Shown: positions 1 through 64,000 of the stretch, one piece after another
How positions within the stretch are numbered: position 1 is the first letter of the stretch
How the letters are laid out: each line of letters starts with the position of its first letter
DNA from: Nemertoderma westbladi
Taxonomy: Eukaryota; Animalia; Xenacoelomorpha
Direction of reading: 5' to 3'
NCBI GenBank assembly: GCA_032718475.1
Contig: JAUCBJ010000187.1
Span: forward strand, 71,482-135,481
Length of the DNA stretch: 64,000 bases
Position numbers and translations under genes: made by a program
The notes under the pieces: generated by a model
Told to the model about the DNA's origin: nothing
The model's database searches: none
The model's input: the letters and a program-made list of their open reading frames with translations, nothing else

Positions 1-620
1 CCGATCTATAATTGACAGGACATTCAGGTACACCAAGGTGTCTGAAATACTTACGGTCCTCTAAGGATTGTTCTGGGACAGGACCTAGTAGGTTACTAAA
101 GTCCTTTGTGGCCGCAAAGGTTAAATCTTTAAAGGGTAACAAAGACCTCTCCTTTTCGCTATGTTGCGATTTCGGAAGAAGAGTGTCTAAGTTCAACTTA
201 ACTCGTGTTACTGGTATTGCACGTTGTCCATGCATACTACTTACGGTGTAACTGACGTTCTTACTTTGTCTAAGATCCGTCACGACATCAGCTATCTGCT
301 CATCCACGTAGCTGTGAGATGAGGCTGAATCTAGAATAGCATAGATTCTCTTGCTCCCCTTTGTGCCAGTAATCTTAATCGGAATTACGCTGAAACCTTT
401 TAATTGGTCAGTCGTCAGAAGCGCGATCGATGGTTGTTCGTCTCCATCTGAATATACGTCGTCGTCTTCCGACTCTTCGTCCGACGATCCGGATTGTTCT
501 GAGAAGCAATCCCTAATATGTGTCACGAAAGTTGGAGTCGTTTTTGATTCTCGATTATTATACGCGGTGTTGCATTTTGCTGCCGCCAGGGTGTTCCCTG
601 GCGAAGCGTTTGGTTGGCGT
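1..620 (-). CDS. pol: BEL/Pao aspartic protease region (pol start), in a different frame from gag; open to window edge
   Basis: Manual translation of the third minus frame gives FSVIPIKITGTKGSKRIYAILDSASSHSYVDEQIAD... with no stop down to position 1. Confidence 0.8.
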
Positions 621-3600
621 ATGGCTGTCTGTGTGGAGCAGACCGTCGTGGTTGCGTCCACAGGATGGACAAGTGTCGGTATTTGGGCAATCTTTGCGGA
701 CGTGTCCGTGTCGCGTACACCGCCAACAAGAGTCCAATGGCCGTATCTGCAGCCGTCGTTCTTCCGAGTTTAACTCGCGAAACTGTCGACAACCTCTCAA
801 CTTGTGACCGATATACCGCTTGCCTAAATGCTCGCAGTATTGGCAGCCGCTGAAGTCTGTACTGAGTTGCTGTCTAGTCTGTTTTATTCCAATGGGCGCA
901 GATACCCTACTACCGTCCGAGAATTGTCGTGTTTCCGTTGGTGTGGCGTAAGTGGCCGTCTTGGTGGATGTTGTCTGGGGTTTTTGTCGGTTTGAGGATG
1001 GCAAGGTGATTCCTTCTGCTACGATGTGCTGGTCAGTGTAGTTGGATCGAGTTTCTACCACTGCTTCCCTGGATATCAAAAGGTACACATCTTCCAGTTT
1101 TAAGAATCCACCCCGCTCTTCCCGCTGGTATTCGATCTTCCTCCACTCCCGACGAAGTCGATGGTGGAGTCTTCCTATGATCTTTAATAATACTGTAGGG
1201 GTATTCCCGTATTCAAGTTGTCCAATAGATCTTAATGTAGAGATAGCGTTCTTGATTTCGTCAGCCAGTTTCAATAAGTCGACGGGTTTAGTAATAGCCC
1301 CTCCCTTACAGAGTTCCTCTATCACTGACCTGGCCATGCTGACTGTACCTCCGTAGATCGAAGTTAAACGATCGTACGCTAGTTCGAAGGCGTCCGGTAC
1401 ACCAACGAAGGTCTCCGCCAAACGTTTAGGTTCTCCCGACAACGTTTGAAGCAGGTAATTAAACTTCTCCCATGATGTAAAGGCGCACACGGCGATCTGA
1501 GATTCGATATAGTCTACGAAAGTGTGCCAGTGTTTTGAGCTACTGGAAAACTTAGGTGGTTGTTGCACCGGTAGTCCTTGTCTAGCTGCGAATTTCGCTA
1601 TTTCCTCGGCAACGTTCAGAGTTTCGCGTCCTTGGTTGGTAATCTGGTTGATGTCCCTTCTTGGCGCTTTTCCCTGATACGATGTGTTTTTTGAAGGTAT
1701 CGGTCTTTGTGGTTCCTTCGGGTGTCTATTGTGTTCGAATTCAGTGTTCCTCGAACTATCGGTTTGAGCTTCCTCCAGACGTTCCTCAATCTGAGCCAAC
1801 TTGTTAACAACTGGTCGCAGGATGTCGGCGAACTGTTGTGTACTGATTGCGTCCGTTGGTTGTAACGCCTTCTGTGTTGGTGTATTTCGTGGAGGATTGT
1901 CTACAAAGGAGTTGTCTGAACGCTCGCGTTTATATTCATCGGCCGCCCCTGTTCTAAATACCTCGCGTTTCGGGTAATCCGATTCGCTCGAAGTACTACT
2001 ATCATCTGGATATGGTGGTCGACGTGCTCGCATCCGTTGCGTCGTACGAATTCTAACGTTTCGTTTCGGAACATCGTCCACTGGTCTCCGTTGTTCGGTA
2101 GGCTCACAAGTCTTCCTCGAAGTCGTAGATTGCGATGTAAACTGGTTAAACGGTCGCGTATCCACTGGTCTCCGTTGTTCGGTAGGCTCACAAGTCTTCC
2201 TCAAAGTCGTAGATTGCGATGTAAACTGAATCGGTGGTCCAGTAACAGCATTTGAATCAACTGGCCTTGTAGGCCGAAACGTCATTGGGTATTCGTAGTG
2301 CGTAACCGGTTTAGGTGTCAAAGGTGGACTCACCTGTTTTGTCGTTAGTAGTGCAGGCCCGGTCAATAAACTACTACGATCAGTAGTCGGTGGGTTACTT
2401 ACCTTGACTTTCAGAATGGGCGACGACGTTGCTCTTGGCGGTGTAAACTTGTCCGGAATAACAAACCTGTGTTCCGTCGCGCCATGGATAGGAGAAATAT
2501 TACTACTACCAGCAATCGAAACAGGTTCCTTTGTCGTAACTGGTGCAAACATAGGAGTTACTTGAGGGAATCTTTGACATAAGTCTTTAACTAATTGTCT
2601 TTCTCGCCCAGGTGCCCCTACACTTCCTTCCTTCATTCGTTCCTGAATTTGGCGGTGCCTTACCTCTATCTGGTCCAAATCATGTCCGTCACGAGATCTC
2701 ATCGATCGATCGCGGGCTTGTAGATCCAGATCTTCCTTCGCGTTGTCTAATTCTCTCGCCTTCTTCCCGAGTTCGAAATGAAGTTTAACTTCTTTCTCGC
2801 GTTGTTCCGTCTGTTGTTGTTGCGCCTCGAACTCCGCTTGTCGTATAGCTGATTGAGCCTTTATTTGCCGTTTTTTCATCTCGGCTCTCGCTTCTGAAAC
2901 TAACCTTTGTCGCTCTAACTCGGCCGCTGCTGCTGCCGCCGCCTGTCGCTCTAACTCGGCCATTGCTGCTGCCGCCGCCGTTTGTCGCTCTAACTCGGCC
3001 GCTGCCGCTGCCGCTGCCGCCGTTTGTTGCGCAATGTCCAACTCTAACCTTTCCATCTCGGCTGCTTCCAACTCGGCTTGTTCTTGCAGATGAGAGATTC
3101 TTGCAACATTCGCAATGCGTAGTTTCTCTTCTTGTACGGCTGCTTGTGCCATTAGCAGTTGAGTTTGTTCCTCCATCTCTCGTTGTTGTCTGTCAAACTG
3201 TTGTTGCTGTCGAGAAATTTCTGACATTACCATGCTTACCTCGTTAATCTCGCTGCGAATACTTACTAACGATTGATCCAGTATTCCCGGTGCCAGCTCG
3301 ATTTGTGCGATTGAAGTTTCCCTCGTAGCCTCCGGCACGGTTTCCCAATCTCCGACGTCCTCGCCGCACATGCGTAAGTGATCCGTCAGGTGTTTCAATT
3401 GTCCATCCAGCCTATACAGTTCCTGTTCTTCCTCGGGTTGCAATAATTCGTCCGAAACTGACTCACCTAACAACTGGTCCGCTTGTTCCTGTTGTATCTG
3501 CCTAATCGTCGACTTAAACTGAATCAGTTTCTCTCTAGCGATCATTAGTTTCTCGAGGATTCTAAGTTGAGTATCCATGTCCTGTCTCTGTCTAGCTAGA

Positions 3601-4031
3601 TCTTGTAGACTGATAAGGTTATCTACGGACTTATGTACTCTACTTTGTACTCTAACCTGGAGGGTGTAGAACTCAAACCGAGACATCGGAGCGGTCAACT
3701 CGTCTAATATGCGTTGGCCTTCTCCAATACTCCTGGTAATATGCGCCATGTATCCGCCGACGCTTCTAACCACGCTCTCCTGGCTTCCTACTGAACTTAC
3801 CATGTCCGTTTCCCTATATCTAGGTTGTGGAACAGTTAGAAAGTCCTCGGTCCTGCCGTCGCCTCGTACTACGGCATCCGGTACTCCCGTTGGATGTACT
3901 GGTGACGCACACGGTGTAGGTTCGGTAGGCTCGCGAGTCTTCCCCTGTAGTTCTTCCGCTGCTGACTTATCCGCGTCACATGAGTCATAGTCGGTAGGTG
4001 TATTCTTCGTATAGTCTTGTTTGTCACTCAT
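558..4031 (-). CDS. gag: BEL/Pao Gag, 1157 aa, with long coiled-coil N-terminus
   Basis: KFSSSSKHWHTF..EKFNYLLQTLSGEPKRL (DUF1759-like); CQYC..H..C, CWRCTRHGHVRKDC and CPSCGRNHDGLLH knuckles. Confidence 0.9.
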   Translation of the reverse strand: MSDKQDYTKNTPTDYDSCDADKSAAEELQGKTREPTEPTPCASPVHPTGVPDAVVRGDGRTEDFLTVPQPRYRETDMVSSVGSQESVVRSVGGYMAHITRSIGEGQRILDELTAPMSRFEFYTLQVRVQSRVHKSVDNLISLQDLARQRQDMDTQLRILEKLMIAREKLIQFKSTIRQIQQEQADQLLGESVSDELLQPEEEQELYRLDGQLKHLTDHLRMCGEDVGDWETVPEATRETSIAQIELAPGILDQSLVSIRSEINEVSMVMSEISRQQQQFDRQQREMEEQTQLLMAQAAVQEEKLRIANVARISHLQEQAELEAAEMERLELDIAQQTAAAAAAAAELERQTAAAAAMAELERQAAAAAAAELERQRLVSEARAEMKKRQIKAQSAIRQAEFEAQQQQTEQREKEVKLHFELGKKARELDNAKEDLDLQARDRSMRSRDGHDLDQIEVRHRQIQERMKEGSVGAPGRERQLVKDLCQRFPQVTPMFAPVTTKEPVSIAGSSNISPIHGATEHRFVIPDKFTPPRATSSPILKVKVSNPPTTDRSSLLTGPALLTTKQVSPPLTPKPVTHYEYPMTFRPTRPVDSNAVTGPPIQFTSQSTTLRKTCEPTEQRRPVDTRPFNQFTSQSTTSRKTCEPTEQRRPVDDVPKRNVRIRTTQRMRARRPPYPDDSSTSSESDYPKREVFRTGAADEYKRERSDNSFVDNPPRNTPTQKALQPTDAISTQQFADILRPVVNKLAQIEERLEEAQTDSSRNTEFEHNRHPKEPQRPIPSKNTSYQGKAPRRDINQITNQGRETLNVAEEIAKFAARQGLPVQQPPKFSSSSKHWHTFVDYIESQIAVCAFTSWEKFNYLLQTLSGEPKRLAETFVGVPDAFELAYDRLTSIYGGTVSMARSVIEELCKGGAITKPVDLLKLADEIKNAISTLRSIGQLEYGNTPTVLLKIIGRLHHRLRREWRKIEYQREERGGFLKLEDVYLLISREAVVETRSNYTDQHIVAEGITLPSSNRQKPQTTSTKTATYATPTETRQFSDGSRVSAPIGIKQTRQQLSTDFSGCQYCEHLGKRYIGHKLRGCRQFRELNSEERRLQIRPLDSCWRCTRHGHVRKDCPNTDTCPSCGRNHDGLLHTDSHTPTKRFAREHPGGSKMQHRV

Positions 4032-4884
4032 TTCGGTAGTTGTAAGTCAAGTAAAATGTGAGTGTCAAAGTATCAAATTTACCATATTTATATATAAACG
4101 GTACTAATTACAGTCATATAAAATTAGCCTACCGGCCGATTTTATAGCAGATGGATAAAATTAGCCTAAACGGCCAATTTTACAGCAAATAAATGTCACG
4201 GAATAAGTATATAATAAAATTTGCCTAGCGGCCAATTTTATAACAAATAAATCGGATAACGATATGCGTTATCAAAAGGTAAATTAAATACAATAGTACG
4301 GACAAATTCAGCAATGAACAAAGAAATCATACGGAATGCATAAATACTTGAGACAGTGGAACCCACAATAATTTTAACTAATACGGTAATGCCTAACTTA
4401 TTTATGCAACTTTTCGAACTCACCCACTCCAATAATTCTCCAGAAAAACAGATTCCCAGATACAAACCGGACGTGAACCTTTCCGTTTTCAACGTTGCGG
4501 ACGAAGCGCGATTTTCCCAACCAAAGTTGTTGAGTTATCTATCTCCCAAACTTGCTAAACACGGTCTTGCTCCCGTTACAGTCTAGAAATGAGCTCTGAA
4601 TCCTGAAAAACAAAAGAGTTAGGTTTTACTTTTACGAAAAATTTTGTACCGGTACAATATGGTATTTAAACCCTTTTAAACACCGGTATTCAATTCCAAA
4701 ATATTTTACACGCGGTTCAAATCAAATTTTATTTCAAAAAATTAGCACTTAGCTAATCAAATATAAACTTTTACCTCAAAATACAAAATTTTCAAATAAC
4801 TTTAGTCCTACCGAACCGTAGTTCAGTAAAACATATTCCTACTGATCTAGGAAATATGTTAAATAATACACATATTCCTACTGA

Positions 4885-6787
4885 TGCGAAGAGACAGTAA
4901 CAATACCTGCAATATCTTACTGAAAAGTTTGTAATCAAATCATAAATCCGACCTTCTCACCAAAACAGTAAACTCCAAGTAAGCGAAAATATTGCAGTAT
5001 TGGTCCCTTATAACCGGTGAGGCAGAAAACAGTCTACGAGCAGACAAACTTCGATAAAACAAAATCCCGCGCAGCGAATCCTAAAATCAGGCTGACTCAC
5101 TGACGGACTAAGGGGCTCGTATACTTTGCCGCGGTGTGATTTATATGGTTGGGCGAAAGAGACGCTAGCTAGGTGCAGAGATTTGGAGATGTCTAACTAG
5201 CGGGCAAAGCGCAGTACGGACAAAAGTTAATTTTATATATTTTGAGGTGTAAATAATTTCTAACTCGCGTGTGTTAATTCTGAACCGTCAAAATCAGTTT
5301 TGCTCCTTCATATATATAATTACTGGGTACGGTGTGCATTTTACAAATATTCTAATTTTGTAACTTGTAGGTCCAATACTCACGAATAATAAGGTTCCTT
5401 CCCCTCTTGCATATTTCCAGGACTCAAATTCAGGCATAAGATTAATGCTACGCCCAGAATTCGGCAATTTTTTAATTTACCAGGTCCCTAATACTAAGAA
5501 GAAATGTGTTAGTTTACTACTGTAGGCGTACGGTTAAAATAGCTAGCCTGGCGTCCTATCTAGAATTTTAGTCACCTAGGTAGGCTGGGTAACTTCCTAT
5601 CAGGACGTTGGTGGGGACATGGTAGATGTTAGTATATCCCTAATAGCCTCAATTTATTTCCGCCTAGTCGTAAACTGCCCTACCGCCTGAACGGTACAAT
5701 CCTAATTCAGGTGAAACACAGTAACCCTCCTAGCCTACAAGTTCTAACGCAATGGACACCGTTGTACTACAAATAGTCGCAGACGCACCTGTACTTAGCA
5801 AGAGTTAGGCGTACAGTTTGCTGCACCCTACCAATGTGTATGCTTCGTACCGGTGTGCCTACGTCCTATCTGCGTACTAGTATCTCTGCCTGCTCTCTCC
5901 CCCCGTAGGAATATGAAGGTCTACTGCGGTTTTTTCCTGAATTAAAACAGTACAGTCCCTAAGATGTAATTTTAGGCGTACAGCGTGTCACTACCTCTAC
6001 CTTTGATCTTTGGTCTTACGCTTAGGTAGCAAGGCATCGAACGCTGTCTAACCTTTCAGGCGATGGGCGAATAACTAAGATGATATTGCGGGTTGTCTCC
6101 TGTCTACATTCCCTTGATGTTCCCGTTCATTGCTGCGGCCCGAAGTCTAGCCAGCCATCCTGTCCCTTAGTTGAGTTCACCGTGGTGAAGCATGATAAAA
6201 CAGATAGAAAAGGACAGATGTGACAAGTATTTCTAACTTTTATTACAAAATCAAACAATAACTATTATACAATAAACGATGTAATCTGAAATAATAATCT
6301 GTGTAAGAATGAAGATGTGTAAGAAAGATAGATTGATAACTAATGAACGAAATCGCACCTTTTATACCAAATTTGTGCCGCAATCAATCGAGAAAATTCT
6401 CGATTGTTCTATAGGTTCTAACAGGTTTTTAAAGATAGCTATTGGTCCAGCTAATATATAACTTGCACGACATTGGTTACAATCAAATAACTACAGTCTC
6501 ATTGGTTAATCTAGGTACAGACAAATGCAATTTAATTTGTAGCGGTCAATTTAAATGAGTTGAACTTCTGCACAAAAAATAATTCGCACTTACTAGGATT
6601 CGAACTCAATACCTACTACATATATAATTTCCAACGCTCTACCGACTGAGCTACTGAACCACTTGACTAAACATCGTACAATAGATATAACAAATACAAT
6701 GAGGACTTAATGTAATCTTTAACAAAGTTAATTCGAATAAAATAAAAATTTTGAAAATCCACGGCATTTAGGGAATATAATTCTATA
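4885..6787 (-). repeat. Family-A LTR (5' LTR of element A); inner boundary uncertain
   Basis: About 1.9-kb high-identity reverse-complement match to 9435-11324; contains CCAAT boxes, TATA and AATAAA. Confidence 0.75.
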
Positions 6788-6832
6788 AGAGCTAAGTATA
6801 TTGAGACTTATGGAGAAGGTGATACTCCAGAT

Positions 6833-8649
6833 ATGAGTGAGTTTGAATCACAGCTCAAATGGAGAGGATGCGTGTATTGGGCTATTACGTCACCTCCAAG
6901 AGCGGTCTTACAATATTATTTAGCAATAGAGTCGTCAGTGAATGTTTGCTTAATCGCCGACATTGTGTCTCGGACTCTTAAAAGACATCCACTTTGTCTC
7001 GGAGAAGATCATACGTTCTACATGGAAGGGAGAATTCATACCGACGTGTTTAGACGATTTCTTGAACCCTTCTACAACTCCGACGCTCAGTGTAATGCCT
7101 TTACTCGAGCAGGATTTAGTATATTTCGAGACGTGTATCTTCGCTGTGCGGGATCTCTTATCGAAAGACCATCTATGTTTACATTGTTACCCTATGAAGG
7201 AGAACGTATCGTGGAGGTTATGGATGAATCACGGCAGACGCGCGCGCCTATCGGTCACCTTGGTGATGATTTCGAAGTAACGACAACGATCACTGACGAT
7301 CCTTTAGAGGAACTTCTTGAGATAGAAAGGAACCTCCCGAAGAAATCTCAGACGGAGATTCGACAACTTGAAGCAACAGATGCTGTAGTTTGTATACAAC
7401 CTTCAGAAACCTACCAACCCATAGATCCAGATGATTATGATTATAGTGTGGGAGGAAGCGCTTGACCAATTGGAGATCTTATATATGGTGCCGAGTGTGG
7501 TACCCTGCCAATACGATGTGTGGTAAATGTGGCGTCGCTGGACATCATTTGACCAAGTGCAGTGGAAAGCACATTACTACGACTCAACTAATCTGTGGAT
7601 GGTGTGGAGATCAAGGGTCTCATACCTTTTATACTTACTGGAGATTTATGGCTCAATGTACTTATTGCAATATAAAAGGGCATCGAGCATCTGAATGCCA
7701 ACTAAGAGACATACCTTATGAACACGAATCTGTAAAACTCGTGAGAAAACTATTCGATGAGTGGGAAGATTTAGCCGACGAACATGTATCGGCACAAAGA
7801 AGACGATTTCCGATGAGAGCGCATCTTGGATTTTGGGCGGTAAATCCCCAAACGATGATGTCGGAAGGATACATCTCCGCTATGCCCCAATATGACGAAC
7901 TTATCGAGGTAGTCGATATTTTGCCTCACGATAGTGGATTTAGAGTGGTGCACGAGTATCTGTTACAGATTCACCCGGACAATAAAAATACGTGGAATTT
8001 TCAGAAAGTTGTGAATCGTATCACGTATGGTGAATTTGATCGTTTCCGAACTGAAAAGCGGAATAAGGGAGCTTGGTTAACCGTCGCGTGGGCATACTGA
8101 GCCGTGTTTTACCACAAATGTATACAAGCGAGCGTATTCAAGGAAGAGGAGATCCTAGAGGCGACAAATATACCAGCCACTCCGGTTGCGCCGTCTGCAC
8201 GTCACCCTCGGGAGGACGGGCAGGGTAGGATCATAAGGGTCCAGAAAGTGAGCCAACAATTAAAGAAGTCTATTAATATAGAAGAACGCAAGGGTGTTGA
8301 GCCGACCATTCGAATTACTCGGGATACGGTATCGCTTCCTAGAGAACCAACAGGAGGATCGGGACATACACCAGCTGATCAAAAGTGGGCGCAAGCTACT
8401 CTTGGGTCTGCGTCGTCCGCTTCCCGCGCGTTCCCAGACGTTTTACCAACTGTAGTGACAACTGATCGGTCACGAGGAATCGGTCGAGGTTTTGGGATAC
8501 CAAATAGACGAATTTGTGAGGAATCGGACGCACCGTCTCCCAACGTACAAGCAAAACCAGTGACTCGCCCCACGAGTCCCATATCGCGAGCAAAGTCACC
8601 TGTGCGCAGTTTTCGAGGACGCGGCAGGGCTCGATCTACTAAGCGATAA
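6833..8649 (+). pseudogene. Disrupted accessory zinc-knuckle protein gene (homolog of 13318-15015); one frameshift near 7462 and one in-frame TGA at 8098-8100
   Basis: Shared motifs: SRTLKRHPL/SRTIRAHPL, FRRFLEPF/FRRFLTPF, AGFSIFRDV/AGFAIFKDV, three CxxC..H..C knuckles, WEDLADEH/WEANADLH, basic tail. Confidence 0.8.
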
Positions 8650-8663
8650 AAGGGAGGGCAAGG

Positions 8664-9200
8664 GTGGACGGAAGACTCGTGAGCCTTTCTTGTGAATTTG
8701 TGATTTATTTGAGTTATATATTTTATATTTAGTAAGTATGTATTCTGGAAGAACTCATATTTAGTAAGATTTATATTTAGTAAGAATTTATATTTTGCAA
8801 GATTTATATTTTATATTTGTGTTTATTCCGAACTTATGCAATTTGTATTGTTCCGAATCCTATGCAATTTATATTTTATAAGCAGTATTTGTGTTTACAG
8901 TGAAATAGAAAGTAAGAGTAGATGGAAGACTCGTGGGCCTTTCTTATAGTTTCATTTGTAAAGTGTTATATTTTGTATTTAGAAGGTTTTATAGTTAGAA
9001 AGTTTTGTACTTAGAAAGACTCATATTTGTAATTATTCCGAACTTATGCAATCTACATTTAGGCACAAGGTATTTGTAATTACTTGAATTTATGCAATAT
9101 TTGAGATGCAATAGTAGATGGAAGACTCGCGAGCCTTTCTTATGATTTTCATTTATTTGTATTTGTAATTATTTGAATTTTGCAATATTGAGATGCAATA
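8664..9200 (+). repeat. Dispersed repeats in the 3' UTR of element A'
   Basis: GAYGGAAGACTCGYGRGCCTTTCTT three times (~8667, ~8921, ~9117) plus several TTCCGAACTTATGCAAT-like units. Confidence 0.8.
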
Positions 9201-9562
9201 GATTTATATTGGTGAATTTAATTTAGATTTATATTGTACTTACTTAGTAAAGCCTTAAATATGTAAAGTTTGAATTTGTAATTATTTTGTATCGAATCAT
9301 TATGTAGAAAGGAAGTATTGTTTGAAATTTAATTTGTAAATATGTAAGTACGCCCTAAGTATTCTATAATTTGATTGATTATAGGTGAAAACCGTATATT
9401 TTATGCACGATAATATCCTGTTTTCATGGAGCGGTATAGAATTATATTCTCTAAACGCCGTGGATTTTCAAAATTTTATTTTATTCGAATTAACTTTGTT
9501 AAAGATTACATTAAGTCCTCATTTGTATTTGCTATATCTATTTGTACGATGATTATTCAAGT

Positions 9563-9626
9563 GGTTCAGTAGCTCAGTTGGTAGAGCGTTGGAAATTATA
9601 TGTAGTGTGTATTGAGTTCGAATCCT
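9563..9626 (+). other. tRNA-derived Pol III A-box/B-box segment inside family-A LTR U3 (second copy at 6595-6660, minus)
   Basis: TAGCTCAGTTGGTAGAGC (A box) and GAGTTCGAATCC (B box); no proper anticodon or acceptor stems. Confidence 0.7.
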
Positions 9627-9714
9627 AGTAGGTGCGAATTATTTTTTGTGCAGAATTTCAACTCATTTAAATTGACCGCTACAAATTAATTACATTTGCT
9701 CGAAGTAAGATTAA

Positions 9715-9880
9715 CCAATGAGATTGTAGTTATTAGATTGTAACCAATGTCGTACAAGTTATATATTCGTTGGACCAATAGCTATCTTTAAAAACCTGTT
9801 AGAACTCATAGAACAATCGAGAATTTTCTCGATTGATTGCGGCACAAATTTGGTATAAAAGGTGCGATTTCGTTCATTAG
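9715..9880 (+). promoter_or_regulatory. LTR Pol II promoter: three CCAAT boxes, HSE-like palindrome, TATA, Inr
   Basis: CCAAT at 9715, 9744 and 9775; CAATCGAGAATTTTCTCGATTG at 9814-9835; TATAAAA at 9854; TCATT/TTAGT near 9875; mirrored in the 6340-6510 copy. Confidence 0.65.
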
Positions 9881-12363
9881 TTATATCTAAATCTCAGTCT
9901 ATATCTCAATCATTCGTGCTTTAGATTATCTTTATTAGTTATCTATTAGTTTTTTGTTACGTTTATGTATATCTTCTGTAATAAAGTCAGAATTATCGCT
10001 AATCTGCCCTTTTTCTATCTGTTCTACTATGCTTCACCACGGTGAACTCAACTGAGGGACAGGATGGCTGGCTAAACATCGGGCCACAGCAATGAACGGG
10101 AACATCTAAGGAATGTAGACAGGAGACAACCCGCAATATCACTCTTAGTTATTCGCCCATCGCCTGAAAGGTTAGACAGCGTTCGATGCCTTGCTACCTA
10201 AGTATAAGACCAAAGATCGAAGGTAGAGGTAGTGACACGCTGTACGCCTAAAATTACATCTAGGGACTGTACTGTTTTAATTCAGGAAAAAACCGCAGTA
10301 GACCTTCATATTCCTACGGGGGAGAGCAGGCAGAGATACTAGTACGCAGATAGGACGTAGGCACACCGGTACAAAGCATACACATTGGTAGGGTGCAGCA
10401 AACTGTACGCCTAACTCTTGCTAAGTACAGGTGCGTCTGTGACTATTTGTAGTACAACGGTGTCCATTGCATTAGAACTTGTAGGCCAGGAGGGTTACTG
10501 TGTTTCACCTGAATTAGGATTGTACCGTTCAGGCGGTAGGGCAGTTTACGACTAGGCGCAAATAAATTGAGGCTATTTAGGGATACTAACATCTACCGTG
10601 TCCCCGCCGACATCCTGATAGGAAGTTACCAAGCCCACCTAGGTAACCAAAATTCTAGATAGGACGCCAGGCTAGCTATTAGTACCCGTACGCCTACTGT
10701 AGTAAACTAACACATTTCTTCTTAGTATTAGGGACCTGGTAAATTAAAATTGCCGAATTCTGGGCGTAGCATTAATCTTATGCCTGAATTTGAGTCCTGG
10801 AAATACGCAAGAGGGGAAGGAGCCTTATCATTCGTGAGTATTGGACCTACAAGTTACAAAATTAGAATATTCGTAAAATGCACACCGTACCCAGTAATTA
10901 TATATATGAAGGAGCAAAACTGATCTTGACGGTTCAGAATTAACACAGGCGCGTTGGAAATTATTTACACCTCAAAATATATAAAATTAACTTTGTCCGT
11001 ACTGCACTTTGCCCGCTAGTTAGACATCTCCAGATCTCTGCACCTAGCTAGCGTCCTTTTCGCCCAACCGCGGCAAAGTATACGAGCCCCTTAGTCCGTC
11101 AGTGAGTCAGCCTGATTTTAGGATTCGCTGCGCGGGATTTTGTTTTATCGAAGTTTGTCCGTTCGTAGACTGTTTTCTGCCTCACCGGTTATAAGAGACC
11201 GATACTGCAATATATTCGCCTACTTGGAGTTTACTGTTTTGGTGAGAAGGTCGGATTTATGATTTGATTCACAAACTTTATAGTATGATATTGCAGGATT
11301 CGTGTATTTGTTACTGTCTCTTCATTTAAATATTTATAAAAATCTATCAAAACAAATGTTATAATAGAGTCAATGCATACAAATAAACTCTAAGGAGTTT
11401 GTAAACCAAGAAAATCTATAAATTAAAATCTGTTAAAATTTAGATTCTAGTCGATTAAGATATCGTAGCACTTACCGATACTCTTAAAAGGACAAATTTC
11501 CTAGAATCAAGGATTCCAGTCCCCAGACATGCTCTGGAATAAAATTGTGCCTATTTAATATTAAATAATAAAATTTACGGGAATAATTTTAAATTCATAT
11601 CCTCTCATGAATTTGATAAATTGTCATTTTATACAATTTATAACATTCTCAAAATTCCATTAATTAATAGATCATGGGAGCAGAGATTCACCCTATTAAG
11701 TATATTAGTGTGAGAGAATCTCCAATATATAGTCAATAGCCGATAAAATTCATAACATCATGTATAAAGGGGAATATTGACAATTAAAGAATTACTATTA
11801 AATAGCATCCCAGATCTGTATGCATGCGAATTACCCTAATTCTACTGCTAGCTTTCCATAATGTCACCATAGCAACAACCAGCTAGAATTAGAAGCGAGT
11901 TTAAAGAACAATAGAAAGCTTGCCCCATTGAATAGCATACGGAATAAATAGCACACTGTTAGTATCCAGGGATACATAATAATATCGTGGCATTCTGGAA
12001 GGCACTTGACTAACGGACAAATGGCCCGAATATGTACAATTTGTGACAGTTGTGTGGAATTTGTGCGTTTATAGGTGAATTTTGCTACTAAAGTGTGTTT
12101 ACAGTAGCAAGTCGCAGTTGTAAAAGTAGCCCTACCTCTGCAGTAAGAACCTGAAGTAAATCTAAGCCCTTGGGATGGACAGTGGAGTGACTCGCGCTGG
12201 TTATTGTTGTCGTTGTGTAGCTACTACGTTGGCGATAGGCACCGCGACAAGAGTACATCGGCGCTGAGGATCTTGCACTGTCCGGGGGCATTGAGGGGTA
12301 GGCAGCGACGCCTGCTAGCCTAATTATAATTAATTATAATATCGATAAACTCATATAGCAGCT

Positions 12364-13314
12364 ATGACTGAGTTGATAGAAGATGATCTTGGTATCAGGG
12401 AGCGATATACCCTACCGTTGCAAGCGTTTGTTGATAGCTTAATACGCAGCAACACTAGTCCAACTACTACGGAGGATGATGGCCGTTATATCGAACCGCC
12501 AATATCCAAGGAACAACTCACGCGTGAATTGGACTATATAAAATTCACCACTCGCTATACGCATCATAATGGTACGTATATGGACTTCTTAACTACTGGC
12601 CATCCTATCGATTTACACGATACGGACGATGTAGACACCGAAAGGGAAATGGTTCTATTTAAATATCATACCCAGCGGAGTTGGAACGATAAACCAAGAA
12701 TCGAACACGAGAATTCTATTCGAAACCGAATCGAAAGAGAAGACGTTGAAGAGCCGGATAAACGCAGCGACTTCAACGAATATCTGAAATTCTTGAGAGA
12801 AACATATCTCAATATTGCCAGCCAACAAAATCTAGAAACTCGATATCCTCAAGGTATACATCATGACCCTATGATAGAACTCAAATGGCTCTATTTCACT
12901 ATGATGTATCTTACCGCCGACCGACCGCTACCTGTTGTCCCGGATAGCTTCGAACAGATGGAGGAATATTGTAAAACTGGAGAACGATCACCCGCGTTTC
13001 CCCTACAGGACGTGTGTCTTTGGTATTATTGCGATGAATGCCCTAGACCCAACCAACAAACGGAAAGACATAGACAATTTGAACTCACGCAGCGTTACGT
13101 CACCGACACCGAGTGCAAACCGGCCATGGGTATCGATGGATCGATGTTACCCCAGCCCGTGCTCGAGATGTTGTTTAACGAAAGAATCCTTAAAATCGGC
13201 TCAGCTGTTTATGGAGATCTCCAAAACGACTTTAGGAACATGGAGAATATCCCATATCCTTTCGTAGATACCCAGCTGATTGCTCCCTGGGCAGAAGGCC
13301 GAGGTTTCTTCTGA
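12364..13314 (+). CDS. Retrotransposon accessory protein, N-terminal ORF (316 aa, unknown function)
   Basis: ATG-initiated ORF; close homolog at 33763-34152; in frame with the next ORF across TGA-ACT-ATG. Confidence 0.7.
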   Translation: MTELIEDDLGIRERYTLPLQAFVDSLIRSNTSPTTTEDDGRYIEPPISKEQLTRELDYIKFTTRYTHHNGTYMDFLTTGHPIDLHDTDDVDTEREMVLFKYHTQRSWNDKPRIEHENSIRNRIEREDVEEPDKRSDFNEYLKFLRETYLNIASQQNLETRYPQGIHHDPMIELKWLYFTMMYLTADRPLPVVPDSFEQMEEYCKTGERSPAFPLQDVCLWYYCDECPRPNQQTERHRQFELTQRYVTDTECKPAMGIDGSMLPQPVLEMLFNERILKIGSAVYGDLQNDFRNMENIPYPFVDTQLIAPWAEGRGFF

Positions 13315-13317
13315 ACT

Positions 13318-15015
13318 ATGTATGCCAATACACCCAGCGGCATCAATAAAGTACAACGAACCTCCATCGGACATCTTGCCTTCCAAGAATACAGATGGAA
13401 TTTCAAAGTCGGAAACCCTATCAACTATCAACAAGTATATGGAGATCATTATTCTCGATTATACTTCAACGGACCATTGACCGCACCTGGCGTCGTGTAT
13501 AGCTTCATGAGTGTTCCACTTCGTCCCTCATTAGCTATATACACTATCTTCGAGAACGCCGCACTTGCCGGTTGGCTAGCCGATGTGTGCAGTCGTACTA
13601 TACGCGCCCACCCCTTAATACTTGGAACCAAACTCGCCAAGCTAGATGAACACAATAAATTCATCCGCTTCGAATGCTTTAGGCGCTTTCTGACTCCGTT
13701 CCGTAACATTGATAGTCAGTTCAAGGACCGCGCTCTGACCAAGCTCAGCCTAAGAGACTCAGCTGCTGAGAAGTTAGACAGTGCTGGATTCGCCATTTTC
13801 AAGGACGTTTGTATACAGAACTTACATTCCTCTGTTATACAAAGACCTCGAATCCTTACGGGTTATTCTATCGTGGAAGTTCAGACACTGGGTTCGCTTG
13901 AGGAGACAGCCACACCTACCTCAGCTATGCAATTGGAAGACGAACCAATATGCTTAGAATCCGAGGAGATTCAGCCCACGGCGCCCCGGAGCAGTGACAA
14001 CGACTACGTCTTGGAATGGTATCAAGGTCCACAATGTCTCACTGCGTACAATTATCGGCATGCCAATTATGTCTCTAGGAAACGTTGCCGATTGTGCGCA
14101 TCTCGAGACCATTTCACCACGGTGGACTCCAACGTACCCTGCTCCTACTTCCATGAACAGCCTGCGAAGGAGATCTATTGTGTGTATTGTAGACTCAATA
14201 ACTTGCACATTTTCGCAGTCTGCCCCCAATTTATGACTCAATGGCATCATTGTCAGTTTAAAGGACATGCAAGTTTTGATTGCCCTTTCAACCGCGATCT
14301 GGAAAGCGTAGATAAAATGATTACCCTACGCTACATCCGAGCCTGGGAAGCGAACGCAGATTTACATTGTGAGTCACGTCATCGCTATTACCCTGGATGT
14401 GCCTACGAAGGAGTTTATGAGTTCCACCCGTATCTATTCGCGTCCGTTGAACAAAAATCTCGCACACCGAGTTACGAACTAATGAAGCGTGTTGGCGAGA
14501 ATATTTCGACCAAATTTGTTCGTAAATATCTCAGGAACATTAATCCCAATGATCTTAATTCCTATAACTTGATCAACTTCATCCGTCAAGATCCGGAATA
14601 TGGTGACTTGTTCATCAACTCGCATCCAGAACTACAGGAAGTTCATAGACGACCCTATGAATATAGAGCCCGAGAACGTGAGTTAGAAAGAACCATCAAA
14701 CCAAGGAAATTTCTCACTACTCACGGTCCACCTACCGCTCTCGTGCAAACGAATCGTCAGGGACCAGTAAGAGCTGCTGTCTTGAAACGCGCTCTGAAAG
14801 TTGTTCGACCTCGCTCCACTGAGGTTGATATCGATCAACCGGGTACCTCGACCGGCGGATACACCGACCGTAACCCTAAACCTTCCGATGCAATTGTATT
14901 GCACCCTTCACCCAGGAGTTATAGCCCTCCTAGTAAAGTGGCTTTCCCCAAAGAGAAAAGGACTCTTGCTAGCCTCAAAAAACTGCGTAAACGCCGTTCG
15001 CGTAAGAAGGACTAA
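13318..15015 (+). CDS. Retrotransposon accessory protein, C-terminal ORF (565 aa; three zinc knuckles, KKLRKRRSRKKD tail)
   Basis: Long ORF with homologs at 6833-8649 (distant) and 32713-33780 (close); ends about 80 bp before the LTR. Confidence 0.8.
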   Translation: MYANTPSGINKVQRTSIGHLAFQEYRWNFKVGNPINYQQVYGDHYSRLYFNGPLTAPGVVYSFMSVPLRPSLAIYTIFENAALAGWLADVCSRTIRAHPLILGTKLAKLDEHNKFIRFECFRRFLTPFRNIDSQFKDRALTKLSLRDSAAEKLDSAGFAIFKDVCIQNLHSSVIQRPRILTGYSIVEVQTLGSLEETATPTSAMQLEDEPICLESEEIQPTAPRSSDNDYVLEWYQGPQCLTAYNYRHANYVSRKRCRLCASRDHFTTVDSNVPCSYFHEQPAKEIYCVYCRLNNLHIFAVCPQFMTQWHHCQFKGHASFDCPFNRDLESVDKMITLRYIRAWEANADLHCESRHRYYPGCAYEGVYEFHPYLFASVEQKSRTPSYELMKRVGENISTKFVRKYLRNINPNDLNSYNLINFIRQDPEYGDLFINSHPELQEVHRRPYEYRARERELERTIKPRKFLTTHGPPTALVQTNRQGPVRAAVLKRALKVVRPRSTEVDIDQPGTSTGGYTDRNPKPSDAIVLHPSPRSYSPPSKVAFPKEKRTLASLKKLRKRRSRKKD

Positions 15016-15093
15016 CTGTTTAGAGTATTTTTATATTTTAGAAACTGTGATTTTTTATATTTTATAGAATTAAATCCCATTTTCTGGGAGCGG

Positions 15094-16227
15094 TGTAAAA
15101 GCTTTTGCGGATATAACAAGCCATTTTCTCCGCAATATACCGTGTAGGTATTTTAGCGGACATAACAAGCCATTTTCTCCACAATGTAACGTGTAGGGGC
15201 TTTAGCGGACATAACAAGCCATTTTCTGCCGCAATGCGCCTAATACTCTAAAAGACTGGAACTCATATGACGAAATCTGTCAGCTGATTTACTGTAAACG
15301 TGGCACATCTCTTTGTTCAGCTCGCTCAGCCAATCAGAGCGATTTTCATTTTATCTTGCACAGAGGCCTACGGAAAACCGCGCAATGCATTACGGATTTT
15401 GTTTACCTTTCTGAGCCTCAGAACATCGGCTTAGAAATTATTCTGTGCTTCTGTAGATGTTTCAGACTTTAGCCAAACATTAGACGGCTTTGATTATAAG
15501 AACGTAAATCTATTATCAAATTAAACCAAACCATACCAAACTGCATTATTTTACTTCTGTTTACTGCCTGTTATTAATTGTTATATGTTGATGGATATGT
15601 TGTTATATTTGGAGAATACCGATAAATAATCATAAAACCCCCAATCTTCTTGATTACTGAAGGTAAGAGGGACCGGTTACCTGTAGCAATTGCGACTTAC
15701 ATTATAGTGGTTTTAGTGTGAATTAAATGCTTTTTCATAATACCTACATGTGTCAGTTGGTATCCTCCTTATATATAATCAAATTCAGTGACGGTCGGCA
15801 GATCAGTGTGAAGTATTGTGAAGTCGTGTGCAGTAGGGTGACAGATAATAAAGCATCTCCTAAAGAATGCGCTATTTACGGAAATCATTAGCCATCTCGT
15901 TGTGTTTAGTGTAAGTCATAACTCTGTTTTATACTTAAAGCACCACGTCCTAAAGGAACTGTTAATATTTCCCCGAAAGTGAATAATATTGTCAGAGATT
16001 ATATAGTAACGATCAATCAAATAATACAGTAGGTCTGCAACGCAATAAATTTCAAAGCACCCGAATCCAGTCTCCCTTAACTGTGGGTGAATGATCGCGC
16101 ATAGACTGGCTTCGGCTAATGTTACTTCATGTGCACTAAATAATTGTTATAGGCTAAAGTCGATTTATAAACAAGAGGACACCTAAAATTGGCAGGTTAA
16201 ACTGCTAAAGGTCTGAAAGCGCGAACA
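15094..16227 (+). repeat. Family-B LTR (B1) with three ~50-bp tandem repeats at 15103-15236
   Basis: TG...CA termini (TGTAAAAGC...GCGCGAACA); homologous to LTRs at 31390, 34802 and 43352; TATA near 15771 and TCAGT Inr near 15804. Confidence 0.9.
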
Positions 16228-17739
16228 TCACCCTTATTATACATTCAGTACTCCTAATATTCAGTTAGCGATTAGTTTGTATGGTCTAGGTCTAGTTTGT
16301 ATGTCAGATTATGGCTATATTTATCAGATATTGTAGCTGGTTAACTATTAATTATACAGTATTTGGTGCTGGTCTGAGCACTGAAATAGCAACGAGAGAA
16401 CTCTCAACATGGTTTGTATTACAACATACAGAACTGAGTTACCCAACCCCCTTTACAGTTTATTGACAGCACGACTGACTCATCCTCCCATAACTCCCTT
16501 TTGCATTTCCTTTTTAGAACAACAACCGGCCGTCGGTTTGCTGAGTTGTCATCTCTCTAAACAATGCAGTTGTGAGCGGAATGATTTTCTCCGAATTGAT
16601 GAATGATCTTCAAAATATCAACTAGAGGTGGAGGGGGGCATTGAGATATTATTAGTGTATAACTTTTACTATATTATTTTATTCATTAATGTTAAAATTA
16701 ACGCAATTCACAAGGATATTTAGACCATCGGTAAACTAATAACGATTTATTACATCGAAAAATAAATATCCTTTTTTTCCCGGTTACACAGATATATAAA
16801 ATTAGCTCCAAGGTTTTAATTACCTGTAGGGTTAGACAGACGAACCAACCATAACCAAAAATTTATTACATTCTGAATTTTTCCTGATATCACAATTTTG
16901 TATTGTACAGTAGGCTTAGGTATTGTTGCCACTTATAGTGTCAATATTGTGTGGTTTTTAGCGGGATAATAGGGTTATTGTAATTCGATAATCATTACCA
17001 ACAAACTAAGGCTTGATCATTATATGATATTTTTTCAAACTAACAAACTAATACAAATAGTTAATATGTTTGCAACGCATTTATATTATCCATGGAATCA
17101 ATTTTATGTAATAATTAATATTTTAATTCAGTTATTTGAAACGACAAACATAATTTTTTTTATATTCCGCATATTATATTATATTAAAAATAGTATATAA
17201 AATTAAATATATAGCTGCACCAACCCAACATCCCACCACCAATCAGAACAATATAATTAAGACAAACCAATTAAACATACAATTAAAAATGGTGCACCGT
17301 GGATTAATACCGGTCTGCGAGGTCATTCCCCCGCAGACCCGCACCATCTCCAAAGCCCAGCGCCCTCCAGGGACGCCGGCCACCACGCAGACAGAGGGAG
17401 TTAGAGCGGAGGAGCTCGAACTGAAGCCGCCTCCGAACTCCCCCGAGAACGCAAGCCCGTTCGCTAGGCCACGTTCCCGCATCCCCTGCCGCCGGGCAAC
17501 GAGGGTCTCAGCGAGGTGGCAGATGAAGATATCAGTCTCCTTGCACCACACCCCGTCGAATAATCAATTTATAACTTGTTTCAGGTGGAAACTATTTACG
17601 ATTTTTACAATAATATAAATTATTAGGGCATGTAATATATGCATAATTATTATTAATTATGTTCATCACTGTCCCAGCTGGCCCACAGTATTAATTAGAG
17701 CACGACCCGGCTTCATAATTACATTTACGGGTACTGTGG

Positions 17740-20245
17740 TGTTAAAGCTTTTGCGGCAAAAATGTGTCGTTTTTGTGCAATACGCGAACTACTCTAAAAC
17801 TGGCAGTATCTTGAGGGATTTGAGAACTTATAAAACTTACGCCCTCTAGCGTTTATTTTGGTACAGAACTATAGTGACGAAATCACCAGCCATTGGCCAG
17901 TATTTTTCTTTGTCTCGTAGCCTCTATGTTCATTTCCCGGCCAATCAGCACAATTTTCACTTCACGATTTCTTGAGGCCTTGTTTAAATATGAATATGCG
18001 GCAGTGCGACAAAATTATTCATTCTGACTTTTGCCCAAGACCATCAGGGCTATCAAACACTGTCAATTACCGCTCGTACTCCTTTACTTTTTTGCTCTCT
18101 CGGTACTGACTCTAAAACTCTCACTGTTGTAACGGCAAACATCTGACTGTTGATTAAATGCCGGCACCGCATATTTTATACTGTTTTATACTGTTATTCA
18201 TTGTTGTTTGGTAACATATTTAATGGATGCTTATATTCCCAGTTAAACATGAACTTATGTTTCATATGTGGTATATATATGTTGTATGGAATAGGTGTGT
18301 CTGGAAATTGGGTTTTTATGCTCATGTATGAATAGTACATGTCACGCATGCGGTGATACATACACTTAGAATGTGTGTATCGCCATTTATGGTATTTATA
18401 TGTTGCACATATGAATTTATCATAAATAAATGTTTGAGAATGCGCATGTGAATAATATATGTCAAGCATATGTGAAATGGCCATAGCCAAGACTCCATAA
18501 ACTATTCAATTCGTAATTGTGTAAACCAGTTCATGGATTTTATATGTTGCACACATGTTTGCCTTATGGTAATACAGGCCTTACAGTAATACATGTGCAG
18601 AAAAGAATAGCGTGGGGGGATGCGGAATTTGTTGATGTCACTACTCAGCTTTTTGCATTAAGAAGAAATATCGTTTTAATCAGCAGTATAATACGTTGAA
18701 TCTATATTTTTTGTTATACTGTATTTTCAAAGTACCGGCTATTTAACCATATAATGTATATATAATCAATACATAGGCCTGCTATAAGGTTTAAATGATC
18801 TGTGAAGGCTGTATGGACACTAAATTGAAGTAACCATAGTCGATCGTCCAATTGTTTTCTTTATTGCATTTGAGGGCTGGTGGTGGGACACATTTTTCAA
18901 ATGATAGGCATTTCATAGTCTGATCCTGCAATCATTCTTCTTAACCACGTCGTGTCGCTTGCAGTTTAGCTAGTGAATCGCAAAATATTTTAGATTTTAC
19001 CCATAACAGCATAATGCGTTGCATAAGCCTACCGCTAATCATAGGCAACTCAATTGTTCAGTGATGCAGTGTGTGACTTGCCTGCTTTCTGCATTGCACT
19101 ATGCACATTGTGCTGTGCATTGTACACTGTACAGTGCTGTATTAACAGAATTAGACAAACATATGTATGGCTGTGTGGTGGTTTTCACTTGTCAGGTTGT
19201 GGTTGTGCATTGTCATCTGCGCTGCAGTTTTAATTGTCATCAGAAAGGGGTACAGACATAGACAGATAGCATACATGCACTATACCATCCGTAAGGTAGG
19301 CAGGCCTATTGCAGTTCTTATCCCGTTAAAAAATTGAACATATGTTTCACATGTGGTATATATTATGTTGTATGGAAAAGATGTCTTAAAATTAGATATA
19401 AAATATCATATGAGCAATTATATGATCTTAGAATTAATTAATTTTCGAAGATTTATCAAAATGAATAATCTATTATAGCTGGAAATTAGATAACTTAATT
19501 AAATCTAACTAATAGAATACGAATTTACGGATCATAACCAAAATCTATTAAGGATACTCTCATATCACTATGGATTAAATATTTCATATATACTCCAATG
19601 CTTCCTTCTCTAAATGTATAGAGTATGACGTGTACGTGTAGGGCCGTAGGATAGGGTGTAGGGATTGGATAGGATAAGGATAGGTAGGCTAACCCCCCCC
19701 CCACCTTTCTATAGGAAATGCAGACCCACAAAAGTGATTGGTCGGTCTCAGTTTAAATTTTTACTCTTTTTGTCGCACTTGTCACATAAAAAACATACGT
19801 GTATCACATGTGAACATTCCACATATGGATCACATTTGACAACACTAACATTTACATATATGTATCACATGTCGAATTATTTATGGCAACCATATATGAA
19901 ACACATACTCATGTTTAACTGGGTTTGGAGAATACTTACGAATAATCGATAATTCCCCCTAACTTTCTTTATTATTGATGTAAGCAGCAGGGAACATTAG
20001 GAAAAATTGCTTGGCTCAAATTACAGAGGTCTGTATGAATTTTATGCTATTTCATAACCCCAACGTAAGTGAGCTGAATTTCTCCTTATATATGAGTAAA
20101 ATTGGTGACAGTCAGCAAATTAGTGTGTTTCAGTACTATTGTCAGTAAAGTGAGTGCGAGCGAATAATTATACATTCCTATTGAATGTAAAAACTGTGAT
20201 GTTTCATAACCCTCCGTTGTAATTAGTATAAGTCATAACTCTATC
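17740..20245 (+). mobile_element. Diverged, 3'-truncated family-B-related LTR interrupted by a DNA transposon
   Basis: Starts TGTTAAAGCTTTTGCGG; shares blocks with B1 (GCCAATCAG, CTCCTTATATAT, TAAGTCATAACT). Confidence 0.65.
18238..19923. mobile_element. Non-autonomous TIR DNA transposon, CMC/EnSpm-like
   Basis: TIR CCCAGTTAAACATGA / TCATGTTTAACTGGG with 2-bp TT duplication; removing it restores TTATATTTGGAGAATAC as seen in LTR B1 near 15603. Confidence 0.8.
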
Positions 20246-20250
20246 TGATA

Positions 20251-20359
20251 GCTTTTTGCTGGGCACAGCTTTTGCAAAGACGGCAATGACGTCGAGGTGG
20301 GATCGAACTGGTGACCTCCGGGTTGGAAGTTTAACGCTATAACCATTAGCTAGCGGCTC
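20251..20359 (-). mobile_element. tRNA-derived SINE (partial inverted copy at 20533-20585, plus)
   Basis: TAGCTAATGGTTATAGCG A-box and GTTCGATCCC B-box; body GACGTCATTGCCGTCTTTGCAAAAGCTGT repeated in opposite orientation; A-rich tail. Confidence 0.6.
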
Positions 20360-20985
20360 AGGTAAAAGATAGACCTGGAAATTCTGTCTGATACCTTGTA
20401 TGTCCGCAATTTACCTCCTCATGGCCTCCCATCTGTCATACCATCATCTGCTGCCACTGTGCTCAACCCTACAGTACTTAGCCGTCTTTAACCACTCGCT
20501 ACAATATACAGTAGATTGTATATATAGATTGTATCCCACCTGGACGTCATTGCCGTCTTTGCAAAAGCTGTACTCAACAAAAAAGTCATAATGGTCGATT
20601 ATGCTATACATACCACAATGTAGCATATTGGCCAGTCTACCAGTCAATCAACACCAGACCCCAATAATTGCAGTTAAAAAGTTATTCATAATGTATTTAG
20701 TCCTAATTATGGTATTTTAGTTAACACAAATCACACAAATACGCTTCCACAATTGAGTATTGTCATTAGTAATTAGTCATTAATTTTAAATTATTTAAAT
20801 TTTAAATCGAATAATTTGTCGTTAATTTAAATTGCTGTATATGCGGCCAGAATATACAACGTACAATTAACATAAGTACTGTAGGTTTTGTTGCTACAGT
20901 GCACTTGTAGTCTAATACTAATACCTATGCTATATTAAATGGCTAATAAATAATTACACACTCAATCGTAACCTTCTACAAGACG

Positions 20986-23900
20986 TTACTCTAGTTTATA
21001 GGTTAGACTACTTGGCCTAACTCGTTGTTGCCCATAGTTACCAGAACGTTCCCTTGCCAGTTCTAATAAACAAAGGCGGCCGGTTGGTCGATTGAAATAG
21101 TGTACTTTGGGTTTAAATGGAGGGTGATAGTAGTCAACTCTTTTCTTTGGGGGTGCCGCTTCTGACTGCGTCATGGGTTTGTCTCTAAATCCTCTTGCAA
21201 GGTATACAATTCCGCAATGTTTGGTCCAGAGCCGCACTAGGGTTGACTAAATAGTAGTGCATCAATATATGTTCTCTCCCGGTGTGATATAGTCTGTAGT
21301 GGACGTCCTGTATCAACTTAGTTTGAATTTTGGGATCGGATATTAATATTGGGAACATAGTGTCTCTAGAAATAGGAGCGTTAGCAAGATAACCTCCGAC
21401 ACGAATTGATCCATTAATTATAGTACTTGAGAATTTATCCAACAATGGAGTCAAAGGATTGGCACTGAGTTGATGATATTCCTCAGGTCTCTCAAGTTTC
21501 TGTGAAAGTCGTAACAGTTGTAAATTAGATTTATCAACTTCAGTGGGTGACAAGCCTACTACAGGTATATTATTCGTACTATAATCTGTAGTGGAATAGT
21601 TGTTTCAGAATAGTTATAGCCCTACATAATTTATCCCATGAGCTATAATGGTTCATGGCGCGGGCTATCAGTGGGGATAGACCTACTTCAATATTAGGTA
21701 AGTCTGATTGATTTTGATTAATTGGGGTGGTGTCTGAGACAGCTTCAGTCCGGGAGTGAATACTCAAAAGGGGGTCTGAGTTTGGGATGTCCAATTTGTT
21801 TACATAATTATTGGTTACCGTGTCAATGGATTCTCCATATTCATCCGTATTAAATCGGAATGTCGGTTGATTGTTGTCGCTGGATTTACTGGATTCACTG
21901 CAAAATTTTGAAAACTTTGCCCCAAAATCGGGTCCTCTCACCGCGAATTCCTCCTCTTCCACAATATAACTGGGTTTAGGAGAATGGATGTAATTAGTCG
22001 ATGTTTTCTGAATGAATGTGGTTAGTTGATTTGTATCCCTGTATTATGTTCAGGGTTTTTAACATTGGGTGAGATAGGAGGGTGTGATATATTTTCAGCT
22101 TCAACGCCATTTATATTGGCTGCTCTCTTTAAGATCTGGTACTCAGGAGAGTATGGATTCCTGATAGCAGCAACGTTATTCGAGGCTAGGAGGTCCTGAG
22201 AATTAGCCAACTTTTGATGTAGCTCTTCCAGAACCTTAGCAGCTTGCACAGATTCACCTTGCATTTCCTGCAAGCGTCAACGCTGCATAATCCGTGATTG
22301 CTCATTGTTGGCGGCTTCGTCATGTAGTTGCTTTAAATGCAGCTGTAATTGTTGCCATTGCTGTTGCTGCTTTTCCAATGCTTGCTGATTTTGTTCATTC
22401 ACCATCTCTCGTTGTTTATTTAATCGATTTAATTCAAAATCGATATTATTTAATTGTTTCATTTTATTATTTACTGCCTCCTGCATAGCTTGCAGATTTA
22501 ATGATGATTCATTTAATCTTTCCCTATAGAGGGAATCCTCATTCGCCAAGGCGACCCTATTTATCGCCCCAGTGGGTCCGCCATCCCTCATCGACTCAAC
22601 CGAGCCGATGGACACGACCGGCCTGGAGGCGGCATTGTCCATCACGGGAGTCGATGATGGGGGACAGGCTAGGGCCCTGGGCGTGAGTGTTCAATGGGTG
22701 GGTGAAGGCAGTGCTAGACATTCTATCAATGGGTATTGGGATTGGTCACGCCTGTTTGGGTTGTACTGTAGGCGTAACTATTCTATCCCCATATACTGTA
22801 GAAGTTTTAGGCTGCAAACTCGCTGCCCAATTACTTTCTACAGTAGTTGTCGAAATACCAATGGGTGTAAATTTGGTTTCAGTCACCATAGCCGAAGATG
22901 TTGCATTTGGCTCCTTCACTTCGATCTCCTTAAGTATTTCGTCTTGTTGCTTCTTTGCTTGCTTTCTCTTTTGCTGAGTTTGAAATTCGAATTCCTTCGC
23001 TTCCCTTCTGCGTTTATATTCCTGTTCCTCCTGTTCACATTTACTTTCCTCTTGTTCCAACTTGAGTTCATGTTCCTCTTGTTCCAAGTTGAGTTCACGT
23101 TCATATTCCTCCCGTAAGCGTTCGTCTTCTGCCTGATCCTGTAGTTGTTTCAATTTATCTTTATTTTTGTCCAGGTCTTGGTCCATCGTCAGTCTTCGTT
23201 GATGTTCCATCTCTATTTCATTATGGGTATCCTTTAGGATCCCCTTACTTATGGAGCTGGACGGAGGATGACCACAAAGTCTTCTTATTAATTCTTCTTC
23301 TCCCACTTGCTTTATGTAATCTCCGAGGTGTTTACGGATCGCATCTTCTTGTCCCGCTTGAGTCGCGGGTTTGGTTTGCATGTACCTTTCAACATCTTGG
23401 GTATCGATCAGGGATGGGTGGTCAGAATCTAGAGTTTCAGGATTAGGGAGTTCGCCTTGGAAGGAGAGACAGGTACGCGCTGAAAGAGCGAATTTTACTA
23501 TGTTGTCATTGGCTGCAGTTTCTATCACTGTGGCTCCAGTCTGGATAGCAGACTGATATAAGGCGGAGAGGATTATTCTGATGCGGACTATTCTCTCTTT
23601 TATGTCATAAAAAAGTGATGGAGGATGGACTATATTTGGGTCCCGTAAGGTGGTTTCAAAACTGGTGATTTGCTTAGCAAAGCCGGTCTGAAATCCTCTC
23701 AGTGTCCTTCCCACTTTACTAAGGTCAGTGGGATCGGTTGGTACTCTCAATGCCGTCAGTTCTTCAGAGGTGGCAGAATGTAATGGAAAAAACTTATCCA
23801 AAGCTGGAAAGTTATAATATCGCAATACAGCCTGTTTCATCTCTGTGACAGACATAGACAGTATTTGAGTCTTAGTCCCTTTTTCAGAGGCCCAATAGCT

Positions 23901-24287
23901 ATCAATGGCCCTTAGTAGGCCGATTAATAAACCTGGGGAAGGGGCCATAAGTGGGTCCATTCCCGACGGCAGGTTTAAACCTGTGGCTGTGTCGACTTCC
24001 GTCCGGTCTAAGTCTGAGGTCGCAGTCACTTGCGGTCGGTCAGATTGTAATTCGAGGCCAATAGTGGGTTGGTTAGTTCTGGTGACAGCGGGTGGTCGAT
24101 TTCGTTTTGAGGGCATAATGCGGTTAGTCGCTTGATTCGAACTGGAATATTCCGGCTCGGGCAATTCTCTACTCGGAGATCTGTCCGGGTCGGAATGTGC
24201 TGGTCTCGCAGTCAAGTTAAGATTGGAGGTGTGGTCGCTGAGAGAGCTGTCTGAGGCGCTCTTGTTGATACTTGAACGATAACACAT
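20986..24287 (-). pseudogene. Internally deleted BEL/Pao element 'D': fragmented gag N-terminus, integrase Zn-binding region, pol C-terminus
   Basis: IRVGGYL..FPILI..H...HTG..CIPC (BEL integrase N-terminus); NRPTGRLCLLE terminal motif; gag motif DYIKQVGEEELIRRL matches DYQRFLGDEELRRRL of element C. Confidence 0.8.
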
Positions 24288-24980
24288 TTTGTTACATTTT
24301 ATTTTGAAAGACTGTATTTTTATTAACCCTTTAAATAATTATTATGTCTTCCCTTTATTATCGACGATTTATTGTAACACTAATAATATATTATAAATAA
24401 TTATTACAATCGCACCCAATAAATAACACAGAATTAAATTGATTAATTCAGTCCACAAGTTAATTACCGGTAAATAATAAATATACGACCGGTAATTTAT
24501 TTGTTAGGAATAATGCCGTGATAAATATTCTGATTCACCGCTGGGTGGGAGAAACTATCAAGTTTAACTCGCTACAAGCAATGTTATGCAGTGACAGAGG
24601 AATGAATTACCCCCTATTGGGTTAAGGGTAAGATAGTAGTACACAACACAAGAAGGTAGTATAAGCAAGGCAGTAAACTACCACTATAGGGTGTATACTG
24701 TAAGCTACCTTCACATGCAACACATCCAATCAAAAGGATGGTTTGAGGCTAGCAAGCTGAGATAATGTTTCCTATGTTGTAATACAGCCTACCTATTAGC
24801 AGCAACCAACCAAGCAGGGGAGTGTAAGCTCAGGCTGTAGTCAAGGGTTACGCAGAGGTAGGACAGTCATATGACCTAATATCGCTTGTAGAAATGACAA
24901 ATAATTCCACCCAAGAAATATATTGGTTTTTGGAATATTACGCTGACAAAGATCCAAGCTGTAAATATCGGATCTAATGG

Positions 24981-25574
24981 GAAAATATAAGAGCTGAAAT
25001 GTTAAATAGCTCAATGATATGTATGTGGGGCGAGCCACGAAGTTGGCGGAGCCTTAGCGAATTGACACTGTTAGGGGGTGGGTCAATTTATGCAAATAGT
25101 TGTCGTCGTCGTCGTCGTCGTCGTTGTCGTCGTCGTCGTTGTCGTCGTCGTCGTTGTCGTCGTCGTTACGATTTTGACATGCTAATAACTTTGTCGGATT
25201 TAAAGCTGCCAAGTTGAAAATTTGTAGGTATCAATATGAGCAAAAGTTGAGATATTTGAGAGACTTTCAGACACCATCAGTGCAATGGTCTCCCGCTAGA
25301 GGGCCACATGTCTAAACATTAAATGCCCTCCCATTTCTTTGCTTTTAATCCGTTTAAGCTGAAACTTGGCAGATATGTATTAGACCATTAGCTGTGACTT
25401 TCAAGGGAGGCGAATCCATCTGCAGTTCTCCAGTCTGCCGCTAGAGGGCCAACGTGACTATTTGCATAAATTGACCTACCCCCTAACAGTGTCAATTCGC
25501 TAAGGCTCTGCCAACTTCGTGCTGCGCGAAGTCCCCACTTCGTGTATATCAGTTAAATGTTCCTTTTATATTTA
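24981..25574. mobile_element. Foldback/MITE-like element with 65-bp inverted repeats, (GTC)n microsatellite and two CTCF-like motifs
   Basis: IR 25036-25100 versus 25457-25521; (CGT)n at 25100-25168; CCGCTAGAGGGCCA at 25293 and 25438. Confidence 0.7.
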
Positions 25575-26626
25575 TTATGGAATAATAATCTTGGAATAAA
25601 ACCTCACAACTTACAAAAATAATATAAAACGTTACTTATACCTAAAGTACCTACGTTACAAGAAGTGGTGTAAACTTAGAGTTTACTTTAATGTAGTACA
25701 CGTAAAAACAAAATTGGCAGAACAATAAGACTGTGGGAATTTACCAGGGGATTTGTAAAACGTTTCGAACATTTAGGGCGTCGAAACCAGTCAAGAGACA
25801 AACGTTAATAGCACAAATAAAAACATTAGATACGGTTAGTAGAATGCGCCCCCGCGATTGTCGTAAAATACGCTACCTTGGTGGAGAGGGCCCTTTCCCT
25901 GCAAGAAAACAGGCGCGGTAGCTACCAAGATAAAGCGCCGTCCCAGATTGTGAGAACCCTATACCCATGACCTAGGCACATTGTAGTACATCTCAGCAAC
26001 TGCCCAGACGATTTTCTTGAAATTTGCACACGACCTGCGCCGCGGTTCCATATAACCCTATACCAAATTTCAAATAAATTCATAACTTAGGGGCCGAGTG
26101 AGAATGTTTTAAAGTTATTAAAAATTAATAAAAACTATTAGAAATATATCTTGCCGATATCTGATTGGGAAGAGCACCGAGGCAGTTCGCTGGTAGAATT
26201 AATTCAGAGTTGGCTTGGCAACCATAATACAGTAGGTAGGTAGACCTGCTAGTACGCTGTTATCTCAGTAGTAATATGGCCCCCATCTAATGTGTACTAT
26301 TTATAGACAATTTGATTTAATGATAACCACAGTGTCTGACTACTGGGGTTGTTTAATGACGGATGTTATACTATAGCCAGTCTGCCCAGCAATACACATA
26401 TCCATTATATGAACAATGTTTACAGTTAATCTATTGAATGGGGCTAATCAGTAGTGGTTAAATGATGCGAATTATAATGGTAGTGGCAAAGCAGTACATA
26501 TGTACACTCTAGTCCAAAATCAGTCGATCTCAGGAACTGCAGATACGATTTTTTTTTAATTTGCACACAATATGAAGGGGGGTACCAGAAATACGTGTAC
26601 CAAATTTCAAGTAAATTGATCAATTT

Positions 26627-26960
26627 ACTAATATATTTATAATTAAAAAGGTAGTAAATTTCGCTATTTAAGAAAACTATAGGTCCTATAGGAAAATGAT
26701 GAAATTCAAAGTTGTAGATAATCATCCGCGTAGCCCATCGGTGGAATAAAATTTTGACTTTATTTATAACTAATATATTTATAATTAAAAAGGTAATAAA
26801 TTTCGCTATTTAAGAAAACTATAGGTCCTATAGGAAAATGATGAAATTCAAAGTTGTAGATAATCATCCGCGTAGCCCATCGGTGGAATAAAATTTTGAC
26901 TTTATTTATAACTAATTTATTTATAATTAAAAAGTTTATAAATTTAACTATTTAAGTAAA
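26627..26960. repeat. 142-bp tandem duplication (about 2.3 copies)
   Basis: Near-identical units start at 26627, 26769 and 26911 (partial). Confidence 0.9.
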
Positions 26961-27529
26961 TAATCCGAAACGTTTATTTCCGAAATGTTTAATTGTACAA
27001 TGCGAATTCGAATCTACCAATTATTTTTTGGAACGATTAGAAGACCACCGGGGCTACATGTTTAGATTATGATTTATTTGTTCCAGAACGTTGTTGAAGG
27101 GTGGGTGGGCAATTTGGTGCTAGTGAATATTTAGAGTTCATTTATTTAGCTCAAAATGCTTAGAATTCTCAAGTTGTTTACATTGATATCACAATTTTGA
27201 AAGAAATATTTATCAAGAAGGTCAAAACTGAAGCCATTCTCGGACGTCCGCTCTTGGTCTCTTAGTATATTTACTCGAGTATAGGGCATGAGCGAACTAT
27301 TGACGGGCTAAGATCGCATAAAGTGGTTCCGATCGACTGAAAAATTCGAACTAATAAGTCTGTACTGGGGGTAAGTCGATAAATAGCAGTTCGATACATG
27401 GTTGAAGAAACGAAAGTGCCCCACGATTCATCCAGAGACTATGTTGTGGATATTTTTGATGGGCCAGTAGTACGTCTGCGCTTTAATTCCGTAAAACCAA
27501 GTAGCAAGCAAACATTCGGCCGAAGCCGG

Positions 27530-27737
27530 AGGTGACCCGAAGGCTCCTCTTTCGATAGCTGCTACCCGAGGGTAGGGGTGGGCGCTACTCCTATACCAAG
27601 ATTTGCTCCCAGTTATTTAACTGGTACTCATTTTATCGACCCCAGTGGATGAAACGCTGAGTGGACCCAGGCAGGGCTGAACCTACAACCAATAGATTGC
27701 AGGCCCGGTGCTCAACCAACTGAGCTAGCGCGCTAGA
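27530..27737 (-). mobile_element. tRNA-derived SINE with conserved central domain
   Basis: TAGCTCAGTTGGTTGAGC A-box, then ACTCAGCGTTTCATCC..GGGGTCGATAAAATGAGTACCAG, resembling from memory the central domain shared by Sauria-type and many invertebrate SINEs. Confidence 0.65.
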
Positions 27738-29199
27738 ACCAAGTATAAGTAAAAACCAAGTATGAAAGCTAATTTGTCGGGAATAAAGTGATATCTCCCC
27801 CCACAAGGTAATAAACAACTTTATGTGTTCCAATAATGGAAATAGAAATAAGATAGGGGTTAAAATGAGGCCTACAAAACAATTAAGCATTTACTTAATA
27901 TACTATGAAGCCAAGCAATCAGATACCGGTAATTCACAACAGGCAGACTTGCAGTAAGATTTTTTATGGTAAATATGAGATTCCGTCTATTATCTGACCC
28001 GACCAATCTAGAAATATTGCAGTGGGAATTTACCTATTGTACCCGACTTGCAGTAGAAAACGAACGTCTACGCCTTGCAAGGTCCACCAACACATAGGGC
28101 GCTATCACGTAATGTTCAAAACTCACCAATACGTGAAAGCAAAAAACAACAAATAAACCAACTACAAATAACGATATATAAAGTACCCTTTTACACACTC
28201 TGGTTATACACCAGTAAATAAGTTTATCAAATACTTGCAGAATACTTACCAAAAAATACAATAAACGGGATCAGTGTTTACAATATAAATCGATAAATAT
28301 TTATGCTCCAAATTCCTACCAATTACGATGGCCGATCGAAATTAGAGAAAATAAACACACCAATAGAACAAATAAGCAAATCAAAACACTCAAGGGGGGT
28401 TGAGAGTCAGTTATTACTGTTAGTGCATTGGACCAAAAATATGTTCTTTCAATCTCTATTTCGTATATTGTGACCTTTTACTGACTGTGCCGAAATACAT
28501 GCAGATAAGCTATAACCGTCTAGTCTGATACAAAGAACGGAATGGCGCTAGTATGTATCAATGTACACTATGCTCAATGTATCTGTTTATTCTACCCCTT
28601 TTTCCCTTTTTATGTATTGATTTGCTCTATATTTCATTTAGTTCAATACGGTATTTGATTATCTATTGTATGTAACTGAGATATGATACCGGGAGGGTGT
28701 GGGTGTAACAAGCAAATGACTGACTAATTAATTCTGTAAGGACTCAAGTCTGGCAGCTGTGTTTCTCTTTAGGGGAAACGTATTGTATCTTGTCTTTGGT
28801 CTAATTATATTGATATCGCTACATTATTCAATTTGTGACAACTCTCAATCATGATACAATTAATAATAAGAGCCAAAATGGTCTGAGATATCACCATATA
28901 TTAATTATTTAGTAAATCAGAGGTACGACGACACACAAATCTGATGCAATTGTCCAGATTATCACTAATACTTAGTTATAGTGACCCACCTGTTGTGGCG
29001 TGTGTAAAACTCTCTTGATTCCGTAATATCGGCGATATATTAAGCAAATAATAGTAGTAAATTGACTTTACTAGCAGAATATCAATTAAATAAATAATAA
29101 AATTAAATAATTAAATAAATTAAATAAATTATTGTTAATAATTGAATTATATTATAATTCAATTATTAACAATTGACTTAGAAGTTTAAAAGTTTAAGT

Positions 29200-30060
29200 T
29201 TAAGTTTATCTCTTTTATTCATTAAAACTCATAGTTATGATAAATAACACATGAGGCAGTCTACATTAAGAGTAGACTGATAATCAAAATGAATAAGCGT
29301 CGTAGGGCCAAGGTGTTGCTTCGCAGCACCTGTACGTACAGTATGTAAGCTACTATAAAGTAATATACTTAAATTCAAGCTAACCAATTATAGCACAAAC
29401 AAATTATAATAACTGAATAAAACATATGTAAATTTATATTAGCATCTATCCTGCATATTTGGTTTGGTATATTTTCCATAATTTCGCCTTGAATATTAAT
29501 AATGAAGCAGCACCCGATACATTTAACGGTAGCTTATTCCATAATTTTATGAGGGATACTATGAGGTTGTCATGGCCATGTTTGTTTTTCATTTTAGGTA
29601 TGACTATATATGTTATATTGGTATGACTATATATGCGTTGGTTAATTTTCTGATTTTTGTTTGAATGAAAGGGTATGTTTAAATTTTGGTAGGTGTTACG
29701 ATATATGACGCTGTGTACTGAAGCAGCCCACTATACAGTATAAAGTATTTTAGATAAGTCATAATAATGTATGGCCATGATTAGATAGGGACGATAAAAT
29801 ATCCAAGTTTATATATTTCATCCGTTTTTGTACAGTATGTAGTTTGCGTATGTAATTTTATAATAAAATCTTAGTAAATAACATTTATGGTGGCAAACTT
29901 TCATAAAACCTTAATACGAATTTGCCGTTTATCAATATTGACTGAATTAATTGTGTATTTGTGTTAATTTCATTTATATTTCTCCCTAAATTGGCTTTAT
30001 ATCGAATTTATGCTTAATGTGCTTTAATAATCGCGAAATTAATGTTATGGCCAGCAACCT
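29200..30060 (-). mobile_element. Degenerate 3' fragment of a CR1/L2-group LINE
   Basis: Minus-strand translation IKLWNKLPLNV..LLIFKAKL is typical of a LINE ORF2 C-terminus; boundaries approximate. Confidence 0.5.
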
Positions 30061-31389
30061 ATAAGCCCACCGGGACAGAATTCATTACCATATATGGTAA
30101 TAATTTGTGAAATAGTGGGAAAGTGATCACAACCCGGCTTCCCCATTGGCCCAGATGTTCTAGGTTAGTCTAATGGTGGCATGGTTTGCTGGACCAATGA
30201 AAAGATTATTGCGTCATCCCTATTTCGTCAGCTATAAATTTGCAGTGCTTCAGTATCTTGTACCCCCCCCCCCCCCGTTGAAACGTTTATCTCTTACCTG
30301 TCTTCGTATATTTTTGCATCGGTACATCAGTATTGCATGTTTTGATAAATGTTTTAAAATTCTTTGCTATTTCTTTCTTCTAATTATGTAAATCGTTGAT
30401 TACTTCTTGATTACAATTTCGAATAATGATTTCTGCATTGACTCGATTTCTTAAATCTATGTAATTGAGATGTGATAATCCTTTCGACTATCAGACTGTT
30501 TGTGAACGCATGCGTCGATATGGTAGCTATTTGTTTTAGTATGGAGGGCTAAAGGTACCGGTAGGCGTGGCGGGCGCACCGGGGAAGCGACAAAGGGAAG
30601 TGTGGAGGATCCATGTGGGGCAACGCTGGCGGGGGCCACTGTTGCGGTCGGGCTAATCAGTTAAGGACCGGGGACCTGTCATCAGTACAGTATTTGGGGG
30701 CTGACGATCCAGACTTCGTCTCAACCTTGTAGCGCTAGGGGGTAGGATTATGGTTTAGTTAGGAGGCCTATGTGTGGCTTTGGGTGGCCTTTGCTTCTTA
30801 CACTAGTATACTAGTACATTGCTACACTAGCAGACTGGTATTTCTAGCGCTTTAGTCGACACTAGCTGACTGGCGCTGCTAGCGCTATCTGCCATACTAT
30901 TAGCTTTATTGCTACGCTATTTGTGTTGCATTGCTAAAGAGTGCCTGATTCTTGAATGTGAATGCTTAGATAGGCGCTGTTTTCTTGATTGTTTCCATTT
31001 CTTAGTTTATACTTATTAATTGCTGATTAGGTCAAAATAATACAGTATTTAGGCTGTTGCTAGTATAACCCAGTACGTAATAAATTAGAAGTACGTATTC
31101 TGGAATACTTAGTAATTTGTATGCAAATTCGTATTTATGACACTGTAGTAATTTAGCAATGTTAGAATAAAATAAAGAATTTGTACGCAGCATAGCGGAG
31201 AGTAGTTTGGGTAATTATTTTAGAATACCATAGACTATCTAACGCTAGGCGGTTATTTGAAAATAGTGAGGCAACGGGCTGATAGCGGTAGCTAGTATAC
31301 AGTAGTAAATTCGCTGGTCTAAAGCCAGCTGAAGGCCAAGGTTTGACATTAAGAAAATAAACAGATTTATCCCTTTATAATATTAAAAT

Positions 31390-32634
31390 TGTACGCGCTT
31401 TTGAAGACCTTTAGCAGTTTAACCTGCCAAAATTTATATGTCTTTTGGTTTATAAATATACTTTAGAAGATGACAAATATTTAATACCAATAAACACAAC
31501 ATTAGCAGAAGCCAGCCTAGTGCGCGTCCATTCACCCGCTGGATATTCCCGGGAGACTGGATTCTGAGGGCTTAGATTATTATTGCAGTGTAAGCTTACT
31601 GTACTGTATTATTCGATTGATCGTTAATAATTAATTTCTGACTAATATTATTCACTTTCGGGAAATATTAACAGTTCCTTTAGGACGTGGCGCTCTATCT
31701 AGGTAAACAGAGATATGACTTATACTAATCACAACGGTAAGTCGGTAAGGCTTATGATTCACGTATGAGGCGCATTCTTTAGGAAATGCTTAGTTATCAA
31801 TCACAATCATGCACACTACCGGTAACACACAATACTGCCCACTAATTTGCCGACCGTCAATGATTTTTATCATATATAAAGCGAACAGCAATTGACTCAT
31901 GTAGGGCTTACCAAATAGCATTAAATTCACTACAAACCACAACAATATAAGTCGCAATCGCTATATATAACCCGTCTCTCTAACCTGTAGTGTATCAAGA
32001 AAATTGGGAAATTTGGGTTCCTTATATATGTTCTCCAAATAATATTCAACCAAAACACAACAGTAAACAGCATTAAGACGGTAGGTTAAGATATGATATG
32101 ACAATGTATGTGCCGATTGAGTCGATAACAGTTATACGCTCTATAATCTTAAGCCTACTAATGTTTCTTCTAAAGTATGAAAACGAATTGACTCTAGAGC
32201 CGTTGTTCCTGGCCTAGATAGCAATGACACAACAGTATCACAAAAAACAGTAAGACTGAACACTCTCCTTATGATCGGCCGAAAAGCTACACATCGACAG
32301 GAAAAATCGCTCTGATTGGCTCAAGCCAAACAAAGAACCATGCGTCCAATGGCTGTTTCCATGTCAGCAACCAGCTGTTAGATGTCGTAATATGAATCAT
32401 CACGGATAAGCTGTGAAAGGTATTTGGTGCATTGCAGGTTTTTTGCCTTACCATGTCCGCTAAAACACGTATATAGCAGAATGACTTTTATGTCCGTTAA
32501 AACACCTGTAACGGTACCTTGCGGGCGAAGGGAATATATGTACAGTTAGAGAACCTTTTAGAGTATTCCAGCGCCTGGGGGGAAACTGGATTGCGAAGCA
32601 ATGGGGCCAGTTATATCCCACAGAAGCTTTTACA
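31390..32634 (-). repeat. 3' LTR of element C
   Basis: Near-identical to 43352-44596 (two substitutions noticed by eye). Confidence 0.95.
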
Positions 32635-32712
32635 CCGCTCCCAGAAAATGGGATTTGAGTCTATAAAATATACAAAATCACAGTTTCTAATATACGTAAA
32701 TACTCTAAACAG

Positions 32713-34170
32713 TTAGTCTTTCTTGCGCGGACGGCGTTTACGCAGTTTTTTAAAGCTGGCCAGAGTCTTTTTCTCTTTGGGGCGAGCCACTTTATAAGGA
32801 GGGCTATAACTCCTGGGTGAAGGGTGCAATATGATTGCATCAGAGGGTGTAGGATTATGGTCGGTGTATCCGCCAGTCGAAGTGCCGGGTTGATTGACAT
32901 CAACGTCGGGGGAGAGGGGTTTAACGGCCTTGAGAGCGCGTTTTAGGACAGCCGCTCTGACGGGTCCTCTACGAGTGGTCTGAACAAGAGCCGTGGGTGG
33001 ACCATAGGCAGTCAGAAACCTCCTGGGTTTAATGGTTCTTTCCAACTCGCGTTCGCGGGCTCGGTATTCGTAAGGTCGTCGATACACTTCCTGTAACTCG
33101 GGGTGTGAGTTAACAAATAAGTCTCCATAGTCTGGATCCTGACGGATATAATTGATTAAGTTATAGGAATGAAGGTCGCTAGGATTAACACTCCTGAGAA
33201 ATTTGCGTACGAATTTGGTTGAAATACATTCTCCGACGCGCTTCAGTAGTTCGTAACTCGATATGCGTGATTTCTGTTCGACAGAAGTGAATAGATAAGG
33301 ATGGAACGCATAAACTCCTTCGTAAGCGCGTCCAGGATAATAGCGATGGCGCGAATCACAATGTAAATCAGCGTTCGCTTCCCAAGCTCTGATGTAACGT
33401 AGTATGATCATTGCATCTACGCTTTCCAAATCGTGATTAAAAGGGCAATCGAAACTGGCGTGTCCCTTTAGTTGACAATGGTGACATTGAGTCATAAATT
33501 GAGGGCAAACCGCAAAAATGTGCAAGTTATTGAGTCTGCAATACGCACAATAAATTTCCATCACCGGTTGTTCGTGGAAATAGGAACAGCGGACGTTTGT
33601 GTCCATGGGCGTAACATGGTCTCTCGATGCGCATAACCGACAATGTTGCCGAGAAACATAGTTGGCATGGCGATAATCGTACGCAGTGAGACACTGTGGA
33701 CCTTGATACCATTCTAGGATGTAATCGTTGTCGCTGTTCCGGGCGCGATAGGCTGAATCTCCTCAGATTCTAGACATATTGGTTCGTCTTCCCAGTCTGT
33801 TACGAATAGAATTTTCGTGATCTATTCTCGGTTTATCGTTACGACTCCGCTGGGTATGATATTTAAATAGAACCATTTCCCTTTCGGTGTCTACATCGTC
33901 CGTATCATGTAAATCGATAGGATGGCCGGTAGTTAGGAAGTCCATATACGTACTATTACGATGCGTATAGCGAGCGGTGAATTTTCGATAGTCCAATTCA
34001 TGCGTAAGTTGCTCTTGGGACATCGGCGGTTCGATATAACGACCATCGTCCTCCATAATGGTTGGATCGGTTTCACCGCGTATCAAGCTATCCACAAATG
34101 CTTGTAAATGTAGAGTATATCGCTCCCTGATACCAAGATCATCTTCTATCAACTCTGTTATATCTGCTAT
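32713..34170 (-). pseudogene. Accessory zinc-knuckle gene of element C with ~1.2-kb internal deletion and ATG>ATA start
   Basis: Homolog of 12364-15015; the junction near 33790 fuses ENSIRNR to EDEPICLE out of frame. Confidence 0.85.
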
Positions 34171-34801
34171 CTGAGTTTATTAATATTGTAATGAGTTTAT
34201 GTTTAGGCGAGCGGGCGTCGCTGCCTACCTCTCTTCGCCCCCGGACAGTGGGATTCTCAGCGCCGATGTACCGTCGTCGCGGTGTTTATGCCAACATGTA
34301 GCAACAGCACGACAACGATAACCGGCACAAGTCACTCCACTGTCCGTCCCAAAGGCTTGAATCCACTTTAGGTTCTTTCTATAGGAGAGTTGGGCTACTT
34401 TCACAATTGCGACTAGCTACTGTAAACATACTTTAGCAGTAACATTCACCTACAAACGCACAAATTCCACACAACTGTCACCAATTGTACACATACAGGC
34501 CATTTGTCCGTTAGTCAGTGCCTTCCAGAATGTCACGTTATTACTGTGTATCCTTGGATACTAACAGTGTGCTATGTATTCTCTATGCTATGCAATGGGA
34601 CAAGCTTTCTATTGTTCTTTTAACTTGCTTCTAATTCTAGCGTGGGTGTTGCTATGGTGACATTATGGAATGCTAGCGGTAGAATTAGGGTAATTCTCAT
34701 GCATACAGATCTGGGATGCTATTTAATAATAATTCTTTAATTGTCAATATCCTCTCTATGTATGATTTTATTAATTTTATCGGCTATTGACTATATGTTG
34801 G

Positions 34802-36056
34802 TGTTCGCGCTTTTGAAGACCTTTAGCAGTTTAACCTGCCAAAATTTATATGTCTTTTAGTTAATTAAAACAACTTTAGCATACGACAATATTTTATGCT
34901 AATACACAAAACATTACCCGAAGTCAGCCCATGCGCGATCATTCACCCGATGGATCTACACCCGGGAGACTGAATTCGGCTGCTTAAATTTTATTATTGC
35001 AGTGTAAGGTTGTAGTGTATACCTACTGTATTATTCGATAGATCGTTAATATATAATCTCTGACAGATATTATTGGCTTTCGGGAAATATTAACAGTTCC
35101 TTTAGGACGTGGCGCTTTATCTATTTAAACAGAACTAAGACTTATACTAAAACGCAACGATACTGCTTATGATTGAAGTATAAAGCGTATTCTTTAGGAA
35201 ATACTTTGTTACCAATCACAATCATACACACTATTCTGCCGACAGTCAGTATATTTGATCACACATAAAGAGAGCAGCAATTGACTCACGTAGGGTCTGC
35301 TAAATAACATTGGATTCAATACACACCACATTAATATAAATCGCAATTGTTATGTATAGCCGGTCTCTCTAACCTGTAGTGTATCAAGAAAATTGGGAAT
35401 TTGGGTGATTTATCCGTATTATCCAAAGAGCAATATTTCCATCAACAAATAGGTACAATTAATAACTGACGGTAAAATAACAGTACAGACAATATGATTA
35501 ATGCAATTAAATTAAGTGAGTATGTTAATCAGTGAGTTATTGAGTGATTTAAGTCAGATTCGATTCGGTAACAGTTTATACTTTCGATAATTTAAGCAGT
35601 TTTACTAGAGTTCTTAGAGCCGGTGTTTCTGGCTTAGACAGCAATAACAACAAAGTATCAAGTAAAAGCAGTAAGACTGAACACTCTCCTTATGATCGGC
35701 TGAAAAGCTACACGTCGACAGGAAAAATCGCTCTGATTGGCTCAAGCCAAACAAAGAACTATGCGTCCAATGGATGTTTCCATGTCAGCAACCAGCTGTT
35801 AGATGTCGTAATATGAATCATCACGGCTAAGCTGTGAAAGGTAGTTGGTGCATTACAGGTTTTTTGCCTTACCATGTCCGCTAAAACACGTATATAGCAG
35901 AATGACTTTTATGTCCGTTAAAACACCTGTAACGGTACCTTGCGGGCGAGGGGAATATATATACAGTTAGAGAACCTTTTTAGAGTATTCCAGCGCCTGG
36001 GGGGAAACTGGATTGCGAAGCAAAGGGGCCAGTTATATCCCACAGAAGCTTTTACA
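34802..36056 (-). mobile_element. Solo family-B LTR nested inside element C
   Basis: TG...CA ends; 5-bp TSD GTTGG (34797-34801 and 36057-36061); empty site visible in the homologous region near 11715-11740. Confidence 0.9.
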
Positions 36057-37050
36057 GTTGGAGATTCTCGCACTCTAATACACTCAATAGGATGAATCTC
36101 CGCTCCCGTGATCTATTAATTAATGGAATTTTGGGAATGTTATAAATTGTACAAAATGACAATTTATGAAATTCATTTAAAAATATGAATTTAAATTTAT
36201 TCCCGTGAATTTTATTATTTGATGTTAAAATTGACACAATTTGATTCCAGAGCAGGTCTGGGGGCCTAGGATCCTTAATTCTATGACAATTGTCCTTTAA
36301 GAGTATCGGTAAGTGCTGCGATATCTTAATTGACTAGAAATTTAAAGGATCTGAATTTTACAGATTTTTACTAAATATTAAATTAATATTTAAGATGGGC
36401 ACCGATTTATTCCAGAACTTGTCTGGGGACTTTAACCACTGATTCTAGAATTTGTCTTTCAAGTATATCGGTGGGTGCCGCGATATCTTAATCGACTAGA
36501 ATTACAGATGGTCAAAAAGTTTAACAGATTTATTTGCGTTTTACGCTACTGTTAGAGGGACATCACGCTACTATATGTATTATTTAATATAAGGTAGAAG
36601 AGCAATATCGCACGAAGCAATGTCAGTGTGAAGAGGCAAGTCGTTTCCAAGGTCTACCCAGAGCTTGGTTTAGCCGAGACACGAGGATCTGAACTTTGCA
36701 TTCCTAATACTCTGCCTACCAATAATACTTAAGTATAGTAGGAGCTTTATTGTACTTTAATAAGTACGGACATTTCATCTTACTGTAGTCACGTATTTAT
36801 AATATGATACGGACAGTAAGGAAAGAGAAAAATAATTATTTCTCGCCGTCACACTAAATATATTATAAGTAATTACGTACGTAATAAACACTAATATATT
36901 GCACTAATCTACTAAATAATCACTAAAATAACATTCTACTAAATAAAATTAAAGGAAACGATTATAATAAAATTACATAATAATACATACATAAATATAA
37001 AATAAAAACAAATATAAAATGATATAGTCACACGCCCACTCCACATGCTA

Positions 37051-40000
37051 TCACGTTATGGAGTCCCTAGATATTTGTCGGATTAGGGAAGTAGTCGTAG
37101 GAAGAGTATCTTGCCTTCCATAGTTTCCGGACAGTTTTCGGTCTCTTTCCAGTAAATATAAACGACTAGCTGGGCGATTGAGTTGTTGTGTTACTTTCTC
37201 CGCTCCCTTGGCCTGTCTAACCTCCGCCGTGGTAAGATGAGGAGGCCATTCTTCTTCTTCTTTACTTAAGAAGTCGGATCCACCTAACCAGCATGGAGTA
37301 TCTATCAGTTCTTGAGGAGTTGCTCCTCTGGAAGCGATGTCGGCTGGATTAATCGTCCCAAGGCAATGTCTCCATTGATCTACATTGGAGTTAATATCGT
37401 CATTATCTGAGGAGTATGGTGTTCCCTCAGTTGGATCGTCCACATCACTGCTCTCCACTTCCCATTCCTTTACTTGGTATACCTGTTGTTGAGGTAATCT
37501 CTCTTTGAGAGTTCTGTGGGAAGGGCCAGTGAAGTACCAACCTACTCTAGTTCTTACCGCATAGGTTTGCAGTGGCTGCGGTTGAGCAGGCCGTTTCTCC
37601 AATGTCTCTAGCGCCTCATGCGCGTTTTGGCCGATGAGTATTTGCACTCCAGGATAATCTGTGTGGAATCGAGGTATCTTAAGCTGCTGGATGCTCTCGT
37701 CCTCGTCCCAGTTATAAGGTTCTACCTGGGTAGTGGCGAAGTTCTTTATAGCCACCATTTTTACTGACCTTTTATACCTTGTGCTCCTAATTTATCCTGG
37801 GGGGTGGACAATGCACCTACATAGTAATCTGCCGTTATGGTAGATTTCCAAACCTGCATAATTCCTGACATATCCAACTTAGTTCGGAATTTGGGTTGTC
37901 CAGCAAAGATATCTTCGGCTAGTTCTTGATCGATGAATGTTCCTGTGCTGCCGGAGTCAAGGAGGGCGTTCACTATGTAACTTTTGTTAGGACCGTGAAC
38001 TCTTACCTGCACTACAGGAAATTCTCTGATTCCTACGTTGGAAGTTGGAGCTTTCCAAGATGGTTGTCTGTCAAAGGTAGTTGGGGGGAACTCATTGTCG
38101 GTGTCCTTTTCGTAAGTAAGTGCTCGATACACCGCGGTATTAATTAGGTAACAGGATTCGTTGGCGTCGGAGAATTCGTCAGTATAGAATCCTTCCATCT
38201 CAGACTCTTGATCAGTGTCATTTACATCACTGAATTGGACATGTAGTTTGGGCTCACTTACCTGACTCGGGTTGTCTCGTTCGAACTCACTGTGTAACAA
38301 GATGTGATGTTTCGCGCCACACTTTGCACACTTTACGTCGGAGTAACAGGTTCGCCGTTGGTGTCCTGATCTGAGGCAATTATAGCATAACCGCTTATTC
38401 CACAGGACTGTACGTCTGTCTACAAGGGATTTCTTTAGAAATTCAGCACACGCACTCAAACGGTGGGGCCCGTCGCACAGTGTACATTTTGGTTTGATGT
38501 TACTCACTTTACCTTGGGTAACTTGATGCACTCTCGTTCTTTCTTCGGGCTTTCTTCCGTGAATTCTCTTAGGAGACGTAGGAGGAGTTGTTGTTACCTG
38601 TTCTCTCCTGTCACTGGTTCGAGACTTGTATTTACTTACGTCTTTATAGGTCTTGTTGTCGTAGTAAGATTTTGCTGTGTCTTTCCCGCTGTCCTCTTCT
38701 TGAAAAGCTTGGCTTTCGCCGTCGTCAGTATAACACACCGGTATTATCCTTCTCCTAGAAACGGGTTTCTCACTTACCTTATTTTCCGATGTTTTCTCTC
38801 TGGACTGCTTTATGAGTTGTAATTTTACTTCACTATCTAAGAAGGACATGAGATCAGCCATGGTAGGGCTTCGTCGTTGCTGTTCATTCATATACAACAC
38901 TTTCTTGTCCCAGCGTGTACATACTCCACCCTTTGGTAAAGTAGAGACTACGGCTCCAATAACCATGGAACTCTGATATTCATGAGACTTACCTAACCAG
39001 TCCAATTGTCTACAGATTTCCTGAATCTCATCGGAAAACTCTATAATACCGCTACTAAGGAAGTTTCGGGGGGCTACTAATTTTGCATACAAATACTTAG
39101 CTATGTTATCCTTGTTACCATACCTGATGTTTAATGTATCCCAAACTTGTCTTAATCCTTCTGGATGTCCAATAAACTTTAACGCCATTAACTTGGGAGG
39201 TCCTTCCAAGCACTTGATGAGGAACCTAAGTTTCTCTCCGTTAGATAGCACAGAGTTCTGTATGCTGTCTTTGTAATATTCGTTGAAAGGTAACCATTTC
39301 ATCTCATCTCCATTGAATTTGACGATCTCTCCCACTTTAACCGCTTGGCGGGCTTCTGTTCTAGCCATCTGACGCGTAAAGCTTTCTTGGGCCATCGTGT
39401 TATTTAATATCGAATTATCGGTATATAAATTTCTCGGATCATTGATAGGTCTATAGGGAATATCATTAACAACAGGTCTATAATCACCCTTAATAGGGTT
39501 TGCTATAGGAGTTTCTACTTCACTAGCAGTATAGATGCGTGTACGCTCCACACCTTGCGCATGTAATACTTCAGACCTAACAGGTTGACACAATGTTACA
39601 GGGGGTATTGGTATACTCTTTTGTATATTGACTAAGTTGTCGCGTTCTAGCGCGATACTTTGCTGCACTTCTTGCAATTCTACCCTACTTTCCCTTAATG
39701 TTCCCTTGAGTTGGTGGACAGTCTCCTGCATCTGCCCGAGCAGGAGATTCATCCCCCGCCGTCCCTCCTCTACCCACTCGACCGCCGAAGCGGGAGTCAC
39801 CAACATTGTAGCGGGCAGACGCGGGACGACGGGAGACAAATCTTTGATTTCTCTCTCGGCGTCCAGGACAGGGAGGTTCTCATGGACTGTTCTACCGGGT
39901 ACAGGCAGTGTAGTACTGTGTAGAGGGAATTTAGAGTTAAGCTCTGGAAGTACAGGGGTCTATAGCACAGGAGTGGCTTTTGGAACGACAGGCCTAATTA

Positions 40001-41213
40001 TTTCAGGCTCATCAACTATTGTAGGGAGTCTTGTGACCTGAATAATTTGTTCTGTGGGTTCTGTACTACCTAAGTCTGTGCTAGCTAGTTGTCTTCTGAC
40101 AGCTGGGGGCAAATCAGGCAGTTTATGACGGTGAGATGTTTTTCTACGCCTGCTTAGACGAGATCTATTTCCTCCGCCTTCAGGATCGGTGGTCTCGCCT
40201 TCCTCCGATGATGTGTATCCTTGGCGCTTGGGAGTAGATCGACTCATCATCTGCATTTGATTAGCAGTTAACTGTTTATTTATGTTGTCTTGCGTCTCTT
40301 GCAGATTTTCCAACTCCAGTTGGGTAATCTCCTCAGACGCTCTCCGTTCTGCTTCTGCCACTGCCTTTGCTGCTTTTCTTTCTGCTTCTGCTTCTGCCGC
40401 CGCTGCCTTTCTTTCTGCTTCTGCTGCTTTTCTTTCTACTTCTGCTTCTGCTGCCGCTGCCTTTCTTTCCACTTCTGCTTCTGCCATTGCCGCTGCTACT
40501 GCTGCTGCCTTTCGGTCCTCTATCAGTTTTTTCTTTACTTGTTCTTCTTGGACTCTAGCGAGGCGGAGATTTTCATCAAATTTAGCTTGGTTTGCAGCTA
40601 ACATTTCCGCATCGATTGCGTCCAACACAAGCTTGGTTCCTTCACTATTAGGGCGAAGTCCAGACAGTCGTCTCCTCAACTCTTCGTCTCCTAGGAATCG
40701 CTGATAGTCTGACAGATAGATGTCAATGGCGTCTCTAGTTCGCGGCTTCTATGCTGCTGTTAATTCGCTTTCCACTTCGCTTTCCACTTCGCTTTCCACT
40801 TGAGAAGAAGTGGCGTCGGTTTATTCTTCATAGTTTGGCCGCTCATCATAAACCGTATCCGCCATCTTCGCTCCGCGTTCAGGCGTCCGCTCAACAGTAT
40901 CCGAACTACTGGAGCTATTGGGCCGCTGAGAACTAGGTTCTTGGCTAGGAGGTTGCTGCTGTTTTATAGCTGCTTCTTGATCCCGCTTGACTTGGGCCCG
41001 AGTGCCTATGGCAGACCAACGGCGCTTCACTAACTTCGCAAATTGCGAAATCGCTTCTACCAACCTAGGTTCTGACACAACCACTGCAGGAGTTGCCCTT
41101 CTTACAGTATGAGGGGTTTCAGACCTCGGTCTGGGATTCTCTATACTGTGATCTGAGAAACAGGCTGTTGTTTCTAGGAGACTATCTGACAGAGTTTGCC
41201 TTGTGTCAGCCAT
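37051..41213 (-). pseudogene. gag: Element C gag-protease with in-frame stops and a frameshift; RT, most of RNase H and integrase deleted
   Basis: KFNGDEMKW..EKLRFLIKCLEG, triple knuckles, ALLDSGSTGTFI, ILIG..TRVGW..GP, then jumps to WRH..NPADIASRG and to NRPASRLYLLE. Confidence 0.9.
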
Positions 41214-42463
41214 GTTTGATTGTACAGTTGAATGCCTACTGCTATATTACAGTTAAAGAAAGTCTAGTAATTCAGTATCACTGTTAGCCTCACAATTAAT
41301 TACCGATACTGCTACTCAGTGTAGCGTGATATATATAATATATTAGAATACCGGTATGCAGCTTACACTTATAGTATATAAGTATAATTCTGGACTAGAA
41401 TTAATTACAGAGTACCGGTATGATTTCAGCCTAAATTTATAGAATAAATATAATAAGCCTATTGTAAATACCGGTATGTCAATTATTTTAAAATAATTGA
41501 ATTTCTGAATGTTAGGGGTTACTTGGTTACTTTACTTACTTTATTACCGTTATTTGAGCAGCAGTCCAACTGATATTAAGACCTAAGTGTTGTATAACAG
41601 GCCTACTATTTTATTAATAGATTTAGTGGATTTATATGTACCCTTATGAGGGGTTTTGTTACAATATTGAAATAGATGTTACTATTTCTGGGGGGAGTCA
41701 CTACACAGAAGCTGTGCGCTCTTAGTGGAGTGCTACTTATTGGACACTAAAAACAGATAATTCTAATTTACCTAAGTTACTTAATACTACAAATTACTTA
41801 CGATACGGGTGAGATTAATTCTCTAATTAAACACAACAAAAATATTACGTACGAAATTTTTAGGGTAATTTTACAGGAAGTCTACAAACCAGCCTAACAA
41901 AGGGTTAGATTTCTGGTTATTACAACGGACAGGGTACTACGGTATTTGAAATAATAAGTAGTAGTAAATATATTGCACTGTCCAGATAGGAAAATACCAC
42001 CGCCTGACGACCTATAGCCGTATCGCTATAGGTACTACGTTATGTATCACGGAGTGTTCCTACCTAGAAGTTAATTACCGCGGACTACCAGATCCAACGT
42101 GCCTATTAACCACTTTACAACACAAATATACTGCCTACACACTAATTACCTCGGAAAGCACTGTACACTAAACCCTAAATTAGGTACAAGTACTGGTACA
42201 ACAAATAATCAGTAGTTAAATATACTTGAACAGTTAAAAGAACCACGGCATCTGCTGGAGTGACCGAAGCACAAAGTCACCAGTCTTTTCCTACGCCAAG
42301 CAGCCCGTGTAGTACCGGGGTTAATTTAACTATAACGGTATGTGTAACAAACACAATTACTGTAGGAATAAACTTGGGGACATGAATGGTGCGAATAATC
42401 GCATAAACTCTGAATAATAAATATTACGCTACCCGTACAGAATACTCAAACAAAATACAAACC

Positions 42464-43290
42464 AAACGCTGGCAGACTACCACCAAGCCTAAATAAACTA
42501 CTGTATGTGCAGATTCCAAAACGGTTAGTTAGTATGCGTTCTAACACGGTAGTACGACTTATTCTTTAAGAGGGGATTGACCTTACAGCTATGGCTGCCC
42601 CAACTTACTAACTAGCACTTTATCAGACAAACTCTACACACGCAGCAATCTCTTCAGACCTAATAATAGCTAGACAACAATCCAGCCTACAAAATATCTG
42701 AGTAATAACTATTACGGTACCTGAACAGACCACACAAACAAACACAGGCCAAAACGCTGGCAGAATACCGTCAAGCCTAAATAAACTACAGTATGTGCAG
42801 ATTCCAAAATGGTTAGTTAGTATGCATTCTAACACGGTAGTACGACTTATTCTTTAAGAGGGGATTGACCTTACAGCTATGGCTGCCCCAACTTACTAAC
42901 TGGCACTCTATCGGACAAACTCTACACACGCAGTAATCTCTCCAAACCCAACAACAATCCGACAACAGTCCGGCCTACAATTATCTGAACAATCTGAGCA
43001 GACTTACACGTCTTCAGCTCAATATTAACTTACATGTAAATAAAACTGACAGAAATAAGTAAGCTCCAAAAGAAACAAGGGGTGTACAGTCCCTAATCTC
43101 TTAAACAGCCTACCGGTATGCAATAATCAAATCGAATAATACTAATGTACTTATACTGGAAGTACCGGTTAGGACAGTTGGGCCTACGGACCTACAGAAG
43201 TACCGGTTCTGGCAGTTGAACCTACGGACCTACAGTAGTACCGGTTCTGGCAGTTGGGCCTACTGACCTACAGAAGTACCGGTTCAGGTT
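42464..43290. repeat. Leader repeats of element C: 288-bp duplication and about 3.5 copies of a 38-bp unit
   Basis: Long units at 42464 and 42752; AGTACCGGTT-headed units at 43161, 43199, 43237 and 43275. Confidence 0.85.
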
Positions 43291-43351
43291 TTACCGGTCG
43301 ACCGGTACTTTCAACTTTATTGCTTACTGCAATAAAGTCAATGACTGTTAT

Positions 43352-44596
43352 TGTACGCGCTTTTGAAGACCTTTAGCAGTTTAACCTGCCAAAATTTATA
43401 TGTCTTTTGGTTTATAAATATACTTTAGAAGATGACAAATATTTAATACCAATAAACACAACATTAGCAGAAGCCAGCCTAGTGCGCGTCCATTCACCCG
43501 CTGGATATTCCCGGGAGACTGGATTCTGAGGGCTTAGATTATTATTGCAGTGTAAGCTTACTGTACTGTATTATTCGATTGATCGTTAATAATTAATTTC
43601 TGACTAATATTATTCACTTTCGGGAAATATTAACAGTTCCTTTAGGACGTGGCGCTCTATCTAGGTAAACAGAGATATGACTTATACTAATCACAACGGT
43701 AAGTCGGTAAGGCTTATGATTCACGTATGAGGCGCATTCTTTAGGAAATGCTTAGTTATCAATCACAATCATGCACACTACCGGTAACACACAATACTGC
43801 CCACTAATTTGCCGACCGTCAATGATTTTTATCATATATAAAGCGAACAGCAATTGACTCATGTAGGGCTTACCAAATAGCATTAAATTCACTACAAACC
43901 ACAACAATATAAGTCGCAATCGCTATATATAACCCGTCTCTCTAACCTGTAGTGTATCAAGAAAATTGGGAAATTTGGGTTCCTTATATATGTTCTCCAA
44001 ATAATATTCAACCAAAACACAACAGTAAACAGCATTAAGACGGTAGGTTAAGATATGATATGACAATGTATGTGCCGATTGAGTCGATAACAGTTATACG
44101 CTCTATAATCTTAAGCCTACTAATGTTTCTTCTAAAGTATGAAAACGAATTGACTCTAGAGCCGTTGTTCCTGGCCTAGATAGCAATGACACAACAGTAT
44201 CACAAAAAACAGTAAGACTGAACACTCTCCTTATGATCGGCCGAAAAGCTACACGTCGACAGGAAAAATCGCTCTGATTGGCTCAAGCCAAACAAAGAAC
44301 CATGCGTCCAATGGCTGTTTCCATGTCAGCAACCAGCTGTTAGATGTCGTAATATGAATCATCACGGATAAGCTGTGAAAGGTATTTGGTGCATTGCAGG
44401 TTTTTTGCCTTACCATGTCCGCTAAAACACGTATATAGCAGAATGACTTTTATGTCCGTTAAAACACCTGTAACGGTACCTTGCGGGCGAAGGGAATATA
44501 TGTACAGTTAGAGAACCTTTTAGAGTATTCCAGCGCCTGGGGGGAAACTGGATTGCGAAGCAAAGGGGCCAGTTATATCCCACAGAAGCTTTTACA
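43352..44596 (-). repeat. 5' LTR of element C
   Basis: 1245 bp with TG...CA ends, upstream of gag on the minus strand. Confidence 0.95.
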
Positions 44597-44999
44597 AAAA
44601 TATTCTCACATTCGACATATTCCGCCCAGTAAATTCCGTCCAGTGTTTCTGTGATAAGTGAACGCCGAGTGCTAGACCACCCGCACTCATTTTGAGTAGC
44701 TTAGGGAGCCGATTCGGGTTTATTGTTTTGGTTATTCCTGCGTGGCTCATAGATTCGAACAGTTAGCTCTCTGTTGAGCAATCAACAGAGAAAGGAGCGA
44801 GTGATTGTCAGAGCCGCATAGTCAATAATAGTAAAATATTTTAGCAGACGGCTCTGCTTGCGCTGTACAGTAAGAAACAGTTGGTGTTTGCTGTATCGCT
44901 TAACAGTAGGGCTTAGATATGTTATGTATGTACAGTATTTGTAAAAATAAATTAAAGCGAAATATTCTCGTTGGGCAGATAATAATGGGACCTTAGCTT

Positions 45000-47900
45000 T
45001 TTGTCGAAGTTCTGTACCTGTCGTATCCCTTATTTTTTCCCAAATATTAAGCGAAGTGCATAATTTTGTACCTTTTCAAATTTATACAGTATGTCCTTGT
45101 AACCATGTTTGCCATGCAATGATACCAGTAATTGACTACAGTAGTTATGATATGGTAATGTTAGAGCTATGTATATTTTTAATTTTGTTCTATTAGTTAA
45201 TTGCCCCTTAATACTGCGTAAACTAGAAATGCTCAAGGTCATCTTTTGTAATATATTATCTATATAATTCTCCCATTGCAATTTGTTATCTATTTCTACT
45301 CCTAAGTACTACTACTACTACTACTACTAGGTCGAGCGAACTCGGACAGTGGAAATGAGATCCTTCCAGGCTTCCCGATTCTCCATAGTTGTCGCAATTT
45401 CGTTTCTCCCAAGTTCAGTATCCCTTTCAAGTTGATCTATATATGTTATGGCAGGTCGTCCACGACTACGCTTTCCATGAGTTGGTTGCCAGAGAAGTAG
45501 ATCTGGTATGACCTCGTCTTTACTTCGCCAGCAGTGCCCACTGAATCTTAATCTGCGTTCACGGAGGGTGGTTGATACAGGTGGTATTGTACCATAAAGC
45601 TCGGCGTTTGTCATGTGTTGTCTCCAGCTGATATTTAGGGCTGCCCTTAGTAGTCTTGTGTAGCAACCATCAATTCGTTGTTCAAGTGATTTAGTCAGTG
45701 TCCACTGTCCAGGTCTCACCCCGTATAAAAATACACTTTCCACTGTGGCTCGAAAGAACTTAGTCTTCAGGTGCCTGGAGAGATCTGATTTCCAGATGGT
45801 ATCCATTTTTGATAGAGCTACCCAAGGCTTTGCTTTCCTAACTTCTATGTCCTTTTTGCTACTCTCTATCCATGATCCAAGGTACTGGAAGTCATCGACC
45901 TTCCTTAGTTGATTATTATCAATCTTGGTAGCATTTATATGCAATCCAACCTCCTTAGCAGCCCTCTCCACTTTATTTAGTAGAAGCTGTGCATCTGCTA
46001 GCGTATTAGAGAGCAGGGCGATGTCATCCGCAAAGTTGGTGTCTGTGACTGTAGTTGCCGGATATCTACTACTTCTGCGTTCTTGAAGTGTGAATCCCAG
46101 ATCTTCACCCTTTGTGGCCGTCCTCATTGCGTAATCCAGCACAATTACAAATAGTAATGGTGCTAATGTGTCACCTTGCAGTACGCCAGCCAGCCAGGAT
46201 TGAGAAAAACTCAGTTTCACCATCTGGTGAGAGTACCTGCGCTTCTGTGTCACAATATAACAATCCAATGCCAGCAACAATTACTTCTGGTATTCCATAA
46301 GCTCTTAGGATTTCGAGCATTTTACCTCTATGGATGGAGTCGAATGCCTTCTTGAAGTCCACAAAAGTCATGACTGCGGGGAGATTCTTTGACTTAATTC
46401 CTTCAATCAGTCTCCGTAGTGCAAGTATCTGAGCTATTGTTGATCTACTTGGTCGAAATCCGTTTTGGCTCTTACGCAGTAGTTTCTCTATGTGAGGCCT
46501 AATCCTATATAGAATCATTTTATTGTATATTTTGGCAGCTACCACAAGCAGACAGATCCCACGATAGATTGTTGGTATGCCGAGGTCTCCTTTCTTGGGG
46601 AGAGGCTTTAGTTGACCTTTAGTCCAAATTGGTGGTGGCTTTTCCCCTTTTAACATCCGGTTGCAAACATTCAATAATGGTCTATTTAGCACTCCGGTTT
46701 TCCATACCTCCGCTGGGATTTCATCTAATCCACTCGCTTTATTATTGGACATGCTTTTAATGCTTCTTTGGAGTTCGGCAGGTGTGAAGTCCCCTGTTTC
46801 TATAGGTAGTGTCTTGTCATATATTTTCCTTGTAGGGCTTACCTCGATGTTTGGTGGCTGCCCAAGCAAGTTGCTGAAGTGATTTTTCCACTTCCCAACA
46901 CGTTCTTCAGGACTATCGGCTTTGAGGCGCCCCTTTGCACAACTTTTCCGACCAGATACCTCATTTACAGTTTGCCAGGTAAGTCTTGATTGTTGCTGTA
47001 TGTGAGCAGTTGTAATTAATTGCTTCAGTTTTATCCTGTTTGTACTTTTCCTGGCTGATGTTGTAGGCCAATTTAAGATCGTCCTTAGCTTTCTCAACCT
47101 TGTTAATGTTTTCGGTTGTTGGTTGTTCGGTTTTAACTTTGTAGGCTATCTTACAGTAAGATCTTCTCTCTTACAAGTAACCTCAGAGTTTTGCCATTGC
47201 ACAATACTGTTTTCGTTTAGGTTTCTGGGGGATATGCCTCTTAGCTGATTCCTTGTGGGTTGTTATTATATTCTGGTATATTGAATCGGTGGATTGGTCT
47301 TCATCCATTGACTGAAGTGCTTCAAAGCGGTTTTGAACTTCTACTGTATAAGCATCCTTTACAGCATTGTCAGTTCTGAGTTTCTGAGTTCTGAGACTCC
47401 TAAGTACTTTACTGAATTTGATTGGCTTATCGGTATTGCAGTTCCAACATTTAGTTCTATTTGATCAGATGTGTTTCGTTCTTTAGGGGATAAAAGTAAG
47501 AATTCTGTTTTTGATGGATTAAGTTTAAGGTGGTGAAGTCTGAATGTATCATTTAGTTTTATAACTTCCTGTTCCAATTTTTGTGATTCTCTTTTTGGAT
47601 TTTTGTCTGTTGTAAATATAACTGTATCGTCCGCATATTGTATCAAATCTGTGGTGCTGCTTATTTTTTTGGAATGTCGTTTGTATAGAGAGTAAATAAT
47701 AAAGGACCTAAAATTGTACTCTGTGGAACCCGTCTTAGTTCTGTTTTCCAGTTGGACTTTGTGTTTTGTAATTTTACCCTTTGTTGTCGTTGATTGAGAT
47801 AGCTTCTGATTAATGATATTGCCGTTTTGTGGAATCCCATGTCGGTCAGTCTGTGTAATATTATTTCCCTGTTTATGGAATTGAAGGCCTTGCTGAGATC

Positions 47901-48090
47901 CGAGAATCCAACAGCTACGTATTCCCCCTTATTTAACTTTTCTCTCCAGTATTCAGTCAAGTAAGTTATGGCATCTACTGTAGAGTACCCCTTCCGAAAG
48001 CCAAACTGTTTACAGTAAAGCATATTGTTTGGTCTATGTACCTAACTATTTGATTAAATATTGCCCGTTCAAATACTTTAGTTAATGTTA
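45000..48090 (-). mobile_element. Degenerate L2/Crack-like LINE RT fragment interrupted by an RTE element
   Basis: QFGFRKGYST, DLSKAF, VPQSTILGPLLF, QYADDT; VKYLG|VEIDNKLQW is split by the insertion. Confidence 0.85.
45311..47395 (-). mobile_element. 5'-truncated RTE-type LINE with frameshifted RT
   Basis: DFKKAFDSI, GVLQGDTLAPLLF, FADDIALL, GKRSRGRP; (TAG)n tail directly after the stop; TSD ACTCCTAAGTACT at 45298-45310 and 47396-47408. Confidence 0.9.
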
Positions 48091-48094
48091 TATC

Positions 48095-48620
48095 AGGAAC
48101 GATCCAAGGCAGTGTCTTGGGGCCGCTATTATTTTTAATTTATATCAATGATCTACCCGAGCTAATACCAAATGTATCCTGCAAATTATTTGCGGATGAC
48201 TTAAAGTTGCACGCGATATCAAGCGATAGTGATTTGCTACACGGCGCACTGCGTATACTGGAAAGCTGGACAGCCGGTTGGCAACTAAACATAGCGGCTC
48301 ATAAGTGCAAGCTGCAAAAGCTTTCAAAATTGCAAACTTAATTTTCAGGTGCTTTCAGACTAGTAACTTGAGTGCTTTATTAACGGCTTACAAATCCTAT
48401 GTGAAACCGCTTGTAGAATATTTTACACCGGTGTGGTCCCCTTTCCATCTGAGTTCTATAGATTTAATATAATAGAAATAGTGCACCCTTACTTTACACG
48501 TAGACTATTTGCTCGATGTGGACTCAGTAGCCGAAGTTATCTGGAACGTTTACAATATTTAACTTTACCACCGTTAGAATTACGTAGGATTGTTTACGAA
48601 TTAAAGATGACTTATTGCAT
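48095..48620 (+). mobile_element. CR1-like LINE RT fragment
   Basis: QGSVLGPLLFLIYINDLP, LFADDLKL, YKSYVKPLVEY..VWSP, LELRR. Confidence 0.8.
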
Positions 48621-50930
48621 TAACATTGCACCTAGCGGTAGAAAAGTAGACAGAGTAGAACAGCTAACATTGCACCTAGCGGTAGAAAAGTAGACAGAGT
48701 AGAACAGCTAACATTGCACCTAGCGGTAGAAAAGTAGACAGAGTAGAACATCTAACATTGCACCTAGCGGTAGAAAAGTAGACCGAGTAGAACAGCTAAC
48801 ATTGCACCTAGCGGTTGAAAAGTAGACAGAGTAGAACATTTAACATTGCACCTAGCGGTAGAAAAGTAGACAGAGTAGAACAGCTAACATTGCACCTATC
48901 GGTAGAAAAGTAGACAGAGTAGAACAGCTAACATTGCACCTATCGGTAGAAAAGTAGACAGAGTAGAACAGCTAACATTGCACCTAGCTGTGGAAAAATA
49001 GAAAAAGTAGAACAGCTAACATTGCACATATCGGTAGAAAAGTAGACCGAGTAGAACAGCTAACATTGCACCTACCGGTAGAAAAGTAGAGCGAGTAGAA
49101 CAGCTAACATTGCACCTATAGGTAGAAAAGTTGACTGAGTAGAACAGCTAACATTGCACATATCGGTAGAAAAGTAGACAGAGTAGAACAGCCAACATTG
49201 CACCTAGCGGTAGAAAAGTAGACAGAGTAGAACAGCTAACATTGCACCTATAGGTAGAAAAGTAGACATAGTAGAATAGCTAACATTACACCTATCGGTA
49301 GAAAAGTAGACCGAGTAGAACAGCTAACATTGCACCTATCGGTAGAAAAGTAGACATAGTAGAACAGCTAACATTGCACCTAGCGGTAGAAAAGTAGACC
49401 GAGTAGAACAGCTAACATTGCACCTACCGGTAGAAAAGTAGAGCGAGTAGAACAGCTAACATTGCACCTATAGGTAGAAAAGTAGACCGAGTAGAACAGC
49501 TAACATTGCACATATCGGTAGAAAAGTAGACCGAGTAGAACAGCTAACATTGCACCTACCGGTAGAAAAGTAGAGCGAGTAGAACAGCTAACATTGCACC
49601 TAGCGGTAGAAAAGTAGACAGAGTAGAACAGCTAACATTGCACCTAGCGGTAGAAAAGTAGACAGAGTAGAACAGCTAACATTGCACCTAGCGGTAGAAA
49701 AGTAGACAGAGTAGAACATCTAACATTGCACCTAGCGGTAGAAAAGTAGACAGAGTAGAACAGCTAACATTGTACCTATCGGTAGAAAAGTAGACCGAGT
49801 AGAACAGCTAACATTGCACCTATAGGTAGAAAAGTAGACCGAGTAGAACAGCTAACATTGCACCTAGCGGTAGAAAAGTAGACAGAGTAAAACAGCTAAC
49901 ATTGCACCTAGCGGTAGAAAAGTAGACAGAGTAGAACAGCTAACATTGCACCTACCGGTAGAAAAGTAGAGCGAGTAGAACAGCTAACATTGCACCTATA
50001 GGTAGAAAAGTAGACCGAGTAGAACAGCTAACATTGCACCTAGCGGTAGAAAAGTAGACAGAGTAGAACAGCTAACATTGTACCTATCGGTAGAAAAGTA
50101 GACCGAGTAGAACAGCTAACATTGCACCTATAGGTAGAAAAGTAGACCGAGTAGAACAGCTAACATTGCACCTAGCGGTAGAAAAGTAGACAGAGTAGAA
50201 CAGCTAACATTGCACCTAGCGGTAGAAAAGTAGACCGAGTAGAACAGCTAACATTGCACCTATAGGTAGAAAAGTAGACCGAGTAGAACAGCTAACATTG
50301 CACATATCGGTAGAAAAGTAGACCGAGTAGAACAGCTAACATTGCACCTACCGGTAGAAAAGTAGAGCGAGTAGAACAGCTAACATTGCACCTAGCGGTA
50401 GAAAAGTAGACAGAGTAGAACAGCTAACATTGCACCTAGCGGTAGAAAAGTAGACAGAGTAGAACAGCTAACATTGCACCTAGCGGTAGAAATGTAGACA
50501 GAGTAGAACATCTAACATTGCACCTAGCGGTAGAAAAGTAGACCGAGTAGAACAGCTAACATTGCACCTACCGGTAGAAAAGTAGAAAAAGTAGAACAGC
50601 TAACATTGCACCTAGCGGTAGAAAAGTAGACATAGTAGAACAGCTAACATTGCACCTAGCGGTAGAAAAGTAGACAGAGTAGAACAGCTAACATTGCACC
50701 AAGCGGTAGAAAAGTAGACAGAGTAGAACAGCTAACATTGCACCTATCGGTAGAAAAGTAGGCAGAGTAGAACAGCTAACCTTACACCTAGCGGTAGAAA
50801 AGTAGACAGAGTAGAAGAGCCAACAAGCACCTATCGGTAGGTAGCTAGACAATGTAGAACAGCCAATATTGGACCTAGTGGGGTAGAAAAGTTGATGTAG
50901 TTAGAAAAAGTAGAACAGCCAACATTTGAC
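48621..50930. repeat. 44-bp minisatellite, about 50 copies
   Basis: Unit TAACATTGCACCTAGCGGTAGAAAAGTAGACAGAGTAGAACAGC; degenerates after about 50770. Confidence 0.97.
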
Positions 50931-51046
50931 ATTTACAACAATTAAAACATTAATAAAACTTTTTGTATAGTTAACTTAACAATAATATTATATTTTTAAT
51001 ATGAATATGAATTCATATAATGTAATTATACAATATACATATATAT

Positions 51047-51512
51047 TAGGGAGGGATGTTGCGAATGTCATATTTATAACACCCGCGGATGCAGATGCGG
51101 ATGCAGATGTCTGAGGTGACATCCGCACGGATGCGGCTGCGGATGCGGATATCTATTAAAACATATATAATTTTGCCTGGCCTCCCTTTTACATCAAAGT
51201 TATACCAGCATTTTAATATTATATTCTAATCTTATATTAATAAACTAACAAGAGTCTAAGGTTATAGAACAGAATGGGACATAATATAACTAAACAATAA
51301 TACAACAAACATTTTTTATATTGTTCCCGCCATCGAGTGTTAGTGTATACTGTATGAAAAGTAATTATTATTGAAAATGTAATTAAGTGGTTGCTGGGCC
51401 TTCAGACAGGATGCTTGAATAGTGCATGTAACATCCGCATGTCACATCCGCCCGCATGCCATGGGTGCGGATGCGGATGCGAAAAATCATGCGGACATTC
51501 GCCACATCCCTA
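51047..51512. mobile_element. hAT-like MITE
   Basis: TAGGG(AGGG)ATGTTGCGAATGTC ... GACATTCGCCACATCCCTA; 8-bp ATATATAT on both flanks; subterminal GCGGAT repeats. Confidence 0.75.
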
Positions 51513-51689
51513 ATATATATAATATAATATAATGTAGTAATATATTTTATTCCCAAATTGTAACATTACTCAACGCTGTTAGTATTAACAGCGAGTTGTA
51601 ATTTAGCATTTTACAACTTTAGAGGTCATTACAGTATTGTATTGGCCTGTACATTTAGTATTATTTTAGTGTTGTACAGTAATGTCCCT

Positions 51690-52151
51690 TGTTTATGTGG
51701 TAACCAATGACGGCGAGCTGTAAAGTTACGGCCTCATTGGTTACCACGCAAACAATAGGTGGTATTTATTAATAATTGCCTGACAGCCAGATAGGCCTAC
51801 TGCATTACCTACCGGTAGCTAATAATAACCAGTAGCTGAAAACTATTAACATGGCTCCAAACGCCACCATAAATATAAGCTAACTTATTTATAACATAAT
51901 TTATGTCATTTTTACATTTATTTATACAGCAACTAATATAATTTGTGCAGTTTCTATCACTTATAATATATGTACAATCATTTCGTAATGTTAAAATTTT
52001 GGAATAAAACTACATACATACTTGTTGCAAAGTACTTTACAGTGTTCTGATCCTCATGGCTTTATTTTCACTCACTCACTAACGTTGGTTCGTGTAACAA
52101 AGCCACTCGGATCATCACACTGTAAAGTGCTACTTTACACACATGTATGTA
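51690..52151. repeat. Two short palindromic (MITE-like) hairpins at 51690-51754 and 52011-52151
   Basis: GTGGTAACCAATGA/TCATTGGTTACCAC and ACTTTACAGTG/CACTGTAAAGT arms. Confidence 0.6.
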
Positions 52152-52269
52152 AATAGTTAGAAATAATATAAAGTACCGGACCTGACCGGTACAAATAATA
52201 GCGTGATATAAACAGGTATATGCCATTGATACCGCGTTAGACGTCGCGTATCAAACAAATTTAACTAAC

Positions 52270-52440
52270 CTGCGATGAATTGAATATGTTTAGCGATGAC
52301 GCTAATTATATTGCTGTTGAAGAGCTTGAGATACTGATTGGACAAGGTGTAGGCGGTGTTTAGCCGGGAGTCTAGTTCGTGGTCCAGCTCATTAAAGTGT
52401 CTCAAATAAATGCGGCCATATTGAGACCATCTACGGGTGC
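52270..52440 (-). CDS. ATG9: ATG9 coding exon (171 bp)
   Basis: GTRRWSQYGRIYLRHFNELDHELDSRLN... matches the conserved ATG9 WSxYxxxxLRHFNELxHEL motif; TAG acceptor, GTTAGT donor, phase compatible with the upstream exon. Confidence 0.92.
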
Positions 52441-52809
52441 CTATAGAGGAGAAAGAAATAAAGTTGCAAGGAATTATTTATTGTCATTGAATTTTTATTG
52501 TATTTCTGTAACTCGGGTTTGTAGCTTTGGATAATACAAACTGTCTGAAACGAATGTATTAGAGTGCGTACCATTTCCAAAGCGCCATGACCCCCCCCCC
52601 CCCCCCCCCAATATATCTAAACTTTTACTAGATTTACCTTGCAACAAGTATTAATTCATGTGCGGCATTCTTTACAAATTTATTTGCGCACCCCGACTGC
52701 GCACGTCGCCGAATGTCGCACTGCCTCAAAGTATGGGAGGCCAGACGATTGTCGACACAGCAGCCAAAGAATACGCGTTGTAGCATTTAGTTCATTAAGA
52801 TTAGTTTAG

Positions 52810-55800
52810 AACTAACCGATGATCGATGGATGGGTCCCGTTTGTAACTAACCGAGTAGCGATCGGTCCCGTTTATAACTAACTAACCGAGTAGCGATCGG
52901 TCCCGTTTGTAAATAACTAACCGAGTAGCAATGGGTCCCGTTTGTAACTAACCGAGTAACGATCGGTCCCGTTTGTAACTAACCGAGTAGCGATCGGTCC
53001 CGTTTGTAACTAACCGAGTAGCGATCGGTCCCGTTTGTAACTAACTAACCGAGTAGCGATCAGTCCCGTTTGTAACTAACCGAGTAGAGATGGGTCCCGT
53101 TTGTAACTAACCGAGTAGAGATGGGTCCCGTTTGTAACTAACCGAGTAGCGATGGGTCCCGTTTGTAACTAACTGAGTAGCGATCGGTCCCGTTTGTAAC
53201 TAACCGAGTAGCGACGGGTCCCGTTTGTAACTAACCGAGTAGCGATCGGTCCCGTTTGTAACTAACCGAGTAGCGATGGGTCCCGTTTGTAACTAACCGA
53301 GTAGCGACGGGTCCCGTTTGTAACTAACTAACCGAGTAGCGATGGGTCCTGTTTGTAACTAACCGAGTAGCTATCGATCCCGTTTGTAACTAACCGAGTA
53401 GCGATGGGTCCCGTTTGTAACTAACCGAGTAGCGACGGGTCCCGTTTGTAACTAACCGAGTAGAGATGGGTCCCGTTTGTAACTAACCGAGTAGCGATGG
53501 GTCCCGTTTGTAACTAACCGAGTAGCGACGGGTCCCGTTTGTAACTAACCGAGTAGCGATCGGTCCCGTTTGTAACTAACTAACCGAGTAGCGATGGGTC
53601 CTGTTTGTAACTAACCGAGTAGCGATCGGTCCCGTTTGTAACTAACCGAGTAGCGATCGGTCCCGTTTGTAACTAACTAACGGAGTAGCGATGGGTCCCT
53701 TTTGTAACTAACCGAGTAGCGATCGGTCCCGTTTGTAACTAACCGAGTAGCGACGGGTCCCGTTTGTAACTAACCGAATAGCATATCGGTCCCGTTTGTA
53801 ACTAACCGAGTAGCGATCGGTCCCGTTTGTAACTAACCGAGTAGCGACGGGTCATGTTTGTAACTAACCGAATAGTGATCGGTCCCGTTTGTAACTAACT
53901 AACCGAGTAGCGATGTGTCCTGTTTGTAACTAACTGAGTAGCGATCGGTCCCGTTTGTAACTAACCGAGTAGCGATCGGTCCCGTTTATAACTAACCGAG
54001 TAGCGACGGGTCCCGTTTGTAACTAACCGAGTAGCGATGGGTCCCTTTTGTAACTAACCGAGTAGCGATCGGTCCCGTTTGTAACTAACCGAGTAGCGAC
54101 GGGTCCCGTTTGTAACTAACCGAATAGCATATCGGTCCCGTTTGTAACTAACCGAGTAGCGATCGGTCCCGTTTGTAACTAACCGAGTAGCGACGGGTCA
54201 TGTTTGTAACTAACCGAATAGTGATCGGTCCCGTTTGTAACTAACTAACCGAGTAGCGATGTGTCCTGTTTGTAACTAACTGAGTAGCGATCGGTCCCGT
54301 TTGTAACTAACCGAGTAGCGATCGGTCCCGTTTATAACTAACCGAGTAGCGACGGGTCCCGTTTGTAACTAACCGAGTAGCGATCGGTCCCGTTTGTAAC
54401 TAACTAACCGAGTAGCGATGGGTCCTGTTTGTAACTAACCGAGTAGCGATCGGTCCCGTTTGTAACTAACCGAGTAGCGATCGGTCCCGTTTGTAACTAA
54501 CCGAGTAGCGATCGGTCCCGTTTGTAACTAACTAACCGAGTAGCGATGGATCCCGTTTGTAACTAACCGAGTAGCGATCGGTCCCGTTTGTAACTAACTA
54601 ACCGAGTAGCGATGGGTCCTGTTTGTAACTAACCGAGTAGCGATCGGTCCCGTTTGTAACTAACCGAGTAGCGATCGGTCCCGTTTGTAACTAACCGAGT
54701 AGCGATCGGTCCCGTTTGTAACTAACTAACCGAGTAGCGATGGGTCCCGTTTGTAACTAACCGAGTAGCGACGGGTCCCGTTTGTAACTAACCGAATAGT
54801 GATCGGTCCCGTTTGTAACTAACTAACCGAGTAGCGATGTGTCCTGTTTGTAACTAACTGAGTAGCGATCGGTCCCGTTTGTAACTAACCGAGTAGCGAT
54901 CGGTCCCGTTTATAACTAACCGAGTAGCGACGGGTCCCGTTTGTAACTAACCGAGTAGCGATCGGTCCCGTTTGTAACTAACTAACCGAGTAGCGATGGG
55001 TCCTGTTTGTAACTAACCGAGTAGCGATCGGTCCCGTTTGTAACTAACCGAGTAGCGATCGGTCCCGTTTGTAACTAACCGAGTAGCGATCGGTCCCGTT
55101 TGTAACTAACTAACCGAGTAGCGATGGATCCCGTTTGTAACTAACCGAGTAGTGACGGGTCCCGTTTGTAACTAACCGAGTAGCGATGGGTCCCGCTTGT
55201 AACTAACCAAGTAGCGATCGGTCCCGTTTGTAACTAACCGAGTAGCGATCGGTCCCGTTTGTAACTAACCGAGTAGCGATCGGTCCCATTTATAACTAAC
55301 TAACCCAGTAGCGATCGGTCCCATTTGTAACTAACCGAGTAGCGATCGGTCCCGTTTGTAACTAACCGAGTAGCGATGGGTCCCGTTTGTAACTAACCGA
55401 GTAGCGATGGGTCCCGTTTGTAACTAACCGAGTAGCGATCGGTCCCGTTTGTAACTAACCGAGTAGCGATCAGTCCCGTTTGTAACTAACCGAGTAGCGA
55501 TCGGTCCCGTTTATAACTAACTAACCCAGTAGCGATCGGTCCCATTTGCAACTAACCGAGTAGCGATCAGTCCCGTTTGTAACTAACCGAGTAGCGATCG
55601 GTCCCGTTTGTAACTAACCGAGTAGCGATGGGTCCCGTTTGTAACTAACCGAGTAGCGATGGGTCCCGTTTGTAACTAACCGAGTAGCGATCGGTCCCAT
55701 TTGTAACTAACCGAGTAGCGATCGGTCCCGTTTGTAACTAACCGAGTAGAGACGGGTCCCGTTTGTAACTAACCGAGTAGCGATCGGTCCCGTTTGTAAC

Positions 55801-57347
55801 TAACCGAGTAGAGATGGGTCCCGTTTGTAACTAACCGAGTAGAGACGGGTCCCGTTTGTAACTAACCGAGTAGTGATCGGTCCCGTTTGTAACTAACCGA
55901 GTAGAGATGGGTCCCGTTTGTAACTAACCGAGTAGCGTCGGGTCCCATTTGTAACTAACCGAGTAGCGATCGGTCCCGTTTGTAACTAACCGAGTAGCGA
56001 CGGGTCCCGTTTGTAACTAACCGAGTAGCGATGGGTCCTGTTTGTAACTAACCGAGTAGCGATCGGTCCCGTTTGTAACTAACCGAGTAGCGATCGGTCC
56101 CGTTTATAACTAACTAACCCAGTAGCGATCGGTCCCATTTGTAACTAACCGAGTAGCGATCGGTCCCGTTTGTAACTAACCGAGTAGCGATCGGTCCCGT
56201 TTGTAATTAACCGAGTAGCAACGGGTCCTGTTTGTAACTAACCGAGTAGCGATCGGTCCCGTTTATAACTAACTAACCGAGTAGCGATCAGTCCCATTTG
56301 TAACTAACCGAGTAGCGATCGGTCCCGTTTGTAACTAACCGAGTAGCGATCGGTCCCGTTTATAACTAACTAACCGAGTAGCGACCAGTCCCGTTTGTAA
56401 CTAACTAACCGAGTAGCGATGGGTCCCGTTTGTAACTAACCGAGTAGCGACGGGTCCCGTTTGTAACTAACCGAGTAGCGATCGGTCCCATTTGTAACTA
56501 ACCGAGTAGCGATGGGTCCCGTTTGTAACTAACCGAGTAGCGACGGGTCCCGTTTGTAACTAACTAACCGAGTAGCGATGGGTCTTGTTTGTAACTAACC
56601 GAGTAGCGATCAGTCCCATTTGTAACTAACCGAGTAACGATGGGTCCCGTTTGTAACTAACCGAGTAGCGACGGGTCCCGTTTGTAACTAACCGAGTAGC
56701 GATCGGTCCCGTTTGTAACTAACTAACCGAGTAGCGATGGGTCCTGTTTGTAACTAACCGAGTAGCGATCGGTCCCGTTTGTAACTAACCGAGTAGTGAT
56801 CGGTCCCGTTTGTAACTAACTAACGGAGTAGCGATGGGTCCCTTTTGTAACTAACCGAGTAGCAATCGGTCCCGTTTGTAACTAACCGAGTAGCGATGGG
56901 TCCCGTTTGTAACTAACCGAATAGCATATCGGTCCCATTTGTAACTAACCGAGTAGCGATCGGTCCCGTTTGTAACTAACTAACCGAGTAGCGATGGGTC
57001 CTGTTTGTAACTAACCAAATAGCGATTGGTCCCGTTTGTAACTAACTAACCGAGTAGCGATGGGTCCTGTTTGTAACTAACCAAGTAGCGATCGGTCCCG
57101 TTTGTAACTAACTGAGTAGCGACGGGTCCCGTTTGTAACTAACCGAGTAGCGATCGGTCCCGTTTGTAACTAACTAACCGAGTAGCGATGGGTCCTGTTT
57201 GTAACTAACTGAGTAGCGATCAGTTCCGTTTGTAACTAACCGAGTAGCGATCGGTCCCATTTGTAACTAACTAACCGAGTAGCAATGGGTCCCATTTGTA
57301 ACTAACCGAGTAGCGATCGGTCCCGTTTGTAACTAACTAACCGAGTA
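52810..57347. repeat. 31-bp (variant 35-bp) satellite, about 140 copies, derived from the ATG9 exon/intron junction
   Basis: Unit GGTCCCGTTTGTAACTAACCGAGTAGCGATC and variants. Confidence 0.97.
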
Positions 57348-60300
57348 TTATGTTCGTTAGGAAATATATTAGGATCTAGACCAAATAACATATATAATAT
57401 CTTATATAGATCAGATATCCTAATGACAGGCAACCAGGGCAGGTACACTACTAAAGTATGTATATGCTGTACTGCTGTACTACCAGCCTGAAATATAGCA
57501 TGAAAGTCGATATTCCTACACACATATCGATATCAAGTTTGTAACAGTCAGAGTCAAGTGTATGATAAACGGTCAGGTGGATGTCGAAGCCTGTTAGAAC
57601 GGCGCATCCCATTGTCCCCTACTCTCAGGTCTTGCATATGATCGTCTTCATCTTCCAGCAACTCCTGTTGTATGGGTCGGATATGAAGGCGATTTCTCCA
57701 CAAGACTCTATAATAAATAATAATAATAATAATTCTTTTATTCATTCTCGATAGTTATAAGCACCAATCGAGGCAGTTTGTCTCAGGCGACAACTGATAA
57801 TTGAATAAGCGTTAAAAGACCACATGCATATAATGCATGAGCTGTACAGTAGAGGACATACAGTATTGTAACAACTTCCAACTTTCAACTCTCCCAGATG
57901 GAAATCGGAGACGGTAATGTATGTGATGAGATGTAGTGAGGACCGTGGCCAATCGATCCCATCGTTTTGAAATGACATTCTGGACTATAACTTTTGTGCC
58001 AGTTTTTATAGGTACAAGAGAAATTGCAGACTGATCATAGTAGAACTTTCGCTTTGCCGCCGTATTAAGTCTATCTTGATTGGCGGATTCGGTATCCTTC
58101 TGCCACTCAGAGGAGTATGCAGACCAATGTGTTGGGATGAGGGACCTCAAGGGGTGACCAAATAACATTTGTGAAGGGGATAGTCCATCCTCGTTGGGAA
58201 CATTACGGAGTTCAAGAAGACCGGATAGAAAGTTGTCACTGGAGATATTGCCACCTGATTTTCGTAGCAGCAATTTTACTTTTTTAACATTTACTTCAGC
58301 ATGGCCATTTCCTTTGGGGTAATGTGGAGATGAAGGTATCCATGTAACTCCCCAGTTAGAAAGGAAATGGCGCATCTCTTCAGCTGCAAATTGGGGCCCA
58401 TTATCGCTTGTTAAAACATTAGGGACTCCCATTGTGGAAAAATATCGTTTCAATACTCGGATCGTATCTGTCGCAGATGGTGTGTGAATAAAGTTATCAA
58501 CAAGAGGATACCCAGTGTATCGATCCGAGTAAATGATGTAATATTTATTGTCATATTGGAAAAAGTCAGTTGATACAGATGCAAATGCACGCTTCGGGAT
58601 ATCATGTTGGATCATTGGCTCGGGTGAAAGTGATGGTTGGCAACATTGACATTCAAAGCATGCCTCGACGGTAGATTTAATGTCTGAAGTATATCCTGGC
58701 CAAAATACACACTGTCGTGCACGACGCTTTGTTCTTTCAATACCCTGGTGACTGGAATGTAATTTACGTAAAACCTCTTTCACCTCAGATGGTGGAATTA
58801 CTATCTGTTGACCGCGGAGTATCAGACCCCCATGAATAGAGAGTTCATCTTTGAATTTTTTGAATGAAGCGACATAAGTCGATTTGCAAGCATTATCACT
58901 AAAATCAGATAGAATAGCAGATATCAATTGTTGATAATTATTGTCATTATCAGCGCGCATGTGTAACTCCTCAAGGATCAAATCCGGGACATTTCTAATC
59001 GTGTTATCTATAACATTCATAAAGAGAGTTGCTTGCTCGGAAATGATCGTTTCTTCGTCATCATCATTGGTCGGTCTATCGACAGGCGACCTAGATAGGG
59101 CATCAGGTATTGCATGTTCTTTACTTTTTTTCCACGTTACATTAAATGTATATCCTGTTAATTTAGAACGATAGTTAAGAACACGTGTATTATCTATGTC
59201 GATCAACCCATATTTATTAAATAATGAAACTAACTGTTGGTGATCAGTTACCACTGTAAAATTGGGAAGGCCGGACAAATACACGTGGCATTTCTTTATT
59301 GCCCATACAATTGCGAGAGCCTCGAGTTCTACTATTGCGTATCTAGACTCGACGTCTCTTAAGAATCAGCTTTTACATTGAATTAACCTCCAAATACCTT
59401 CCTGTTTCTGCAATAAAATGAACCCAAGTCCATTCAAGCGAGAGGCATCCGTTTCTAGAACAGTTTCATACGATGGGTCAAACATAGCTAACACTGGCGG
59501 AGATACCAAAAGACATTTAACTGCTTGAAAAGCTGAAGAGTGATCTGGTAGCCAGATGAAATCATTACGGGTTTTCAATAAATCACGGAGGGGACCTGCG
59601 GCACCAGCAATACCGGAACTAAAAGACCCTAACTGGTTAACGAGGCCAAGGAAGCTCCTGAGATTAGATTGAGTAGTTGGAATAGGGAATTCGGATATGG
59701 CACTAACTTTCTTCTCATCTACCGAAATGCTGCCGTGAGAAATATTATATCCAACAAAATGGGTTGTTTCAGCACACAGAGTTGATTTTGCTTTATTCAC
59801 GGTAATATTATGATATGCACATCTCTCGAGTACATCACAGACAATGCGAATTATCCCTTGAATGGTCGATGAACCTATACCGACGTCATCAGTGACCTTT
59901 TGAACGTTAAGGTCAACTAAAGCACAGTCGCCCCTATATGAATAACTATCTCCGGTTGAGACAAATCCCATTGGAGATCGCAGAAACTTGAATTTACCAA
60001 ATGGTGTTATGAACACTGTAAGATCTTGAGCAGCCTCATCCAGAGGCATTTGCCAATACCCTTTTACGAAATCCAGTTTAGCAAAAAACTTATCAGTTGG
60101 TAAAAAGCCAGACACAGCTTCGGCTGGGGTCTTTGTATGATATGAAGTCCGCAGTACTTGGGAATTTAACTTAGTCAAATCTACACAAAGTCTAATATTG
60201 CCATTTGGATCATTGGGTTTTGGCGTTATAACAATCGGATGACACCACTGTGTCGGAATATCGCCTACAGGTTCTATAATTTTACTTTCAACCATATAGT

Positions 60301-61817
60301 CTAGGTTTTCTTTGACTTTATCCCGCAATGCGTATGGCACTTGTCGGGCAGCATGAATTGCAAAAGGTATTGCGTCAGGTTTAAGTGTAACTGTCATTGG
60401 TGACCCAACAACACCACCTGTCATTGGGCGTAACCCCTCCACATCATTGAACACTATAGAATATATAGAGTATAGTTTCTGGAGGATTTCATTGCTAATG
60501 TTTACTGTTAAATCGGATTTAGGTAAACTTTCTATCCATTGTTCACGATTTGGCCAAATTTTGGCTGGGATTGGTGCTACTAAAGCATCGACAACAGAAT
60601 CATCGCTTTGGGTGATTGCGTCAACTCCGGACAAGTACATATTGTTGCGATTATCTGTATTAGTAGATACAGGATGAGGAAATGATGGACTAACAATCTT
60701 TAATTGTTTACAATCATCGAGAGAAAGGTAACAACCAATGACATCAAAACAAACAACTACTGTAGTTTTAGTCACTACATCACTAACCATAATGGTGTCA
60801 TTAAACGTACCTGCTTGTTCTAGAATACCACCTCCAACTGTCTTTATTCGACATCTTAACTTGGGTCCGAGTTCGAAGTGGTTCACAAAACCAGAAGAGT
60901 TATAAGGCTCAATACCCATAACGGTAACGCCAGCACCTGTATCTGCCATCATAGTAAACATAGATGATATGTTTCCCGAAACATCAGATGGAGTAATACA
61001 CACTTCAAGTAAGGGTTGAGGAAAATTCTGTAAAGGTGATGAATATATCATTAGTTGATCCTTTTGTTGGAATTGTATGAAAAACACTAATAACTAAATT
61101 TGCGTTTTCATCGTCGTCATAGAAGTCAGAACCATCGTTGACACTGTCTTCATGATCTGGTTCATTATAATCTGACAATTCAATGGCTGCAACCAATCTG
61201 GACGGACAAACGGTAGAATAATGTCCTGTACCGGAACAGGAAACGCATTTTGCATTGCGAGCTGGACAATTTTTGGGTGGGTGTGGTTGTTGTCCACATC
61301 GGCCACACCTACGGCCGGCCATAATTAACTTTATTACCCTCCTTAAATTTTGGATGTTCCGGTTTGGGAGATTTATTATCAGCCCCTTTAAACTTCATTT
61401 TACGTTTATTATATTCTGTTCTCCCAGCATTAACAGATACACCAGAACTGTGACTTTGCCCTAATGACTTAGTAGCTATACGGGCCGATTCCAATGCAAC
61501 AATAAACTTACGAGAATCATTAAAGTTTAGCGGGGGATCTTTTTCTATTAGTTTTTGTTTATCTTCTTCTTCTGACATCGCCAATATGAGTAATGCTGCA
61601 TGTAGACGGTCAGTGGTTACAATACTTGTATTTGCATATTCTCCGAGTTCTTGAATTTCGTTACATAATGAGGTGTATGACTGGCCGTCCGATTGGCGGA
61701 TGGAGAGGAGTACACGCCAATCCAGGTTTGAATTACGCAATGATCGGAGGTAATCGCGGATTTGTTCGTGAATTATATCGATATCAAGTGTTGTATCAGG
61801 AAGAATTTCTAGAGCCC
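57348..61817 (-). mobile_element. pol: 5'-truncated, frameshifted Ty3/Gypsy LTR retrotransposon (gag, PR, RT, RNase H, INT)
   Basis: CCHC knuckles, ADTGA protease, RLCVDLTKLN and DFVKGYWQ RT, TDAS RNase H, HHCC plus SDNGPQF..NGHAE integrase; RT-RH-INT order. Confidence 0.92.
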
Positions 61818-62562
61818 ACTAACCGAGTAGTGACGGTTCCCGTTTGTAACTAACCGAGTAGCGATCGGTCCCGTTTGTAACTAACCGAGTAGCGATGGGT
61901 CCCGTTTGTAACTAACTGAGTAGCGTCGGGTCCCGTTTGTAACTAACCGAGTAGCGATCGGTCCCGTTTGTAACTAACCGAGTAGCGACGGGTCCCGTTT
62001 GTAACTAACCGAGTAGAGATGGGTCCCGTTTGTAACTAACCGAGTAGCCATCGGTCCCGTTTGTAACTAACCGAGTAGCGATCCGTCCCGTTTATAACTA
62101 ACTAACCCAGTAGCGATCAGTCCCATTTGTAACTAACTGAGTAGCGATCGGTCCCGTTTGTAACTAACCGAGTAGCGATCGGTCCCGTTTGTAACTAACC
62201 GAGTAGCGACGGGTCCCGTTTGTAACTAACCGAGTAGAGATGGGTCCCGTTTGTAACTAACCGAGTAGCGATCTGTCCCGTTTGTAACTAACCGAGTAGC
62301 GATCAGTCCCGTTTATAACTAACTAACCCAGTAGCGATCGGTCCCATTTGTAACTAACCGAGTAGCGATCGGTCCCGTTTGTAACTAACCGAGTAGCGAT
62401 CGGTCCCGTTTGTAACTAACCAAGTAGCGATGGGTCCCGTTTGTAACTAACCGAGTAGCGATGGGTCCCGTTTGTAACTAACCGAGTAGCAATTGGTCCC
62501 GTTTGTAACTAACCGAGTAGAGATGGGTCCCGTTTGTAACTAACCGAGTAGAGATGGGTCCC
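61818..62562. repeat. 31-bp satellite, about 24 copies, overlapping the last 18 nt of the ATG9 exon
   Basis: Same unit as 52810-57347; the rightmost copy is the real exon end encoding RDPSLLG. Confidence 0.97.
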
Positions 62563-63080
62563 TTTTGATAACCTCGGCATAGGAGAAGAAAGAATAGAGA
62601 ATCTGCCACATGAAGATGAGTGGCATTAGGAGTAGATTGGCGATGGCCAATACGAGCATCCTGTTGGACATTTGCGCTGCCAGCACTTCGCGTTTGAGTT
62701 TGGATTTATAATCGGAGCGCAGATGCCATGAGTCTGGGAAGGGTGACCAGGGACCCCAGAATAGCATTAGTTCGAGGTTGTACTTGAGTCCCTGGGGTAG
62801 GAAAACGGTGTCACCGAGGAACGGGAGTTGGAAGCGGACCGGCAGGACCTCCTTGTTGATCATCGCGATCTGGTAGTTTTTGAACCGGAGTATTCGATGG
62901 TAGATAGAGATCTCCGTTAGGTCAGCGCTGTTTATACACATCTCGTAGCGACGCTGGGCGACCAGCAGACGGCTCTGTACGTCGTGCCAGGTCAGGTTGT
63001 GGAGTTCCGAGGGCGAGATGTTGAGCCCATAGACGTAGAAACCTCGGATCTCAAGGTAGACGATAGAGTTATAAATGACC
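62545..63080 (-). CDS. ATG9: ATG9 coding exon (536 bp)
   Basis: LTWHDVQSRL..IYHRILRFKNYQIAMINK..GLKYNLEL..WQILYSFFSYAEVIKRDP; polyT-CAG acceptor and GTTAGT donor; phases fit both neighbours. Confidence 0.95.
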
Positions 63081-63477
63081 CTGAAAAAAAAAGAAAATTA
63101 AATATAATAAAAAATAATAATTTAGGGACGATGCGGGTATATATAATCCCGCAGCGCAATAAATTACGGAATATTATTAGCCTACAGTAATTATACTGAC
63201 CTTGACCAATTAATTATTTTTAATTAATACTTTATTATTACAGGAAAATATAAGACAAATATATAAAAGTGTATTAACAAAACATTTCATAAACTGTAAT
63301 TTAGAGACAGAAAACTATACAGCTATATAATCAATAAAATCAGGATGTCAGGTGTAAATAATATGTTATTATAAAGCTATAGCAAAATACATACAATAAA
63401 ACTGATATATAATAAAACTAATAACACCAATAATTTTGGTAATGAAAACTGAGATTTATTAAGTAGTTTTTACTCAC

Positions 63478-63750
63478 CGGATCGCTCTTAGGCCGCAGAA
63501 GATCAGAGCGACAACGAGACAGAATATCAACCAGTTTGGCAGCTGGGAGGAGCAGCCATCAACGACGATGTCACCGAAACGGACCTTATCGAAGGGAGAA
63601 GTCCCGTTGGTGGGCCGTTGGTCCCCGAAGAGGACTCGGTAATCGACGCAGTTGATAAGGAAGGTGGCGAAGAGAACGACGAAAATGAACTGAAAGAGTT
63701 CCAGAACCTCCGAGACCATCATACACAAGAGACCGTGGCGCTGATGGTAC
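63478..63750 (-). CDS. ATG9: ATG9 coding exon (273 bp); upstream exons lie outside the window
   Basis: YHQRHGLLCMMVSEVLELFQFIFVVLFATFLINCVDY matches the ATG9 N-terminal TM region; TTTAG acceptor and GTGAGT donor. Confidence 0.93.
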
Positions 63751-64000
63751 CTAAACAGGATAATAATATTTATTACCGGTACCATTACTGGTAGGCCGCG
63801 GTATGTAATTTGAGAATAAATAATGTTTTCATTTTTCAGTTTAAAGTATTTACCAATATTATAATAAATATAAGAATAGGCCTACCCCTACACTTATTAC
63901 TTCTCTTCTGTAACAGTGTAATAAGCTGATAAGTTCAGAAGTTGAAGGCAAAATTTTAACTTATAAAGTAGTAATTTGTTTTTGGGACAATACAATACAA

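What the first reader, a model, noticed from the sequence alone, without database searches (positions are those of the whole stretch)
6833..15015. Non-Env accessory gene at the env position of two BEL/Pao families
Seen: three homologous copies (6833-8649, 12364-15015, 32713-34170) sit in sense orientation before the PPT and 3' LTR, in elements with two dissimilar LTR families. Architecture: ~315-aa unknown region, a conserved domain (SRT..HPL, FRRFL.PF, AGF.IF.DV), acidic linker, three CCHC-like knuckles, a second conserved domain (WE..AD.H, YL..I.P), and a disordered tail ending in an Arg/Lys run. No signal peptide or TM helix is evident, so it is unlike Env. A' and B copies are deeply diverged yet keep the motifs, and B versus C differences look largely synonymous, implying selection. 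I do not recognise the family. Inference: a nuclear nucleic-acid-binding regulator (Rev/Tat-like, or anti-silencing by analogy to VANC).
Basis: partly seen in the sequence, partly recalled or inferred. Interest (0 to 1): 0.85.

Follow-up and report, generated by a model that had tools for sequence, protein, structure and literature searches.

The report
Exonuclease-like third gene in BEL retrotransposons
Two distantly related families of BEL/Pao jumping genes in this animal genome carry, where an envelope gene would sit, a conserved extra gene whose protein likely joins an RNA-trimming-enzyme (DEDDy exonuclease) fold to three zinc knuckles and probably binds and escorts the element's own RNA.

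Summary
Three copies of one ORF lie before the PPT and LTR of BEL/Pao elements, and copy C sits inside an element with gag, pol remnants, near-identical LTRs and a target-site duplication. B versus C gives dN/dS 0.11. The stops and the frameshift are private to these copies. No transmembrane segment was found.

The protein is not wholly unknown. A deep profile search found six distant relatives with the same knuckle and post-knuckle module; four of these clusters carry an N-terminal DEDDy-type 3'-5' exonuclease region. A relatives-only profile matches PDB EXD2 (E 6e-4) and copy B (E 2e-7). Copy B keeps the ExoII Asp but shows no ExoI D-x-E in register, so it is likely catalytically impaired. 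Whether the whole family is impaired is open.

The closest precedent is the DEDDy ORF3 of bdelloid rotifer LTR elements. Not found in print: such a gene in BEL/Pao, or this domain fusion. Most likely it is a trans-acting RNA-binding accessory protein (0.5); an active small-RNA nuclease is the main rival. Structure prediction failed and no RNA data were available.

The parts
12364..15015 (+). Copy B of the accessory ORF (883 codons plus stop), broken by one in-frame stop at 13312-13314
   Evidence: 99% or more of laid contig depth has another letter at 13312 in 4 of 4 runs
12364..12915 (+). N-terminal ~185 residues, acidic, no recognised family; first 125 codons kept in copy C
   Evidence: no Pfam match; dN/dS 0.21 B vs C
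12916..13620 (+). Likely DEDDy exonuclease-like domain; only the core at 13144-13365 is statistically matched, the outer limits are inferred
   Evidence: relatives-only profiles E 2e-7 and 1.7e-5; hhalign probability 87, E 3.9e-6
13198..13218 (+). ExoII-like motif with its Asp kept
   Evidence: aligns with the ExoII region of relatives and of EXD2
13540..13554 (+). Candidate ExoIII Y-x-x-x-E, also present in copy A
   Evidence: multiple alignments; score not above shuffles (30 of 200 for B and 11 of 200 for A reach it)
13678..13812 (+). Conserved FRRFL / AGF segment after the exonuclease-like domain, shared by A and B, of no known family
14086..14283 (+). Three CCHC-type zinc knuckles
   Evidence: alignment with relatives; family profile matches LIN28 knuckles, E 1.6e-5
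14344..14600 (+). Post-knuckle conserved domain (E..AD ... R ... G), no Pfam match
   Evidence: E, A, D, R, G invariant in 9 of 9 rows; relatives-only knuckle+domain profile hits A 8e-20, C 3e-14, B 2e-13
14977..15012 (+). C-terminal Lys/Arg run, possible nuclear localisation signal (inferred)
   Evidence: sequence
15086..15093 (+). PPT-like purine-rich tract of B
15094..16227 (+). 3' LTR of B (TG...CA)
11411..12363 (+). Non-coding pol-to-ORF3 spacer of B, homologous to the spacer in C
   Evidence: 85-87% identity
6788..8649 (+). Copy A, 5'-truncated; stop at 7463, frameshift near 7486-7491, stop at 8098
   Evidence: laid contigs differ from this copy at all three breaks in 3 of 3 runs
8650..9434 (+). 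AT-rich 3' UTR of A (27% GC) ending in the PPT-like tract at 9428-9434
9435..11323 (+). A-type LTR followed by a 5' leader; exact LTR end not defined
   Evidence: 91% inverted match to 4888-6787
558..6787 (-). A-type element head in the opposite orientation: LTR and leader (6787-4888), then a BEL/Pao gag (4046-558)
   Evidence: DUF1759 E 3.9e-10
32713..34161 (-). Copy C, with a ~1.2-kb internal deletion near 33787 that removes the exonuclease-like domain and changes frame
   Evidence: the same joint is in a contig of run X4
31390..44596 (-). Element C: 5' LTR 44596-43352, broken gag 41246-37761, pol remnants 37791-37051, nested solo LTR 36056-34802 (CCAAC duplication), copy C, 3' LTR 32634-31390; flanked by an ATTTT duplication
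   Evidence: LTRs differ at 2 of 1245 positions; DUF1759 E 1.4e-12 and a weak protease match

Best explanation
This is a third gene of BEL/Pao LTR retrotransposons, kept under purifying selection, whose protein likely has a DEDDy 3'-5' exonuclease fold followed by three zinc knuckles and a basic tail, and most likely works as a catalytically impaired RNA-binding factor that escorts or shields the element's own RNA. Shown: position, conservation, selection, knuckles, absence of a membrane segment. Inferred through relatives: the exonuclease fold. Inferred from one damaged copy: loss of catalysis. Inferred from anatomy and analogy only: expression from a separate spliced or internally started message, nuclear entry through the basic tail, binding of element RNA through the exonuclease-like surface and the knuckles, and help with export, transport or protection from small-RNA silencing. 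It would act in trans, since a derivative lacking the domain (C) inserted recently.
For: dN/dS 0.108, with 153 of 238 differences at third positions; shifted-frame controls give 1.6-1.7. A profile built only from non-window relatives matches human EXD2 (6k17, E 6e-4). Such profiles match B at 13144-13365 as the only significant place in the window's six frames. A profile that includes B and A ranks EXD2 (0.0026), Egalitarian (0.13) and WRN exonuclease (0.25) among its 17 hits. The Atlas's top three clusters for relative P0004 are all DNA_pol_A_exo1 (scores 0.89, 0.81, 0.81; leads only). No D-x-E falls in ExoI register in B in any of the alignments made. Egalitarian's exonuclease-homology domain binds RNA without its putative catalytic residues (PMC13186709, passages). 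CERV of Cer1, encoded partly at the env position, is needed for genomic RNA export (PMC10309623, passages). Element C lacks the domain and most of pol, yet its LTRs differ at 2 of 1245 positions.
Against: B alone does not match any exonuclease in Pfam or the PDB, so the fold rests on a two-step link. Both AlphaFold models failed (pLDDT 34.7 and 40.3). The ExoIII register is not above shuffles. The ExoI state comes from a single copy with many private changes, and A and C lack that region. The ExoII Asp is kept, and a Y-x-x-x-E is shared by the very distant A and B, which an active enzyme would also show. Three of four relatives keep an ExoI D-x-E. There is no direct evidence of expression, localisation or RNA binding.
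Confidence: 0.5

Rival explanations
1. The family protein is an active 3'-5' exonuclease. It would trim or degrade host small RNAs (piRNA, siRNA) aimed at the element, or process 3' ends of the element's own RNA or cDNA, with the knuckles holding the substrate.
For: ExoII Asp kept in B; Y-x-x-x-E shared by A and B; relatives P0004, P0007 and P0008 keep ExoI D-x-E. Bdelloid DEDDy ORF3s keep their catalytic residues, as a DEED variant (PMC5408684, section 3.3). Copy B has many private substitutions, so its ExoI may not represent the family.
Against: No ExoI D-x-E in register in the only copy that has the region. The ExoI-side half of B did not align within the significant profile match.
Confidence: 0.27
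2. The protein is a DNA- or chromatin-level anti-silencing or transactivating factor that binds the LTR (VANC-like or Tat-like), as the first reader also suggested.
For: Basic tail and an acidic linker; an accessory gene kept across two LTR families.
Against: The recognisable parts are an exonuclease-like domain and CCHC knuckles resembling LIN28 and Gag nucleocapsid, which from general knowledge bind RNA or single strands. The protein is shared by elements whose LTRs have no detectable similarity.
Confidence: 0.1
3. The exonuclease resemblance is chance, and the ORF is an accessory knuckle protein of unrelated fold.
For: No direct Pfam or PDB match for B; only about 70 residues align significantly.
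Against: The relatives were found through the knuckle module, yet a profile of their separate N-terminal region finds B's N-terminal region in the same domain order, E 2e-7.
Confidence: 0.1
4. The ORF is a divergent envelope gene or a captured host gene riding passively.
For: It occupies the env position. Some BEL/Pao elements carry env-like genes (PMC8742986, whole text).
Against: No transmembrane segment (hydropathy window at most 1.38). No close cellular homologue in three word-index searches and one full HMMER search. Selection on the ORF between mobile copies is strong.
Confidence: 0.03

Closest known systems
DEDDy-like ORF3 of bdelloid rotifer Juno and Vesta LTR retrotransposons and Terminons (PMC5408684: abstract, sections 3.1 end to 3.5 start, passages, supplement; PMC6431247: passages)
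   Same: A non-Env ORF downstream of pol with an RNase D-like DEDDy domain and no transmembrane segment; function untested. The paper notes a Cys-His-Cys motif in some members.
   Different: Those are rotifer-specific lineages with dUTPase in pol, and the paper does not place them in BEL/Pao. Their catalytic residues are intact. The text read describes no triple CCHC array or post-knuckle domain in them.
CERV of C. elegans Cer1 (PMC10309623, passages)
   Same: A non-Env protein encoded partly at the env position, nuclear, cysteine-rich, needed for export of genomic RNA: the best functional analogue.
   Different: Ty3/gypsy element; H, M and G-protein-like domains; the word 'exonuclease' does not occur in that paper's main text.
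EXD2 / WRN-exo / Egalitarian group of DEDDy exonucleases (PDB 6k17, 2fbt, 9uju)
   Same: Best PDB matches of the family profiles. Egalitarian uses the domain to bind RNA without its putative catalytic residues (PMC13186709, passages).
   Different: Cellular genes without this knuckle module; the match is remote and reached through relatives.
Six unnamed metagenomic proteins (P0002-P0007, with cluster member P0008)
   Same: Share the knuckle and post-knuckle module (E 2e-9 to 1e-3); four clusters also have the exonuclease-like region in the same order.
   Different: About 20-25% identity; three of the four keep ExoI D-x-E; their genomic context could not be retrieved, so it is unknown whether they are transposon genes.
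Env-like genes of Belpaoviridae (roo F-like, mosquito chuvirus-like glycoproteins; PMC13524379 passages, PMC8742986 whole text)
   Same: [quoted passage not shown]
   Different: Those are membrane fusogens; this ORF has no membrane segment.

Membership tests
BEL/Pao LTR retrotransposon (Belpaoviridae) | Direct LTRs with TG...CA ends and a target-site duplication | tested here: met
   Element C: LTRs differ at 2 of 1245 positions, ATTTT duplication
BEL/Pao LTR retrotransposon (Belpaoviridae) | BEL-type gag (DUF1759; its link to BEL/Pao is recalled knowledge) | tested here: met
   E 1.4e-12 in C's gag, E 3.9e-10 in the A-type gag
BEL/Pao LTR retrotransposon (Belpaoviridae) | pol with PR-RT-RH-IN, RT grouping with BEL/Pao | tested here: inconclusive
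   RT and the integrase core are missing from C; a weak protease match (E 0.008) and short RNase H-end and integrase-end motifs recognised from recall remain. No tree was possible.
BEL/Pao LTR retrotransposon (Belpaoviridae) | PPT before the 3' LTR; tRNA-Arg or tRNA-Gly primer-binding site after the 5' LTR | tested here: inconclusive
   A shared GGAGCGG end lies before all three LTRs. No primer-binding site was recognised by eye; it was not tested against tRNAs.
DEDDy 3'-5' exonuclease fold (EXD2/WRN/RNase D group) | Sequence-profile homology | tested here: met
   Two-step link: relatives to EXD2, E 6e-4; relatives to B, E 2e-7, probability 87. B alone gives no direct match.
DEDDy 3'-5' exonuclease fold (EXD2/WRN/RNase D group) | DnaQ-like three-dimensional fold | tested here: inconclusive
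   Model pLDDT 34.7; the fold search returned only generic helical matches, Z at most 7.7
Active DEDDy exonuclease | ExoI D-x-E | tested here: not met
   Copy B only: no D-x-E in register in any alignment made. A and C lack the region; the family-wide state is unknown.
Active DEDDy exonuclease | ExoII Asp | tested here: met
   Kept in B at 13198-13218
Active DEDDy exonuclease | ExoIII Y-x-x-x-D | tested here: inconclusive
   Y-x-x-x-E in A, B and P0007, but the alignment score is within the shuffle range
Active DEDDy exonuclease | Metal-dependent 3'-5' nuclease activity | not testable with these tools
   Needs a bench assay
Bdelloid DEDDy ORF3 family | Grouping with Juno/Vesta/Athena DEDDy ORFs in a tree | not testable with these tools
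   Sequences not held; the paper's one supplement lists primers only
Env / viral fusogen | Signal peptide and transmembrane anchor | tested here: not met
   Hydropathy scan of 7 of 7 ORF pieces, maximum 1.38; no dedicated signal-peptide predictor was run

The most novel reading that the evidence does not exclude
An unrecognised, widespread family of mobile-element proteins (DEDDy exonuclease + three zinc knuckles + a new domain) is a transposon-encoded counter-defence against small-RNA silencing in animals, built from the same fold as the host piRNA factors EXD1 and Maelstrom, and these BEL/Pao families supply it in trans as a nuclease or a decoy.
Probability: 0.25. Interest if true: 0.85.

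Novelty: new variant of a known kind. Interest (0 to 1): 0.6.

Why it matters
ORFs at the env position of BEL/Pao elements are described as env-like and of unknown function (PMC8742986). This one is a non-envelope gene kept under strong selection in two deeply diverged families. For the bdelloid extra ORF3s, PMC5408684 reported no clear departure from neutrality within the genome and left their advantage open. Here there is direct evidence that a DEDDy-like ORF3 matters to its element, plus a defined companion module that finds relatives elsewhere. It makes a standing question testable: how animal LTR elements without env export, protect or unsilence their RNA.

Tried and rejected
Word-index protein searches found nothing beyond the query: B's 3' ORF, 0 of 6460 candidates; alignment A4, 0 of 5592, which missed even its own members and so is weak evidence; P0004, itself only, among 7992. 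The top hit of the full HMMER search, P0001 (E 8e-14, 8 stretches), is a repetitive protein without the knuckle module; I dropped it as a false hit and kept 6 of 7. The Atlas search with B gave only CCHC-type clusters under 0.9. Pfam gave no exonuclease match for B or the relatives. Direct PDB sequence searches with P0004 and with B's exonuclease region gave nothing useful. Searches for the DNA around relatives or B found no locus. No whole genome is held. No RNA holder was listed, so expression is untested. ARAGORN and Rfam found nothing in or near the elements. Two look-ups of earlier findings were empty. Paper searches that found no description of a DEDDy or knuckle ORF3 in BEL/Pao: 0 papers; 1, unrelated by its listing; 0; 2, both on rotifer ORF3s; 'exonuclease' does not occur in the main text of PMC3118150 or PMC8556966. 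Repbase, GyDB and subscription papers were not searchable, so such an ORF may be noted there. The supplements of PMC3118150, which list BEL/Pao sequences, were not read and may bear on this. Summed contig depth is far above that of the unique flank but is not a copy number, and I give none.


Full report
Setting. The window is from an animal: it holds an ATG9 exon (E 5e-52) and several BEL/Pao remnants, a metazoan group (PMC8742986, whole text). No whole genome was available.

The three copies. Copy B is 12364-15015 on plus, 883 codons with one stop at 13312-13314. Copy C is 34161-32713 on minus, 84-86% identical to B in protein, with a ~1.2-kb internal deletion and frame change. Copy A is 6788-8649 on plus, 26-31% identical to B, cut at its 5' end by an inverted A-type LTR and broken at 7463, near 7486-7491 and at 8098. 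A's two conserved pieces score 169 and 150 against shuffle maxima of 52 and 51; its tail is not alignable. Each copy is followed by GGAGCGG and an LTR start.

The elements. Element C spans 44596-31390 on minus. Its LTRs differ at 2 of 1245 positions and it has an ATTTT target-site duplication. Inside are a broken DUF1759 gag, pol remnants without RT, a nested solo LTR with its own CCAAC duplication, and copy C. [quoted passage not shown] Copy A is followed by an LTR and leader that are 91% identical to those heading the DUF1759 gag at 4046-558, so its tie to BEL/Pao is indirect. A-type and B/C-type LTRs show no blastn similarity, and the two gags are 22% identical.

Selection and integrity. 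Over 467 codons B versus C gives dN 0.081, dS 0.746, ratio 0.108 (bootstrap 0.076-0.149). By region it is 0.057 in the knuckles, 0.070 in the post-knuckle domain, 0.158 in the tail and 0.208 at the N-terminus; shifted-frame controls give 1.6-1.7. The exonuclease-like region is deleted in C, so it is not covered by this test. In contigs from four DNA runs (at most three samples), 99% or more of laid depth has another letter at B's stop. In three of three runs the contigs differ from A at all three breaks. The lesions are therefore private to these copies. No single contig spans a whole ORF, so an unbroken copy is inferred and was not seen. C's deletion joint also stands in a contig of run X4, so that derivative is not unique to this assembly.

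Not Env. No 19-residue window exceeds hydropathy 1.38 in any of seven pieces.

Finding relatives. Pfam, a word-index search and the Atlas gave only knuckle-level hints. A full HMMER search with an A/B/C profile gave 7 hits; one repetitive protein was dropped and six share the knuckles plus the following E..AD...R...G domain. A profile from those relatives alone finds A, C and B at E 8e-20, 3e-14 and 2e-13. All are unnamed or 'hypothetical', and their contigs could not be retrieved.

The exonuclease-like domain. Four relative clusters are long enough to have an N-terminal region (P0002, P0004, P0007, P0008); two hits are short. A profile of those four regions alone matches human EXD2 in the PDB over the ExoI and ExoII part (E 6e-4). 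Relatives-only profiles match B at 13144-13365 and nowhere else significantly in the window (E 2e-7; 1.7e-5; hhalign probability 87). A profile that includes B and A lists EXD2 (0.0026), Egalitarian (0.13) and WRN (0.25). The Atlas's top clusters for P0004 are DNA_pol_A_exo1, the first with CCHC knuckles in 61% of members (0.89, a lead only). Against this, B alone matches no exonuclease and AlphaFold failed with such shallow alignments. I put the fold assignment at about 0.85.

Catalytic residues. B keeps the ExoII Asp. A and B share Y-x-x-x-E at the place where relatives have Y-x-x-x-D or E, just before the SRT..HPL motif, but that short alignment is within the shuffle range (30 of 200 and 11 of 200). 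In the ExoI region the alignments disagree on register and none gives B a D-x-E, while three of four relatives have one. Only B covers this region and it carries many private changes, so the family's state is open. I put family-wide loss of catalysis at about 0.6-0.65.

How it likely works. The anatomy is an acidic N-terminal region, an exonuclease-like domain, a short conserved segment, an acidic linker, three knuckles similar to LIN28's, a new domain and a basic tail. This is the make-up of an RNA-binding protein. Egalitarian shows that this fold can bind RNA without its putative catalytic residues (PMC13186709, passages). CERV shows that an LTR element can use a non-Env gene at this position for genomic RNA export (PMC10309623, passages). 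I therefore favour an accessory factor that binds element RNA and escorts or shields it (0.5), acting in trans because C inserted recently without the domain or RT. The main rival is an active nuclease against small RNAs or for end processing (0.27). None of these steps was observed: no RNA run was listed.

What is known. DEDDy ORF3s were described in bdelloid Juno and Vesta LTR elements and in Terminons, with intact catalytic residues and no shown function (PMC5408684; PMC5718144 and PMC6431247, passages). BEL/Pao third ORFs are described only as env-like in the texts I read. Ten paper searches found no DEDDy or knuckle ORF3 in BEL/Pao; Repbase and GyDB were not searchable. PMC2774666 and PMC8556966 were seen as passages and added nothing. 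Homology to the bdelloid proteins could not be tested.

Verdict. A real, selected accessory gene. It works like the known DEDDy ORF3s or CERV; membership in the bdelloid family is untested. New here are the BEL/Pao host, the fused knuckle and post-knuckle module, the likely impaired active site and the evidence of strong selection. New variant of a known kind; interest 0.6.

Noticed in passing
window 9570-9624 (+) and 6653-6598 (-): The A-type LTR holds a tRNA-like stretch with RNA polymerase III A-box and B-box-like motifs (pattern from recall). ARAGORN and Rfam do not call it. It may be a captured tRNA or SINE head inside an LTR.
   Followed up: partly
window 4888-6787 and 9435-11323: Two A-type LTR-plus-leader units form a 1.9-kb inverted repeat (91%) around copy A: a nested, rearranged cluster, not a DNA transposon.
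   Followed up: partly
window 34802-36056 (-): A solo LTR of the B/C type sits inside element C's spacer with a CCAAC duplication. It is 95% like C's LTR in its first 440 nt and 78% in the rest, so it looks recombinant.
   Followed up: partly
window 20985-24338 (-): A fourth, decayed BEL-like element (gag-like ORF and integrase remnants) whose pol end resembles C's, with no trace of the accessory ORF.
   Followed up: partly
window 57812-61818 (-): A Ty3/gypsy-type gag-pol (RT, RNase H, integrase) flanked on both sides by the same ~31-nt-unit satellite (52804-57347 and 61818-62572).
   Followed up: no
window 48620-50930: A tandem array with a unit of about 44/88 nt.
   Followed up: no
window 45327-47145 (-): A non-LTR retrotransposon RT-like remnant, recognised by eye from the translation.
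   Followed up: no
window 62540-63881 (-): Host ATG9 exons next to the repeat cluster (for 62543-63097; the second exon by eye).
   Followed up: no
P0002: This relative carries the knuckle and post-knuckle module twice in tandem, which suggests the module is an independent unit.
   Followed up: no
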